Translations under genes and position numbers: made by a program | IMG/VR virus record: IMGVR_UViG_3300042564_006016 | Coordinates: 1 to 54,562 of that record | Reading direction: 5' to 3' (one strand) | Source: a virus | Lineage: Duplodnaviria; Caudoviricetes | Length of the DNA stretch: 54,562 nt | In this document: piece after piece, positions 1 through 54,562 of the stretch | Position numbering within the stretch: the stretch's first letter is position 1 | How the letters are laid out: the number at the start of each line of letters is the position of its first letter | Notes under the pieces: model-generated | What the model saw: only the letters and a program-made list of their open reading frames with translations | Databases searched by the model: none | What the model was told of the DNA's origin: nothing

Positions 1-146
1 CAAACCTGATTCCTAACCTGATCCCCAACCTGATTCCTAACCTGATCCACAACCTGATTCCTAACCTGACCCCAAACCTGACCCCTAACCTGATCCCCAA
101 CCTGATCCACAACCTGACCCCTAACCTGATTCCTAACCTGATTCCT
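1..146. repeat. 12-bp tandem repeat (AACCTGA(T/C)NCNN), left part
   Basis: Directly visible; same unit as 54292-54562. Confidence 0.95.
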
Positions 147-368
147 ACTTAAAATGTTTGCAGCCACCTGACAAGCAAAAGGCGAGTCCACCACTATTGT
201 TATAGGTGGCTTTAAGCCAGAAAATTCATAAAGCCAATTATTAGCTTCAATCATTTTTTGTTTATTAATTTTTTTTGATTTTTGGTTAAAAATTTTATCA
301 AGCCACTTGTTCTTATGAATACTAAGTTGTGCTTCTTGTTGTGGCGTTAATTTTTCAATTTTAGACAT
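1..368 (-). CDS. N-terminal part of DUF6745-like protein with QV(W/G/R)(D/N/G) repeats; continues at 54562-53523 across the assembly break
   Basis: ATG at 368 reads MSKIEKLTPQQEAQLSIHKNKWLDK... and runs open into the 12-bp repeat to base 1; the same repeat and peptide frame occur at the far end. Confidence 0.75.
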   Translation of the reverse strand, partial: MSKIEKLTPQQEAQLSIHKNKWLDKIFNQKSKKINKQKMIEANNWLYEFSGLKPPITIVVDSPFACQVAANILSRNQVRNQVRGQVVDQVGDQVRGQVWGQVRNQVVDQVRNQVGDQVRNQV

Positions 369-378
369 AAAAATAAAA

Positions 379-720
379 TTAATCTTGGACTTCTTTAATT
401 TTTTTAAGAAATGGATCATACTCCGTTTCTATCTTTTTTTTGTAGATTCCAATTGGAATTACAAGAGGGGCATGCTCTTCATGCGTAATAACTGCTGGGG
501 CTTCTTTGACCTCTACATATTGAGTCGCCTTAACATCGTCAAAATAGAAGTTAACAATTCCACCCTTAGTAGGGGTAATTACATGGGCGTTGCCAGTGTG
601 TTCTCCATACTCAATGGCAGTACCATTTTTGTGGTTATTTTTGATGTTTTGAATTTTTGCTGTTTTTGGGATTGAAGAGACTTTAAGCAAGTCAACATCT
701 CCATGTGTAATATTAGACAT
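379..720 (-). CDS. Conserved small His-rich protein (HGDV / GEHTGNAH / HEEH / EYDP), neighbour of the DUF6745-like gene
   Basis: ORF track 379..735; ATG at 720 preferred because it lies 6 nt after a consensus -10. Confidence 0.75.
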   Translation of the reverse strand: MSNITHGDVDLLKVSSIPKTAKIQNIKNNHKNGTAIEYGEHTGNAHVITPTKGGIVNFYFDDVKATQYVEVKEAPAVITHEEHAPLVIPIGIYKKKIETEYDPFLKKIKEVQD

Positions 721-726
721 AAAAAG

Positions 727-755
727 ATTATACAATATACATAAAGTAATGTCAA
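727..755 (-). promoter_or_regulatory. Consensus sigma70-type promoter, probably leaderless transcript
   Basis: TTGACA(755-750)-17 nt-TATAAT(732-727), ATG at 720. Confidence 0.85.
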
Positions 756-807
756 ATAATTATTTTGCATTGAAGTTTTGACAAATTACCAACTTTAACT
801 AACACTA

Positions 808-1168
808 AAAAAGATTACACGGTGAATTCACTGGGTATCGGTCTGGATTAGCCGTAGGTTTGAATCCTTAAATTATTCTATAGCATACAAGTAAATAGGG
901 TTCTATCCTATGCTTTATGTTCTGGGTAACTAGGCATATAAAGCTTGTAATAATATCCTAAAGGGTTAAATGCTAGAAAATACCACTTTAGCTCTGCCAG
1001 CCTATAAAATTTCTAGTTGTAAAGAGGTGGGCAATGACAAAAATCAACTAGACGGCTCTACAGCTCTTATTCTAGTTTGGGCTGTAACTGAACAATTACT
1101 ACAAAAAGGAAGCGGTGAATATCTGTAACTCCTTTTTAGCCTTCTGCCTTTGCCGAGGGCTTTTTGTT
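808..1168 (+). ncRNA. Candidate ~350-nt structured ncRNA of unknown class
   Basis: ORF-free; 5' TTACA..ATTCACTG (815-833) pairs with CGGTGAATATCTGTAA (1113-1128); several internal helices; TTGACA at 778; terminator at 1139-1168. Confidence 0.65.
1139..1168 (+). terminator. Intrinsic terminator
   Basis: GCCTTC...GAGGGC stem followed by TTTTTGTTT. Confidence 0.65.
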
Positions 1169-1228
1169 TGAGGTAAATATAAACTTTTGACAAAAACAAA
1201 TAATTAGAGTTTTATAGGGAAGTAGATT

Positions 1229-1331
1229 TTAGTTAATTGAATAGAGGGTAGGTAATTTGAGGGTTGGCTTGACGGTTATCCTGAGAGTTTTCTACACTCC
1301 ATTCAGCTAATTAAAAGCTGTAAAACCGTCA
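1229..1331 (+). promoter_or_regulatory. Structured 5' leader (long hairpin plus pseudoknot) of the initiator gene
   Basis: 1229-1251 pairs with 1292-1314; loop TGACGGTT (1270-1277) is complementary to AACCGTCA (1324-1331), 3 nt before ATG. Confidence 0.6.
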
Positions 1332-1334
1332 CCT

Positions 1335-2192
1335 ATGCACTGGAAACAACCAATCACAACAGAGTGTCTTAAAATGGACACTGCAACTCGTCTTATTTTT
1401 ATGGAAATAATGATAAGAGCAAGAAATGAGGATATGACCTATCCTGAATTTATTAGACACGGAAATAAAAACATTTCTTACCAACTTAAAAGAGGGCAAT
1501 CTTTATTTTTATCTTCAAATTTAAAAAATGTTGGTTTTACAAGAACGACAATAGAAAGAAGTTTAAAATTACTTTCCGATAAAAATTCAGCAATCAATAT
1601 TGCAATCAATCGACAGCCATTTGGCTTTATTATATCAATAAATAACTATGATGAGTTAGTTAGCATTGCAATCAATAGTGAAATCAAACAACAATCAAAC
1701 AGCAATCAAACAACAATCAAACAGCACGCCAATAACAAGAATGTTAATAATGATAAACCTGTTAAGAGTGTAGAGATTAATTTGGAGGCTCAAGAAATTT
1801 TAAACTTTTACAACGAAACTTTTTCTAAGAATTTCAAAACCGCTGTAGGCTGGGAAAAGAATTTTAAATTTTGGCTGACACACTACAACCTAGACGAAAT
1901 CAAAACTGCAATTAGAAATTTAAACCACCCTAACTGGTGGGCAAACAAACCCAAGAATGGTGAATCAGCTGAATTAGCTAAACTTGACTTTTTGTTTAGG
2001 AGGTCAAACTCGAAAGGTGACTGCGATTATATCGGAGAACTTTTGAATTTAGGTGAAGTTGAAAATAAGCAAGAACCAGAAAATGTTTATCGAATGAGTA
2101 GGAGTAAGTTTGCAACCGAAGAGGAGCTACAAAGAGAGCTTGCCTACTATGCTGAGTGTTTACCTCAGTGGAAAGTAATTTTAATTGATTAA
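1335..2192 (+). CDS. Phage replication initiator (lambda O-like)
   Basis: N-terminal LKRGQ..wHTH-like region, low-complexity iteron linker, C-terminal helical domain; directly upstream of DnaB. Confidence 0.8.
   Translation: MHWKQPITTECLKMDTATRLIFMEIMIRARNEDMTYPEFIRHGNKNISYQLKRGQSLFLSSNLKNVGFTRTTIERSLKLLSDKNSAINIAINRQPFGFIISINNYDELVSIAINSEIKQQSNSNQTTIKQHANNKNVNNDKPVKSVEINLEAQEILNFYNETFSKNFKTAVGWEKNFKFWLTHYNLDEIKTAIRNLNHPNWWANKPKNGESAELAKLDFLFRRSNSKGDCDYIGELLNLGEVENKQEPENVYRMSRSKFATEEELQRELAYYAECLPQWKVILID
1590..1725 (+). repeat. Iterons / probable replication origin inside the initiator gene
   Basis: GCAATCAA x3 plus four tandem AATCAAACA(A/G)C units at 1682-1725. Confidence 0.7.
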
Positions 2193-2194
2193 GT

Positions 2195-3391
2195 ATGAAC
2201 ATTGAACAAACAATAATTGGAAATTTGCTTTTAGCAGACACGGTTGAAAAACAAAAAACACTTAGTAGTCGGCTTTTATCTGATTTTTTTACTGATATTA
2301 ACCAAAAAATAATCCAAAAAATAAAAGATGAGAATAGCCAAAATAGAGTAGTTGACTGGCAATTTGTAAATTTAGATAACTTAGAAAATAGCCAAGATTA
2401 TTTGCTTGGGTGCATTGCTCAATCAGTACATTATACCAAGGAAAAAGAAATGTTACACCATTTGAAGGAAGATTATTTGCTTAGAACCACACAAAACATA
2501 GCAGATTTGAAAGATTTTAGGTTAGCCAAGGCAAAGATACTAGAGGCTGAAGAAAAAGCCCAAATATTGGACGAGACAACGCCAAGGACAATCCAAGAAG
2601 TAGTGGAAAGTAGCTTAACCAGTTCAACTCAAAATTTAAACAAGCTTACAAAAACAGGATTTAGTAATTTTGATTCTAGTTTTGGTGGTTTTAGCGAAGG
2701 TCAATTATGTACAATAGGAGGCTACTCAGGAATTGGAAAGTCAACTTTTCTTTTTAGTTTAGTCAAAAATCTAAGTCAAAATAATCAAACTTTAATTTTT
2801 AATTTGGAAATGGACAACTACACTATGTCCGCAAGGATTTTATCCAGTTTATCTGGCTTGTCTTTTATCGATTGTATGAGTTTAGGAAACCCCGAAACCC
2901 AAGAGAAAATAGCAAAATATAGCTCAGATAAATACGCAATAGGAAGCCAAAAAATGGAAAATTTAAACCTTAAAATGGTAGATAACCAGTTTGAATTAGC
3001 TCAAATTTGTACTACAATTAGAAAAGAAAAGACTAAAAACAATCTTAAATTTGTTTTAGTTGACTATCTCCAATTGATCAAAACAAACAGCACAAAACCT
3101 CGCCACATCGAAATAGGTGAGATCACAAGAGAATTGAAATTATTAGCTAAGGAGCTGAAAATAACAATCATTATTTTAGCTCAGTTAGGCAGAGCCTCTT
3201 TAACTAGAGAAGAGCCTGAAATACAAGACTTGAGAGAATCTGGAAGCATAGAGCAAGACAGTGATTTAGTATTTTTAATCTACAAAAACAGTAAAAACGA
3301 AAGGTGGTTAAAATTAGCAAAAGACCGAATGTTCGGCTTTTTTGTAAAAGAATCATTAAGCTACAACCCTTCAACCCAATCTTATGAATAA
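2195..3391 (+). CDS. dnaB: Replicative DnaB-like helicase
   Basis: Walker A GYSGIGKS, FNLEM, VDYLQL, LAQL, DLRESGSIEQDSD. Confidence 0.95.
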   Translation: MNIEQTIIGNLLLADTVEKQKTLSSRLLSDFFTDINQKIIQKIKDENSQNRVVDWQFVNLDNLENSQDYLLGCIAQSVHYTKEKEMLHHLKEDYLLRTTQNIADLKDFRLAKAKILEAEEKAQILDETTPRTIQEVVESSLTSSTQNLNKLTKTGFSNFDSSFGGFSEGQLCTIGGYSGIGKSTFLFSLVKNLSQNNQTLIFNLEMDNYTMSARILSSLSGLSFIDCMSLGNPETQEKIAKYSSDKYAIGSQKMENLNLKMVDNQFELAQICTTIRKEKTKNNLKFVLVDYLQLIKTNSTKPRHIEIGEITRELKLLAKELKITIIILAQLGRASLTREEPEIQDLRESGSIEQDSDLVFLIYKNSKNERWLKLAKDRMFGFFVKESLSYNPSTQSYE

Positions 3392-3569
3392 TAAAATAAC
3401 AAGGTTAAAAAGAATTTTACCACACTTAGGAAAATTTACCTTAAAACAACAAGCAATAATAATTTTTAAAATCTTAACAGATAAAAGTAAATTGATATAA
3501 TACTTACTCAGCCAAGGCAAGATTTGACAATACTTTAAAGTAGTGTCTTATTAAAAGCAATTCAAATTT

Positions 3570-3788
3570 ATGTCCAACTACAAAGTAACAGAACTAATCT
3601 TATCTCCAGATAAAATTATTTCAATTATTAAACAACATGGTGAGTTTTCTTTAACTTGGCATTACAGAGTAGATAAAACGAGAAAAATTTGTATAGAAAT
3701 GTGCAAAAATAAAATATTATACAGATCTCAACATTCTCGAGGTTTAGACACATTTATTTTTCATAAAAACTATAAAACTAATTATTAA
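3570..3788 (+). CDS. Hypothetical protein
   Basis: ORF downstream of a TTGACA promoter near 3524. Confidence 0.6.
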   Translation: MSNYKVTELILSPDKIISIIKQHGEFSLTWHYRVDKTRKICIEMCKNKILYRSQHSRGLDTFIFHKNYKTNY

Positions 3789-3916
3789 ACTCTTATGTCC
3801 TCCTACACCCTCCACCAAACAATCCACGACCTAACCCCAACCCAACAAGAACCAATTAAAAAAGCAAGAGATTTTTTTAATTCTATGTGGAATTTGTAAA
3901 TGGTAATAAGTAAAAT

Positions 3917-4201
3917 ATGCCCAAAATAACAACCCAACCAACCCCAACTAAAAACCTCTCTTGGGTTGACAGCCAAAATCTTGAAATATTAGAAGATTGG
4001 CAAATTAATATACAAGAACACTTTCAAGAATATCCAGAAGTTAAAAATAAGTATTTAGCTATGGATTTTGAGGAGTTTAGCAAGGAGCTAAGCACTTACG
4101 CTGAAAGGCTTTCAAAAATGCTTATGGCGTGGTATAGTGAAGCAAAAAAAGTACCACACAAACATTTTATGGTAAATAATAATTTAAATCTTTTAAAATA
4201 G
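3917..4201 (+). CDS. Hypothetical protein
   Basis: ORF in tightly packed operon. Confidence 0.7.
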   Translation: MPKITTQPTPTKNLSWVDSQNLEILEDWQINIQEHFQEYPEVKNKYLAMDFEEFSKELSTYAERLSKMLMAWYSEAKKVPHKHFMVNNNLNLLK

Positions 4202-4202
4202 T

Positions 4203-4454
4203 ATGCAATTTATAACAATAAGATCAAACGGAGAGCCTGCAAATATAATTGTAAACGGCAACCAGCCAAAAATCATCAAAATCGAACCAGATATGTCACC
4301 TCATTTTGTAGGCAAAACTGTTTGGGCTTGTTTTGACAATGGTTGGTTGCAAAAAACTTGGTTTCAAAATCTCTATTTAGAGGTTAGCAGTGAATCAACC
4401 AAAATTTACAAAGAGACTTTTTTTAAAGCTAAAATCCTTAAAATTAAAAAATAG
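4203..4454 (+). CDS. Hypothetical protein
   Basis: ORF abutting neighbours (TAGTATG junctions). Confidence 0.7.
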   Translation: MQFITIRSNGEPANIIVNGNQPKIIKIEPDMSPHFVGKTVWACFDNGWLQKTWFQNLYLEVSSESTKIYKETFFKAKILKIKK

Positions 4455-4455
4455 T

Positions 4456-5181
4456 ATGTTCAAAACTAAAAAACTAACTAGACTAACCAAAAAAGAAAAA
4501 CGAGAGAAATTTAATTACGAAAATCGAGTCACTCGAGAAAGTAAAGAAATATTCTTAAACACCCACAAACCTTACCCAGAATTTGAAGAGTGGGTTTTTA
4601 ATAGATTTACAGGCGTTACAGACAAGGAAATAGTAAAAAAGCAATACGATGACAGAATAAATAAGTTTGAGATGGACGAGGTAGCTCAAGGTCATTTTGA
4701 CTGGATCAGAGATTACCTAGACAAAAACAGAGGTGATCAGATGTATCTCATGGCGGACAATTATTTGATTGATCAAAAAAAACCCTACGACCGCTTTGGA
4801 AAATTTGCAATTCTTAACACAACTACAACTTGTGATTTTAAACCAAGAGGAGCGGAAGAGAATGGTCAAGAAACTATTGTTTTAGCGGGTAGTGACGCTT
4901 TTATACCAATTTCACGACATTTGTTTGATAATGGCGGTAATGGAATTATTATTGGCAATGTAACTAAAGGCGAAGTTATTTCGCAATACAGCCAAACAAG
5001 AGAAGTTGAAAAGAAAGTCTATGAAACTAAAATACAAAAGCAAGAAGTCAACAGCGGAATTAGTTTGAAAAAAATCGAAAAAGAATTGCAAAAAGCAAGG
5101 CATATTTTGCTAAAAAAGTATCCTAAAAATGTAGTTGATGATATACTAGAAACTGTATTTAATCGCATTAAAGACTTATAG
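4456..5181 (+). CDS. Hypothetical protein
   Basis: ORF track 4390..5181; ATG 4456 directly follows the previous stop. Confidence 0.75.
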   Translation: MFKTKKLTRLTKKEKREKFNYENRVTRESKEIFLNTHKPYPEFEEWVFNRFTGVTDKEIVKKQYDDRINKFEMDEVAQGHFDWIRDYLDKNRGDQMYLMADNYLIDQKKPYDRFGKFAILNTTTTCDFKPRGAEENGQETIVLAGSDAFIPISRHLFDNGGNGIIIGNVTKGEVISQYSQTREVEKKVYETKIQKQEVNSGISLKKIEKELQKARHILLKKYPKNVVDDILETVFNRIKDL

Positions 5182-5400
5182 TTATACTAAGTCACTACTT
5201 ATAAGTTGACAGAAAATAATTTGTTTGTTTTAATTGTAATCAGTTAATCAGTAAGTCGATTGATTCAGCCAAACTTCTTAGCTAATCATCTTACAGGTTA
5301 ATCCCTCAGCTTTTCTAGTTTTAGCTCTAATCGGTTAAAGCAACTCCACTCTAGGGATAGAGCGGTGAAAAGCTACAAAATAATTAAAATTGTATTATAT

Positions 5401-5868
5401 ATGAACACAAAACAACTCGTCCAAACTTCTGCTAATGTAATCAGAATAGTTAATGTTGCCCCAGGCAATTTATATAAAAGATTTGATCTTGACGGTTATG
5501 ACTCAGACAAAACTATTTATGGTATTGTAAATTCAGTACATAACGATGGTGAAAATACTGTAATTCAAGCTACAGAATATAAAAAAAGCTACAATGAGGT
5601 AGAAGTAAAATATACAAATATTACATCAAAAAAAGATGTAGTAATGTTTCCTTGCACAATTGAAGAGTTTTCATTTGAATTTGAAAAAGTAATAGATGAC
5701 CTTAGCAAACAAATTGAAAAAGAAACAAGATCAATTGAAAACAAGCAAAAGCAAATTAAAGATATTAAAAAACTTCAATCTGGAGAATTACAAAAAACTC
5801 TATCACAAGCAACTTATAAAGAATTAACGCAAATTCAGTATAACGAAGCAAAACAAGCTTTAAATTAA
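5401..5868 (+). CDS. Hypothetical protein with C-terminal coiled coil
   Basis: ORF track 5365..5868; ATG 5401 preferred. Confidence 0.75.
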   Translation: MNTKQLVQTSANVIRIVNVAPGNLYKRFDLDGYDSDKTIYGIVNSVHNDGENTVIQATEYKKSYNEVEVKYTNITSKKDVVMFPCTIEEFSFEFEKVIDDLSKQIEKETRSIENKQKQIKDIKKLQSGELQKTLSQATYKELTQIQYNEAKQALN

Positions 5869-5885
5869 AATTGTAAATAATAACT

Positions 5886-6230
5886 ATGCCAAATGTAAAT
5901 TCAATTAACAAGCTTATTGTAGCGATAAATGAAGCTCAAATCATTCAAAAAGAAATTCAAGATGAAATAATTGGAGATCTTGGTTACTTAACACCAGATA
6001 ATTTTTGGTTTGAGTCGGTTGGTTATATTGATGGCTCAGAAGATGAGCATAGATGGTACACTCTAAACGATGTTGTGTATCAAACTCCTCTAGGAATAAT
6101 CGGATTAAATATTATAACCAAAAATTACGGTAACGAATCTGGTCAGGTTATAGAAGATTGTGAGCATACAATTGAAGCTTTTGAAGTTACTACAAAAGTT
6201 ATTACTAAAGAAATTTTTATTAAAAAATAA
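5886..6230 (+). CDS. Hypothetical acidic protein
   Basis: ORF in operon; DEHRWY motif. Confidence 0.7.
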   Translation: MPNVNSINKLIVAINEAQIIQKEIQDEIIGDLGYLTPDNFWFESVGYIDGSEDEHRWYTLNDVVYQTPLGIIGLNIITKNYGNESGQVIEDCEHTIEAFEVTTKVITKEIFIKK

Positions 6231-6234
6231 TAAT

Positions 6235-6540
6235 ATGCAAAACCTAACATTCAGACAATACCAAAAACCAACCTCAACTCTTGAAACTCTTTTTGAGGAT
6301 GTTGAAGCAGATTTGGATTCTACTTTAGATCAATTAACAAATCAACTTGAAAAGCTAGATGAGCAAGGCTATGGCTATCAATACAAATCTTATACTTGCG
6401 AGGCTGGCTATACTCACGATGAGTTAATTGACAGATCGGCAAAGCCTGAATATGTAGAAATTGAAGAAGCTATTTTAGAAATTCAATTATTTATACAGAG
6501 CCAAAAAAATCTATTAAAAACAATCAATAAGTATGTCTAA
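6235..6540 (+). CDS. Hypothetical protein
   Basis: ORF track 6160..6540; ATG 6235 follows the previous stop. Confidence 0.7.
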   Translation: MQNLTFRQYQKPTSTLETLFEDVEADLDSTLDQLTNQLEKLDEQGYGYQYKSYTCEAGYTHDELIDRSAKPEYVEIEEAILEIQLFIQSQKNLLKTINKYV

Positions 6541-6862
6541 TACAGTAACAATCAGCAACAAAACCTACACATTAACAGACCTAGAGTTAGAACTTTATAA
6601 TAATCTTAAAAAACAATAGTATGCTACAAGATACATTTAATTTTAATATTTATGAAAATAACGATTTGATAACTAGTTGGAGTCAATATTCAACTAATCA
6701 CCCTCAATCGTGGCTTTGGGGGCAAATTTTAGCCAAAAAACAATAATATGAATCTTAAATTTTCACCTCCTGAATGGGCAACTAATGTACTAAGTTTTTT
6801 AATCTTAGTTGGTATTTTTGCTTTCTTTTTATATTTACCTTGGATTTTTCAAATTTAATTTT

Positions 6863-7057
6863 ATGACTTTTAACACCAACTTTGTTTATTATGTTCAACA
6901 CATAACAGCTCGAGATTCTAAAAAGTTCTGGGTAAGGCATATTGATAAAACTGATCTTAACCTTAGCACTGTTTTAGAATTTCCACTTTTTGAAACTGAA
7001 GAAGAAGCTCAAAAAGTAGCTGATTTTAACAATAAATTATATGGTTATTTAAACTAA
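6863..7057 (+). CDS. Hypothetical protein
   Basis: ORF track 6809..7057; ATG 6863 preferred. Confidence 0.6.
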   Translation: MTFNTNFVYYVQHITARDSKKFWVRHIDKTDLNLSTVLEFPLFETEEEAQKVADFNNKLYGYLN

Positions 7058-7090
7058 CCAGCCGACCGTAAAAGTCGTTAAACTAATTAT

Positions 7091-7183
7091 GAGCTGGTGG
7101 CGGAAGTAGACGCTTAGGGGTTTAAATCTTGAAAAAGTACCTACCCGAAAATATTGCAAGTATCGAATCTTGCCCAGCTCACC
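7091..7183 (+). tRNA. Atypical tRNA-like RNA (class II-like D arm; nominal anticodon TTA)
   Basis: Acceptor GAGCTGG/CCAGCTC+ACC, D arm TGGCGGAAGTAGACGC, T arm GCAAG-TATCGAAT-CTTGC; weak anticodon stem. Confidence 0.55.
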
Positions 7184-7199
7184 TTTTACAGCTTGAAAT

Positions 7200-7315
7200 C
7201 TAAAATCTGGAGTGGTGAAATATAAACACAAGCAACTGGCGTACATGCTAGAACGGCACCGAGATCTAGAGTGGGTTCTTTGCAAGAGTGCAAGTCTCTT
7301 GCCTCCAGATTTTAG
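7200..7315 (+). ncRNA. Second tRNA-like RNA with extended acceptor and T stems and no canonical anticodon loop
   Basis: 13-bp CTAAAATCTGGAG/CTCCAGATTTTAG, D-like TGGTGAAATATAAACAC, GCAAGAG-TGCAAGT-CTCTTGC. Confidence 0.55.
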
Positions 7316-7337
7316 CTTTTAATGCTAAATTTTTATT

Positions 7338-8057
7338 ATGTCTTTATCAAACCCACAAACAAGTCAAAATCCTGCAACCAAAATTATTGATTGGAAAGGA
7401 AGCGAAGGTTACTTTAAATATTACAACAAAGAAATTAAAGAAGATATTAGGCTAGAGTCTCCACTTTATATTATAGTTTTAGACCAACTTTCTACAATTA
7501 CAGGTTACAGTGATGAAATGCAAAGCGGAATTTGGTCAAACGAAGTTAGACTAACAGCAAAAGAAGAGTTTTTTGTAAAAACTAAACAAGGCGTACAAGC
7601 AAAAGGGTTGTACCAAACAATCAAACCACAAATAGTACAAATGGGTGGCAAATATGCTAAATCCGTTTATGCAGTTTTAATTTCTGGAGATAAAGAAAAT
7701 ACAAAATTAGATTTAGTAAATTTTAAATTTTATGGAAGCTCTTTAAGCCCTTTTATTGAAGCAAAAATTGGTGATACTGGAGAAGTAATTTTATTAGAAC
7801 AAAACCCAGAAATTAAGAAAAAAGGTGCTACAAAATACTATGAACCTAAAATTACAAAACTTCAAAAAAGAGAAGATATTTTAGAAAAAGCAATTAACTT
7901 AGATAAGGAACTACAAGAATACTTACAAGCCTATTTTTCGAAAGAAATTGACGGAGGCGAAATTATTCAACAGTCAATCCCGCAACCTATAGCAAAAGCA
8001 AGCTCAGAAATGCCAGAAATTAACATGGACGAAATAACAGTGCAAATGCCTTTTTAG
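7338..8057 (+). CDS. Putative ssDNA-binding/annealing protein
   Basis: Acidic C-terminal tail ending MPF; adjacent to exonuclease. Confidence 0.55.
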   Translation: MSLSNPQTSQNPATKIIDWKGSEGYFKYYNKEIKEDIRLESPLYIIVLDQLSTITGYSDEMQSGIWSNEVRLTAKEEFFVKTKQGVQAKGLYQTIKPQIVQMGGKYAKSVYAVLISGDKENTKLDLVNFKFYGSSLSPFIEAKIGDTGEVILLEQNPEIKKKGATKYYEPKITKLQKREDILEKAINLDKELQEYLQAYFSKEIDGGEIIQQSIPQPIAKASSEMPEINMDEITVQMPF

Positions 8058-8058
8058 T

Positions 8059-8907
8059 ATGTCTTTGTCAAATCCCCTAACCCCTACAAATAATGTAGGG
8101 GGAATCAAGCTAATGGACTTTAGAGATTATAAATTTAGATGTCATTATTTGGGTGATTTAATTGGGAGTTATTTATCCAAAGAAGATAAACAAAACGAAA
8201 CTTATCTAAAGCTAAAATCTAAAGACAAATTAACAGATTTACAAACTACCACTTTAGCAGATTTTGAGGCTAAAATTGAAGCCAAAAACAATCCCATTTT
8301 AGAAATTACTCAAGGTTCAAAATCAGTTCTCCATAAGATTTGGAATTTTGAAACTTTACAAATCAAAAAAGTCCTAAAATCAAAAGCAGTAAGAAGAGGT
8401 AAAAACCAAGAAGACGAAAGTATTGATTTAGTCAACCAAGTTTTTAAAACAAATTTAGTTAAAAATACTGAAAGATTTGAAAATGATTATTTTACTGGTG
8501 AACCAGATTTAATTACTCAAAAATCTGTAATTGACATAAAAACTTGTGAATCTTGGGAAACTTTTTGGTCAAAAACTTCAGAGAAAGCACATACAGACTA
8601 TTTTTATCAAGTCTGGGCTTATATGCTATTAACAGGTAAAAACCAAGGCTTTGTGGCTTATACTCTGCCAAGCTATGATCAAGAGTTTATTAGTTATGCT
8701 CAGTCAAGCACAATTGATTTAGAAGAAGCTGAGCAGACTTTTTTTAACTTGAATTTTGATAGAATCCCAAAAAATAAAAGAATAAAAATCTTTAAATTAG
8801 AATCTCGAAAAATTGACACAGTAAAAGTTTATAAGTACCTAGACAAATGCCGAGAATATTTAGACAACCTTACAACTCAATTTCAGAACTTCCAGCCTTT
8901 AGCTTAA
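8059..8907 (+). CDS. YqaJ/lambda-exonuclease-like PD-(D/E)xK nuclease
   Basis: RG..QE, FTGEPDLI...IDIK, YFYQVWAYM. Confidence 0.8.
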   Translation: MSLSNPLTPTNNVGGIKLMDFRDYKFRCHYLGDLIGSYLSKEDKQNETYLKLKSKDKLTDLQTTTLADFEAKIEAKNNPILEITQGSKSVLHKIWNFETLQIKKVLKSKAVRRGKNQEDESIDLVNQVFKTNLVKNTERFENDYFTGEPDLITQKSVIDIKTCESWETFWSKTSEKAHTDYFYQVWAYMLLTGKNQGFVAYTLPSYDQEFISYAQSSTIDLEEAEQTFFNLNFDRIPKNKRIKIFKLESRKIDTVKVYKYLDKCREYLDNLTTQFQNFQPLA

Positions 8908-8908
8908 T

Positions 8909-9103
8909 ATGCACCCACAAACCACCGAAAAAGCTCTAAATCTTCAAAAAAAGATCCTAGCTTTCAAATACTCATCAGAAAATACAGGCAAATTCCAAAA
9001 GCTAATCAATGAACAAGCCAAATACATTGACGGTCAAGAAGTTGACGATCAGGTAGAGATTTGGAATCAAATAGTTGAATTTAACAAAAGTAATTTATTC
9101 TAG
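8909..9103 (+). CDS. Hypothetical protein
   Basis: ORF abutting neighbours. Confidence 0.65.
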   Translation: MHPQTTEKALNLQKKILAFKYSSENTGKFQKLINEQAKYIDGQEVDDQVEIWNQIVEFNKSNLF

Positions 9104-9610
9104 TATGCTCCAACAAATCCTCCACCCCATCGGCTACCTTAAATGGCTTAAAGCTAGAAGTCTTAAATCTTTTAGTAAAAATAAAAGAGTAAATACTTTT
9201 CTAAACAAGCAAAAAGAACTTTCCAAAAGCTTACCACCAATAAATCCTAATACTGATATAAACAAACTTTATAATAATCGTAATATATAATATGCTAGAA
9301 CTAGTCTACAAAACAGAAAAAAAAGTTGGTGACGGAACTACAGACAATGTCTTTAGAGTAGTTTATCAATTCTGGAAGCGTGAAGGTGATCAATTTATTT
9401 TGATTTGCGAATACGATACTTTTTAAAAAAACTATAATTTAAAATATGACCGAAAAACCAGACTCTAATCAATTAAATACAGAGGAGCTATTAGCGACTA
9501 TTTGTAGTATTACAAACGCAAGCTTACAAGAATTATACCCTGAAGAGTGGCAAGATTTAATCAAGCAATTATCTGAAGAATTTACAATCACTAAAAAATC
9601 TTAAATAAGT

Positions 9611-9871
9611 ATGAAATACATCAACTACACCGCCTTTTTTGAACACTTTAATTACAAACTCTGGACTAAAGCAATCAAAGGTCTCCAGTACATCAAAGTA
9701 CGCCATGAAAGATATTACTTAGTATCTGAAGTTATGAATAATCTAAAAAAAGCTTATTCTGATGACGTAAACAAATTTGATCTACAGTTACAAAAGAAAG
9801 CAAATGAAATAGCTAAAAAGCTTGATCAAATAGGCGTTGGCATAGATATATTTGACAATACTAAAAAGTAG
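9611..9871 (+). CDS. Hypothetical protein, possibly DNA-binding
   Basis: ORF; RYYLVSEV motif. Confidence 0.6.
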   Translation: MKYINYTAFFEHFNYKLWTKAIKGLQYIKVRHERYYLVSEVMNNLKKAYSDDVNKFDLQLQKKANEIAKKLDQIGVGIDIFDNTKK

Positions 9872-10037
9872 TGGTTTAATTAATGTATCAGTTAATTCTG
9901 ATAAATATTTTAACAAAAACAAATATGTTCTCATACACAGACGATTACTTAGATGTAATCCTACCAAACACAGTCGAAGCAGACGACTTAAACAATCTAG
10001 CAAAACAAGATTTTGAAAATCAAAATAATTAATATTT

Positions 10038-10664
10038 ATGTCTAAAATTAAATCAATTAAACTTAAAACCAATTTTTGGTTTTATAAAAAAGGTAAAGTT
10101 TTTACTTTTGCTGAATTTCAAGAAGCTTTAGATAGTTATTGTAGCAACGCTCCAGAACCTATGCAAGTTGATCAAGAGTCAACAGAAAGCTACTTGCTAG
10201 AAAGCCCAGAGGATTTTGAAATCGAACACGAAAAACCCCAAATCCTAAAGCGACCTGATGGAAGTGTAATTAGTGGGCTGGAGGAAGGGCAAGAGATTTT
10301 ACTTATTGCTGATCTGTATTCCAACAAAAAAATTGACGAAGTAAAGTTCGAAGAAATGTTTATCCAGGATTTACATAAAGGTCTAATCTTCCTACCAGAA
10401 GACCCCGACCTAGCCGAAAAGAAAGCCAAAATGCTTTCAAAACAGCTTGAAATTCAGTATGAGATTGATAGGTTGAATGCAGTTGAACACCCTAGCATAG
10501 AGAAAGAATGGCACATTGGATATTTTCAAAATAACGATAAAATTTACAAACATAATCTTTATGGTAGTAGCAAAGATACTTTTATGTCTGAGCTAACAGC
10601 CGAAACAATATTGGCAAAATACAGCCAAGATGAACTCAAACAATACTCAGATATTATAATTTAA
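10038..10664 (+). CDS. Hypothetical protein
   Basis: 208-aa ORF. Confidence 0.75.
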   Translation: MSKIKSIKLKTNFWFYKKGKVFTFAEFQEALDSYCSNAPEPMQVDQESTESYLLESPEDFEIEHEKPQILKRPDGSVISGLEEGQEILLIADLYSNKKIDEVKFEEMFIQDLHKGLIFLPEDPDLAEKKAKMLSKQLEIQYEIDRLNAVEHPSIEKEWHIGYFQNNDKIYKHNLYGSSKDTFMSELTAETILAKYSQDELKQYSDIII

Positions 10665-10700
10665 ACAAACTAAAAACATCGAAAAAATAATTTAAAATTT

Positions 10701-11603
10701 ATGTCTAAAATTCACTTAAACAAAAACACAACTATAATAATCTGTATCGTAGGAGCAATCGCAATGCTTGCCTTTGCAAATTACTCAGAACAAACAAAAC
10801 AAACCCAAAACAAGTTAGCTATTAAAGCCGAAGCAAATTTTGAAGATCTTAGATCAGAAAAGCAAAAAGAGCTTGACGATTTGAAAAAGCAAGATGAGAT
10901 AAACAAACTCAAAAAAGAAAGTAAGGAAACTGAAATCAAAAATCTTGAAATCCAATTTAAAATTGATGAGCTAGAGACTGGTTTAAAAGATAACCAACCA
11001 GTTCAAGCAGTAGAAACTAAGAAAGAGCTGGTTGTAGAACCTGTTAAGGACGACAAAACAGAGTCGCCTAAGGAAGAGCCAAAACCTGTTGTAGAAAGGT
11101 CAAAATACCTAGACAAATGGTTCAATAATAAAACAGGTCAAACCCACTGGGATATTTGTAACTCCAAAGAAGTTGGTAAGAAATTTATCGAAGCCTTTGC
11201 AGAATTTGGAGCAGATGCACAAGTTATAGCTTGCGTAACTCTTAATCATGAAAACGGCGTTGTAGGTGGTGATTATATCACTAATGCAGTTAGCCCTTGT
11301 TGGTCAACTAATGCTAAACAAGCTCAAGCTAGACAGTGTGATTATGCAAGCGATAATTCCGCTGGCGTGGACGCAGGTTTGTTTATGATAAATACATTTT
11401 ACCAAGCAAATCGGATCACAAAATTAGGAGGGGAAGCTTGCACTTTTGCAGACTCTAAAAATCCTAAAGACCCTTGTAATGTAAAGAAAATTACTTGGCT
11501 ACATAACATTGATAATCAGATCAGTATTATCAAAGACATCTACCGAGAGCAAGGATTTCAACCTTGGGTAGCATACCTTAAACATGTAAAACCTTATTTA
11601 TAA
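10701..11603 (+). CDS. Membrane-anchored lysozyme-like / lytic transglycosylase protein
   Basis: N-terminal TM, coiled coil, catalytic-like HENG, DAGLFMIN, GFQPWVAY. Confidence 0.7.
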   Translation: MSKIHLNKNTTIIICIVGAIAMLAFANYSEQTKQTQNKLAIKAEANFEDLRSEKQKELDDLKKQDEINKLKKESKETEIKNLEIQFKIDELETGLKDNQPVQAVETKKELVVEPVKDDKTESPKEEPKPVVERSKYLDKWFNNKTGQTHWDICNSKEVGKKFIEAFAEFGADAQVIACVTLNHENGVVGGDYITNAVSPCWSTNAKQAQARQCDYASDNSAGVDAGLFMINTFYQANRITKLGGEACTFADSKNPKDPCNVKKITWLHNIDNQISIIKDIYREQGFQPWVAYLKHVKPYL

Positions 11604-11604
11604 T

Positions 11605-11919
11605 ATGCCCAACTACAACACCCTAGCACCCGCAACAATACAAGCAAGAATTAAAACCCCTTGCCCTTGCAAATATTGCACAACCCCACATTATTCTATT
11701 TATAATTTTAAATTAGTAATTGAAAAGTCTGATGACCACTACGAAGGCAGACAAAATTCTCCAGATTATCCGCACAGTTTTTGGAGAGCTAGATATGTTT
11801 TTGACGGCTCTTTTTCCCTGCCAGAAAAGCCTATGTGGTTTGATGACAGAGATTTAGAAAAAGCTATAATTGGAGCAAAAGAAGAGTTAGAAAGATTTAT
11901 TGAAAATTGTAATAAATAA
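11605..11919 (+). CDS. Hypothetical protein with CxCxxC motif
   Basis: ORF abutting previous stop. Confidence 0.65.
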   Translation: MPNYNTLAPATIQARIKTPCPCKYCTTPHYSIYNFKLVIEKSDDHYEGRQNSPDYPHSFWRARYVFDGSFSLPEKPMWFDDRDLEKAIIGAKEELERFIENCNK

Positions 11920-11922
11920 CCT

Positions 11923-12201
11923 ATGCTTAACAACCACAAAGAAACTGGAAGGGAAATTTGCTTTAAAATCAATAAAGTAACTTATTACAATCAGAGATTA
12001 ACTTATGTTGGTTACATCGACAATGTATATTGGTTTGATTTTCAATTTATTCCAAGTTGGTTTGGAATGTCGGGACATATTCCCATGCATAAAAGCTTTG
12101 GATTCCGAGAATGGGAATTTAGCTTATGTTTTGTTTGGGATCGGCTTTGTGTAATTATTGAAGAAGAAATTTTAAATAAGATGTTGATCGATATGACTTA
12201 G
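11923..12201 (+). CDS. Hypothetical protein
   Basis: Last ORF of the rightward early operon. Confidence 0.55.
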   Translation: MLNNHKETGREICFKINKVTYYNQRLTYVGYIDNVYWFDFQFIPSWFGMSGHIPMHKSFGFREWEFSLCFVWDRLCVIIEEEILNKMLIDMT

Positions 12202-12244
12202 AAGAGTTACTTGAACATTTAGATTTTGCGAAAGATTGAGGTAG

Positions 12245-12396
12245 TGACCAGCACACGCCACATAAGCAAATAGCTATACTAGTTGGTACGACACCACTAT
12301 TATTGCAAGCAATAGAAACACAAAATAAAATGTTAATTTTAGATTATTGCTTGTCTTTTGTATTTAATTTGGTGTTTTTGGTGGTGATATTGGTTA
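12245..12396 (+). ncRNA. Candidate ~150-nt rod-shaped RNA (6S-like architecture)
   Basis: Nested helices TGACCAG/TTGGTTA, GACACCA/TGGTGTT, GCAAGCAATAG/TTATTGCTTGT with G-U pairs on the + strand. Confidence 0.45.
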
Positions 12397-12404
12397 AGAG
12401 GTAA

Positions 12405-14354
12405 TTAAACGATTTTTAAAATTCCTCCATCATTCCAGACATCACCAGCGGATAAACCAGTAGATGAAGTTGGGAGATTAAAAAACTTGATCCTGTTTGT
12501 GCTGATTTGCATTCTTAGATTTCCATTGATGTACCACTCTTGGTTGCCAGTGCCAGCATTGACATACTGAGTAGGTACATTACCCTTATTATTGACTACT
12601 CTCATGATCCCGAATTCTCCATCGATCCCAGCAAATCCAGATTGTACGGCTTGACCAGCCCCAGAGTTAGTCTGTAGAGGGGTATTGGTGTTGATGTAGT
12701 TCCCTGAATACTCAATATATTTCGAGTTGAGCAGGTATCTACCAGTTGCTGGAGAGTCAAAAACTGAGTTATAGACTATCTGATTGCTGTTATCACTAGC
12801 ATGAGCTTCACGAATTGCATATCTGGCTTTAGCAGATCCGTTATTTGTAATAATTGTATTATAGGCTATTGTATTGTTTTGGCTTCCAGTTCCGTCATTT
12901 CCACCTTCAATCTGAATTTCATCGTATCCATTATTTAAACTTGCGGAATTATTCTGGAGATAATTTCCTTCAATTTTATTTAACCTAGATTGATATAAAT
13001 AAATACCAGAAAAACCATTATTACGAATAATATTATTTTGTACTATTTGTTGATCTTGCTGGTAAAGGCTAATTCCATAGTGAGAATTTTCATAAATTTG
13101 GTTAGAATTAATAATACACCCTTGGGTTAAATAAGTACTACCAATAACTGAAATACCTACAGAAATCCCATACTGAGAATTATTTCGTGCAATATTATGA
13201 GAGATTACACATTGTTTTGATCCAGTTCCACTAATTTCTCCAGGTGCGAGGTAAAAACCGTGTCTAGTATTACTATAGGCTATATTATTTGTAACTACCG
13301 TTGCTCTACATTGTTCAATTTCGTAACCATGATAACCATTACTATAACTAGTAGAATTAGTTACCACACAATCATCACAATCATAAATCTGGGTTCCAAC
13401 TCCACTAAAATTAAATGTAGTTACATCATCGACTACACAATTTAAAGAATCAGACAAATACAAACCATAATTAGTAGATCCAGTTTGACCTGTTTTGTTT
13501 CCGTCCAATGCGATATTCTCAATTTTTACATTTGTTTTATTTTCAATTCGCAACAGATTACCATCAAGATTCGTAGCGTTTTTAACTTTAATTGTAGATG
13601 CCCCATCACCTTTAATAATTGTGTTAGAATAAACATTTAAACCAGTGTTAGGATTAGCAATATAAATTCCTTTTGGAAAATACACTGTTCCGCCACCAGC
13701 AGTATTACAAGCATTTAAAGCTGATTGGATTGCTGTTGTATCGTCTGTTGAATTATTGCCAACTGCTCCATAATCTTTGACATTGAATTCTAAACTTTGA
13801 CTGTTGTTAACAAATTCAACCCAAGCTCCATTTATTCTCTCAAAATACTTACTTGAGCTTGTATTGTAATAAGAATCACCTTGGACTGCTGTACTTGGTG
13901 CAGTTGAGAAACTACCCAAATTCCTACGATTATTTACACCAGCCGTTCCTGGAGTTGTATTGCCTACAATATCTTGACCTATTTTGAAAACAAATTGCCA
14001 GCTTTCTATTTCTCCAGTAGTTAATAAAAATTCTAATTCTAAAGCGTAAGTAGTGTTTAAGCTGAGTGCAGATGTTTGAGTCGGAACTAAATCAATTGTA
14101 TATTGAGAATTAATAAAACTAGATGGTAAAGTAATTGATAAACTAGATGTTGAGGGGAAAGCAGGGAGGTCGTTTGCTATAGCAGTTAAATTATTTTTAA
14201 AGCTTCCTGGCTTACAAGAAAAGGTTAGAACAGCGTTTTGATATAAACTTGTTAAACCGCATAAAATAAGTTCAAAAGTATCTCCTGGACTAACGGCAAT
14301 AGTAGATAAGGATTGTGGTGATTGATTCTTGTATAATCGAGCTTGAAAAGGCAT
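12405..14354 (-). CDS. Pectate-lyase-like beta-helix spike/depolymerase with N-terminal adaptor domain
   Basis: FNVKDYGAVGN..DDT.AIQ.A...GGGTVYFPKGIY followed by parallel beta-helix repeats. Confidence 0.85.
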   Translation of the reverse strand: MPFQARLYKNQSPQSLSTIAVSPGDTFELILCGLTSLYQNAVLTFSCKPGSFKNNLTAIANDLPAFPSTSSLSITLPSSFINSQYTIDLVPTQTSALSLNTTYALELEFLLTTGEIESWQFVFKIGQDIVGNTTPGTAGVNNRRNLGSFSTAPSTAVQGDSYYNTSSSKYFERINGAWVEFVNNSQSLEFNVKDYGAVGNNSTDDTTAIQSALNACNTAGGGTVYFPKGIYIANPNTGLNVYSNTIIKGDGASTIKVKNATNLDGNLLRIENKTNVKIENIALDGNKTGQTGSTNYGLYLSDSLNCVVDDVTTFNFSGVGTQIYDCDDCVVTNSTSYSNGYHGYEIEQCRATVVTNNIAYSNTRHGFYLAPGEISGTGSKQCVISHNIARNNSQYGISVGISVIGSTYLTQGCIINSNQIYENSHYGISLYQQDQQIVQNNIIRNNGFSGIYLYQSRLNKIEGNYLQNNSASLNNGYDEIQIEGGNDGTGSQNNTIAYNTIITNNGSAKARYAIREAHASDNSNQIVYNSVFDSPATGRYLLNSKYIEYSGNYINTNTPLQTNSGAGQAVQSGFAGIDGEFGIMRVVNNKGNVPTQYVNAGTGNQEWYINGNLRMQISTNRIKFFNLPTSSTGLSAGDVWNDGGILKIV

Positions 14355-14386
14355 TGATTAAATCAAAATATCAAAATGGGGTTGTG

Positions 14387-15499
14387 TCAAATAACAGGGT
14401 AATAATACTCCAAGCTTCCATGGTGCAATCCCAAACCAGCTACAACATTTATATTTTCAGTTCCATTTATCCTTGCCCACTCATCAAAAGTTTTTATTTG
14501 ACCTAAATATTTGTTAGTCATTCCTGAAGGATTTAGATTTGGCAATAAACTTGGGGCTACAACCAATTTAAACTTATCTGTTTTAGATTTGCTGGATTGA
14601 TACACTAAAGCTCTAAAATAGGCTCTGGCATGTGCAAGCACTGAAAGGTTAAAATCATTTCTGTTAAACTTAGTATTTTCTACCTGGTCAGTTTCTAAAG
14701 ATCTTTTAAAAGCAAGGTTATCAAACATTTTTTCACCAACCCGCCTAAAAGAGTTCCAAAAAAACCCTTTGATATTTGAGAGATAGCCAAAATTGGCTCT
14801 GGATAATTCAGATTCCAAGATTTCTTTGTTGGGTTTTGGTAAATTTAAAATTACTAAAATTGCTAAAAATTGCTCAAATGTTTTATCATTCAATTTCTTT
14901 TGAACTTCACCTTGGAAAAGATCCACGCTTTCTACTTCTTTTTTATTTAAAAATTTTAAAGCTAAATTCTTTTTTTCTTTATCGCTAATTTCTAAACCAT
15001 AAATTCTCAAAAGCTCTGATCTAGTTTCATCTTCAATTTTTTCTAAAAGTGGTAACAAAGTTTTTGCAAATTCGGCTTGTAAAAAAGTTTCCAGCAAATC
15101 CAAAACATCAATGAATTTTTGCTCAACTTCGTCAGCAACCTCTGGATCTGTAGCACGAATAAAAAAATCTCTAGCAAACTCAAATTTTTCTACAAGCCAA
15201 TCAGAAAAGGCTTCAGCATTTCGATTTATAGCCTCTTTTTTTATAAATTCATTTAATCCGTCATGAGAGTGGTCAAAGTTCCTATAAATAGAAGTTTTGA
15301 GGCTAGAATCAATTTCGCCTAAATCTTGTAACCCAAAGAGTATTGCTTGACTATGTAACCTAGAAAACTCAGCACATTTTGCTAAAACCTCTTCGCTGAT
15401 TTCTAGTTCACGGGTATTTATAACCTCACTTAGTAAATCTTTGTGTAAATTTATCAAGACAGTTTTATTTAAACCTTTGGACTGGACTTTGGGAAACAT
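14387..15499 (-). CDS. Putative minor head/morphogenesis protein
   Basis: Downstream of portal; C-terminal GLHHG motif; position-based. Confidence 0.45.
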   Translation of the reverse strand: MFPKVQSKGLNKTVLINLHKDLLSEVINTRELEISEEVLAKCAEFSRLHSQAILFGLQDLGEIDSSLKTSIYRNFDHSHDGLNEFIKKEAINRNAEAFSDWLVEKFEFARDFFIRATDPEVADEVEQKFIDVLDLLETFLQAEFAKTLLPLLEKIEDETRSELLRIYGLEISDKEKKNLALKFLNKKEVESVDLFQGEVQKKLNDKTFEQFLAILVILNLPKPNKEILESELSRANFGYLSNIKGFFWNSFRRVGEKMFDNLAFKRSLETDQVENTKFNRNDFNLSVLAHARAYFRALVYQSSKSKTDKFKLVVAPSLLPNLNPSGMTNKYLGQIKTFDEWARINGTENINVVAGLGLHHGSLEYYYPVI

Positions 15500-15510
15500 T
15501 TATTTTCTGA

Positions 15511-15732
15511 TTATTTTTCTAACCAATTCATCATCTCTTTAGCGTTCATCGGCTTCGATCTTGGCGATTTCATGGCAAGGCTTAAACTTTCTTCTTCATC
15601 GTCAGTTAAAAAGTTTATATCATCAATGATTTCTTGGAGTCTTTTTGGAGTCATATCATCAATGATTTCTTGGAGTCTTTTTGGAGTCACCCCAAGCTCT
15701 TTTGCATATTTTAATATTTTTTTATCATTCAT
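15511..15732 (-). CDS. Small hypothetical protein with internal duplication
   Basis: TPKRLQEIIDD twice (36-bp tandem duplication 15617-15688). Confidence 0.65.
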   Translation of the reverse strand: MNDKKILKYAKELGVTPKRLQEIIDDMTPKRLQEIIDDINFLTDDEEESLSLAMKSPRSKPMNAKEMMNWLEK

Positions 15733-15736
15733 ATTG

Positions 15737-17203
15737 TTAAGAATTTAAAACGCTTTCAAAACTTTTATTAACTCTTTTTCTTAAGTTGTCCATAAAATCT
15801 GGTTTGCTACGATTAATTGACTCAGCACTTGTAATTTGGGTGAAGTCATCTGCCACCCCGTCAGTGTCAGCAGGTTTGAGAATTATCGGCTCTGAGGTTT
15901 TGTGCCAAAGCATGCCTTGAGTAAGCATAGTTGCCATTTTCTCTTCGGTAGGCAATACACTATGACCAAGCGAGCTAAAGGTTTCGTTTAGAATTTTGAG
16001 ATTATTAGCATACATTGCTAGTTCCTTTAATTTAGCTTCTCTTATTTTAATCTCTTCAGCTGTAACTTCTCTTGCTGTCCTAAAAATAAATCGACCTTCC
16101 TCGTATTCTGGGTGGAAAGACAAGCACCACTCAAACATATTATGAATACACTTTAAAACCCACCTTAAATCTTTTAACTGGTTGTCAGAGATTTCTTCCA
16201 AGTTAGAATATTTAGCATTCCCTCCAAGCCAGTTTGCTTTATCCATTGCCATTGTTAGCCAAAGATCCTCTTCAATTGCTTTTTTGTATTCGATTGTTCT
16301 ATTTTGGGAGTTATTTAGAGAAATTTCTTTAAGATTTAATGGTAAATCTATAAACATCACTCCGCCAGCATTTCTAATCCCTGTGTTATTTTGCAATAAT
16401 TCTTTAGCTTTAACACGACTATCCACAATTTCTTTCGGACTTAATCCAGCCTCACTCATTGCCTTTCCATCTAAAGAGGCTATCAAACTTTGTTTTAATC
16501 CATTTTTTGCCATCGCTTCGTTGGTCTGATCAAAAGCCCTCCTTAAAGACATCGCCCGCATTGCTCCAATCAAACCATTTGACCCAAAACCTTCTGTTCC
16601 GTTTGGGTTGACATACTGAAAGTGATAAACATATTTCTTTAGTCTCGAACCTTCAAAAGTATAGTCGGGGATTTCTTGTGCATACTGATCTAAAATTACA
16701 ACTTTTGTGATTTCGTTATTAATTCCATCGTCTCCATAAAAGCCAACCCTTGTCCTTCCTTCTACAATATATGGTTCAAACCTAAAAACCAGTCCGCCGT
16801 TTTTCTTAGTTGGGAAACAAACCCCACCTCCCATTCCAGTGCCAAAAGCTGAGACAAGCATTTTTTCTAAAACCTTTTCCATTCCAGCTTCTTTAAGCCA
16901 TTTGTATAATTTTTTGGCTTTTTTAGTTTTAACGGGTACGCCAGATTTATCTACTTCATCTACTTCATAGACACTTTTGTCTAAACTTTTGATGGCATTA
17001 GCAATTTTGGTAAAAATCCCGATGAACACAGGCTCAGCCATTGCAAGAGCAGTGACAGTCTGTGGATCAAACCTTGTATCGGTTTGTACGCCATAGCTAT
17101 TTACATCAAAACTATAGTTTGAGGTGCTAAAATAACTAGATCCGTTATCATACATTTGCCCTTTTTTAAAGTTTTCTATCCAGTTTCGGGTGCTTATCTC
17201 CAT
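15737..17203 (-). CDS. Portal protein
   Basis: Follows TerL; 488 aa; HFQYVNP..G.G, KNG, NAGGVMFI, YSNLEE motifs of HK97-type portals. Confidence 0.8.
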   Translation of the reverse strand: MEISTRNWIENFKKGQMYDNGSSYFSTSNYSFDVNSYGVQTDTRFDPQTVTALAMAEPVFIGIFTKIANAIKSLDKSVYEVDEVDKSGVPVKTKKAKKLYKWLKEAGMEKVLEKMLVSAFGTGMGGGVCFPTKKNGGLVFRFEPYIVEGRTRVGFYGDDGINNEITKVVILDQYAQEIPDYTFEGSRLKKYVYHFQYVNPNGTEGFGSNGLIGAMRAMSLRRAFDQTNEAMAKNGLKQSLIASLDGKAMSEAGLSPKEIVDSRVKAKELLQNNTGIRNAGGVMFIDLPLNLKEISLNNSQNRTIEYKKAIEEDLWLTMAMDKANWLGGNAKYSNLEEISDNQLKDLRWVLKCIHNMFEWCLSFHPEYEEGRFIFRTAREVTAEEIKIREAKLKELAMYANNLKILNETFSSLGHSVLPTEEKMATMLTQGMLWHKTSEPIILKPADTDGVADDFTQITSAESINRSKPDFMDNLRKRVNKSFESVLNS

Positions 17204-17236
17204 TTAATAGCAAGTTTTAGGTTTTTTGTAGGTATG

Positions 17237-18874
17237 TCAAGCCTCTGCCTGTGCAAGTAGCCTATAATACTCTTTCCACCAGTTTGATTTTTCATTTTGC
17301 TTAGGGTGTAATTTGGTATAAACTGGGTATTTAATTGAGTCAATTATGTGATCGTCACCATCACTAGGCTCACCAGTTGGTCTGCCATCTCTATCTAGTA
17401 ACCATCTATATTTTTCTACTTCTTTTTGTAATACTTTGTTATCTACAAAATAAACTTTAAAATTACCAGCAATATAGCTCACACTTGTTGCCCTACTACC
17501 CGAACCTTTGTCAGCTAAATGTATATAACTAGGGCTAAACCCTTTGTCAATTAGCTCTGATTTAGCTACTGGCATGTGATCGATATAAAAGTCAACATTA
17601 GCATAATTTGGCACGCTTTGCATTATTCTTTTGACTAAATCAGGTAAAGACAGCCCTTTTTCGTACAATAAATTATTGACGTAAATACAAGGCAACTCAT
17701 CTAGTTTTTGAGCTGGAACATGCTTGACAGCAGTCAAAGCGGAGGGGTCTCCTTCGCCAGAAAAACCCCAGTCAATTCCGTAAAACTCAGTAGCCTCAAT
17801 CTTTTTGTACTCTTCCAAACTTATACTTTCCCAATTGTTAAAGACTCTACCGCTCCGACCAGTACCAACCAAACCTAAAGTATTAGTTAGGTAATGATAC
17901 GGATCAGTTGTTTTATATCGTGTGTGTTGCTGGTATAAATACAATTTCACTGCTCTTTCCCCACCTTCCTCTCTCAATTGTTCAAGCAAAACTGTGTTGT
18001 CATAAACAGTCGAAAAAGAATAGTGCCAGCCTAAATCTTCGTATTTCAAGCCGTCAGGGTGCGGAAACAATTCACCAGTGTTATAATCCTTTTCTAAAAT
18101 TACCCCAGACTTAGGTTTCATGTGGTAAAACCCGTCGTATTCGCTAAGCTCTAAATCATAAAAATCATTTAAGATTGGAGAATTTGAAGGGGGTGTGTTA
18201 AAAGCACAAATAACTTGACCCCTCCATTTTTGGGCTTTGGTTACCTTTCGGTATTTGGTTTGGGTGTAAGATTCGCCAGTAACTTGATCAATCGTAGTGG
18301 ACTGATAAGCTTCAGTTTCTTGCCAAGTTAAATCAAAAAACCTAGGGATTGTTTGCCAAAGCTGATTCCACATATCCCAACGCATAACTTCAGCAAACTC
18401 TTCAACAAAAACATGAGTAATATCTTTGTAGCCTTTCAACCTTGCCGAGTTGTTAGCGTCCACATCGAAGGAGTCAATACGGATTTGGTGACCATTTATT
18501 GTAATTCTACCTCTATCATAGCTTTTTTGTTTTAATTCGTTATAATCAATTTGTAAAAACTCTAAAACTGATTTAACTACACCATCAAAAATAGTTTTTT
18601 TAGCGGATTCTTTAGTGTTTCTCATCAAAAGAATATTAGCCTTCCATTTGCCTAAACCACCTAAAAGAATATATGCAATAACTAAATACAAACTTACCGA
18701 TTTACCCGAGTCTCTAGCCCCAGCGATTAAACAAAGAGGAAACTTATTTGATAAAATAGTTTGTATATCTTTTGTCTGAGTTGGTGAAACTTTAACTAAT
18801 CTATAAGTTTTGTTTAATTCCTTTAACTTTTCAGGTGATATTTCATAATAGATGTCTAGGTTCTCTGTGTCCAT
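17237..18874 (-). CDS. terL: Terminase large subunit
   Basis: Walker A GARDSGKS, Walker B VFVEE, nuclease YGIDWGF and DDHIIDSIKY. Confidence 0.93.
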   Translation of the reverse strand: MDTENLDIYYEISPEKLKELNKTYRLVKVSPTQTKDIQTILSNKFPLCLIAGARDSGKSVSLYLVIAYILLGGLGKWKANILLMRNTKESAKKTIFDGVVKSVLEFLQIDYNELKQKSYDRGRITINGHQIRIDSFDVDANNSARLKGYKDITHVFVEEFAEVMRWDMWNQLWQTIPRFFDLTWQETEAYQSTTIDQVTGESYTQTKYRKVTKAQKWRGQVICAFNTPPSNSPILNDFYDLELSEYDGFYHMKPKSGVILEKDYNTGELFPHPDGLKYEDLGWHYSFSTVYDNTVLLEQLREEGGERAVKLYLYQQHTRYKTTDPYHYLTNTLGLVGTGRSGRVFNNWESISLEEYKKIEATEFYGIDWGFSGEGDPSALTAVKHVPAQKLDELPCIYVNNLLYEKGLSLPDLVKRIMQSVPNYANVDFYIDHMPVAKSELIDKGFSPSYIHLADKGSGSRATSVSYIAGNFKVYFVDNKVLQKEVEKYRWLLDRDGRPTGEPSDGDDHIIDSIKYPVYTKLHPKQNEKSNWWKEYYRLLAQAEA

Positions 18875-18882
18875 TTTTTAAA

Positions 18883-19386
18883 CTAAAACATCATTAAAAA
18901 ACTTAAAACCAAACCTACAATAAAAAAAGTTTTTCTTAACTCAAAAAGTATTTGTATTTTATCTTCAGTGTCTTTAAGTCTTGATAAATAACCATTTAAA
19001 GTATAATTCCAAATAAGCTCTTCTTTGTTGTTTATTTTTGTATTATAAAAAGAATTTGGCTTTAAAGTTTTAGTTTCCCCATAAATCTCTTCCATAATAC
19101 TTTTTCCAGAAAAACCACTAGCTAAGCTTATATCCCAGTTTATCCAAGCTAAAACAAAAGTTAAAATTGAAAATAAAATCAAAGCAATTATTTTCTGTAT
19201 ATTTTCAAAACTTTCTAATCTTAAAGTTAAAGCAATTAAAATAAAAGGGTAAAATTTATTTACAGTATTTCTAATGTTATCTATTTTATTTAAAGAGTCA
19301 TAGACTTTTTCTTTTTCATACTGAACTAGAAATTTAATTACTTCAACAGTTTCTTTGCTGCTTATTGGTTTAATTTGATCGGACAT
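18883..19386 (-). CDS. Membrane protein (about 3 TM segments)
   Basis: ORF track 18883..19431; ATG 19386 plausible; hydrophobic stretches. Confidence 0.6.
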   Translation of the reverse strand: MSDQIKPISSKETVEVIKFLVQYEKEKVYDSLNKIDNIRNTVNKFYPFILIALTLRLESFENIQKIIALILFSILTFVLAWINWDISLASGFSGKSIMEEIYGETKTLKPNSFYNTKINNKEELIWNYTLNGYLSRLKDTEDKIQILFELRKTFFIVGLVLSFLMMF

Positions 19387-19413
19387 ATTTTTTAAATGGT
19401 TATTGGTTAAAAT

Positions 19414-19778
19414 CAGTTCACGGCTATTCAACTAAATTTGTTATTACCTTGATTTCGTTGTAATCAAATTGCCCTTGTGGATTTCTTTTTTGGTCTCTAG
19501 TGATATATTTTCCAGCTACTAATTCATTAATATATTTATCAATCCTATCTCTGCCAATAGGTTTTTTGCCTTTGAATAGTGTGTCTAATTCTTCATTATT
19601 AACTTTGATTATATCAGTTTTGTTTGTAAGTCTTGCCACAAGCTTAGACAAGACCGCATAAGCCACGGGGTCAAGTGTATTAAAAGGTAAATCGTGAAAA
19701 CTTTTATAAACATTCATATACTCATATAATCAGTTCACGGCTATAGTATTGTCAAGGGTAAAACCAGTTCACGGCTAT
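19414..19778. repeat. Three copies of CAGTTCACGGCTAT (19414, 19731, 19765)
   Basis: Exact direct repeats flanking the wHTH gene; one lies in its promoter spacer. Confidence 0.85.
19424..19717 (-). CDS. Small winged-HTH protein resembling the N-terminus of phage replication initiators
   Basis: GRDRIDKYINELVAGKYITRDQKRNPQGQF; flanked by three 14-bp repeats. Confidence 0.7.
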   Translation of the reverse strand: MNVYKSFHDLPFNTLDPVAYAVLSKLVARLTNKTDIIKVNNEELDTLFKGKKPIGRDRIDKYINELVAGKYITRDQKRNPQGQFDYNEIKVITNLVE

Positions 19779-19949
19779 AAACAATCCCCTCAAAGGAGGG
19801 GTATTTGATACAGAATTACTAAAAACTGTACTGTATTTATAGTACAGTAAGTGTAATCTTTTGTCAACTAATATGTTTAATGTTTGATTAAATAAGTATT
19901 TAGTTTTAATATTTTGACATTACTTAAAAAGTAATTTAGTAAGTTAGCT

Positions 19950-20327
19950 ATGACAGATCAAACACCACAAAGGCGAACTAGAGGCAAAGACAAGTCGCCT
20001 CGCAAGCAAAGAGGTAAGGATAAATTACCTCGTAAGCCAAGAGCTAAAGAGCTAAAACCCAGGAAACCAAGAGCAAAAGAGCTAAGCCCTCGCAAGCCAG
20101 AAGGGCTGACCAGATCGGGCAAGCTGTACCACTTTTACATCTCAAAGGATATGTCGGAGTTGCTAGCCAACACTGGGGTAGCCAAATCAAAGGCAATCAG
20201 TGCTGTGATAACCTCGGCTGTGTCAACCGTGGACAATCGAGACGGCACATATACCCACTTTTTGACGGCGGGTAAAACTGTGCTGGCACAAATAACTAAT
20301 GGAAATAAAAGTTTAGAATTAGCTTAA
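19950..20327 (+). CDS. Basic repeat protein (RGKDKxPRK / RAKELxPRK), likely DNA-binding
   Basis: Four Lys/Arg/Pro-rich repeats; TTGACA-17-TAGTAA promoter 7 nt upstream. Confidence 0.7.
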   Translation: MTDQTPQRRTRGKDKSPRKQRGKDKLPRKPRAKELKPRKPRAKELSPRKPEGLTRSGKLYHFYISKDMSELLANTGVAKSKAISAVITSAVSTVDNRDGTYTHFLTAGKTVLAQITNGNKSLELA

Positions 20328-20388
20328 AATAACTGTAAATCAAAAGACTAAATCTTTATAAAACCCCCTAAAAAGGGGTTCTGAAAGG

Positions 20389-20637
20389 TTAGTTTAAAAC
20401 TTTTAAATCATCTCCTTTTTTGACTTTGTAATCTTTAAGAATTGAAAACCTTAAAGGAATTTCAAAAAAACCATTATTACAAAACCAAATATTGATATTA
20501 AAAACTTTACCTTTTGAATCTGTGAAAGCGTACCAATAGTCAAGTTCTGTGTCTGTTGTGTCAATTTTATCAATTTCAATTTGATAATTTTCACCCTGAA
20601 ACGAAAATGACAGGGTTGTGTTGTGAAGTGTGGACAT
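20389..20637 (-). CDS. Small early hypothetical protein
   Basis: ORF between repeated intergenic modules. Confidence 0.7.
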   Translation of the reverse strand: MSTLHNTTLSFSFQGENYQIEIDKIDTTDTELDYWYAFTDSKGKVFNINIWFCNNGFFEIPLRFSILKDYKVKKGDDLKVLN

Positions 20638-20639
20638 GG

Positions 20640-20942
20640 TAATTTTTAAAAATTTAAGTAAAATAATTTACTTTACAAACCCCACCCGAAAGTGAGGTCA
20701 AAAAGGAAATTAATTTATAAAAGCGATTAACTTCATATTTTCATCATAAAACCAGATTCTTTTTTTGAAATTTTGTAGATAAAAATAGTGAAAAACATTT
20801 GGCAAATCTTTTACAGTGTAAAAAAGAAGCTTTTTAAAAGTTGTTTGATCTGTTGAGTAAAACATAGTGATTTTTAAAAATTTAAGTAAAATAATTTACT
20901 TTAGAAACGGTTTAAATAAATAAACCGTCAAAAAGGAAATTA
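20640..20942 (-). repeat. Repeated intergenic modules (34-bp and 16-bp identical blocks around a variable hairpin)
   Basis: 20642-20675 = 20870-20903; 20697-20712 = 20927-20942. Confidence 0.85.
20710..20865 (-). CDS. Small early hypothetical protein (51 aa, MFYSTDQTTF...)
   Basis: Read manually; bounded by the two repeated intergenic modules. Confidence 0.6.
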   Translation of the reverse strand: MFYSTDQTTFKKLLFYTVKDLPNVFHYFYLQNFKKRIWFYDENMKLIAFIN

Positions 20943-21182
20943 GACTTTAGAAAAATAATTTTTTGAGCCTATAAAATAATCAGCATCAAAATAATCAACG
21001 CAATCAAACTCAACTGCTTTCAAAGCTAAGTCTAAAGAATCAAAGCCCTTTAAATTGTTATCATCTACCCAGTTGTCTAGTTCGAAAAGCTCGCCAGTTT
21101 TAGGGTTAAGTCTTGCGACTATTAGCTTGTCTTGGCTGGTGATGTAAGCGGTAAAACGCTCTAAATTGTAGAAGATGTTCAT
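20940..21182 (-). CDS. Small early hypothetical protein
   Basis: First ORF after the promoter at 21256-21228. Confidence 0.7.
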   Translation of the reverse strand: MNIFYNLERFTAYITSQDKLIVARLNPKTGELFELDNWVDDNNLKGFDSLDLALKAVEFDCVDYFDADYFIGSKNYFSKV

Positions 21183-21227
21183 ATAGTAATTTTTTTAAAA
21201 TTTGCTTAAAAAGATAAGCTAAAAATA

Positions 21228-21409
21228 ATTCTATTAATAATATTATTATTTGTCAAATATAATTTACTCTATTATATATAGTAACAAAAAATAAATACAA
21301 AAAAACATGATTAAATAGAAACAATCAAGCTAAACAATCCTTATATAATAGCCCTTTTTAAGTCTTTTACATAAATATTCTTGACAAGATAAAAAATATT
21401 GTATAAATT
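21228..21409. promoter_or_regulatory. Divergent strong promoters
   Basis: Minus: TTGACA(21256)-17-TAGAAT; plus: TTGACA(21381)-17-TAAATT. Confidence 0.7.
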
Positions 21410-21573
21410 TATAAAGTTACTTCCGAAAGGCGGCTACACCAACCAACCAAATCAAACCACTTCCTTACTTCCACCAATTTTGTGAAGTTCAACAGTTCAA
21501 AGCAAGATAAAGAAGGTTACAACTTAAAAGGTCAAGGCGATAACCTTAATAATCGCCAAAAAAATTACTATTT

Positions 21574-21807
21574 ATGTCTCAAATATACTACGAAACACAC
21601 ACTTATGAAACTATGATCCAAATTAAAAGCTATTTTAATGGTTGGGTGCAATCAGACAAACAAACAGCTTTAAACTACGCCAAACAACTATTTAAATCAA
21701 TCACAACCTATAAAACAGAAAAAGAATTAATTAGCTATATTAACAACCACAAACTTAAAAATATTACTTTTACACTATATGAACTTAGACAAAGCAAAAA
21801 AGTATGA
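21574..21807 (+). CDS. Small early hypothetical protein
   Basis: ORF with AAAAAATTACTATTT-ATG leader. Confidence 0.7.
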   Translation: MSQIYYETHTYETMIQIKSYFNGWVQSDKQTALNYAKQLFKSITTYKTEKELISYINNHKLKNITFTLYELRQSKKV

Positions 21808-21837
21808 ATTATTCAGATACTTAAAAAATTACTATTT

Positions 21838-22122
21838 ATGTCCCCGTTACACATCACCCCCCAAGCAGATGGAAACCCACCAGCCCAACTTAAATTAAAA
21901 TTTAAAAATTTAAATAATAAGCAAGGGTTTTCACAAAAAATTTACAATTTAGTAGAATTTTACAAAGAAAACGATTTAATAGAAATTAATAGTATTGATT
22001 ATGATGAAACTTTAAAAACTTATATTACAAAACCAAAAAAAATAGTTGTAGGTAAAGATTTTGCTTTCGCAGGTTATTATAACAAAAGAGGGAATCACAA
22101 AATTGATTTTAAATTTAGTTAA
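21838..22122 (+). CDS. Small early hypothetical protein
   Basis: ORF with the same AAAAAATTACTATTT-ATG leader. Confidence 0.7.
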   Translation: MSPLHITPQADGNPPAQLKLKFKNLNNKQGFSQKIYNLVEFYKENDLIEINSIDYDETLKTYITKPKKIVVGKDFAFAGYYNKRGNHKIDFKFS

Positions 22123-22234
22123 ATAATCAATTTAAATATATTTTATACTTATGTCCGCAAAACAATTACAACAAGCACTTGAAAATATCAAAAGCTCAGA
22201 TTTAAACAATTTTAAATTATTAAACAAATAATCT

Positions 22235-22468
22235 ATGTCAACACTAATAATCACCGAAAAGCTTTTACAAAAAACTTTTTATCTTTGGCAAAAAAACAAA
22301 GAAAATAATACAAGGTTTATTATCTCCAACGAAACTAAAAATTTAAATGATTTAAAAAGTGGTATAGCAAGCGACAAAGTTTTTATTTACGATTTAATCA
22401 AAAAAACTTGGTTAACTAAACCTCAAAGTAAAGCACAACTTTTGAAATTTCTAATTGAATCAATGTAA
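22235..22468 (+). CDS. Small early hypothetical protein
   Basis: ORF. Confidence 0.65.
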   Translation: MSTLIITEKLLQKTFYLWQKNKENNTRFIISNETKNLNDLKSGIASDKVFIYDLIKKTWLTKPQSKAQLLKFLIESM

Positions 22469-22604
22469 ATTTTAAAAACAAGTTTAAGAATTTTAAAGCA
22501 AATTTAAATGTTTTTGTTGTAGATTGTTTTTTTGAAATTAAATTGTTTTTTTTAGCTTTTAAATGCTTTTTAAATAAGTTTTTTGACTCTTGTTAAACAT
22601 AATA

Positions 22605-22722
22605 AGGCAAGTTGTATAGGCAATTTTAAGGCAATTAGTAGGCAATGTAGGCAATAATTAGGCAACTAAATTTAAAAACCTCTATTTAATCACACTTGAC
22701 AGACTAGGCAATTATAGGCAAT
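22605..22722 (+). repeat. Eight AGGCAA repeats upstream of the putative TerS gene
   Basis: At about 22605, 22618, 22629, 22640, 22649, 22660, 22706, 22716. Confidence 0.8.
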
Positions 22723-22734
22723 CTAAAAAATTGA

Positions 22735-23391
22735 ATGCCTAAAATAACAAAACAGGACTGGAAAGATTGGGAAGGTGAATTTTATTTGTCAAACTACCAA
22801 AAAGCGAATGACTTTTTAAGAGCTAAAAAAGGGCTTGAATCTAGTTATCTAATGACTGGATTTGCGAGGCTTAAAACGACCCCCTGGAATAAGACTAAAA
22901 AGAATATGGCTAAGCAGAATTTAATCACTGCTTTCGTAGATAGTAAAGAGTCAAATCAAATAAAAGAAGTTGGTGAAAATGCTATAAATATCTTATCTAA
23001 AAGGCAAATATCGCAAAAGGCGATGAAAGTTGAATCTGATTTGTTAAGTTTTATTTTTGATGTAATTTCAAATCTTCCTGAAGCTTATAACAGTGGTCTA
23101 TTGACGCCTAGAGACTTTTTGGCTGGTCAAGGTGCTATTACTAATTATCTATTGTTGGTTAATAAGCTAAAGGGTGTTGATAGTGGCGGTGAAGAATTAG
23201 CAGACCTTTTAACTAATTTAAATTCGAGGGCTAAAAAAGACAGCTCAAAAGATCAGGGCAAGAGGGTCGTAGAGAGTGACGGTGGTGAGAAAGATGGTCA
23301 AGAAGGTGAAGGAAGTGGTGATAGAGGTGGCTCTGATAATCACAAACAAATCTTGTTCGTAACAGTGCAACCAGACAAGCCAAAAAACTAA
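22735..23391 (+). CDS. Putative terminase small subunit
   Basis: N-terminal DW..W..EF, helical middle, disordered tail ending in a short beta-strand; flanked by repeats; inference. Confidence 0.45.
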   Translation: MPKITKQDWKDWEGEFYLSNYQKANDFLRAKKGLESSYLMTGFARLKTTPWNKTKKNMAKQNLITAFVDSKESNQIKEVGENAINILSKRQISQKAMKVESDLLSFIFDVISNLPEAYNSGLLTPRDFLAGQGAITNYLLLVNKLKGVDSGGEELADLLTNLNSRAKKDSSKDQGKRVVESDGGEKDGQEGEGSGDRGGSDNHKQILFVTVQPDKPKN

Positions 23392-23484
23392 TGAAAAAAT
23401 AGATATAAATTATTACTATACAGTTGTGCGTGGTGTGTAGTAGTCTATTAATGGCTATTTAATCAGGTTTGTAGGCTGTGTGTA

Positions 23485-23512
23485 GGTGCGTATAACGAGC
23501 ATTATACGAAGT
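23485..23512. other. dif-like Xer recombination site
   Basis: GGTGCGTATAA-CGAGCA-TTATACGAAGT: 11-6-11 layout; left arm one mismatch from E. coli XerC arm GGTGCGCATAA. Confidence 0.7.
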
Positions 23513-23590
23513 GACTTCTAAAAAAAGAGGTAGGGGGGGTGGTGCTAGGTGGGGTGGGGGGACAACCCTTACACATTTTTTGGTTTTTCT

Positions 23591-23929
23591 CTACAAGTAC
23601 ATTGTGTAAAAACTGCTATCTGATCGAACAAACTGCTTGCTTGTAATCTTTTCAAACTCTTTAATTTCTGTTTTGTTGGTAAAAGCAAAGTAGCCTTTTC
23701 CTTTCGTTTTAAGCTGTTTAAATGTTTTTTTGGCTAAGAACAGGAACAGGGTGTCTTTAAATTCGATATATACTCTTGTTTTGTTTATTACGCTGTCTCC
23801 GATAAAATATTTAGGAGGTTCTGAGTTTGTTAATAAGTTTTTAGATTTCTTTTTTATATTGTTGTTATTACAAGGTAGGATTGAGGCTTTTGAGATATAG
23901 GTTCTCCTTAGGGAAATGGTTTTAAACAA
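23591..23929 (-). CDS. Hypothetical protein (start uncertain)
   Basis: TTG-start ORF; 5' part overlaps a hairpin. Confidence 0.4.
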   Translation of the reverse strand: MFKTISLRRTYISKASILPCNNNNIKKKSKNLLTNSEPPKYFIGDSVINKTRVYIEFKDTLFLFLAKKTFKQLKTKGKGYFAFTNKTEIKEFEKITSKQFVRSDSSFYTMYL

Positions 23930-24253
23930 ATCCCCAGGAATTTCCTATATCTGATTATTACTGAGGTTGGGTTTCAGCTCATCGATTTTATTGGTAGCTG
24001 GCAAGACTACACTTAGGTTCTCCTAATGCCAACTCTAGCTAATTGAGTCAAACTAGAGGGTCAGATAATCGGGCTATGTCCAAGTCGGCATTACGCATAA
24101 GTTATTTATTCCTTACCTTGGTTAAGTATATTTGCCGATTAGAGCTGTAAATGTTCACGGTGTACTTTCTTTTATTTTGTATCCTTTAAGGGCTTCTAAA
24201 AGCGATTTCCTTACCGTCTAATTATTGGAGTTGATCAAGGAATTAGAAAAAAC

Positions 24254-24347
24254 TTGACAAGAAAAAATATTTTTGAAAGATTGAATTAACACCTTTCAAG
24301 ACCCCTCTTCCCAGAGGGTTTTTTCTTTGGCTTTAACACCTTTCAAG
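24254..24347 (+). ncRNA. Candidate ~40-nt antisense sRNA (promoter, 15-nt repeat, terminator)
   Basis: TTGACA-17-AAGATT, TTAACACCTTTCAAG, CCCTCT-TCCC-AGAGGG-T6; the 15-mer recurs at 24333. Confidence 0.45.
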
Positions 24348-24372
24348 TGATAAAGTTATTTCCATCTAAAAG

Positions 24373-24702
24373 TTAATGCTTAGATTTGTCAACCAATTTT
24401 AAAACATGGTGGTTGTAACCTCTTATAAAAGCTTTTGTTACACAGCCTGCTACTTCTCTGGCATACTCATCTAAAAAGCGTTTTTTTGAAACAGTTTTTA
24501 TCTCAGAATGTTTTATTTCAGCAATAAATGCAAAATTAGCTAAAAGATTTTTATATCCGTTTTCTGGGTCAACTCCCATGCGAGCACCTAATTTATCGAG
24601 GGGGTCATAAATAACTACTTCTTTTAAATTAAGATCTGAGTATTTAATTTTGTACCACATGGGGAGGTATTTTTTTAAATTAGATAAAAATTGTTCTTTC
24701 AT
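24373..24702 (-). CDS. Hypothetical protein
   Basis: ORF in leftward operon. Confidence 0.7.
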   Translation of the reverse strand: MKEQFLSNLKKYLPMWYKIKYSDLNLKEVVIYDPLDKLGARMGVDPENGYKNLLANFAFIAEIKHSEIKTVSKKRFLDEYAREVAGCVTKAFIRGYNHHVLKLVDKSKH

Positions 24703-24813
24703 ACTGAAATTATTTAACGATTAGATTTGTCAACCTTTCCATTTCTGTATAAGATTTTGCTTTTAGTAAATATTCAAACTGATTTAGTTCTGGTAAAAGT
24801 TTAATACTAGTTT

Positions 24814-25092
24814 TTATAACTTTTCAATATCTCTAACTACAATATGATAAAAAACCCTATAAAAAGATTCGGCTTCATAACCCCACTCATCTTCAGGAAG
24901 TTGTTGTTTTAATCTTTTAATTTTATTTAAAAAATCTACAATCTTTTTTATATCTACCTCAGCTGGCTTTTTATAAGTAACTTTTATAGTTTCTGAGCCT
25001 TCTTCATAAGCCATGTTTTCTACTTCAAGGTTTTTAACCTCTCCTTCTGAGTTTGTGTAGGTAAAAATACCTTTGCCTGTGTTGTGTGTCAT
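24814..25092 (-). CDS. Hypothetical protein
   Basis: ATGA overlap with the upstream gene. Confidence 0.7.
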   Translation of the reverse strand: MTHNTGKGIFTYTNSEGEVKNLEVENMAYEEGSETIKVTYKKPAEVDIKKIVDFLNKIKRLKQQLPEDEWGYEAESFYRVFYHIVVRDIEKL

Positions 25093-25307
25093 AAGTTTAT
25101 TTTTTCATAGATTGCTTGCATAGCAACCATACCAAGCTTAAAAGACATTTCATTAGTTAATTCTTGGTGATCTAAGTTAGGGTTTTCTCGAAGTTGCTTT
25201 AGGAGTCTTTCTTGGATTTCTTTTTTAGCTTGTTTGTACTTTTCTGAGTTAATAGCTTCTTGTAGCATTTGAGGGGTTGCTTCAAATGTAATGTTAATGT
25301 GTGTCAT
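25089..25307 (-). CDS. Hypothetical protein
   Basis: ORF in operon. Confidence 0.7.
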   Translation of the reverse strand: MTHINITFEATPQMLQEAINSEKYKQAKKEIQERLLKQLRENPNLDHQELTNEMSFKLGMVAMQAIYEKINL

Positions 25308-25311
25308 AAGT

Positions 25312-25518
25312 TTATTTTTTAATCTTTTTAACAGTCTTCTCTAGCCAATTTCTTAATACTTTTTCATCTAATGGCAACCTAGCCTTATGCTTTCGCTCTC
25401 TGCCAATCTTTATTGGTTTGATGTAAGCCATTGATCCAGGTATAAAAATAGCATTGCCCATTTGTTCTAAATAAGTGTCGCCTCTGAGATTGATTATTTT
25501 TTGGGTCATAATTTTCAT
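25312..25518 (-). CDS. Hypothetical protein
   Basis: ORF in operon. Confidence 0.6.
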   Translation of the reverse strand: MKIMTQKIINLRGDTYLEQMGNAIFIPGSMAYIKPIKIGRERKHKARLPLDEKVLRNWLEKTVKKIKK

Positions 25519-25519
25519 A

Positions 25520-26113
25520 TTACAATATATTTAAACTTGCTGGAGTAAGCATTTTTTTATCTCCAATTATTTTATCAGCCAAGCCATACTTTATACACTC
25601 ATCAGCGTACAAGAAAGCTGAGTCTTGCGCCCTTAGCTTTTCGACTTGCTCTTTAGTAAGTTTGGTATGGTATAAATAAAATTCAGCTTGTCTTTTTTTC
25701 CATATTTTTAAATGTTCAGCAGATCTTTCAAAATCTATTTCAGTATAACCACCAGTTGATCCTTGACCATAATGTACTAAATGCTCTCCCCAGGCTGTAA
25801 TATATCTATGACCTTTTGTGCCTGCTATTGCTAATTGTGAACCACAACTATAAGCAATACTTTCGACTATGGTTTCAACGATGATATTTTCTGATTTAGC
25901 TTGCTGGATAAAAGAAAAAAAAGCTCTTAAAATTGAGCTATCTCCACCATAGGAATTTATGCTAATCTTTATTTTACCTTGTTTTTTAGCTTTTTCTTGA
26001 TCAATTAGCTCGTAAAAATGTGGAAAAACTTCAGTAGTTATTGTTTTATCAAAATTACCGTGAATAAAAATGGTGTTATTTTGGATGAAGTTAAGTGATT
26101 TTGGTTCTGACAT
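25520..26113 (-). CDS. ClpP-like protease subunit
   Basis: INSYGG, AYSCGS (catalytic Ser), GTKGHRY, LVH, D..L.ADECIKYGLAD. Confidence 0.88.
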   Translation of the reverse strand: MSEPKSLNFIQNNTIFIHGNFDKTITTEVFPHFYELIDQEKAKKQGKIKISINSYGGDSSILRAFFSFIQQAKSENIIVETIVESIAYSCGSQLAIAGTKGHRYITAWGEHLVHYGQGSTGGYTEIDFERSAEHLKIWKKRQAEFYLYHTKLTKEQVEKLRAQDSAFLYADECIKYGLADKIIGDKKMLTPASLNIL

Positions 26114-26116
26114 AGA

Positions 26117-26491
26117 TTATTTAATAAAAAGTGGGTGATTTTTAATAGCTTTTTCTAAATCTAATGCAAACTGAGTTATTGAGCTTTTTATTGGTTCGAT
26201 AGTTACTGGGTCATCATAACCATATTCTTTAAAGCTAGGGTAGCTTGTAACTGTAAATTTGGTAAAGAAGGTGTTTAAAAAGACTGGAATTTTTATTTTT
26301 GTTTCATTCTTAAATTTAAGTGTTATGCCTTGCAAAACAGTGTCAGATTCTTGTAATTCTGTATAAGCAAAAATTCTTTCTATAATCACCCCTCCAGCCT
26401 CAAACTCTAAATAATCAGCAAACCCATTATAAAAATCAGATTTTTGAGCTTTTTCTAAAATATTTGTAGCAAGATTTGTAATCTCTGACAT
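26117..26491 (-). CDS. Hypothetical protein
   Basis: ORF in operon. Confidence 0.7.
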   Translation of the reverse strand: MSEITNLATNILEKAQKSDFYNGFADYLEFEAGGVIIERIFAYTELQESDTVLQGITLKFKNETKIKIPVFLNTFFTKFTVTSYPSFKEYGYDDPVTIEPIKSSITQFALDLEKAIKNHPLFIK

Positions 26492-26493
26492 AG

Positions 26494-26826
26494 TTATTTA
26501 TTAAAAATACCTTTAATTTTCTCCCAAAAAGTCTTTTTTTCTGCTAATTTATTTATTTTTTCACCTAAAATATTAACTAAATCTCTTATTTCTTGATGAT
26601 TTTTCTCTAAATCTACCAATTTTGTTGTATTATTTGTAATTAAAAAGCTATTTTCCCAAAAATTACGCTCATTTGTGGCTAAAATAGTGTCAAAGTACTG
26701 CATTATTACTAAAAGAGGCTCTGTATTGGACTTTTTCATATCGTCTAGCTCTTTTAGGCTAGCTGTTACTTTTAGATTGAGTAAATCTAGGTTTGTTTGG
26801 TCGGTTGGTGGGTTATTTTGAGTCAT
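26494..26826 (-). CDS. Hypothetical coiled-coil protein (KKTFWEKIKGIF tail)
   Basis: ORF in operon. Confidence 0.7.
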   Translation of the reverse strand: MTQNNPPTDQTNLDLLNLKVTASLKELDDMKKSNTEPLLVIMQYFDTILATNERNFWENSFLITNNTTKLVDLEKNHQEIRDLVNILGEKINKLAEKKTFWEKIKGIFNK

Positions 26827-27046
26827 ATTGAATTGATTCTTCTAGCTCGTCAGCAAATTTGCGAATTTTTTTGATAAATGCTGGTATGTCTAATTCTGCA
26901 TTTTTTAGATTCTGCGCTAAATAGGTTTTGCCAGTTCCTTTTTCTAGGAAAAATTTAATAACTTGTGCCTGAGCAGGAGACAGTATGGTTTTAGGTGGCT
27001 TATAAATAAAGAAAGGAAACTTATTTGAATTGTTATTTTGAGGCAT
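26813..27046 (-). CDS. Hypothetical protein
   Basis: ORF in operon. Confidence 0.6.
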   Translation of the reverse strand: MPQNNNSNKFPFFIYKPPKTILSPAQAQVIKFFLEKGTGKTYLAQNLKNAELDIPAFIKKIRKFADELEESIQYDSK

Positions 27047-27049
27047 ATT

Positions 27050-27175
27050 TTATTTTAAAAGTTTAGTAATTTGGGCTATTAACCAACTTGTAATAGAGGG
27101 AAACAATGACTTTTTTTTGGCTTCTAGTATTTTTGAATGGAGTTCTTCAGAGACTCTGATTCTTATTTCTTTCAT
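27050..27175 (-). CDS. Ribbon-helix-helix (Arc-like) regulator
   Basis: MKEIRIRVSEELHSKILEAK...SITSWLIAQI; ATG 27175. Confidence 0.7.
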   Translation of the reverse strand: MKEIRIRVSEELHSKILEAKKKSLFPSITSWLIAQITKLLK

Positions 27176-27257
27176 ATATAAAAAGTGGATTGAATGTGGA
27201 CAAAAAATGGATAAAAATTGCCACCTTGTCAAATATTTTTCTATTGTTCGGGTATAA

Positions 27258-28556
27258 ATGACTAAGGAAAAGTTGTTAAATCAAGAAATTATAGTTGACC
27301 AAGAGCCAAGTGGAATTATTTATCGTGCATATTTACCATTTTTTAGAGATAATGTTTCAAGCCTAAAAACTGATGATGAGGGTAGAAAATATAGGGTTGT
27401 AGAAGGAGCTATAATTGTTGACAGGCGTTCTATACAAGAACAGATGGGTTGGACTGATGAAGATGTAAGTGACCATTTTACTACTTTGTGGGAAGTGGAC
27501 GGATTTTTAACCGATGTGAGAAAGATTAACTTTGATTTTAGGCACAACGGAATTTCAACTGGTGCAATTGGAGAAAGAAGCTGGAAAGTAGATGACTATG
27601 AGATCCAAATTGATGACAAAATTCTAAAAGTTCCTGCAAGAATGTTGGCTGTAAGAGTTTATGAGGACAACCAAATAAGAATTAAAGGTAAAAATGGCGA
27701 AACAATAGAAGACGGAAGTTTATTAACTAATATTGAAAATGGGAGAGTCTTTACTTGGTCTGTGGAGTTTAAACCAGTAAGGCAAATGACAACTAGAAGT
27801 GGTTTAACCCTTTTTAAGACCTATCACACTCCTAGGATTTCCTTCCTAGATGTAACCCAAGGTATTCCTGACGCTGGTGGGTTCACTTTAAGGAGTTATT
27901 TAGAAGATAATTTAATTAACAACCAAACCAACCAACCAAATATGTCTTTAGAACAATTACAACAAGCACTTGCCAACGGCGAGATCACACAAGAACACCT
28001 TAGGTCTTTACTAGAGGCTGAGGAAACTAAAACTCCAGAAACTGACTCAGCAACCCCAGAGTCCCAAAGATCTGAATCAAAAATTGAGATTAAAGTAGGA
28101 GAGCCAACAGGTGAAGGGACTGATACTGCTCCAAAAGAAGGGGAAGGCGAGGAAACTCCACCAGCTCCAGCCGAAGCCGATCAAAATGGTGATGGTGAGC
28201 TTAGCGACAGCGAGGTAAGATCGTATATTAAAGAGCTTAAAAGAAGTTACGATAGTCCAGCCATGATCTCCGAGAAATTAGGTGAGCTTGAAAGATCTTT
28301 TGGTGAAATAAACGAAAGAATGAACGGCATGATAACAGCTGGACAAACAAAAACAGAAACCGACAAGTCCGAAGCAGAAATGCAAAGACAATATGAAGCT
28401 ACTCTTTCAGATATTCCAAACGAAGCCGAAAGCCAAGTAAGTGGCGATATGAAACGCCAGCTTGACCCAGCTGATAAGCCTAAGGTGGAACCTAAAAGAT
28501 TCACTCTTGAAGATATGCAAGCAGCTGAATTAAAAGCAAAACTATATCACAAATAA
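27258..28556 (+). CDS. Prohead protease-scaffold fusion
   Basis: Upstream of MCP; DFRH, WSVEF, RISFLD protease-like motifs; acidic/coiled C-terminal half. Confidence 0.7.
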   Translation: MTKEKLLNQEIIVDQEPSGIIYRAYLPFFRDNVSSLKTDDEGRKYRVVEGAIIVDRRSIQEQMGWTDEDVSDHFTTLWEVDGFLTDVRKINFDFRHNGISTGAIGERSWKVDDYEIQIDDKILKVPARMLAVRVYEDNQIRIKGKNGETIEDGSLLTNIENGRVFTWSVEFKPVRQMTTRSGLTLFKTYHTPRISFLDVTQGIPDAGGFTLRSYLEDNLINNQTNQPNMSLEQLQQALANGEITQEHLRSLLEAEETKTPETDSATPESQRSESKIEIKVGEPTGEGTDTAPKEGEGEETPPAPAEADQNGDGELSDSEVRSYIKELKRSYDSPAMISEKLGELERSFGEINERMNGMITAGQTKTETDKSEAEMQRQYEATLSDIPNEAESQVSGDMKRQLDPADKPKVEPKRFTLEDMQAAELKAKLYHK

Positions 28557-28567
28557 ATTATTTATAT

Positions 28568-29767
28568 ATGCCAAATTTTAACGAAAATATTGTTGAATTT
28601 TTAAACAACAGTAGTTCAAATTTTACATCTACAGTAGATGTACAAAGAAAAGCAGCTTTAGTCGAAGCTATGGAATCTACCAAAGGAGACTTTATAAGAT
28701 CTATCGACTTAATGTTAATTCACGATGAAGAACTCAGAAATGAATTTAACTACGAAGCTAGGAAACAAGGCAAAAGTGGAGTAGCTTACCCTATTCTTGC
28801 TAGAGGCTTGTTTGAAGCAGGTAAAATTGATGAGAAAACTTATCAGCGTGCTGCTGGAGTACTAGACACAGTAACCAACCCAGGAGGTGCAAATTTCCTA
28901 CAAACTACAGTAGCAAACTTTGTTGCTGAAACTATTGATGAAGTAGGTTTAGTAGCTAAAGAAGTCCAAAAATTTGACTTAAAAGGTGAAGGTAATTTAC
29001 AAATCCCTATTTTTAATCCAAAACTTAAATCTGCTTTTGCTGCTAACACTGCAAATTACACTGATTTAGGTTCGACTATTGAAAGTGGAATTGGTTTTAT
29101 TACTTTAAACTCACAAAAAGTTGGTGCTTACACTCAGCTAAGACCAGATTTCATGAATAAACTAGGTGCTGGAAGATTACAATTTATCTTAAAGCAACTT
29201 GCTGAAGCTCAAGCTCGTGCTTATGATGATGTCATTTTAAATGGTACTGGTTCTTCTCCAATCCCAACAGGTATGAATCAAAATGCTTTAACAGCAGGAA
29301 CAGATTTCGCAGTTGGTTCAGACATTTTTGATACATTGTTAAATGCAATCGAAACTATTTCTGACCGTAGAGCTGGAAGAACTTCTGATATCAGAATATT
29401 CATGAATACCTCAGCTAAACAAGAATTTGTTAAATTAGAAAGACTTTTGTCTAACGATAGAACTAATATCTTGCAAAGTTCAAAAGGAGGGCTAACAATT
29501 GCAGATTATCCTGTAATTATTACTGATGTAATTTTGAATACCAATGCTACAGCACCTGCAAATAAGACATCTTTAGTAACTGTTGGTTATGCTAATCAAT
29601 ACTACTGGGGTAACTCTAAAGCACCACAAGTTGTATCTGATAGTTCAGTTGGGTTCTTAAGTGAAACTGAGACTCTTAGAGTTTCTGGAATGGCTGATGG
29701 AAAACCAGCATTTAACAATGCATTTGCTAAATTTACAGTAACAACTGGAGTAGAAGGAACTTTATAA
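28568..29767 (+). CDS. Major capsid protein (HK97 fold)
   Basis: GGANFL, ITLNSQKVGAY, D..ILNGTGS..PTGM, IADYPVI, DGKP...AF. Confidence 0.9.
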   Translation: MPNFNENIVEFLNNSSSNFTSTVDVQRKAALVEAMESTKGDFIRSIDLMLIHDEELRNEFNYEARKQGKSGVAYPILARGLFEAGKIDEKTYQRAAGVLDTVTNPGGANFLQTTVANFVAETIDEVGLVAKEVQKFDLKGEGNLQIPIFNPKLKSAFAANTANYTDLGSTIESGIGFITLNSQKVGAYTQLRPDFMNKLGAGRLQFILKQLAEAQARAYDDVILNGTGSSPIPTGMNQNALTAGTDFAVGSDIFDTLLNAIETISDRRAGRTSDIRIFMNTSAKQEFVKLERLLSNDRTNILQSSKGGLTIADYPVIITDVILNTNATAPANKTSLVTVGYANQYYWGNSKAPQVVSDSSVGFLSETETLRVSGMADGKPAFNNAFAKFTVTTGVEGTL

Positions 29768-29777
29768 TCTTAATTTT

Positions 29778-29972
29778 ATGACTTATATAGTAAAAGCTAA
29801 CTTTACACTTGGAAACAAGACTTATTTTATAGGCGAGACTTTTGAAGAAAAATCCTTTGCTAATTTAGCAATCCTTCCTTATTTTCTACAAAATGATAGT
29901 GTAGAAATTTTAAAAGAAAAGCCTGTAAAAAAGGAAACAGCTGAAAAAACTGAACAAAAAAAACCTAACTAA
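29778..29972 (+). CDS. Small head-associated protein
   Basis: Typical small ORF after MCP (YIVKANF..Y.IGE). Confidence 0.65.
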   Translation: MTYIVKANFTLGNKTYFIGETFEEKSFANLAILPYFLQNDSVEILKEKPVKKETAEKTEQKKPN

Positions 29973-29975
29973 CCA

Positions 29976-30680
29976 ATGCCATCTCTAACTCTCTCTGAAA
30001 TTAAAGCTTTAATCCCTATAGAAGGGGAAATAAGCGATAGTCTCTTAGAGAGTTATAGTGAAATTGTAACCACAGAAGCGGATTTGCAACTTAGAAATAT
30101 TTTTGCCAGTCCGCTTCCTACGGTTACTGAAGCTAATTGTTATAACTACCAAACCTACAACACTTATGGAACTAGATTTGTGTCAGTTACCGCTTGGCAA
30201 CCAACAGCCTTGGTAATCAAAAAAATCTGTGTAGATAAATCAGAAAGTACAACTTTAACTGAGACTCCTTTAGTTTTTGGTACTGATTATGTGTTTTTTT
30301 ATGGCAAAACTGGTGGTAAAATACCTGGAATAAACCAACCTGTAACAGGTGTAAAACTAATAAACAATTATCTAAGCTATAACGAAAGGTTAAGATTGGC
30401 TGGTACTTACGGCTGGCAAGTTGGCTACCCTAGCAATGTTAAAGTGGCTTTAGCTCAAGCAATTGTAGATCTAGCAGGGCAAGCTCAAACTAACGCTGAA
30501 AATGGCGGGAGTAGTATTGCTTTTAGGATTAAAAACCGAACAGTCGAAAAAGAAATTGACCCAAAAATGCTTGAAAAACAAAACGCTGAAGCTAAAAATA
30601 TTTTAAGCGACCCAGAAACTCAATCAATTTTTAGAAGTTATCTAAACGCTGGTGATGAACTAATAAGTACAATTTGCTAA
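29976..30680 (+). CDS. Head-tail adaptor/connector
   Basis: Position; GTYGW...P.NVK.AL motif. Confidence 0.65.
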   Translation: MPSLTLSEIKALIPIEGEISDSLLESYSEIVTTEADLQLRNIFASPLPTVTEANCYNYQTYNTYGTRFVSVTAWQPTALVIKKICVDKSESTTLTETPLVFGTDYVFFYGKTGGKIPGINQPVTGVKLINNYLSYNERLRLAGTYGWQVGYPSNVKVALAQAIVDLAGQAQTNAENGGSSIAFRIKNRTVEKEIDPKMLEKQNAEAKNILSDPETQSIFRSYLNAGDELISTIC

Positions 30681-31025
30681 ATGACTTTTGCTAAACACCC
30701 AGTAACAATAACAGAAATTAAAGAGGTTGTAGTAGGAAAAACCCCAACCAAACAATCTACAGTTTTAATTGATAACAAAAGAATGGTTGTTGGCAGATAC
30801 CCAGCTTACCAAACCCTACAAATTAACAAACAATATGGACTAAATGCTCAGGCTTTGTATTTTATTTTATCTAAAAAACAAGACCCAATTATACCTCAAA
30901 ACTCAAGAGTTGTAACAAACATAAACGGTTTAGAAATTAAAGGGAAAGCCCTTTTTACCGAACCTTTCGAAGAGTCTGAAATTGGTTTTACTTTTGAAAC
31001 TACTTTTATGTCGGATAATCAGTAA
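30681..31025 (+). CDS. Putative head closure protein
   Basis: Position and size. Confidence 0.5.
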   Translation: MTFAKHPVTITEIKEVVVGKTPTKQSTVLIDNKRMVVGRYPAYQTLQINKQYGLNAQALYFILSKKQDPIIPQNSRVVTNINGLEIKGKALFTEPFEESEIGFTFETTFMSDNQ

Positions 31026-31033
31026 TTTAAATC

Positions 31034-31066
31034 GAGGGCTAATACTCGTCGCACCTTTTAGCCCTC
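31034..31066 (+). promoter_or_regulatory. Hairpin whose loop is complementary to the tail tube and TMP leaders
   Basis: GAGGGCTAA/TTAGCCCTC stem; loop CGTCGCACC matches GGTGCGACG at 32263 and 34647. Confidence 0.55.
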
Positions 31067-31082
31067 AACTTAACTTATTTTT

Positions 31083-31241
31083 ATGTCTCAAACTAAACCT
31101 CAACCAAAATACGAAATTGTAAGAAAAGATTTAATAAAAAATCAGTCTGAATTAGAAAACTTGCTTGAAAAAAAAGGTAATTTGGAGCTTTTATTAAGTC
31201 TTGGCTATATTGCTCCCGCAGAAGAGACAAAATCTAAATAA
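31083..31241 (+). CDS. Small hypothetical protein (52 aa, MSQTKPQPKY...)
   Basis: Read manually; fills the gap in the structural operon. Confidence 0.6.
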   Translation: MSQTKPQPKYEIVRKDLIKNQSELENLLEKKGNLELLLSLGYIAPAEETKSK

Positions 31242-31249
31242 AGCTAAAT

Positions 31250-31666
31250 ATGGCAATATTAACACAAAAAGGCTGGGTTGGTTTTGCAAGCGGGAATAAA
31301 AATATAATAATTACTGACTTTTTTAGCTTATTAAAAAAAAGTCAGCCTAAAATTGATAAAATGGCAACTGAAACTGTCAAAGAGCAGTTTGGGCTTTTTA
31401 ACCCGCCTATTAACTATGACAATGACCCAGGTAAAAGTACTGGCCTAACCAAAGCCGATACTAAAGCTTACTCTTTTTTTGGTGACAAAAATCTTGTTAT
31501 TAGATTTAAAACCCCAAACAACAGACCTTCAAGAGATGGGCAACTTAGAGGTTATGCTGTTTTTTCTTTGCTTGGGTTGTCAACCTCCAAAAAATACGGC
31601 GAGAGAAATTGGCTCAAAAAAGGAGCTGAAAAAACCTTTGAAAAAATTGCAAATAGTGAATTTTAA
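31250..31666 (+). CDS. HK97 gp10-like neck/tail completion protein
   Basis: STG.T, YA.F..LG.STSKKYG.RNWL. Confidence 0.6.
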   Translation: MAILTQKGWVGFASGNKNIIITDFFSLLKKSQPKIDKMATETVKEQFGLFNPPINYDNDPGKSTGLTKADTKAYSFFGDKNLVIRFKTPNNRPSRDGQLRGYAVFSLLGLSTSKKYGERNWLKKGAEKTFEKIANSEF

Positions 31667-31674
31667 CTTTAAAT

Positions 31675-32259
31675 ATGTTCGGTAATTATAAATACAACCC
31701 AAAAAATCCAGACGCTCTTTTAGAGAGTGACTTAGACAACTTTGTTTTTTGTCTTTTAAGTGATGTCTTGGAAGATTCAAGTAATTTGGATTTAAAAAAC
31801 GAAACTAAAATAAATTATGCTTTGATGACAGATGTAAATTTAGATGGTAAAAAGTTTTTGCTTTCATTTCAGCTAAACAAATTAGACCCTAGAAATGCAG
31901 ATTTCCTTAAAAAATTTGATGACACAGGTAAATATGCTGATGTTGTTTTTGAAATTGCTTTGATGACGCCTTTGGACACTAAAATTTTAGATACTGAAGA
32001 TTATTACAGTGGTGTAGAATTTAAAAGAATTTTTGAAACCTTGATTTTAGCTATTACTGATAATCATAACGCAGATCTTAACACTCCAATTGCTCCAAAC
32101 TACAAAGTAACTTTAGACAACGACAAAGTGCTTAGTAATAACCTAGAATTAAATAAAACTGATAATAATGCACAATATTTTATTAGCCAGATTAACGGAA
32201 ATACAGGCAATTACTTGACAGGATTAACAAACATTCTTTTTAGTATAGTTAAAGAGTAA
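31675..32259 (+). CDS. Putative tail terminator
   Basis: Position before the major tail protein. Confidence 0.5.
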   Translation: MFGNYKYNPKNPDALLESDLDNFVFCLLSDVLEDSSNLDLKNETKINYALMTDVNLDGKKFLLSFQLNKLDPRNADFLKKFDDTGKYADVVFEIALMTPLDTKILDTEDYYSGVEFKRIFETLILAITDNHNADLNTPIAPNYKVTLDNDKVLSNNLELNKTDNNAQYFISQINGNTGNYLTGLTNILFSIVKE

Positions 32260-32293
32260 TTGGGTGCGACGCTAATTTAACTACTGTTATTTA

Positions 32294-33577
32294 ATGTCCA
32301 ACATAAACTACGCACCCAAACTCAACCACGGAGGAGCCGCACAGTATAACGCAACTTACCGATACTGGCAATACAAAGATGATGTTGTAAGCAACTATCT
32401 ATATTTAGATGGCTCTACCTTAGCGACTCCTACAGTTTCAGGAACTGCTACCGCAACTCTTAGAACTGTTGACGGACCAAAAGGAGGAGAAATTGTTTAT
32501 TCTAGTAAAGACCCTAGCAACAAACCTTTGACAGGTAGAAATAACCCACCTTATTACAGAATTGCAAATGGAGCTACCGCGACTTCTCCAATTAAATTTA
32601 ATTTTTCAAGGAATTTAAGCTTGGATTATTGGAGTTCTATTACTATTCGACAAGTAGGAGGAAGCCCTGTAGCTGGTAAATTTAAGCTTAGATCAAGTGG
32701 AACTAACGAAAGAATTTTTAGCTTTACGACTGCTGGAACTGGCTGGGCAAACTTCAATTTCCAAAATTTGGTTGACGGGGTTGCTGGTGCTGGTGGAGAT
32801 CCTGTATGGGCAAGCATTACTGAAATTGAATTTACTCTGGATACTGTAAGTACTTCAATTGATGTAGCTTTTGTACAGACTGCAAATACTGTTCAACAGT
32901 TGATAGGCTACCAGCCAAATATAGAATTTGGTTGTATTAGTGAAGCTGAAATGGAAGACGCTATGGAGTCTGCTGATATTACTTGCGGACAAAGAGTTGA
33001 GGGTAAAATCCCAACTAGCGATGCAGTTTCGGTGGTTGTAAAATCTCAAACTGAAGATCCTGAGGCTATGGCTTTGAGAACTGGAGAAGTAGTAGTACAA
33101 GACAGGCATTACTATGATATAACCTATAACAGTCCTACAATTGGAAGGCGTGCTGTAAGTACTGGGGTAACAACTATTGACTCTGGATTGGATATTGTAA
33201 ATGTATATTATGGCGACATAAAACTAGCAAAGGTAGAAAGTGCTACTAATGTTCCTGTAAATGGTTTTCACTACACTGGTACTACTCTAACCACCAACAC
33301 CACTCAAATTGCTACAGGACAAATTTTGACCATTAAGACTAAAGTTTCGGCAATCATGAATGTAAGAAAGAGAAAAGCTTTGAAATTAGCACCTCTTGGA
33401 GAATTAACTTTTAATAGAAAAACCAAACAAGGAATCACAAAAATTGTGGTAATGCCTAAAGCCCAACCAATGATTGAACCTGAGTCTGCTGGCGATGTAG
33501 ATACTGTAGGTACTAAATTCTTTGCATACTTTGATAATGCAAGTGATAGCTACTACACAGAAGGCTACCAAGGCTAA
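32294..33577 (+). CDS. Major tail tube protein with extra inserted domains
   Basis: Directly upstream of chaperone and TMP; Gly/Thr-rich beta composition. Confidence 0.6.
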   Translation: MSNINYAPKLNHGGAAQYNATYRYWQYKDDVVSNYLYLDGSTLATPTVSGTATATLRTVDGPKGGEIVYSSKDPSNKPLTGRNNPPYYRIANGATATSPIKFNFSRNLSLDYWSSITIRQVGGSPVAGKFKLRSSGTNERIFSFTTAGTGWANFNFQNLVDGVAGAGGDPVWASITEIEFTLDTVSTSIDVAFVQTANTVQQLIGYQPNIEFGCISEAEMEDAMESADITCGQRVEGKIPTSDAVSVVVKSQTEDPEAMALRTGEVVVQDRHYYDITYNSPTIGRRAVSTGVTTIDSGLDIVNVYYGDIKLAKVESATNVPVNGFHYTGTTLTTNTTQIATGQILTIKTKVSAIMNVRKRKALKLAPLGELTFNRKTKQGITKIVVMPKAQPMIEPESAGDVDTVGTKFFAYFDNASDSYYTEGYQG

Positions 33578-33616
33578 CTTGACTAAAAAATAAAGCTAAT
33601 TATATGATAGGGGTGT

Positions 33617-34363
33617 ATGAGCGACACCCCTTTAGCTGTTGAGGCTGAAAATAGCCTTTTAAAAGCCAAAACTGATTTTTTAAAAGAATTTAAAATACCT
33701 GATTTTGTTTGTTATTCGATAGATAATAAAGCAGTTAGTCTTGTAGTAGAGTATCGTTTGAACTATGAAAATTTTAAGGCTACTAAAAATGTAGATAATA
33801 AAGTACAAGCTGAGCTTATAAATTTTATAACCAACGAAATAGAAGAGGTGGAGCAATTTTTAGCTAATACAGAAAAACCAGAAAATTATAATACCTTAAA
33901 AGAAGAAAAAGAAACTTTAGAAAATATTTTAAAAAACAACCCAACCCTTCCAAAAGAAAAGCAAACTGAAAATATAAAAAGATTAGAAACAATAGAATTA
34001 GAATTAAGTAACTTAAGAAATGATCTTTTTTTTAAAGAGATTGAAAATACTAAAGATACTCAAAAATTATTAGCTACTCCTAAATTAGCTAAATTAGTTT
34101 TAAGCTTTATGACTGCGGATAACACGGTGACTGAGTATAGAGAAATAGATCCTGAAGGCAAAGAAGCTATTTTAAAAAATAAAATTGTTAAATATTTTTT
34201 TGAAGGTCACGACAAAACAAAAGAGGAAGTTGAATCAATCAAAAAGAAAATGACTATTAGTAAATTTAAAGTTCTTTGTGTAGGGATCTGCCAAGAGCCT
34301 GAAAATGGTTTAGATAGTTCTATTACAGATTTTTTCGTAAAAACCCTGAGTATTCAAAATTAG
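33617..34363 (+). CDS. Tail assembly chaperone (gpG-like)
   Basis: Between tail tube and TMP; slippery T TTT TTC at 34330-34336. Confidence 0.7.
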   Translation: MSDTPLAVEAENSLLKAKTDFLKEFKIPDFVCYSIDNKAVSLVVEYRLNYENFKATKNVDNKVQAELINFITNEIEEVEQFLANTEKPENYNTLKEEKETLENILKNNPTLPKEKQTENIKRLETIELELSNLRNDLFFKEIENTKDTQKLLATPKLAKLVLSFMTADNTVTEYREIDPEGKEAILKNKIVKYFFEGHDKTKEEVESIKKKMTISKFKVLCVGICQEPENGLDSSITDFFVKTLSIQN

Positions 34364-34623
34364 AAAAAACTGCAGGGGAAGACCCAAACAAAGGGCAATA
34401 TCTTATTTGGTCTTTTCTGCCTGATATTTTTAGATTATGCATGAAAATATACAAAGACCTAGATTATGTAAAACCCCATAGTGTCAGAGAACAATATGAA
34501 ATGTATTTATTGCACCTTAACGACAAAGGGTTTCAATATAAAAATGGAAGAAACGCTAAGGGTGAAGATGTTTATATAGCCTCAGTGCCTTATTTGCTTA
34601 AAGTTGACAAAAGCAAACCTTAA
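34330..34623 (+). CDS. -1 frameshift extension of the tail chaperone (gpGT-like)
   Basis: -1 frame from the slippery site is open (RKNPEYSKLEK...) into the 34441..34623 ORF. Confidence 0.7.
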   Translation, partial: FFRKNPEYSKLEKTAGEDPNKGQYLIWSFLPDIFRLCMKIYKDLDYVKPHSVREQYEMYLLHLNDKGFQYKNGRNAKGEDVYIASVPYLLKVDKSKP

Positions 34624-34670
34624 AAGCTTAAATTTGTGTGATACAGGGTGCGACGGTTAATAACCAACCT

Positions 34671-37037
34671 GTGGCAACTAGAGAACTCACATATGATATA
34701 GTACTCCGAACTGAAAAAGCAGTAGCGGAGATTAAATCAATGTTGGCTAAAAGCAACAAAGAAGCTGAAAAACAAGGCAAAACGGCTGGTGAAAATTACG
34801 CTAAAGGAGTTAAAAGTGAAATTGATAAACTCAAAATAGATATTTTGCAAGGAGCAAAAGTTGATAAGTTTAAATTAAATCAACTTAAAAACGAAATACA
34901 AGCTGGGTTAGCTAGTGGGCAACTAAACAATGCTGAAGCATTAGGCTTATTTAATTCTCTTTTTGGAGTGGCAAAAGATCAAGGAGCTGAAGTTGCTAAA
35001 CAATTTAGCAAGGCGTTTAAAATAACTATCAATGATAGAATCAATAAAATTTTAGGAAATTTAACACAGCCTTTTAAAACTTTAACTAAAAATCTCAGTG
35101 TTGATATTAAAAACGGGTTTAATTATGGAATAAATGAAATAGGAAAAACAAGTTTAAAAGATCTAACAGAAAATACAAAAAACACTACAGCTAAAATTAT
35201 TGAAAACATTAAAAAAATACCTTCACAGATTGGCGATTCTTTGGTTTGGGTAAAAAAGAATATTTTAGATTTTGATTTAAATAAATTAATTTACAAAGAT
35301 TTCCCAGCTTTTACTAAGCAAGTATTTAATAACTTTAAAGGGTTTGCTTCTGGGGCGTTTGAAAGCTTAAAGCAGCTGCCTAGTGTTTTATACAACCTAA
35401 ACCTTAATAAAGTCTTTAGTGGGCTTGGTGGATTTAGCTCAGCAATTCAAGGTGGAATCAAAAACCTTGGAAATTTTGGTTCTATTTTAGGGGAAATAAC
35501 CTCACAAGGAATTAATGGTTTTGGCAAAATGGCTTCGTCTATAGCTGGTGGGCTAGGGAATGCTTTAGCAAGTGCAGGAAAAGGGGCTTTAAATTTAGCT
35601 GGAAATTTAGCTGGAGGAGTTACTACAGCTGGAGTTGCTGGAGTAGTAGCGGGCGGGGCGGGGTTATTTGGACTTGGTGCTTTTGGGGTAAATTTAGCAA
35701 GCCAAATCCAAAGCACAAGAATTTCTCTTGAAACCATGCTTGGTAGTGCTGAAAATGCTAAAGGGCTAATGACAGAGATTACAGCTTTTGCCAAAAAAAC
35801 ACCTTTTAACAGATTGGAATTATTTGATTATTCTAAACAATTGATCGGAGTAGGTATTGCTCAAAAAGACATGATAGGAACTTTAAATAAGTTAGGAAAT
35901 GTTGCCGCTGGTTCTGGAGCACCTTTGCAAAATATAATTACAAACTATGGACAAATTAGAGCTTCAAACAGAGCCTACACTCAAGATTTAAAGCAATTTA
36001 GCAACTTTGGTATTCCTATTTGGGAAAAACTAGCTAAAAACATGGGCATTACTGTTGAACAATTAAGAACTGGGATTGATACCCAAAAAATAAAAGTAAA
36101 TTTTCAAGAAGTAGATAAAGTTTTAAACCAATTGACTAGCTCAGGCGGACAATATTTTGATTTAATGCAAAAGAAATCGGGAACATTTGAGGGGGCAATG
36201 AGTAACTTACAAGATACCTTTGAAAGTATGGTGCTTAAATTTATGGGGGTTGATGATACTGGAAATATAAAAGAAGGTAGTTTTTTTGATATTGCACAGG
36301 ACAAGGCTTTGAAGTTTCAAGGCTGGTTAATGGAAAATGAGGCTCAAATTGGAGAGTGGGGAGGTAAAGTATTTACCAAAATTGGGCAAGGAATGCAGAT
36401 GGCTTGGACTGATATGGTACAGCCAGTTCTTTTAGACCTTCAAGACTGGTTTAATAATGGAGGAAAAGAAGCTATTAAAAGTTTCATGCAAAATGGGTGG
36501 CAGGAAATAGTAAAAGGGTTCACTTATTTTAAAGATGTTGTTTATCCAGACGCAAAAAAGAAACTTGATGAATTTAAAGCTTATATGGCAAGCGAACAAG
36601 GGAAAAAGGATATTAAAGATTTTACTGATTTTATGAAAGGACTTTGGGAAGCTATAAAATTTGTCGCATACTGGTCTGGTGAGGCTATAAAAGGAATTGA
36701 CGGGCTAATTGGGAAGTGGAGAGAATTAAGCAACGCTACTAAATTAGGGGATAGTAGCTTTAGCTTTGCTGGAGTTGCAGCAAACCCTTGGGTTGCAATT
36801 TCGCAGTTAATAGGAGGCAAAAGAGCAAGTGGTGGTCCTGTAGATCCAGGTAAACTCTACGAAGTCGGAGAAAACAACAGAGCCGAATTACTTATGATGA
36901 ATGGCAGACAATACATGATACCTGGGAATAAAGGACAGGTTTTGAATCAAAGCCAGATCGACAACCGTCAAATCAATAGTGGGAACAATGTCACTCAGTA
37001 CATTTTTGGCAATAATTCTTTACAATACGATTTTTAA
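34671..37037 (+). CDS. Tail tape measure protein
   Basis: ORF track 34638..37037; GTG 34671 (MATRELTYDIVL) preferred; ETMLGS..A..FAKKTPF, SNLQD, RASGGPV..G..YEVGE. Confidence 0.92.
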   Translation: MATRELTYDIVLRTEKAVAEIKSMLAKSNKEAEKQGKTAGENYAKGVKSEIDKLKIDILQGAKVDKFKLNQLKNEIQAGLASGQLNNAEALGLFNSLFGVAKDQGAEVAKQFSKAFKITINDRINKILGNLTQPFKTLTKNLSVDIKNGFNYGINEIGKTSLKDLTENTKNTTAKIIENIKKIPSQIGDSLVWVKKNILDFDLNKLIYKDFPAFTKQVFNNFKGFASGAFESLKQLPSVLYNLNLNKVFSGLGGFSSAIQGGIKNLGNFGSILGEITSQGINGFGKMASSIAGGLGNALASAGKGALNLAGNLAGGVTTAGVAGVVAGGAGLFGLGAFGVNLASQIQSTRISLETMLGSAENAKGLMTEITAFAKKTPFNRLELFDYSKQLIGVGIAQKDMIGTLNKLGNVAAGSGAPLQNIITNYGQIRASNRAYTQDLKQFSNFGIPIWEKLAKNMGITVEQLRTGIDTQKIKVNFQEVDKVLNQLTSSGGQYFDLMQKKSGTFEGAMSNLQDTFESMVLKFMGVDDTGNIKEGSFFDIAQDKALKFQGWLMENEAQIGEWGGKVFTKIGQGMQMAWTDMVQPVLLDLQDWFNNGGKEAIKSFMQNGWQEIVKGFTYFKDVVYPDAKKKLDEFKAYMASEQGKKDIKDFTDFMKGLWEAIKFVAYWSGEAIKGIDGLIGKWRELSNATKLGDSSFSFAGVAANPWVAISQLIGGKRASGGPVDPGKLYEVGENNRAELLMMNGRQYMIPGNKGQVLNQSQIDNRQINSGNNVTQYIFGNNSLQYDF

Positions 37038-37039
37038 TT

Positions 37040-38188
37040 ATGTCTTTGTCACCACAAATAAAACAAGTACTATATCAATTTGGAAATGGATTTAATGATA
37101 ACTATTATATTTTTAACAAAGCTGAACTTAAAAATATTTCAAAAATAAGCTTAAAAACAAATCATTTTGAAAGCTTTTCTCAAGATGGATTTACTAAAAT
37201 TAATGTTGGTACTAGAAACAAAAAAACTAAACAAGAAATGGCAGTAGATTTTTTGGTAAAAATAACAGATTATTTTGATTTAAATTATGTTCAACAAGCT
37301 TTTAATACCTCTGAAAAGAAATTATTTTATTTTATTTTAGATAGAAACAATAATTTAGAATTTTATTTTCAGCCAAATTGTGATCCGACTCTGATTCCAG
37401 AAACAGGGAATCAATCAGTAGAAAATTTAGGACAAGAAACTTTTGTAAAAACCGTAAGCTTTGCTTGCCCGCCTTTTATTTATAAATGCAAGCCAAATGT
37501 AGCTTATTTTGATAAAAATGCTTTGAGCCAATTTATACCCAGATATGTTTTGCTTGCAACTGATGATGGGGCTTCTTACTATAACTCAACTGTAGTATAT
37601 GATCAAGGGATTACCACTGCTACGGTGTTGATCAGCTCACTTACTTTAGATCAAAAATTAGCTCTTTTTGTAGATAAGTCACAACCTGATAATGCTATAG
37701 TCTATACTGATAAAATATTTGATTTGTCTGATCTTACTGTAGATACAAGCCAAGCCGTGCTAAATACAACTTTAACTAGCAATACACCAGCAAATATACT
37801 TTTAACTAGCTTTTTTAACGGCACAACAGCGAACAACGAGGCTTATTTAATAGAGATGGGGGGTTTGAGTCAAGGTCAATCTCTAAGAATTCAAAATACA
37901 AGTAACGGCTCTGATTTACAAATAACTTGGTTAAATAGTGTGGCAAGCCCTACCGCCATTAGCTATAATTCAATTAAAAATAGTTGGTACAATACAGCCA
38001 CAAAAGCTGAGATTGACCCTACTTTTTATAGTTTTATTTATCCTAGCAAAAGACCATTATTTTTTAGCCCTTTAGCAACTCAAAATATGACTATTAATAT
38101 AAACCCAGAGAGTTTAACTCTGACAAAAAACACAACAGGGAACCTCACTGTAAAAATAGAGGCTTTACAAACTTACCACACAATATAA
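37040..38188 (+). CDS. Putative distal tail (Dit-like) protein
   Basis: Immediately after TMP; size. Confidence 0.55.
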   Translation: MSLSPQIKQVLYQFGNGFNDNYYIFNKAELKNISKISLKTNHFESFSQDGFTKINVGTRNKKTKQEMAVDFLVKITDYFDLNYVQQAFNTSEKKLFYFILDRNNNLEFYFQPNCDPTLIPETGNQSVENLGQETFVKTVSFACPPFIYKCKPNVAYFDKNALSQFIPRYVLLATDDGASYYNSTVVYDQGITTATVLISSLTLDQKLALFVDKSQPDNAIVYTDKIFDLSDLTVDTSQAVLNTTLTSNTPANILLTSFFNGTTANNEAYLIEMGGLSQGQSLRIQNTSNGSDLQITWLNSVASPTAISYNSIKNSWYNTATKAEIDPTFYSFIYPSKRPLFFSPLATQNMTININPESLTLTKNTTGNLTVKIEALQTYHTI

Positions 38189-38189
38189 T

Positions 38190-39071
38190 ATGACTCAACT
38201 CTCACCAGCTTTAGCATTAGCAACTCAAACAAACCCAGCTGACTTAATTACAGCGGACAGCGTGAACAGGCAAACCAGAAATAGCGGAGGTCTTGTAGAT
38301 ATAGTCACCGCCTTTGCAGGTAAAGACGAAATTACAGATTCTAGCAGTGCAACTATTACTTGTATAGCCAACTCTACAATCCGAGTAAATGCTTGGAGGG
38401 CTACAGCTCAAACAATTCAATTGCCCGCTTGGAGTGCTAATCACCCGCCAATTTTGATTAGAACAAATAACTATGCGGTAAAAACAATTCAAAGGAATGG
38501 TACTGATACAATAAATAATCCTTGGAATTATAGCACAGCTCCAACTGGAACGACATATAATTTATATCTACCAGGAGAAACTGTAAGGTTAGTTCCCAAT
38601 AAACTTGTTAATTTTTGGGAAGTTGAGCCAGTACAAACGCCAGTAAACCTATACCGATGTGAAGCTTTTTTATCAGCAGATCAAAATCTTGGTACGGGTA
38701 CTTTTGATAGAATTAATTTGAATACTGAAGTGTACGACTTTGGCTCTTTTTATGATAATGTTACAAATTTTAGAGCCACGCCTTTAATCCCTGGTCTTTA
38801 TGGGGTGTGGGGAAGCTATACAATCAGAAATGCTACAACTACTGAAGTCCAAGGAAGCTGGAGAAAAAATACAACAAGGCTAAAAGTGATTGGTCAAGAA
38901 AATTTAACTGGGGTGCAAACAAGCCAACAATCTGGTTCTTTTGAAATTTTGATGAATGGCACAACTGATTATATTGAGATGAGAGCTTATTGCGGAACCG
39001 CTTCTGGGATTGCTTTTGGGGGGGCTTCTGATATAAATACAATGGGGGTTCGATTAATAAGCAGGATATAG
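38190..39071 (+). CDS. Minor tail / receptor-binding protein with C1q/TNF-like C-terminal domain
   Basis: YD.G.FYD..TNFRATP.IPGLY.V.G...MNGTTDYIE. Confidence 0.6.
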   Translation: MTQLSPALALATQTNPADLITADSVNRQTRNSGGLVDIVTAFAGKDEITDSSSATITCIANSTIRVNAWRATAQTIQLPAWSANHPPILIRTNNYAVKTIQRNGTDTINNPWNYSTAPTGTTYNLYLPGETVRLVPNKLVNFWEVEPVQTPVNLYRCEAFLSADQNLGTGTFDRINLNTEVYDFGSFYDNVTNFRATPLIPGLYGVWGSYTIRNATTTEVQGSWRKNTTRLKVIGQENLTGVQTSQQSGSFEILMNGTTDYIEMRAYCGTASGIAFGGASDINTMGVRLISRI

Positions 39072-39106
39072 TTGCCAAATTCCAAACTTTTATTTATTTT
39101 AAAATT

Positions 39107-39631
39107 ATGTTCAATCAATTCAAATCTACGCTTTTTAAATCAATCAATTTAAATCCTGAAAGTTACCCAGAGCTTTTGCCTTTTTTACAAGATATTCGTC
39201 TTGTAGGCGACAAAGTAGGTATAAATTTTTTGATGAAAATTCGTGATAAAAATGCAAATATAAATGAATTTGACACTGAAAAAGAAATTATTGTGAATCA
39301 CTCAAATTATATCGAAGGGGCTTATAACCAAAGTACTGATACTTGGGAAGCTTATTTTGATATGCAAGATAACAAAGATTTAGTAATAGCACTTCAAAAT
39401 TATGTAGACAATTTTACTGGAGAAATAAACCCAAAATTTAGTGATTTAGATTTTAATCAAAAAAGATCTTTTGTAGAAGGTTTGGAAAATTACATCAAAG
39501 AAGTTAAACAAAGAATAGTTGAAAAAGAAACCGACATCGAAAAAACAAACCGAGAGATTAAAGAAATGAAATCTGATAACGAAACTTTTGACGATTTGAG
39601 GCTGGAAGCTAAAAAGAAAGGTTTGATTTAA
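39107..39631 (+). CDS. Hypothetical tail-module protein
   Basis: ORF; C-terminal coiled coil. Confidence 0.7.
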   Translation: MFNQFKSTLFKSINLNPESYPELLPFLQDIRLVGDKVGINFLMKIRDKNANINEFDTEKEIIVNHSNYIEGAYNQSTDTWEAYFDMQDNKDLVIALQNYVDNFTGEINPKFSDLDFNQKRSFVEGLENYIKEVKQRIVEKETDIEKTNREIKEMKSDNETFDDLRLEAKKKGLI

Positions 39632-39636
39632 AAAAA

Positions 39637-40827
39637 ATGCCGTTAGTAATTAATGTTATAGACCCTTTCGACCCAACTTTTGGGATAGTACGCCGTAGCG
39701 TGATAGATAACGCTCACATCACAAAAAAAGAGCTAAAATTGAGATTAGATAGTTTCCACGAGTTAGAAATGGAAATAACCCCACAAAGTACAGCTTGGAA
39801 AATGTTTCAAGACCCAAATAAAAGGTTTGGTGTAATGGTAGAGACTGATTATTTAACACTTCCATTTTGCCAAAAAGACCCAGCCTACGAAATAAACAGT
39901 CAAACTGGAATCATGAAAATCAAGTTTGCAAGCATGAGTTATTTTTTGCAATACACCAAAAGTTTTCCAAATCAGATTTTTAACGGGCAACTGAGTGGGC
40001 TTTTGGCTAATTTAAATCAAGCCTTTGTTTATACTAAAATAAACACTGATAAAACTTTGTATAACTTTACAGTTGCTAGAGATTTAAGCGATTTTGAAGT
40101 ACTTAAAAACGCTACTAATGCTTATCAATGGCGAGATAATGGAGTTGTACAAGTTGGAAATGTTTTGAAACCTCAAATCTTGTACGGTAAGATAGCTGAA
40201 ATAGGAAGTTATTACAGAACTGATCCAAATAATAGGTTGGAATGCAAAGGGCTGACAATTAGTGATGAGCTTACGAATAATAGCCTTGATCAAGCTGTAG
40301 CCGAGATTCAACCAATTGTAGTTGGTGATTATATTACTTATTTAGATTGCTACAGTTCAACATCTGGAATTGACGGTGTAAATTCTCAAATAAACATCAA
40401 TCCTAGTAATGTCGCACAAAACTCAGATTTTCCTTTGATTAGTTTTGTGGTTGGAGGTAAAACAGTTTGGTATATTAAAAATAACTTTGCCCCAGTTTAT
40501 CCAGCCAAATATGAAACTTTAAAAGTTGACGCAACTTCTAATACTGAAGACTCTGGAGGCAATCAGTTAGTTAATCAATCTTTAACACCACAACAGATAT
40601 ATCAAGAAGGGGTTGACTTTTTGCGAACCAAAAAACAATCAATCGCTTTGAGCCAAAAAATAACAAGTTTTAAAAGAGTATTTTTGCCTGGCAATGAATG
40701 CTTTGTAAATATCAATAGAACTGTAGAAATAAACGGTGTAACAACCTCTATTTTGCAACTAAACCAACCAATGATATTTAAAGAAGGTGACGGGGTAACT
40801 TTTGACCTTAATGTAATACAAAACTAA
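39637..40827 (+). CDS. Putative baseplate hub (Tal-like) protein
   Basis: Position; LPGNEC.V motif near the C-terminus. Confidence 0.5.
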   Translation: MPLVINVIDPFDPTFGIVRRSVIDNAHITKKELKLRLDSFHELEMEITPQSTAWKMFQDPNKRFGVMVETDYLTLPFCQKDPAYEINSQTGIMKIKFASMSYFLQYTKSFPNQIFNGQLSGLLANLNQAFVYTKINTDKTLYNFTVARDLSDFEVLKNATNAYQWRDNGVVQVGNVLKPQILYGKIAEIGSYYRTDPNNRLECKGLTISDELTNNSLDQAVAEIQPIVVGDYITYLDCYSSTSGIDGVNSQININPSNVAQNSDFPLISFVVGGKTVWYIKNNFAPVYPAKYETLKVDATSNTEDSGGNQLVNQSLTPQQIYQEGVDFLRTKKQSIALSQKITSFKRVFLPGNECFVNINRTVEINGVTTSILQLNQPMIFKEGDGVTFDLNVIQN

Positions 40828-40828
40828 T

Positions 40829-41701
40829 ATGAACCCTGTAAATATTGTAACCCCAGAACCTGCCAAAGACCCTAAAACAGGGTTTTTAGTAAGTTTAGAT
40901 AACGCTGATGTAAATTTAAAAAGCAAGGAAAGCCAGTTTTTCGATCAGGTTAAAAAAGAATTGCAAGGGAATGTTTTGAATGCTCCAAGTATAATCAGCC
41001 AAAAATTTGTTTTGTTTGATCAAAGCTCAGTTCTTCTTGGCTTAGAGGCGGGATTTGCTAATTACTCGGCTGGTTTTATACCTACTTTTCAAGATTATTT
41101 ACAAAATCCTATTAAATATAAAATAAACAATATAAATGCTATAACTTTGGGGACTTCAATAACTCTTGGGGGTTCGCCTTTTGGGTTTTCAACAATTGCA
41201 GACACAAATTATAGTGTTGACATGTATTTGTCTTCTTATTTATACGAAAATCAAACAAAACAACCAATTAATTTTGATGGAAGTTTTAGACAGCCTAAAA
41301 AGCTTTTGAGTGCTAAAACTGTTTTTACCCACACAAAAAATGGTGCTGTTGTTGATGTAAGTTATACAATAAGCAGACCGTTTATTGATTTTAATTTTAC
41401 AGATTATATTAATGGCAGGGGTTTAATTGGCTCAAATACAGATTTCACAGTTACACCAGAAAAAATAACCCAAGCACAATATAATCTTTTACGAGATACT
41501 GATACTTTTTTATACACATTTTTTGGTTATGATTTTGCAAGTTATAGTCTTTTAACAGGAAATAATAAAATTCATTTTGAGCAATTAATTTCTGGATATA
41601 TTTCAGGGGGAACTTTTATTGCACCTTTTTTAACTCCTAAAGTAGAAGGCTATTTAAATTATTTTGGTCAAATGGCGACTTTTGATTCAATCAATTCCTA
41701 A
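40829..41701 (+). CDS. Minor tail protein
   Basis: Position after hub. Confidence 0.5.
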   Translation: MNPVNIVTPEPAKDPKTGFLVSLDNADVNLKSKESQFFDQVKKELQGNVLNAPSIISQKFVLFDQSSVLLGLEAGFANYSAGFIPTFQDYLQNPIKYKINNINAITLGTSITLGGSPFGFSTIADTNYSVDMYLSSYLYENQTKQPINFDGSFRQPKKLLSAKTVFTHTKNGAVVDVSYTISRPFIDFNFTDYINGRGLIGSNTDFTVTPEKITQAQYNLLRDTDTFLYTFFGYDFASYSLLTGNNKIHFEQLISGYISGGTFIAPFLTPKVEGYLNYFGQMATFDSINS

Positions 41702-41750
41702 ATTTGCCAAAAACAATTTTATAGTACATTATGCACACATAAAAATTTAT

Positions 41751-42332
41751 ATGTCTAAAAAAATTGTAATAACTTCTTTAATAGCCTGCTCTCTTATAGT
41801 GCCAGCTATTTTTACTTTTACTACTACTAAAGTTCAAACCTCAACTACAATAGAAAAAGAAGATTTTGACTTGGTAATTTCTAGTCAGAAAGAAATTGAT
41901 AATGACCAAGATAAAAGAATCTCTAAACTAGAAAAAGTAGAAATCCCAGATTTTACAGATTTAGGAAATGAGGCTATTGATAAAACACCTAAGTCTTCTA
42001 GCTCATCTCAAAATAATCAAAAAACAACTAGCTCTATATCAACAATAACTACTCCTAAAATAACTTCTAGCTCATTGTCTAGCAACCCTACTATTGTTTC
42101 TAAACAGATTAGATACAGAACTGATCCTGCTAATTATAAAATTGATTTTATGTACGATAGCTGGACAAAATTAATGAAAAAATGCACAGCTTCTTGTACT
42201 TATGTTATTGTATTAAGAGATGAAAATGGAGACCCTTTAACATATTCTACAGATTTTGAATCTTTAGAAGATATGAAAAATCTCTTTCCACACTCTTATT
42301 ATTCTAAAACATACACAGAAATTGAATTGTAA
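41751..42332 (+). CDS. Exported/membrane-anchored Ser/Thr-rich protein
   Basis: ORF track 41664..42332; ATG 41751 gives a signal-like N-terminus. Confidence 0.6.
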   Translation: MSKKIVITSLIACSLIVPAIFTFTTTKVQTSTTIEKEDFDLVISSQKEIDNDQDKRISKLEKVEIPDFTDLGNEAIDKTPKSSSSSQNNQKTTSSISTITTPKITSSSLSSNPTIVSKQIRYRTDPANYKIDFMYDSWTKLMKKCTASCTYVIVLRDENGDPLTYSTDFESLEDMKNLFPHSYYSKTYTEIEL

Positions 42333-42481
42333 TTACTTCCTAGTAACCCAAAAAATAAAAGGCAAAGAATAGCCAACAAAAACCATTAGAATTGCGTGAG
42401 ATAAAATAGACATACAAAAAGACCTAAACTATATTTAATCAATTGACAAGTTTCAGCCTTTAGTGGTAATAAGGAGAGTAA

Positions 42482-43531
42482 ATGAAAATCCCAAATCTAT
42501 TTGATCAAAACCCTCTTGTTATCTCCCAAGGAAGACATAACCAAGACTGGTCTGGAAAGATTGCAAGAGTAGCAATAGATTTTAGCTACATTGGAGATTT
42601 AATTTGCCCTTTTGATGGCTGTATTGTTAAATTACATAATGGTTCAAATCAAGGTCAACAATCATATTTTTCAATGGTGTTACCAGACGGTTCAAGGTTA
42701 ATTTGTGTTCATGGCTACCCTGTAAGAACAGGAGTTTTTAACAAAGGCGAAGTTGTCGGAAAGTGTAGGTGGCACCACTGGCATATTTCAATTATTGTAA
42801 ATGGTGAATTAGATTGTATAATGAGCTACTTAGACAGATCAATTCCTACAATGACACAGCCTAGTTTATACGGTGGAGATACTAACCACCCAGACTGTAG
42901 ATGGGAAACTTACGAAGACAAACAACTTAATATTAATTCAGAAACCGATATGTTTAAAGACAAACTAACTCAAACAATCCCAACCATAGGATTTGACCCA
43001 ACAACTCAAAACATGCTTTTACAAAGTGTAAATAACGAAGATGCAAGTTATTTGCTAACTTTTGCTGGAAAAGCTCCAAGAGATGATTTGGACAGAGCTA
43101 ACCAAGAAATAGCTAGGTTAAAAGCTGAATTAGAAAAAGAGCCAAAAACTGTTGAAATAGCCAATCCTGTTAATGTGGAGTTGCAAAATAAATTAGATTC
43201 TTTAGAAAAGGAAAATAAAAGTTTGACTGAAATGTTGCTTGTAGCAAATAAACCCTCAAAGGATGTACATAGTATAGACACCCTTCAACCAGCCCAACCC
43301 CTACCAATCTGGAAAAGATCATTTTTTGACACGGCTAGATCTGGAACTTATGCCCTTGCAGGTGTGCTTGCTAGCACTGGAGTCTGGGAAATGGTGCAAA
43401 TTTATCTAGCAACTGGAGATTTTAGCGAGGAATCCTTTAGCAAATTAGCAATTTCAGCTGGGGTTGTTTTGGCTGGTTACTTGCAAGAGCAAGCTAAAAA
43501 TAACAGGAAAGAAGCAGAAAAGAAAATATGA
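42482..43531 (+). CDS. Endolysin, M23-like peptidase with coiled coil and two C-terminal TM segments
   Basis: ISQGRH, AIDF, CPFDG, CVH, KGEVVG, HWHISI; hydrophobic C-terminus. Confidence 0.7.
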   Translation: MKIPNLFDQNPLVISQGRHNQDWSGKIARVAIDFSYIGDLICPFDGCIVKLHNGSNQGQQSYFSMVLPDGSRLICVHGYPVRTGVFNKGEVVGKCRWHHWHISIIVNGELDCIMSYLDRSIPTMTQPSLYGGDTNHPDCRWETYEDKQLNINSETDMFKDKLTQTIPTIGFDPTTQNMLLQSVNNEDASYLLTFAGKAPRDDLDRANQEIARLKAELEKEPKTVEIANPVNVELQNKLDSLEKENKSLTEMLLVANKPSKDVHSIDTLQPAQPLPIWKRSFFDTARSGTYALAGVLASTGVWEMVQIYLATGDFSEESFSKLAISAGVVLAGYLQEQAKNNRKEAEKKI

Positions 43532-43758
43532 ACAAAGTAAAAGAGTTTTTCACACACGAATTTCCGAGAACGGACAGCCCTTTTACTATTTCTTTTGTAG
43601 TTGTTTTTTTCTTTTTAAACCCTATTATTGTTTTGATCTATGGAAAATATACCGAACCAACGACTTTAATGTATTATATACTAATGACAAGCCTTAACCT
43701 TTGGGCAACCGCTCTTTTTGTTATGGTTTTGAGATTTTTAAAATTTTTAAAGAAATAA
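43528..43758 (+). CDS. Small 2-TM membrane protein (holin candidate)
   Basis: Two hydrophobic segments; follows endolysin. Confidence 0.55.
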   Translation: MNKVKEFFTHEFPRTDSPFTISFVVVFFFLNPIIVLIYGKYTEPTTLMYYILMTSLNLWATALFVMVLRFLKFLKK

Positions 43759-43759
43759 A

Positions 43760-43990
43760 ATGCCTGTTTTTTTTGGACTATATTTATCGCTACCTTTGAC
43801 CTTTTTTATATTTTTTTTAGTTGTAGTTTGGGTTGAGTTAGGAGATAATGCAAAAAACACACTAGAACTTAACGCTCAAAATAATATTTTAGTTCAAACA
43901 ATGGAACATTTAGAAAATAGAGTCGATAAGATTGATAAGACTCAAACAAAAAAACTTGACCAAATTTTAGCTAAATTAAATACCTTATAA
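43760..43990 (+). CDS. TM plus coiled-coil protein (lysis cassette)
   Basis: N-terminal TM. Confidence 0.55.
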   Translation: MPVFFGLYLSLPLTFFIFFLVVVWVELGDNAKNTLELNAQNNILVQTMEHLENRVDKIDKTQTKKLDQILAKLNTL

Positions 43991-43991
43991 A

Positions 43992-44285
43992 ATGACTGTA
44001 GAATATTTTATTGTAGCAATAAGTGGGTTGGCAACCGCAATAGGAATTTTGTGGGGAGCTGTAATAGTGATTAGTAACTTTGTAAAAAAACTTATTGAGG
44101 AACAGATAAAAGAAATGAAAATCAGGATTTCTAGCCTTGAAGTAGAAAATGAGAAACTAAAAATAGAAATCCAAGAAAGAAATATAAAAATTGATAACCT
44201 AACTACAGCCATTTATGATCTTGCAATGGCAACTAGAAAAACAAAAAAAATAGATGAAATCCTAGAAAGAGTTAAAAAATTATGA
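43992..44285 (+). CDS. TM plus coiled-coil protein (holin/spanin-like)
   Basis: N-terminal TM, heptad C-terminus. Confidence 0.55.
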   Translation: MTVEYFIVAISGLATAIGILWGAVIVISNFVKKLIEEQIKEMKIRISSLEVENEKLKIEIQERNIKIDNLTTAIYDLAMATRKTKKIDEILERVKKL

Positions 44286-44510
44286 CTTTGCTCGAATTTT
44301 TGATAGCAGAAACTCTCTATGCTCAGGATTGCACCACCAATCATAAGTCTGAACAGTGTGAAAATGTAGATCCACAAAATACTTCTCCCGCAAATAAATA
44401 GGTAAAATCTTAGGGACATTTTCGTAGTTTTTGAAGGTTACGCACTCGTGAATTACAACCTTTTTTGATTGGTTATTTATTACTTTAAAAAAGACTGTTA
44501 TGGGGATCAT
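44280..44510 (-). CDS. Hypothetical protein
   Basis: ATGA overlap with MTase. Confidence 0.6.
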   Translation of the reverse strand: MIPITVFFKVINNQSKKVVIHECVTFKNYENVPKILPIYLREKYFVDLHFHTVQTYDWWCNPEHREFLLSKIRAKS

Positions 44511-45400
44511 AAAAGTTTTAAATTTTCATCTGGCAAGTTTGTAAAAAGTTTTTCGCACACCCGATTATTTGATTTTGCCGATAAAATACTTCTATGTACA
44601 TATTGTTCCACTTCTATAAGTGGGCTTTTGTAGCTCGATAAATATATTTTGTAGCCTTCTTTGGTTAATTTATCAATCCAACTATACATTTGATCATAAT
44701 CTAGCCCTTTTTGGTATTTAGCTGTGTCAATATAAGGAGGGTCTAAATAGATTATAGTTTCATTTTTTGGGGTGGTAAATTCTACTTGTTGATAATCTAA
44801 GTTTGTTATTTCAAGTCGTTCAAGTTGTTCAAGTTGTTCAAGTTGTTCAAGTTGTTCAAGTTGTTGAAGTTGTTGAAGTCGTTCAAGTTGTTTAAGTTGT
44901 TCAAGTTGTTGAAGTTCAAACCTACCCTCTATTTTAGCTATTTGTTTAAACTTATTTATTAATTCTATTCTTTTATTTGGGTTTTCTAAATAACCATTTG
45001 CGAGTAAAAATTCATGGGCTTGTCTTTTTATTTCTTCAATATTTTTTCCGAAAAGGTAGTTTTTTTGGTTATTTCCAAAACTCCAGCAGGTTTGAGCAAG
45101 CCCCGACTTCCAATTTGTACCGTCTTTAAGCTCTAAAAATTCTTCTCTACTTATCCAATTGTAAAACTCATCTGTAACTCCGTCTTTTTGTATTTTTTTG
45201 AGTAGGTTACAAACCACAGTATTTAATTCATTATAATAGACTTGTTTAATTTGCTTTCTTTGCATAAATTCAAAGCTAATAGCACCACCTCCACCAAAAA
45301 CATCGTAAATATATTTTGTTTGTGGGTTGTGAGTTAAAATATAATCAACAATTTTATTTGCTAATTTTCTTTTACTTCCCATGTAGGGGATACCAATCAT
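44507..45400 (-). CDS. DNA adenine methyltransferase (Dam/D12 class)
   Basis: PYMGSK, DVFGGGGAIS, YLDPPY. Confidence 0.9.
   Translation of the reverse strand: MIGIPYMGSKRKLANKIVDYILTHNPQTKYIYDVFGGGGAISFEFMQRKQIKQVYYNELNTVVCNLLKKIQKDGVTDEFYNWISREEFLELKDGTNWKSGLAQTCWSFGNNQKNYLFGKNIEEIKRQAHEFLLANGYLENPNKRIELINKFKQIAKIEGRFELQQLEQLKQLERLQQLQQLEQLEQLEQLEQLERLEITNLDYQQVEFTTPKNETIIYLDPPYIDTAKYQKGLDYDQMYSWIDKLTKEGYKIYLSSYKSPLIEVEQYVHRSILSAKSNNRVCEKLFTNLPDENLKLL
44810..44918. repeat. 9-bp tandem repeat encoding LEQ/LQQ/LER in the MTase
   Basis: TTCAAGTTG-like units. Confidence 0.9.
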
Positions 45401-45639
45401 ACACTCCCAACCTCTAAATTACTATAACCTTCCCTAGACTGTTTAAGCTTTTCTAATTTTAGATTGTTTAAAGTCATTTGTAGCCCTTCTTGTTGTACTT
45501 TTAACCTAGCTGTCAAAATATCTATTTTAGCTATAGTTTCGTTGCATTCTTTCATTTGCTTTTCCACTTGAACAGTTAAAAGGTCAATTGCCTCTGGTTC
45601 AATTTTTGGTTGGTATGGTGGGGTGTAGGATTCGGTCAT
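45397..45639 (-). CDS. Hypothetical coiled-coil protein
   Basis: ORF in operon. Confidence 0.65.
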   Translation of the reverse strand: MTESYTPPYQPKIEPEAIDLLTVQVEKQMKECNETIAKIDILTARLKVQQEGLQMTLNNLKLEKLKQSREGYSNLEVGSV

Positions 45640-45648
45640 AGAATATTT

Positions 45649-46032
45649 TTAATTTTCATTTTTTGATTTAAAATCTGTAGGTTTAAAAAATACCACCCCT
45701 GTACAATATACTTCGTCATCTCTAAATATATCAAAAGTAGCGTTTATAAGATCTTCTGGGAGTTTATAAACCCAAGTTTGTTCAGGTTTATTTTCTGGTG
45801 CAAAAATTGCTTCAATAAAAGGATTTTCGGCTATTTCTCCGCCGTCAAAACAACCAATTTCGTCATCTACAGCTCCTCTAAATTCTGCGAGGTCATCAGA
45901 GGCTCCAAACAGTATAACAATGTTGTTTAAGGCACAGTACTCTTCAATTTCTTTGGTTGTTTCATCTCTGTACTGTCTGCCATGTAATTTTTGTGCTACA
46001 TCGTTTAACATTTTTTGGCTGGGTTGGATCAT
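45649..46032 (-). CDS. Conserved phage hypothetical protein (GASDDLAEFRGA motif)
   Basis: Recognised motif, function unknown. Confidence 0.75.
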   Translation of the reverse strand: MIQPSQKMLNDVAQKLHGRQYRDETTKEIEEYCALNNIVILFGASDDLAEFRGAVDDEIGCFDGGEIAENPFIEAIFAPENKPEQTWVYKLPEDLINATFDIFRDDEVYCTGVVFFKPTDFKSKNEN

Positions 46033-46331
46033 AAAATTTCTTTAACAAGTTCTAGTAATTTCTTTTTTAGCTTTTTAGCTTTTACAGTCAATTTCTCATC
46101 AGATTCCTCCGCATAGTTTTTGTAAGTAGCGTCAAAGGTAAAACAAAAAGCTTCTCTTGCGGATTCAAAACTGTCGCCGTGAGCTGTCATGTCTAGCTCT
46201 TTACAGCTAAAAAGATTGTCACCATCTTTTCCGACGATTACAAAGATTTCCAAGGGGTGGTTTAGTTTATAGGTTCTGTCATCATACTTGATTTCTGTAG
46301 GGTGGGCTATGTTAATTGTAGGCTTGATCAT
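46029..46331 (-). CDS. HicB-like fold protein
   Basis: C.ELDMTAHGDSFESAREAF pattern. Confidence 0.5.
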   Translation of the reverse strand: MIKPTINIAHPTEIKYDDRTYKLNHPLEIFVIVGKDGDNLFSCKELDMTAHGDSFESAREAFCFTFDATYKNYAEESDEKLTVKAKKLKKKLLELVKEIL

Positions 46332-46555
46332 AAAATATTGTCTTTACGCTTAATATAAAACAATTCTTTAATCAACCAATTATACAAAAATTTTGGCATG
46401 TATTTTGGCTTTGGTTTTATTACAACTTTCATTTCAATTTGAATTTTTGTCGAGATGTTATTTGCCATTTCTGCTATTTTTTTAACTGATTCATCTACAA
46501 TTAGAAAAGATTCAGGTTTGAAAACGCTGGTTGTGTTGATTGTAGATTTGATCAT
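46328..46555 (-). CDS. Hypothetical protein
   Basis: ATGA overlap. Confidence 0.65.
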   Translation of the reverse strand: MIKSTINTTSVFKPESFLIVDESVKKIAEMANNISTKIQIEMKVVIKPKPKYMPKFLYNWLIKELFYIKRKDNIL

Positions 46556-46564
46556 AAAATGTTT

Positions 46565-46780
46565 TTAATTGTTTTTATTAAAAATATTAATTTGGTTTTC
46601 AAAATAATCTGGAGTTGCATAAGGTGAATATCTTGTAATAACAGAAAGGAAATTATCGACAGCACAAAATTCAAATTCATTATTGTATATTTTTTTAAGA
46701 CACTTTTTGCTTATTTTCGTATTTCTTTTTTTGAGCCAATTAATAAAAGGTTCGTATTGTAACACATAAATTTCGGTCAT
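46565..46780 (-). CDS. Hypothetical protein
   Basis: ATGA overlap. Confidence 0.6.
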   Translation of the reverse strand: MTEIYVLQYEPFINWLKKRNTKISKKCLKKIYNNEFEFCAVDNFLSVITRYSPYATPDYFENQINIFNKNN

Positions 46781-47400
46781 AAAACATTTTTAATATTACC
46801 TGGTAAAATGTCTTCAGGTTGCCATTCAGCTTTTAGCTTTTTTAAATCTGAAATTGATTGATAGCTTCCTTTGTCCGCATAATCACTTGGCTTGCCAATA
46901 ACTGTATCAAAATAAATTTGACCAACTAAGTCGCCATGTCGTAACTCTACAGGCACGGCAAAAGTCAACTCCAAACACCAGCGATTGAAAAAACCAACTT
47001 CACCAAGACCAGCTAAAGGGTGCTGTATTCCCCTTCTAGCACTTGTAGATTTGAGTTTAAAAGATGGTTGTAGGTTAGAGCCTCCAACAGTGCCTATAAA
47101 CTCGTTTGTGTATGCTAAAATAAACATTCCAGGAATTGCCCAAAATGGTTTATTATGATTTAATTCAATCATAAAATATTCTAAACCTTTAAATTCAATT
47201 CTTTTAGCAACAAAAATTAACCAAAGATATTGTTTAAAAAATTTAAAGCTAAATTTTACTGATTCTTCTCTAATAAAAATATACCTACCAAGGTTAACAT
47301 CAATTGATTGATCTTTGATTTGCTCTGGTTTGACACCGTCAGCAATTATATTGCCGTTTTCAATGTTTTTTAGGATTTCTGAGTATGAGAGGTGAGACAT
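46777..47400 (-). CDS. dcd: dCTP deaminase / dUTPase-family protein
   Basis: SIDVNLG, PGMFILAYTNE, KSTSARRG, GF..RW.LEL, GQIYF, Y..KGSYQ. Confidence 0.85.
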   Translation of the reverse strand: MSHLSYSEILKNIENGNIIADGVKPEQIKDQSIDVNLGRYIFIREESVKFSFKFFKQYLWLIFVAKRIEFKGLEYFMIELNHNKPFWAIPGMFILAYTNEFIGTVGGSNLQPSFKLKSTSARRGIQHPLAGLGEVGFFNRWCLELTFAVPVELRHGDLVGQIYFDTVIGKPSDYADKGSYQSISDLKKLKAEWQPEDILPGNIKNVL

Positions 47401-47402
47401 AA

Positions 47403-47660
47403 TTATAGTATTTTTAAATATTTTAAACCTTTAATTAAGGTTTTTTTATGAGCCAAATCTTGCCAATTATTTTCATTAAATTGGTCTATTGCAGATTGTA
47501 AAATATCATGTTCTTCTTTCGAGATTTTAACATAAAAGCGTTTTGCAATTTCAACATGATCGCCATTGTAAAGACTTATATTGTCACTTCCGTTAGCTAA
47601 AATATAATCATGAAGCTTTAAGATTTCTTGATCAATAATAGATCTTTTTTTAAAAAACAT
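47403..47660 (-). CDS. Hypothetical protein
   Basis: ORF in operon. Confidence 0.65.
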   Translation of the reverse strand: MFFKKRSIIDQEILKLHDYILANGSDNISLYNGDHVEIAKRFYVKISKEEHDILQSAIDQFNENNWQDLAHKKTLIKGLKYLKIL

Positions 47661-47696
47661 ATATTAATTAATTTTGGGGTTGGAAGTGTGGACATA

Positions 47697-48980
47697 TTAA
47701 TTTTTAAGCAAATATTTATTTGAAATTACTTTAAAACTTACCCGACCAAAACTTGGGTCTGTAATTTCTTTTAGGGGTCTAAAAACTAAACCTTCAAGCT
47801 CTGTTTCGTCTGCTAAATCTAGCAACTCTTGCATAGTTTTATTTTCTAATTCATGACAAAATCCAGTAATATGATCGTCAAAAGTATCTACACAGTGGGT
47901 TTTAAGTTTTTTAACAAATTCATACATATCGTCAAAATCCAAATACTTTCCTTCATTTATATCATAAACATTAAACACCCTAAAATCAGTACCTTTTATT
48001 TTGTGTGGGTTTTTTTGGATTCCCTCGCCGTAAACCTCACCTTGAACAGCAAAACCTTCAGGAAGCTTGTTTTTTAAATCAAATTTGTTTGCAATTTGCC
48101 AAAATGTATTTGACTCAGTTTCTTTTAACTCTAAATTACGACTACAAGCTCCAAACTCACCATCTTTTTTGTAAAAAGTAGCAGAACTTCCATCGTATTT
48201 TATGCTTGCATACCACCCCAGATCTTTGTATTTTTGCACCATATCCCAACAGTTTTGTATTCTAGTTTCATCTGTTTTGGGTATAAAACTTGGGAAGTTG
48301 CCTTTTGCAATTCCTGCAAGCTCTGGGCTGATAGGTGGCTCGTATTTGTAGATGTTTAAAATTTCGGATAAATCCTCGTTGTTATCTTGAAAAAAGTTTG
48401 TGGCGTGGATATGCTTATCGTTTTTATCAGAAAATAAAACTATTTCAGAGTCATCAAAATCGTCCGCTTTTCTATATGATTGTAAAACTTTATTATTTGC
48501 TAAAATATCTACTACAAAGCCTAAAGCTATAAACTCTTTTTGCTTTCTTTGCTCTTCAGATTGGAACTTTAAAGTTACTCTATCTGGGGTAACTGTAATT
48601 CTAGGTTTTGCTAGGCTTTCTTTGATTATTATTTCGTATTTGTGGTTACTTAAAAATACTCTAGCAATAGGCAAAGCCAAACCTTGGCTAAGTTGCCCTC
48701 TAAGTTTAACAGTTTTTAACCTATAACCTTCTACAACTTCCCCGCCGTCTAAAGTCATTTTTTTAGGGGTATTTCCTTTAGCTAGAAACTCAAAGGTTGG
48801 AGTCAAGGGTAAAAGACTGTCAATTTCGAAATAAACGGCTTTGTCTCCAATCTGAAATTCATCTTTTTTGACTACACATTTCCAGCCTATATTTTCGAAG
48901 GTTGCAAGCTCGATCGAGTCTGCTCCTGGAATTGGTAAAAGTTCTTTGATTGTTTGGATTGTTGCTAGTTTGCGGGACAT
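47697..48980 (-). CDS. ATP-dependent RNA ligase, DRB0094-like family
   Basis: MSRKLATIQ..IPGAD.IE, YFEIDS, KLRGQLSQGL, FPSFIPKTDETRIQN, KYDGSS, GEVYG, EGLV, FKVISNKYL; ATG 48980 preferred. Confidence 0.9.
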   Translation of the reverse strand: MSRKLATIQTIKELLPIPGADSIELATFENIGWKCVVKKDEFQIGDKAVYFEIDSLLPLTPTFEFLAKGNTPKKMTLDGGEVVEGYRLKTVKLRGQLSQGLALPIARVFLSNHKYEIIIKESLAKPRITVTPDRVTLKFQSEEQRKQKEFIALGFVVDILANNKVLQSYRKADDFDDSEIVLFSDKNDKHIHATNFFQDNNEDLSEILNIYKYEPPISPELAGIAKGNFPSFIPKTDETRIQNCWDMVQKYKDLGWYASIKYDGSSATFYKKDGEFGACSRNLELKETESNTFWQIANKFDLKNKLPEGFAVQGEVYGEGIQKNPHKIKGTDFRVFNVYDINEGKYLDFDDMYEFVKKLKTHCVDTFDDHITGFCHELENKTMQELLDLADETELEGLVFRPLKEITDPSFGRVSFKVISNKYLLKN

Positions 48981-48981
48981 A

Positions 48982-49350
48982 TTATTTAGTTCGAAATTGA
49001 GGTATAACTGGACAATTTGGGTCAGCATGATCGTAATAAACTATTTTACGATTAGGGGTTTTACCAAAATCTTTATATAATATTCCACCTCTGCATTTAC
49101 AGTTAGCAGGGGTTTTTGATAATATAAACTTAAATTGGTTTTCATTTAAATAATAAATTTTTCTTTTTTGAGTTCCACCATTAGTTTTAAAATAATCTGT
49201 TTGCTCTGCGACCCTTCCAAAAAGTTCTAACTTAACGGAATATTTTTCAATTATTTGTAAAGTTGATTTGTGTTCAACCCCAAGCTGACTAGCTATTTCC
49301 AAACTAGAAATTACTAAGTCGTTGTTTTTGTTAAAAATTTTTAGAGACAT
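48982..49350 (-). CDS. Rha-family phage regulatory protein
   Basis: ISSLEIA..LG.EHK.....IEKY, GGTQ...YYLNENQ. Confidence 0.8.
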   Translation of the reverse strand: MSLKIFNKNNDLVISSLEIASQLGVEHKSTLQIIEKYSVKLELFGRVAEQTDYFKTNGGTQKRKIYYLNENQFKFILSKTPANCKCRGGILYKDFGKTPNRKIVYYDHADPNCPVIPQFRTK

Positions 49351-49449
49351 AAAAATAACCCCCGAGAGAGCGAGGGCTATTAGTATATATACTAATATTT
49401 ATATGTCTAAAAACACAAATGCTTTTACCTCCTTCTCTCTATAAGGTAA
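49351..49449 (-). promoter_or_regulatory. Kissing-loop/terminator leader of the rha-like gene
   Basis: Hairpin loops AGAGAG and CTCTCT are complementary; the second hairpin has a U tract; 18-bp palindrome 49379-49396. Confidence 0.55.
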
Positions 49450-49461
49450 TAGTATTAAAAA

Positions 49462-49770
49462 CTAATTTTTGCTTTTTGGCAAACTGCCAATTGTATCACC
49501 TTCATTTAAGTCATTGCGAGTAATTAAAGTAAGCTTTTCGACAGTTTCTTCCAAGTCTTTGAGTAAATAATCTAATCTATCGACATTATTGTTTAACCAA
49601 TAAACTACTCCAACAGCACTAGCTTTTGTTAATTCGGCTTCTCCGTCTTGCATTGGCTCTTCAGCTGGTTCGTAGAGGCTTGTTTTAATTCTATGTAAGC
49701 TCTCTAATAGAGTCCCAAACTTAGAAAGTTTATTTGAAAATTTGTTGTTAATTTCGTGTAAATTTTGCAT
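49462..49770 (-). CDS. Hypothetical protein
   Basis: ORF. Confidence 0.7.
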   Translation of the reverse strand: MQNLHEINNKFSNKLSKFGTLLESLHRIKTSLYEPAEEPMQDGEAELTKASAVGVVYWLNNNVDRLDYLLKDLEETVEKLTLITRNDLNEGDTIGSLPKSKN

Positions 49771-49786
49771 AGAGTTTTATATTAGT

Positions 49787-49993
49787 TTAATTTTTGCTTT
49801 TTGTCGAATATAAACTTTTCTCATAATTATTAATCTCAATCATAAAATCAATCTTATTTTGCCTCTCTTTTGGGGTATTTCTAGGCATTTCTTTGAGTTT
49901 TTTGATCATATCTGCCAACTTATTTTGGCTAGGTATTTCAATGGGTTTTTGTGGGTTTAATGAGCCAAAAAGCTCTTCAAAAGGGTTGGACAT
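49787..49993 (-). CDS. Hypothetical protein
   Basis: ORF. Confidence 0.65.
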   Translation of the reverse strand: MSNPFEELFGSLNPQKPIEIPSQNKLADMIKKLKEMPRNTPKERQNKIDFMIEINNYEKSLYSTKSKN

Positions 49994-50100
49994 ATTACAG
50001 ATTCTTTTCTTTTATCAATTCTTTAATCTTTAAAGCTACCCAAGTTGAAAACTTTAAGTTAATTGACTTTAAATATTTTACTACTTTTAGGACATCATTT

Positions 50101-50448
50101 TTAGCTAGGTAAAGCTGTTTGCGGATGTGTGGTTGTGGGTGTTTTAGAGACATTAAAAATTAAAAATAAGGAAATAGCAAGAGTAGTAATTCGCAATAAA
50201 TTAACATTTTCAGGATATAAGCTGGTTAAAATAAATTCGTTTTTTGCTGGGTTGTAACCTTCTTGAACCCAAAAGTAATTTTGTATAGTTGTTATTGGGC
50301 AACCATTATAAATACTCTGGATTAATAAAAAACTGGCAATATAATAACTTTCTAATTTTGCTTTGTTACCTTTAAAAATTATTGATATTAAAGCAAAAAA
50401 ACTGATAAAATAAATTGAATAATGTAAAATATTAAGGATTAAAGACAT
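50101..50448 (-). CDS. Membrane protein, DUF2784-like (GCPIT motif)
   Basis: Three hydrophobic segments, H in TM1, GCPITTIQN. Confidence 0.55.
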   Translation of the reverse strand: MSLILNILHYSIYFISFFALISIIFKGNKAKLESYYIASFLLIQSIYNGCPITTIQNYFWVQEGYNPAKNEFILTSLYPENVNLLRITTLAISLFLIFNVSKTPTTTHPQTALPS

Positions 50449-51062
50449 TATTTTACTTGGTAAGTTAAAACTGGAGCAGAACTTAAAGTCATTGGTTGCT
50501 CTGAGTAAAGATATTTACCAGACCACTCGACCATGTTTCCGTCAGTAGTAAAAAAGAAAACCCCTTCTGGATTTTTACCGTAAGACCCATCAAAATCTGG
50601 GCTATCTACAACTTGACTTTGACAAGCTGTGTTACTCCCTTTTTTATTTTGACACCAGTTATCAGCTACTAACTGTTGAGGGGTTGTCAATAAGCTGTTA
50701 AGAGAGCTTACTTTACCTTTAATTGTGTAGCTAGTAATTATTGAACCAGTATCACTAAGCAAGAACACATAGCCTATTTTATCAGCTTTGTTATTTCTGT
50801 TTAATCTTTCTTTTAGGTTTCGTCTTTCGATTGAATCCTGCAAGACTGGAGGCGGAACTGACTGAGTAAGTCTTTTTTGGTTTTCCTCTGTCGCTGTAGC
50901 CTCTTGAGTTTGAGTGCTTTGGTTGCTTGGCTGATCATTGATACCAGCTACAACTTGAATTGGCTGTAAGAGTGTTTTGATTTGGCTTGGCAAGGGTGAA
51001 GTAATAGCTAAAGCAATTAGTAAAATAAATGCAATAAGTTTGGTTGAGTTGTTTTTGAACAT
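50448..51062 (-). CDS. Conserved exported phage protein
   Basis: Signal/TM; SIERRNL, KGKVSSLNS.LT, DGSYG.N..G.FFFT.DG..VEW. Confidence 0.7.
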   Translation of the reverse strand: MFKNNSTKLIAFILLIALAITSPLPSQIKTLLQPIQVVAGINDQPSNQSTQTQEATATEENQKRLTQSVPPPVLQDSIERRNLKERLNRNNKADKIGYVFLLSDTGSIITSYTIKGKVSSLNSLLTTPQQLVADNWCQNKKGSNTACQSQVVDSPDFDGSYGKNPEGVFFFTTDGNMVEWSGKYLYSEQPMTLSSAPVLTYQVK

Positions 51063-51072
51063 AAAAAAATAA

Positions 51073-51543
51073 TTATTTTAGATTTATAAATAAGGGTAAG
51101 TTATCTCTACAAGGTGCGGTGTCTTCTCTTTTGAGAAAGGCTTCATATTTGCCTTGTAAAGTTGATAAATATTGCTGTTGACCAAGTAATTGGCTGTTTA
51201 GTTGGTTATAACCTTGAGAGGTTGGGAAATCCCATTTAGTACGATCTTCTGGCAAGCCTTTTTTAAAGCTTTCTAAAGCTATTTGACTGTTAGGAATTTG
51301 GGTATCTCTAACTTGTAAAATATCAGTTTTAAGCTCTTGAAATTCTTTATTAATTGCTAAACATCTGTCAGGATTATTTACACGATCAATAATTCCAACA
51401 TTTCTATCAATATTTCTATTGAATTGATAAAAAGGAAGGTTGACTAACTTAAAAGCTGACAAAATAATACTTAAAATAAATATTGCTACGGTTGCTAATA
51501 GAAACCAACTAATAAAAGTGATTATAGGTTTTGCTTGAGACAT
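51073..51543 (-). CDS. TM plus helical protein
   Basis: N-terminal TM; first gene after a leaderless promoter. Confidence 0.7.
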   Translation of the reverse strand: MSQAKPIITFISWFLLATVAIFILSIILSAFKLVNLPFYQFNRNIDRNVGIIDRVNNPDRCLAINKEFQELKTDILQVRDTQIPNSQIALESFKKGLPEDRTKWDFPTSQGYNQLNSQLLGQQQYLSTLQGKYEAFLKREDTAPCRDNLPLFINLK

Positions 51544-51549
51544 AAAACC

Positions 51550-51578
51550 ATTAAAGCACTTTAAACAAAGTGTGTCAA
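51550..51578 (-). promoter_or_regulatory. Leaderless promoter with palindromic spacer
   Basis: TTGACA-CACTTTGTTTAAAGTGC-TTTAAT-6 nt-ATG. Confidence 0.7.
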
Positions 51579-51791
51579 CTATTTCTTTAAACTTTTAAAC
51601 TTAGGCAACTTTTTAGGCTTTGATTTCCAATTAATTTTCCAATCAAAAATCTTGTCTTTTAAGCTAAAACTTAGCTTCCCTTTTTTGACAATTTGCTGGT
51701 CTAATTTTTTGCCGTATTCTAAAATTTCTTGTTTGTGTTCCTCCACAAATTTATCAAACCAGATTGTGCCTTTGTTGGGGTGTACTGTCAT
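51579..51791 (-). CDS. Hypothetical basic protein
   Basis: ORF in operon. Confidence 0.6.
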   Translation of the reverse strand: MTVHPNKGTIWFDKFVEEHKQEILEYGKKLDQQIVKKGKLSFSLKDKIFDWKINWKSKPKKLPKFKSLKK

Positions 51792-51792
51792 A

Positions 51793-52053
51793 TTATTTAA
51801 AAAGTAAATCTGTATGAATTAGCTTATTGTAATAATGTTTTTCCAAACTATTATTTATAACTTTAGAAATCAAAATAGGGTTGACTTTTTGTTCTGCAAG
51901 TTTTTCAATTTCTCTTAAAGAATTTACTAAAAAATCAACTTGAGTTTTTTCAAACTTTAACTCTCCTAAAGAGGTATAGTAAAGTTCTTTGTAATGGGTG
52001 TAAAGCTCTGTTTTTGATTTTAACTCAGTTTTGAGTTTTTTAAAATTAGTCAT
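51793..52053 (-). CDS. Hypothetical protein
   Basis: ORF in operon. Confidence 0.65.
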   Translation of the reverse strand: MTNFKKLKTELKSKTELYTHYKELYYTSLGELKFEKTQVDFLVNSLREIEKLAEQKVNPILISKVINNSLEKHYYNKLIHTDLLFK

Positions 52054-52059
52054 ATTTTT

Positions 52060-52260
52060 TTAACTTTTATTTTTCTTAAAATAATCTTGACTTGGTTTAA
52101 CATAGTGCATAAACAGCCTAAATACTTCTTGGTTAGTGTGATAAGTGTATAATTTCTTTAAATCTTCACCAGATAAAGATTTAAGCCATTTTTCAAATTC
52201 ATTTTTGTTTAATAAAAATTCAAAAATTGTGTTGCAGATTAAATTGTCAAACCATGTCAT
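52060..52260 (-). CDS. Hypothetical protein
   Basis: ATGA overlap. Confidence 0.6.
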   Translation of the reverse strand: MTWFDNLICNTIFEFLLNKNEFEKWLKSLSGEDLKKLYTYHTNQEVFRLFMHYVKPSQDYFKKNKS

Positions 52261-52790
52261 AAACTTTCAATTAAATACCCCGCATAAGCTATACAATAAG
52301 CGTCAACAAGCCCGTCGTTGACTGTAGTAAGGGTTTGGCCTTTTTTGCCTATGTTGTACCAATTAATTTTCGGTTCTTGCCTTGTAGCAAAGTCTAAAGC
52401 TCTTTGTTTGATTAATTGTTTTCGTTCCTTGCCTTTTATCTTTTTGTCTATTTTATCAAAGGCTAAAATCTTTTGCCATTCTTTAGGTAGAATTTCTGTT
52501 GGGTCAACACCTTTGTGGCTAAAAGCCAAATAAACTGATTGGTAATTTCTCCAAATAGTTTCTACACCTCCATTAACAGATAAAGCAAAGGGTTTTTCGA
52601 TGTAGGTTGGAGGAGTGACAATATATTTAATTACTCGGTCAATTATTTCGTCATATAAAGTATAATGATCAATCAAGCCATCTTCTCTTTTTGGAAATTT
52701 GCCAGATTTAAAATATTTACCATTTTCAAGCAAAACCCAAGCTCCTGTAACACCAGGGTCAATTCCGATTGTGTAGGTTGGGCTAGTCAT
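52257..52790 (-). CDS. RuvC-like Holliday junction resolvase
   Basis: IGIDPGVTGA, YIE, P.EWQK, DGLVDAYCIA. Confidence 0.85.
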   Translation of the reverse strand: MTSPTYTIGIDPGVTGAWVLLENGKYFKSGKFPKREDGLIDHYTLYDEIIDRVIKYIVTPPTYIEKPFALSVNGGVETIWRNYQSVYLAFSHKGVDPTEILPKEWQKILAFDKIDKKIKGKERKQLIKQRALDFATRQEPKINWYNIGKKGQTLTTVNDGLVDAYCIAYAGYLIESL

Positions 52791-53139
52791 AATTTATATT
52801 TTCAATTCGTTTTGAGTAAGTAAAATCTTGTTTTGAAATTTTAAAATATGCAGAATAACCTAAGTCAAAACAACCAACTTTTTTTAACAACTTTAAATTG
52901 TTTTCGATAATCTGAATTATTTCTGATCTAGTAAAAGCTTCTGCCCAGAATCTTTGAATTGTTTGGTCCGGCTCTCTAATTGATATATTGGCCACATAAT
53001 AATCTAATTTAACCTCCTCTAAAACATCAAACATTAGAGATTCTTTAGTTTTATAATACTCACTATCTGAAAAAGGTAATAAGATTAATTTATCAAAATC
53101 AATTCTTGGCAATTGTAATAATTCTGAAATTTTAGTCAT
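52783..53139 (-). CDS. Hypothetical protein
   Basis: ORF in operon. Confidence 0.65.
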   Translation of the reverse strand: MTKISELLQLPRIDFDKLILLPFSDSEYYKTKESLMFDVLEEVKLDYYVANISIREPDQTIQRFWAEAFTRSEIIQIIENNLKLLKKVGCFDLGYSAYFKISKQDFTYSKRIENINYD

Positions 53140-53278
53140 AATTTATATTATTAACAATTCTAAAAACCTCTTCTCTGGTTTTTTTATACTTTTCACAAAG
53201 CCTTTCAATCGAAATTCCAAGCAAATATTCTTCTTTAATTTTTGTCATCACTGGAATAGCTTTTGTTTTTTTAGGCAT
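53132..53278 (-). CDS. Small HTH-like protein (48 aa, MPKKTKAIP...)
   Basis: Read manually; IKEEYLLGISIERLCEKY..TREEVFRIV. Confidence 0.5.
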   Translation of the reverse strand: MPKKTKAIPVMTKIKEEYLLGISIERLCEKYKKTREEVFRIVNNINYD

Positions 53279-53522
53279 AAATTTAAAAATCGGAGTAAAA
53301 TTGTAATAAAACTCCGACCAAGGTTAAACCCCTCGAAAACACTAAAACACAGATTTGAGGTTTTGACAAATAAATTTTTTATGGTTTAGTTAGTTTTTTT
53401 TATAAAATTGCATTAAAATATAAATAATAAGATTAGAGGTTGTTCTATTTTCATTTTTTGCTTGATTAATAATTTGTCTCCAAACATCTAAAGGAATTTT
53501 AATTGATTTAATTTTAGACATG

Positions 53523-54562
53523 TTAAGATTGTGAAGTTGCTGATAAATATTCTTCTGTTGTCATGTTATGATTATTAGCGATACTTGCCAAAGCTCCGTC
53601 TTTTGCAATATCTGGGTGTACACCTTTCCAGTACGAAAGTCCGTCTAAACTAGCGTGTGGATACACAATCATATATTCAGGCTGGTCAAAAATATGTTTA
53701 ATCGTAATTTTGTAAAGTTTGTAAGATAAAACTTTTTTAACTTTCTTGTCAAAATTAATAGTCGCTACCCCATTTATAATCGACACGGCTTTTCGTTCTA
53801 AGTATTCAGCTTCTTTGGTTGCCTCATCTAGCAACTCAGCATTATCGCCTAAATCGTCAATAATTTGTTGAGCGTTGCAATATTTCAAGGAAATTGCTCT
53901 TACATCTATATCTTCAATTGCTAATATCTCGGGTAGTGTTAACTCATGATTAACTATCTTCCAGTATAATTTTTCGTGCTTTGGTCTGAACCTAACACCA
54001 TCTAAGGCATAAAATCCGTAACCATCGCTGAATTGACAAGCATAGCCATCTTCACAATGTAGGTCGTTAGCATTATTTCGTTTCATTAATATAGGGACTG
54101 GGCAAACAATACAAAACCCCCTTAACTGTATCGACATGAAAACACCAATATTTATATAATCAATCATTTTTTGTAAATTTTCTTTTTGGCTTTTTGTATA
54201 AAAATCAAAATTATTTAAAAAATATGAATAAAAAGATAACCACCCAAAATCAGAATAATTTCCATAATCAGAAAAAGAGAAATAATCTAAACCCCTAACC
54301 TGATCCCTAACCTGATCCCTAACCTGATCCCCAACCTGATCCCCAACCTGATCCCCAACCTGACCCCAAACCTGACCCCAAACCTGACCCCTAACCTGAT
54401 CCCTAACCTGATCCCCAACCTGATCCACAACCTGATCCCAAACCTGATTCCTAACCTGACCCCCAACCTGATCCCCAACCTGATCCCCAACCTGACCCCA
54501 AACCTGATCCCCAACCTGATCCCCAACCTGATCCCAAACCTGATCCACAACCTGACCCCCAC
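53523..54562 (-). CDS. C-terminal part of DUF6745-like protein
   Basis: DQV(W/G/R) repeats, then WLSFYSYF, LHCEDGYA..FSDGYGFYALDGV, IEDIDVR. Confidence 0.8.
   Translation of the reverse strand, partial: GGQVVDQVWDQVGDQVGDQVWGQVGDQVGDQVGGQVRNQVWDQVVDQVGDQVRDQVRGQVWGQVWGQVGDQVGDQVGDQVRDQVRDQVRGLDYFSFSDYGNYSDFGWLSFYSYFLNNFDFYTKSQKENLQKMIDYINIGVFMSIQLRGFCIVCPVPILMKRNNANDLHCEDGYACQFSDGYGFYALDGVRFRPKHEKLYWKIVNHELTLPEILAIEDIDVRAISLKYCNAQQIIDDLGDNAELLDEATKEAEYLERKAVSIINGVATINFDKKVKKVLSYKLYKITIKHIFDQPEYMIVYPHASLDGLSYWKGVHPDIAKDGALASIANNHNMTTEEYLSATSQS
54292..54562. repeat. 12-bp tandem repeat, right part
   Basis: About 22 units of AACCTGA(T/C)NCNN. Confidence 0.95.

Follow-up and report, generated by a model that had tools for sequence, protein, structure and literature searches.

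We propose that an accessory cassette consisting of a promoter, an RNA, and a terminator (an "RNA moron") lies beside the replication genes of one lineage of lake phages. Its product would be a chain of hairpins and is a candidate trans-regulator of the replication initiator gene (rep). We put the probability of this reading, which is drawn from sequence comparison and structure prediction, at roughly 40%. According to the proposed mechanism, the cassette would occupy a variable slot between divergent early promoters and the replication operon, and transcription would run from a promoter, P1 (start at ~813), to an intrinsic terminator (end at ~1168), giving a non-coding RNA of ~355 nt. This RNA is predicted to be a string of independently folding hairpins, divided into a 5′ module (813-880), an optional insert (881-1102), and a constant 3′ module (1103-1168). 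Positions 1051-1069 would pair in trans with positions 1312-1330, just upstream of the rep start codon. Pairing beside the start codon could block initiation or trigger cleavage, in a phage that mostly lacks Shine-Dalgarno sites. We infer transcription, the ends of the RNA, its pairing in vivo, and the direction of any effect from the sequence.

The window, that is, the whole stretch of DNA analyzed here, is an IMG/VR record of 54,562 nt, estimated to be 52% complete. It belongs to a tailed phage, with PHROG matches to terminase, portal, major head protein, head protease, and tail spike. Further PHROG matches in the window are to DnaB helicase, exonuclease, RNA ligase, and methyltransferase. 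All tblastn matches of the terminase were below 60% identity, to phages of Clostridium, Flavobacterium, and Alteromonas, and a search of 185,579 species genomes did not find a prophage relative. A Shine-Dalgarno-like word, even one of 4 nt, was found for only 6 of 43 phage genes. The stretch 808-1168 is present in 24 listed lake-water and freshwater metagenome runs, which come from 23 studies (2017-2025) and none of which is recorded as RNA; at least half of the words sampled from the stretch occur in 13 of these 24 runs. Natural variants were surveyed in contigs from 4 of the 24 listed runs, aligned over 560-1420.

The candidate cassette lies in a gap of ~600 nt, with a leftward 113–amino acid gene on one side and the rightward replication initiator and DnaB genes on the other. 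The features of the gap and its borders are as follows.

Start ATG at 720, leftward: ORF of 113 amino acids (phrog_27831, which has no function assigned in PHROG)
727 to 755, minus strand: PL, leftward early promoter from the promoter scan (TTGACA-17-TATAAT, 12/12), back to back with P1
778 to 806, plus strand: P1, candidate promoter, with −35 TTGACA (778-783) within the motif TTTTGACAAA, a 17-nt spacer, and a weak −10 AACACT (801-806)
813 to 1168, plus strand: predicted non-coding transcript, long form, ~355 nt, with a strand-asymmetric fold, no known family, and natural variants
1138 to 1168, plus strand: intrinsic terminator, stem 1138-1161 followed by the U-run CUUUUUGUUUG (terminator scan and fold)
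1187 to 1215, plus strand: P3, promoter-like site of the rep operon itself (TTGACA-17-TTTTAT), unlisted by the promoter scan
1223 to 1320, plus strand: long hairpin predicted in the rep 5′ leader (z −2.23; 6 of 200 shuffles as good)
1335 to 2192, plus strand: rep, replication initiator, with weak PHROG matches to a replication initiation protein and a DnaD-like loader
1682 to 1723: 11-nt tandem repeats within rep, likely origin iterons
2195 to 3391, plus strand: DnaB (PHROG)

Transcription from PL is predicted to start on the ATG (720) of the 113–amino acid ORF. An earlier, sequence-only reading of this DNA had pointed to a TTGACA at 778, and the hexamer is indeed located at 778-783; transcription from P1 would start near 813. 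The promoter scan listed no plus-strand promoter at 778, because the hexamer AACACT at 17-nt spacing matches at only 3/6. An X21 contig carries 805 C>A, which converts this −10 to AACAAT. The P1 motif is common to seven other promoter-like sites within this phage group, and TTTTGACAAA also heads P3 (at 1185), the extra cassette of the related loci L002/L003, and the cassettes of L005. When the eight TTTTGACAAA-type sites are lined up by eye, all of them have T as the last letter of the hexamer spaced 17 nt from the motif's −35. Sites equivalent to P3 are also found upstream of rep in L005 and L009.

The intrinsic terminator noticed earlier was likewise recovered, as the stem 1138-1161 and its U-run. 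Terminator variants 1139 G>A and 1154 C>G occur in L002/L003, X16, and X19, and X21 has 1154 C>G only; the stem is still strong in all these variants. With a promoter-like site and a terminator as its bounds, the unit agrees with the earlier description of it as stand-alone and apparently non-coding. Positions 813-1168 are probably a non-coding transcribed unit.

The RNA has a narrow distribution. Exact patterns from it (854-878, 1108-1132, 1020-1044, and 849-869) were found in only one other IMG/VR record, IMGVR_UViG_3300042880_001026, which is 99% identical, giving two IMG/VR records with the RNA in all. There was no blastn match among 50,697 INPHARED phage records, no hit to the pattern 850-869 in 185,579 species genomes, and no paralogue of the RNA inside the window. 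Searches of IMG/VR and JGI metagenomes with Rep, DnaB, and the N- and C-terminal rep domains returned the same phage together with loci L005, L009, L006, and L007, and the corresponding searches of genomes gave no hit. Rep identity to these loci is 71% for L005, 65% for L009, and 28% for both L006 and L007. When 760-1340 was compared with the four loci by blastn, only the promoter motif matched and the RNA was absent; the complete record behind L009 also holds no copy. Judged from these searches, the RNA is restricted to one phage lineage. It had earlier been put forward as a candidate for an undescribed system, which fits its absence from Rfam, but the system would be that of a single lineage.

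Relatives of the phage carry other small units in the same place. Upstream of rep, L005 has two to three units, each made up of a TTTTGACAAAA site, ~50 nt, and a terminator, and L009 has no such units. In L002/L003 and X19, a 148-nt insertion after 1171 has its own TTTTGACAA site and terminator. Judging by the short units of L005 and the 355-nt unit of the window, small promoter-terminator cassettes thus appear to accumulate in the slot before rep; none seen there is larger than the 355-nt unit. Conservation of the RNA was considered as evidence and rejected. The window and L003 show 0 differences over 150-812 and two within the RNA, with rep and dnaB ~2.5% different; the RNA, at 99.4% identity, does not exceed the left flanking genes (100%). 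Because the near-identity includes the flanks, conservation of the RNA is not specific.

The natural variants divide the unit into three parts: a 5′ module, a middle of 222 nt that is optional, and a constant 3′ module. A short form is found in three X21 contigs, with the junction agreed from both sides: 775-880 is joined directly to 1103-1217. It has two 5′ alleles, with one and seven differences, and its leader diverges after 1217. One X19 contig covers 957-1171 with four differences and is wholly unlike the window upstream of 957, and a second X19 contig keeps 1294-1330 and then continues into a different gene, with an ATG two bases further on. Across the contigs, breakpoints fall at 880/1103, 957, 1171/1181, 1217, and 1330. 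The structural elements predicted within these modules are listed here together with the optional insert. Pair probabilities were taken from the ensemble of 813-1168, under a nested model that is hence unable to score pseudoknots.

820 to 833, plus strand: 5′ hairpin CGG-UGAAUUCA-CUG, pair probability 0.91-0.93, first copy of CGGTGAAT
881 to 1102, plus strand: optional central insert, 222 nt, replaced by 6 nt in the X21 short form
886 to 950, plus strand: predicted three-way-junction domain, containing hairpin 912-944 with a GUAA tetraloop cap
1012 to 1052, plus strand: predicted hairpin A, 8-bp stem (1012-1019/1045-1052, pair probability 0.50-0.59) and 25-nt loop
1059 to 1086, plus strand: predicted hairpin B (1059-1066/1079-1086, pair probability 0.91-0.97)
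1103 to 1137, plus strand: 3′ hairpin with the second CGG-UGAAUAU-CUG (from the fold), within the constant 3′ module of every variant form

Folding of 808-1168 differs between the strands. For the plus strand the predicted energy is −95.5 kcal/mol (z −2.07; 3 of 100 shuffles do equally well), and for the minus strand z is −0.49; when the terminator module is excluded (808-1102), z is −2.18 on the plus strand versus −0.19 on the minus strand. Two modules have unremarkable folds (808-880, z −0.83; 957-1102, z −0.58). Module 881-956 reaches a z of −2.84 on the plus strand (0 of 200 shuffles) and −0.05 on the minus strand, and module 1103-1168 reaches −3.04 (1 of 200 shuffles as good). The stretch 1005-1092 has a z of −2.30. 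However, when 20 windows of 76 nt were taken arbitrarily in coding sense from this phage, 2 also gave z ≤ −2.6, and single-module z values of this size are therefore not rare. The predicted fold of 808-1168 is only moderately beyond chance. The RNA had been described as highly structured, which is right as to the better folding of the plus strand (z −2.07 versus −0.49) but overstated as to degree, since the fold goes only modestly beyond shuffles (3 of 100).

Comparative support comes from hairpin A. In X19, G1019A and C1045T turn its closing G-C pair into A-U, which makes it the sole helix with a compensatory change (one covarying pair, in one contig of depth 4.97). The chance of at least one double-sided, pair-keeping change among four random substitutions is 0.006. 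Such a pair would fit a DNA hairpin equally well. The check for homologues and covariation proposed in the sequence-only reading thus gave this one pair, but among near-identical copies only and with no long-range covariation.

The insert also contains the sequence that could connect the RNA to rep.

1051 to 1069, plus strand: segment complementary to the rep leader, 16/19 nt against 1312-1330, the longest inverted repeat in 700-1340
1312 to 1330, plus strand: candidate target site, −23 to −5 from the rep start codon

A complementarity of 16 is reached by 4 of 300 dinucleotide shuffles of the RNA (P ~ 0.01), and the best value in 24 control upstream regions is 14. By duplex energy, rep ranks first of 43 start regions, by a margin of only 0.2 kcal/mol, and 5 of 1000 shuffles of the target are as good. 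The window, L002/L003, and X19 have both segment and target, and X21, L005, and L009 have neither. This co-occurrence is consistent with a functional pair, yet it represents approximately one evolutionary event among near-identical sequences. The segment shares positions with the stems of hairpins A and B and is thus not a free seed. Further, the short form lacks the pairing segment, so control of rep cannot be the function of the core RNA. That the RNA acts on rep at all seems doubtful to us.

A broader version, which we consider unlikely, is that the unit is a modular regulatory RNA of a new sequence family, in which a constant scaffold (the twin CGG-UGAAU-CUG hairpins and the terminator) would carry an exchangeable rep-pairing insert. 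Positions 957-1330 would then be a portable replication-control or immunity module for different initiator genes. The portability is suggested by the X19 contig that retains 1312-1330 and has its gene swapped directly after 1330. Were the RNA expressed and active on the rep leader, this uncultured freshwater phage, which is poor in Shine-Dalgarno sites, would have an RNA-based switch for replication or immunity, and a regulatory RNA and its target leader would be seen to move as one cassette from one initiator gene to another; if it is merely an accessory chain of hairpins, it is one more lineage-specific candidate for a phage small RNA.

The same complementarity could act in cis. The P1 transcript would then be the 5′ part of the rep mRNA and 1138-1168 a conditional terminator, with rep expression set by long-range pairing with P3 and the leader. 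The orientation of the RNA, which is that of rep, and its position directly abutting rep agree with such a leader or attenuator, as does the 16/19 match between 1051-1069 and 1312-1330. When 1000-1345 is folded as one molecule, z is −3.92 (0 of 100 shuffles) and a long-range helix is predicted between ~1001-1020 and ~1199-1218. However, the terminators and the leader hairpin themselves supply much of this z value, and the long-range helix competes with hairpin A, the sole covarying helix. Furthermore, rep has its own P3 past the terminator, relatives without the RNA retain both P3 and the leader, and an extra unit of promoter and terminator stands between the RNA and P3 in L002/L003 and X19. 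We give control in cis a low probability.

The RNA could instead bind protein. The 8-mer CGGTGAAT is present at just two places in the 54.5-kb window, 820 and 1113. Both lie within the RNA, and each takes the form of a 3-bp CGG/CUG stem with a UGAAU-containing loop. These twin hairpins might bind a putative host or phage protein, making the RNA an anti-defense decoy or a sponge with the middle as exchangeable cargo. Both copies lie within modules that the short form retains, and the X21 variant alters the first loop (A825T, 829 deleted) and preserves CGG/CUG. The location, a variable slot in the early region, would also suit a decoy; accessory genes are common in such slots of phages. On the other hand, at least two matches of the 8-mer are found somewhere in 7 of 100 shuffles of the window, and the RNA matches no CRISPR-repeat or other Rfam family. 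A protein-binding role is improbable on this evidence.

It is also improbable that the stretch has no RNA function and is a mosaic recombination spacer, whose promoter and terminator belong to neighboring units and insulate the early promoters from the rep operon. The breakpoints listed above would be expected of such a spacer, and so would its absence from rep relatives, its weak folds in two of four modules (with control windows reaching z ≤ −2.6 in 2 of 20 cases), and a conservation not above that of the flanks. Against this stand the compensatory change in hairpin A, the strand-asymmetric folding, and the recurrence of the full promoter-to-terminator architecture in relatives. The presence of the stretch in the 24 listed runs, from 23 studies between 2017 and 2025, also speaks against a spacer. 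We thus continue to prefer an accessory RNA cassette, tentatively, as the reading of 813-1168.

We consider it very unlikely that the RNA is a single large multi-domain molecule, such as a new class of ribozyme or scaffold whose ends pair to close it, as proposed in the sequence-only reading. Its length of ~355 nt without a match to a known family, the GNRA-capped three-way-junction domain (z −2.84), and the z of approximately −2.1 for the whole unit would be in keeping with such a molecule. The earlier statement that it lacks the hallmarks of tmRNA, RNase P, signal recognition particle RNA, or any recognizable class is confirmed by Rfam, with 0 matches at gathering score over the whole window, and by ARAGORN, which found neither tRNA nor tmRNA with default settings or with -ps. 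At E ≤ 10, Rfam gave only three chance-level hits in 700-1340, with 12.9 to 16.1 bits versus cut-offs of 35 to 60.

The proposed architecture itself is not recovered in the fold. The closing helix at the ends has a pair probability of ~0.00-0.01 and the stem of the supposed T-loop (856-858/866-868) one of 0.00-0.01; the proposed pseudoknot is at ~0 in the ensemble of a nested model, which cannot score one. None of these three elements has comparative support. The complementary words behind the other proposed helices are all present as described, but only 3 of the 9 named interactions (counting the ends once) are likely. Helix 912-920/936-944 has a pair probability of 0.96-0.99, and low values were obtained for 850-855/1052-1057 (~0.1), 881-886/970-975 (~0.02), and 886-891/945-950 (~0.00-0.01). 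Variants that lack the central 222 nt or carry another 5′ half, together with improbable long-range helices and the restriction to one lineage, speak against a single closed molecule.

Three resemblances to known RNAs were considered and rejected. Permuted-tmRNA calls appeared only at the 60% threshold of ARAGORN, among six calls in 641 nt, with Rfam blank. A tRNA-like element at 832-917 was called only at the 80% threshold, which is at background level (23 calls in the window versus 16 in a shuffled window) and lends nothing to a multi-domain RNA. Positions 1006-1024 bear some resemblance to a Cas12a repeat handle, but they would not form its stem, and the CRISPR-repeat families were unmatched.

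The stretch 808-1168 has a longest stop-to-stop ORF of at most 55 codons, in line with its earlier description as an ORF-free interval. Its sole ATG-started ORF (970-1128, 52 amino acids) has AAAGGG before the ATG, but neither small ORF has a Pfam or PHROG hit. In X19, the change C1045T makes codon 26 (CAA) a TAA stop, and X21 has lost 881-1102; 970-1128 is therefore ruled out as coding. A small protein gene with a long leader is thus very unlikely, and the same goes for a DNA element (an origin or operator array), for which the 10-nt palindrome GTGAATTCAC could be cited, but folding is strand-biased and the iteron-like repeats are at 1682-1723 in rep rather than in 808-1168, so that the origin is probably elsewhere. 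The stop codon, the deletion, and the breakpoint variants together mean that the unit is non-coding and modular.

The cassette can be compared with several known systems. Phage morons, as in the lambdoid phages, are accessory elements that sit between conserved genes and bring their own promoter and terminator. Like morons, the unit of the window has a promoter-like site at one end and an intrinsic terminator at the other and is present or absent among syntenic relatives, with other small units in the slot in L002/L003 and L005. Unlike them, its cargo is apparently an RNA and not a protein gene, and its expression is predicted.

The CI RNA of P4 and the c4 RNA of P1 and P7 are same-strand regulatory RNAs of ~70 to 80 nt, which form the Rfam family "C4 antisense RNA." Similar to these, the window RNA lies upstream of its putative target operon in the same orientation, and it would act by way of an inverted repeat linking RNA and downstream leader, here 16/19 nt beside the rep start codon. 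In contrast, the window RNA is ~355 nt long, has its own terminator, and would not be processed from the operon transcript. It also has no Rfam match (none to the C4 antisense RNA family even at E ≤ 10), its pairing segment lies in stems and not in a loop, and its effect is predicted. Trans-acting bacterial and phage small RNAs that end in a terminator resemble it in two ways: a further hairpin stands before the 3′ stem-loop with its U-tail, and a variable 5′ part is joined to a 3′ module that stays constant. The window RNA has two to three times the length of a typical small RNA. By these comparisons, it would work most like an accessory phage small RNA cassette, possibly with same-strand leader control of the P4/P1 type.

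With the large ornate bacterial and phage RNAs GOLLD, ROOL, OLE, and raiA, which are Rfam families (10.1101/2024.12.08.627333), the window RNA shares the nature of a long non-coding RNA, an origin in a lake-water phage, and a GNRA-capped junction. Unlike those RNAs, it has no Rfam match or covariation-supported long-range architecture, its middle is optional, and it is found in a single lineage. It does not qualify as a member of the large ornate RNA class. The available part of PMC10690425 describes a catalog with over 10,000 candidates for structured viral RNAs, in which the IMG/VR-derived candidates span 29 to 151 nt and each required matches in at least three unique IMG/VR regions. Like the candidates in that part of the catalog, the window RNA is intergenic, lies on IMG/VR-type contigs, and has a Rho-independent terminator; unlike them, it is ~355 nt long and in only two IMG/VR records. 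Since only two records carry it, its inclusion in the catalog, as described in that part, is unlikely.

The hairpin predicted in the rep leader (1223-1320) is conserved in L005 and L009, and both sides are changed in 6 of its 24 pairs across the three phages. These compensatory changes across three diverged phages make the leader hairpin a more solid structural result than the neighboring RNA.

As a structured RNA element, a long imperfect hairpin in the 5' leader of the replication initiator gene rep (1335-2192, + strand) has stronger support than the candidate non-coding RNA unit at 808-1168. We find that this leader hairpin is kept across three diverged phages: the window and the relatives L005 and L009, with both-sided changes in 6 of 24 pairs. 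At 1223-1320 it has a fold z-score of -2.23, equalled by 6 of 200 shuffles. Two relatives, L005 and the near-identical locus L003, also carry extra short units 5' of rep, each combining a TTTTGACAA(A) site with roughly 50 nt and an intrinsic terminator. Small cassettes thus gather in the region 5' of rep. These features, together with a promoter discussed below, are as follows.

Window 1223-1320; L005 566-670; L009 2908-2990: long imperfect hairpin, rep 5' leader
L003 3831-3985 (between window 1171 and 1181); L005 200-540: additional short units 5' of rep
Window 727-755, - strand: sigma-70 consensus promoter, perfect match, TTGACA-17-TATAAT

The rep protein itself is a domain mosaic. Its C-terminal domain is common to four relatives (P0004, P0005, P0008, and P0009; 78 to 96% identity) whose N-terminal parts are unrelated, with PF14297 present in P0004 and P0009. 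In one contig from the metagenome run X19, a different gene is substituted immediately past window position 1330. Between the N- and C-terminal domains of rep lies the 11-nt tandem repeat AATCAAACAAC (1682-1726; 3.8 copies, 93% matches), and these repeats are probably origin iterons.

The predicted start of the leftward promoter coincides with the ATG (718-720, - strand) of a 113-amino acid ORF that matches phrog_27831; the mRNA of this ORF may be leaderless. Across the whole window, an SD-like 4-mer at -20 to -4 precedes only 6 of the 43 gene starts, and the regions upstream of the gene starts in general are A/T-rich. Together, these sequence features point to a host that makes little use of Shine-Dalgarno sites. 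The loop of hairpin A (1012-1052, within the candidate RNA) contains AGAGGTG (1023-1029) followed by a five-codon mini-ORF, a combination that probably arose by chance.

Repeats also occur elsewhere in the record. Three exact copies of TAGCCGTGAACTG lie in intergenic sequence upstream of the packaging genes (19414-19777, - strand), interspersed with multiple promoter-like and terminator-like sites; allowing up to two mismatches, the window holds five matches, a number reached in 0 of 100 shuffles. The 12-nt tandem repeat AACCTGATCCCT occupies the record's left end (3-147) in 12 copies and also occurs at L003 2450-2810. It falls within an ORF that runs off the contig and, read on the - strand, encodes xQVx repeats. 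This repeat is probably where the assembly broke, and, if the genome is circular, the - strand ORFs at the two ends of the record could be joined. Separately, a 443-amino acid ORF (47697-49028, - strand) matches RNA ligase families of phages (phrog_968, E = 1.9e-71).

Follow-up and report, generated by a model that had tools for sequence, protein, structure and literature searches.

Why the leaders of two tail genes should share a GC-rich word with the loop of a distant upstream hairpin is the question raised by the phage tail operon examined here. To our knowledge, how very unequal amounts of tube, chaperone and tape measure protein are set from one late transcript is understood for only a few model phages; where the host starts translation without Shine-Dalgarno pairing, tail protein dosage is essentially unexplored. 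The window, by which we mean the whole stretch of DNA analysed (54,562 nt), is a contig from an uncultured phage of a freshwater lineage, obtained from a lake.

The genes concerned form a canonical siphophage tail module on the + strand, comprising a major tail gene, overlapping -1 frameshift chaperone frames and a tape measure gene. The sequence-only reading had assigned these three identities, each of which is upheld by evidence of a different kind. The putative major tail (tube) protein (427 aa, 32294..33577) had no Pfam and no PHROG matches, and its AlphaFold model was too poor for use (pLDDT 45); its assignment follows from its gene position directly upstream of the G/GT and tape measure genes and from Atlas feature hits to clusters carrying YomU_Tube (0.86) and Phage_tube_2 (0.76), which serve as leads only, and the protein remains putative. 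The tail assembly chaperone G (33617-34363; G/GT span 33617..34623) is recognised by a slippery heptamer, T TTT TTC (34329-34335), for a -1 frameshift into GT, with the -1 frame open from the slippery site to 34623. The tape measure protein gene (34671..37037) matched phrog_9959 (E 2e-53), and the nearest isolates to its product were Bacteroides phages, at 36-37% identity across ~1/4 of the protein.

The exact word common to the three sites is the 9-mer GGTGCGACG, present in exactly three copies in the 54.5-kb contig: two forward copies at the leaders of the tail tube and tape measure genes, and a single inverted copy in the loop of an upstream hairpin, here called hairpin 1. The tenth base, beside the 9-mer, is G at each leader; the loop copy, once reverse-complemented, has A there, equivalent to a G-U pair in RNA. 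A scan of the window returned one copy with one mismatch (at 13243, intragenic), none with two mismatches in intergenic DNA, no copy near the late operon start, the capsid gene or the early regions, and no match to the control, the 9-mer read backwards. All three copies sit in gaps of the tail operon, at leader or intergenic positions only. It is also the sole 9-mer with at least five G/C that is present at least three times in the 5383 nt of intergenic DNA, which was taken to include 34624-34670. Shuffling the intergenic DNA 3000 times gave, on average per shuffle, 0 triples of words with at least seven G/C, 0.001 with at least six and 0.013 with at least five; a comparably GC-rich triple (at least seven G/C) arose in none of the 3000, which bears out the earlier judgement that three matches would be improbable by chance. 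None of 100 whole-window shuffles reached the observed copy count. The motif is real and non-random. The loop copy, both leader copies, a stem around the tail tube start codon and a hairpin at the chaperone start, all noticed in the sequence-only reading, were each found where it had placed them.

Hairpin 1 (31034..31066, + strand) lies in a 57-nt gap with head-completion genes on one side and the first tail-side small genes on the other. Its perfect 9-bp stem, GAGGGCTAA/TTAGCCCTC (arms 31034-31042 and 31058-31066), closes a 15-nt loop (31043-31057), and the predicted fold (-14.6 kcal/mol, z -4.7) was equalled in stability by 0 of 200 shuffles. Within the loop is the anti-box CGTCGCACCT (31047..31056), the reverse complement of the leader box with nine Watson-Crick pairs and one G-U, which is predicted to be single-stranded (opening cost 0.12 kcal/mol). 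The inverted copy falls entirely within this loop, and such loops hold 13 of the 5063 intergenic 9-mer positions (0.26%); as about half of the free positions in the 57-nt gap are loop when the stem is avoided, display in the loop is less striking than this percentage. Measured against an intrinsic terminator, defined as a G+C-rich stem with a 3-8 nt loop and then a T-run, hairpin 1 has no T-run, is unlisted in the terminator scan of 26800-44500, and has a loop larger than a plain terminator needs.

The leader box GGGTGCGACG before the tail tube gene (32262..32271, + strand) starts 2 nt past the stop of a 194-aa gene and 22 nt separate it from the ATG at 32294. It can alternatively be taken up in a stem formed by TTGGGTGCG (32260-32268) and CGCACCCAA (32311-32319), which encloses the tail tube start codon (32260..32319) and is predicted at -16.6 kcal/mol (z -3.3), with 0 of 200 shuffles as stable. 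The same box before the tape measure gene (34646..34655, + strand) lies 22 nt past the GT stop and 15 nt before the GTG at 34671; an alternative start, GTG 34638, would place it inside the ORF. No significant local fold was detected at this leader (z 0.3; 121 of 200 shuffles fold as well). Hairpin 2 (33609..33631, + strand), 32 nt past the tail tube stop, has the stem AGGGGTGT/ACACCCCT, which includes GGGGTGT/ACACCCC at 33610-33616/33624-33630, and holds the chaperone ATG (33617) within its 7-nt loop. The fold around this ATG is predicted at -17.6 kcal/mol (z -4.1; 0 of 200 shuffles as stable), only TTT follows the stem, and the hairpin is unlisted in the same terminator scan. Hairpins 1 and 2 are the only perfect hairpins (at least 7 bp, at least five G-C pairs) in or at the edge of intergenic gaps in the whole window. 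Strong and placed just 3' of the tail tube gene, hairpin 2 may help to set the tube:tape measure ratio by ordinary means.

Comparison rests on the sole relative with DNA, which is 97.5% identical (121 differences over 4858 nt). The loop and both leader boxes are identical in this relative, an outcome expected about half the time for 27 bases at 2.5% divergence. All four intergenic gaps (177 nt) are without change where ~4.4 differences would be expected. The tape measure leader lies in an invariant island of 75 nt (34619..34693), with differences at its edges (34618 and 34694) and none between; its left flank is 11% divergent (11 differences in 34521-34618) and its right flank 34% divergent (39 differences in 34694-34809). 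Because this leader is invariant and has no significant local fold, the conservation points to a constraint on sequence and not on local structure. The inner stem of hairpin 2 is intact in the relative, with five changes in the loop and 3' flank.

Among 17,600 + strand windows from 26.8 to 44.4 kb, the two best duplexes with the loop were those formed by the two leaders. The predicted energies were -20.6 kcal/mol for the tape measure leader (12 pairs including G-U) and -18.9 kcal/mol for the tail tube leader (10 bp), the next best window reaching -15.6 kcal/mol and the background averaging -4.65 kcal/mol (sd 2.7). Opening the targets would cost 11.5 kcal/mol at the tape measure leader and 13.2 kcal/mol at the tail tube leader, for net pairing energies of about -9.0 and -5.6 kcal/mol, respectively. 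A Shine-Dalgarno-like tetramer precedes only 8 of the 91 ORF starts, and the other leaders are AT-rich; with translation starting almost without Shine-Dalgarno sequences, GC-rich structured leaders are exceptional in this genome.

The sequence-only reading had proposed kilobase-range RNA-RNA switching, or a shared protein site, that sets tube:tape measure stoichiometry, and these results bear it out in part. The reading that we tentatively prefer, at less than even confidence, is that the three copies constitute one cis-regulatory set, an RNA-level anti-leader loop acting on two tail-gene leaders. Hairpin 1, at the head/tail boundary of the late operon, would display CGUCGCACCU in its open 15-nt loop, and this loop could base-pair with the two matching GC-rich boxes that precede the major tail protein and tape measure genes. 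It would do so in cis, along the polycistronic late RNA, or else in trans via an upstream RNA fragment ending at hairpin 1. As leaders are mostly AT-rich and without Shine-Dalgarno sequences, ribosome access should depend on leader openness. The tail tube box is otherwise locked in the 9-bp stem around the start codon, so that loop pairing would free this stem; at the tape measure gene the duplex would occupy -15 to -25, within the reach of an initiating ribosome, and would hinder initiation. That the loop opens the first leader and occludes the second, over kilobases or in trans, and so couples the ratio of tail proteins to one RNA element, is a slightly more doubtful proposition. In either form we infer that pairing takes place inside cells, which way it acts at each leader and whether it bears on the tube:tape measure ratio. 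For a dsDNA phage it is unusual that pairing partners should lie 1.2 and 3.6 kb from each other on a message under translation, which counts against the anti-leader reading. So does the prior, since a short intergenic word repeated in a phage is much more commonly a site for a protein or polymerase, and it would be odd for the most abundant tail protein to need an opener.

Parts of the region are covered by assembled RNA-library contigs, which cannot show RNA ends and whose depths cannot rank genes: one contig (one run) stops exactly at 31066, the final base of hairpin 1; another spans 32181-32511 and crosses the tail tube leader from 81 nt upstream of the box; contigs from two runs in two studies end at 33606 and 33611 beside hairpin 2, where no loose end is listed; and the tail tube gene has deeper coverage than the genes immediately before it. 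The end at 31066 and the contig across the tail tube leader are weak, contig-level points in favour of the anti-leader loop. The ends beside hairpin 2 are a weak hint that this hairpin may bear on the tube:tape measure ratio. The higher depth over the tail tube gene would also be expected from a promoter at the box or from differential stability.

Possible without being probable, and nearly as likely as the anti-leader loop, is a shared DNA-binding protein site, in which the 9-mer would be read as double-stranded DNA by one phage or host protein irrespective of orientation. The protein might regulate late genes or form a roadblock, or the word might be a promoter element specific to the phage, in front of the tail tube and tape measure genes; the hairpin-loop copy would simply serve the first gap. 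The nine base pairs are exactly identical in both orientations, as such a site needs, but no dyad or direct-repeat architecture surrounds them, and copies are lacking at the late operon start, the capsid gene and the early regions. A protein site and an RNA site would account equally well for the invariant island around the tape measure leader. Against the DNA site, family searches among 47 ORFs recognised no regulator, sigma-like factor, repressor or integrase. Contig depth over the tail tube gene lends the DNA site weak support; were the word a promoter, however, its inverted copy would drive antisense transcription of the head genes, and the single RNA-library contig that crosses the tail tube box from upstream also tells against it. 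Placement of one copy in the loop of hairpin 1 would be a coincidence. For the extended repeats of cluster K mycobacteriophages, the authors lean to DNA-binding proteins in the available text of their report (PMC3203893), a precedent on the side of a DNA site.

It is unlikely that the four GC-rich elements are independent local RNA structures without mutual contact, hairpins 1 and 2 being 3'-end or stabiliser hairpins that bracket late RNA segments, the stem at the tail tube leader serving for 5' protection or attenuation, and the shared word a product of common descent of intergenic cassettes or of homology patches for module exchange. Significant local folds at three of the four elements would agree with this, but the tape measure leader, the one without such a fold, is the best conserved. 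The two hairpins stand alone as perfect, G-C-rich hairpins in or beside gaps, and the contig ends next to them are a weak hint in the same direction, set against the missing T-runs and their absence from the terminator scan. The block shared with the relative ends just past the tape measure leader, as a recombination joint would, yet this leaves unexplained why 9-10 nt match to the letter at three sites, of which one is inverted and lies in a loop instead of a stem.

Quite improbable is an RNA site in the leader boxes for a translational repressor or processing nuclease, with the inverted copy unrelated or a decoy. Both forward copies do occupy leaders, with comparable spacings to the starts (22 and 15 nt), and the tape measure leader keeps its sequence while lacking a significant local fold; however, RNA from the loop copy has the complementary sequence, to which the same protein could not bind, and no RNA-binding protein was recognised, the sole RNA enzyme found being an RNA ligase (47697-49028). 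A functionless coincidence is very improbable, because, although there are only three copies in a single lineage and the motif was chosen post hoc by a pattern-scanning reader, the shuffles fail to reproduce it and the gaps of one operon hold every copy.

Should the pairing be true, the locus would contain a compact, mutable RNA device made up of a loop and a pair of boxes, an antisense switch that is transcribed together with two virion genes and acts on both simultaneously. Antisense control of virion gene dosage, whether long-range or internal to an operon, could then be tested directly. Should a protein read the word instead, a new late-gene regulator would be implied in this freshwater lineage of uncultured phages. 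In both cases, the three sites provide clean handles for reporter and compensatory-mutation work.

The sequence-only reading knew of no described equivalent, which is too strong a statement given the partial equivalents in P1/P7 C4 RNA, the 5'-3' UTR pairing of icaR and the SAS elements of cluster K mycobacteriophages. In phage late operons, intercistronic hairpins after highly expressed structural genes set differential mRNA levels. Hairpin 2 resembles these in its position directly after the tail tube gene, with contigs of two runs stopping beside it; such hairpins have no need of a word in common with remote leaders, whereas the loop of hairpin 1 is complementary to two of them. Stoperators are asymmetric short sites in short gaps inside operons that are bound by protein and affect transcription; they number in the dozens, are oriented with transcription and belong to temperate phages encoding the repressor. 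The present sites are likewise short, asymmetric and placed within short intergenic gaps inside an operon, but there are three, one of them inverted, and neither repressor nor integrase was found among the 47 ORFs scanned.

Stoperators of cluster A mycobacteriophages are mentioned in the cluster K report (PMC3203893), the available text of which also describes SAS as a short asymmetric word just upstream of starts and nearly absent elsewhere. It is a 13-bp word with a Shine-Dalgarno core, 3-7 bp from starts, in 11-19 copies and at non-structural genes only; a single inverted copy lies apart from any gene start, and a role in translation or the binding of a factor was proposed. As far as that description of SAS/ESAS goes, the arrangement here is alike in repeating a short asymmetric word before starts and adding one inverted copy. 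It differs in comprising three copies of a different 9-10-mer, 15-22 nt from the starts of tail genes, with the inverted copy in a hairpin loop, and in belonging to a phage where Shine-Dalgarno sequences are hardly used. In icaR mRNA of Staphylococcus aureus, as outlined in the text available (PMC3868564), the 5' and 3' UTRs pair, bringing a distal element onto the translation initiation region. The predicted pairing here, if in cis, would similarly be long-range, within one mRNA and at an initiation region; icaR is monocistronic with one target that includes the Shine-Dalgarno sequence, whereas here there are two targets on a polycistronic phage operon and no Shine-Dalgarno sequence takes part.

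An Rfam scan of the whole window at the gathering threshold gave no matches, the C4 family included. C4 is encoded on the strand of its targets and ahead of them, is transcribed in the same RNA and uses its loops for pairing, and RNAs of this type are processed to a small stable RNA acting in trans. The loop of hairpin 1 has this layout, being upstream, on the same strand and complementary to sites 22 and 15 nt before the target starts; the distances of 1.2 and 3.6 kb are unlike the short ones of C4, and the targets are late virion genes where that of C4 is an antirepressor. In phage P1, the C4 antisense RNA and its binding site affect ant expression in the immI region (PMC8201110, in the portion available), and the loop described here, if it pairs as predicted, would resemble the P1/P7 element as a phage RNA acting near the translation starts of genes in its own region.

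The 9-mer GGTGCGACG occurs exactly only three times in the window, twice on the plus strand in the leaders of the tail tube gene (32263-32271) and the tape measure gene (34647-34655), and once on the minus strand (31047-31055), where the inverted copy lies wholly inside the 15-nt loop (31043-31057) of a perfect 9-bp hairpin (hairpin 1, 31034-31066; -14.6 kcal/mol, z -4.7). The two leader copies, or boxes, lie 22 nt before the tail tube ATG at 32294 and 15 nt before the tape measure GTG at 34671. The sequence-only reading had described this arrangement and proposed a genome-wide count of the motif; its coordinates were all correct on recheck against the window sequence. The sole copy with one mismatch is within the tailspike gene, and no intergenic copy with two mismatches was found in the window. 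Among 9-mers containing five or more G/C, GGTGCGACG alone reaches three copies in the 5383 nt of intergenic DNA. Shuffling this DNA 3000 times, with the tape measure leader treated as intergenic, gave a mean number of triples per shuffle of 0 at ≥7 G/C, 0.001 at ≥6 G/C and 0.013 at ≥5 G/C, which bears out the earlier argument that GC-rich matches at leader positions are unlikely by chance. Each of the four consecutive gaps from the head-tail genes to the tape measure gene holds a GC-rich element in this 32% G+C genome, and one word is common to three of these four.

The genome (54,562 bp, ~32% G+C, the whole IMG/VR virus record) is siphophage-type. Family searches identified a large terminase subunit and a portal protein (both encoded on the minus strand), an HK97-fold capsid protein (28568-29767), a gp6-like head-tail connector (29976-30680) and a tape measure protein (34671, or 34638, to 37037; phrog_9959, E 2e-53); no integrase or repressor was recognised in such searches among the 47 ORFs scanned. 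Immediately 5' of the tape measure gene are the two chaperone frames, linked through a -1 slippery site, T TTT TTC (34329-34335), and preceded immediately by a 427-aa gene (32294-33577) whose product is assigned, because of this position, as the putative major tail (tube) protein. This protein had no match in Pfam or PHROG, its AlphaFold model (pLDDT 45) was too poor for a fold search, and an Atlas search returned tube-family leads only. The closest isolate tape measure proteins belong to Bacteroides phages (36-37% identity across about a quarter of the protein) and a Shine-Dalgarno-like tetramer of any kind is present at 8 of 91 ORF starts, making plausible a Bacteroidota-like host whose translation initiation does not involve Shine-Dalgarno pairing. 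One of these eight starts, that of the gene at 42482 (region 42468-42484), has a clear AGGAG 7 nt 5' of its ATG. Near-identical DNA is present in lake-water metagenomes (74-83% of sampled words in 10 DNA runs from 10 studies, these being the runs not flagged as a possible source of the record), and part of the window was also found in six lake metatranscriptome libraries.

Only two perfect hairpins with at least 7 bp and at least five G-C pairs lie in or beside intergenic gaps of the whole window, namely hairpin 1 and hairpin 2 (33609-33631), the latter starting 32 nt after the tail tube stop and carrying the chaperone ATG (33617) in its loop, much as the sequence-only reading had described that ATG as caged. 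The stem that it had drawn around the tail tube start codon, TTGGGTGCG/CGCACCCAA, was likewise recovered and was stabler than all 200 shuffles (z -3.3). A tRNA scan found nothing, and neither terminator-like sites (8 in 26800-44500 versus 10.0 expected from shuffles) nor sigma-70 promoter-like sites (69 versus 60.8) were in excess. An 8-nt Bacteroidota -7 promoter consensus is matched perfectly 9 nt 5' of the tape measure box; this 8-nt match occurs 123 times in the window with 11 of the 123 intergenic, and was given no weight as promoter evidence owing to this lack of intergenic enrichment.

The 15-nt loop was slid along the plus strand from 26.8 to 44.4 kb and duplex energies were computed. 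The tape measure leader gave the best duplex (12 pairs, -20.6 kcal/mol) and the tail tube leader the second best (10 pairs, -18.9 kcal/mol); the next best elsewhere was -15.6, and the mean over the scan -4.65 (sd 2.7). Opening the loop costs 0.12 kcal/mol, and opening the boxes in 230-nt contexts 13.2 (tail tube) and 11.5 (tape measure) kcal/mol. Loop-leader pairing is thermodynamically feasible, because the net energies stay negative (~-5.6 and ~-9.0 kcal/mol, respectively) after these costs. Pairing of the loop would be in competition with the stem formed locally around the tail tube start.

The sole close relative with DNA (G001 / L004) shows 121 differences over 29958-34815 (97.5% identity) and retains all three copies of the 9-mer at identical sites. 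The four gaps (177 nt) are without any change in this relative, where ~4.4 differences would be expected. Conservation is uninformative for the inverted copy, which lies inside a 909-nt difference-free tract, and weak for the tail tube box, inside a 267-nt tract of this kind. The tape measure box is informative, being part of a 75-nt unchanged island (34619-34693) with 11 differences in the 98 nt to its left and 39 in the 116 nt to its right; because this leader is without a significant local fold (z 0.3), the constraint on it looks sequence-specific. The inner stem of hairpin 2 shows no change, against five in the loop and 3' flank. As a separate observation, the capsid region (28490-29958) has no nucleotide alignment to its counterpart in the relative (630-2666) with both flanks 97% identical, and identity in the tape measure gene falls to 82-94% just past the conserved leader, which together point to module exchange at gene boundaries.

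Homologues of the tail tube protein exist with identities of 71% and 35%. DNA of no other relative was obtained by searching the tail tube protein and alignments A1 and A2 against viral, metagenome and genome contigs, the terminase against viral contigs, capsid alignment A3 against viral and genome contigs, or isolate phages at nucleotide and protein level. A pattern scan of IMG/VR viral contigs for the box with shared flanks returned seven stretches, one being the relative L004, and in that scan the pair of leader boxes was found only in this lineage. In the other six, on contigs of 40-54% G+C, the matched copy looks fortuitous. In the pattern-scan locus L012 the 9-mer is also present a second time, within a GC-rich stretch; loci L015 and L017 show the same sequence.

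Contigs from four lake metatranscriptome libraries were mapped on 27000-38500; such contigs show neither RNA ends nor gene ranking, and many of their breaks coincide with strain variation. The longest and deepest lie over the capsid and tail tube genes, one covers 32181-32511 across the tail tube leader, one stops exactly at 31066, the final base of hairpin 1, and others finish beside the base of hairpin 2, at 33606 and 33611 (two runs, two studies, no loose end listed). As weak hints, these ends agree with hairpins 1 and 2 bounding segments of RNA, and the greater depth on the capsid and tail tube genes and its drop after 33611 are likewise hints only; stretches without contigs (e.g. 27000-27767, and in two runs the greater part of the tape measure gene) do not show a lack of transcription. 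The contigs also hint weakly that some, at least, of the large difference between tube and tape measure arises downstream of the tail tube gene, an ordinary arrangement.

Several other repeats were observed in the window. The same 12-nt tandem repeat is present at both contig ends (3-147 and 54293-54561), in one minus-strand ORF running off both ends, and the contig probably represents a complete genome, circular or circularly permuted, that was opened within this repeat; the record is nonetheless classed as linear with an estimated completeness of 52%. The 11-mer CAGTTCACGGC occurs three times on the plus strand (19414, 19731 and 19765), two copies being spaced 34 nt apart within the divergent gap (19718-19949) that separates the terminase-side operon from the gene at 19950, and looks like a putative operator or promoter repeat. 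Near-identical 20-25-nt AT-rich leaders are common to several small early-region genes, one (20638-20662, 20866-20890) before two minus-strand genes (ends at 20637 and 20865) and another before 20940-21182 (minus), 21574 (plus) and 21838 (plus); they look like repeated promoter or leader cassettes. A ~15-nt direct repeat (24286-24300 and 24333-24347, 47 nt apart) occupies the largest non-coding gap (23930-24372), which could be an origin or regulatory region. Within genes, a 9-nt unit is repeated 11.9 times in frame (44810-44916) in a DNA methyltransferase gene (44507-45400, minus), and a small ORF adjoining the portal gene (15511-15732, minus) contains a perfect 36-nt tandem duplication (15617-15689, 2.0 copies). 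A 443-aa RNA ligase carrying an OB-fold domain at its N terminus (47697-49028, minus; Pfam PF21189 and PF09414) is encoded near a dCTP deaminase (46777-47400).

Our tentative first choice for the 9-mer is RNA pairing of the hairpin loop with both leaders, the only reading that covers the letter-perfect identity, the single inverted copy and the open-loop display together. It requires no unknown factor, and has a phage precedent, the C4 antisense RNA of P1 (PMC8201110), and a bacterial one, icaR 5'-3' UTR pairing (PMC3868564). The prior is nevertheless adverse, as short repeated intergenic words are mostly protein or polymerase sites, and the partners are kilobases apart. A putative DNA-binding protein site, which we consider only slightly less likely, leaves the loop placement as coincidence, and neither a candidate regulator among the 47 ORFs scanned nor copies at the operon start or capsid gene were found; such a site does account for the identity and tolerates either orientation, and cluster K mycobacteriophages offer a parallel in their start-associated sequences, one copy of which is likewise inverted (PMC3203893). 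Independent local structures or elements would account for the hairpins with the shared word left over, and are unlikely, while a putative leader RNA-binding factor is improbable. Chance is the least credible explanation, excluded for practical purposes by the shuffle tests. Packaging sites, replication iterons, and Chi-like or nicking sites were rejected because the copies are too few and wrongly placed, as was an invertible or transposable segment between the inverted copies, which would hold essential head-tail genes and has no recombinase.

The loop and two-box feature is genuine and falls in no curated family, because an Rfam scan gave no matches in the window, the 9-mer set lacks the defining features of start-associated sequences and of stoperators, and those of intrinsic terminators are likewise absent. 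A targeted literature search found no exact described equivalent. If the 9-mer is a protein site, it would add a new case to the large class of regulatory repeats in phages. If the loop and leaders pair, they would represent a new form of operon-internal antisense control, acting on two virion genes of a phage not dependent on Shine-Dalgarno sequences.
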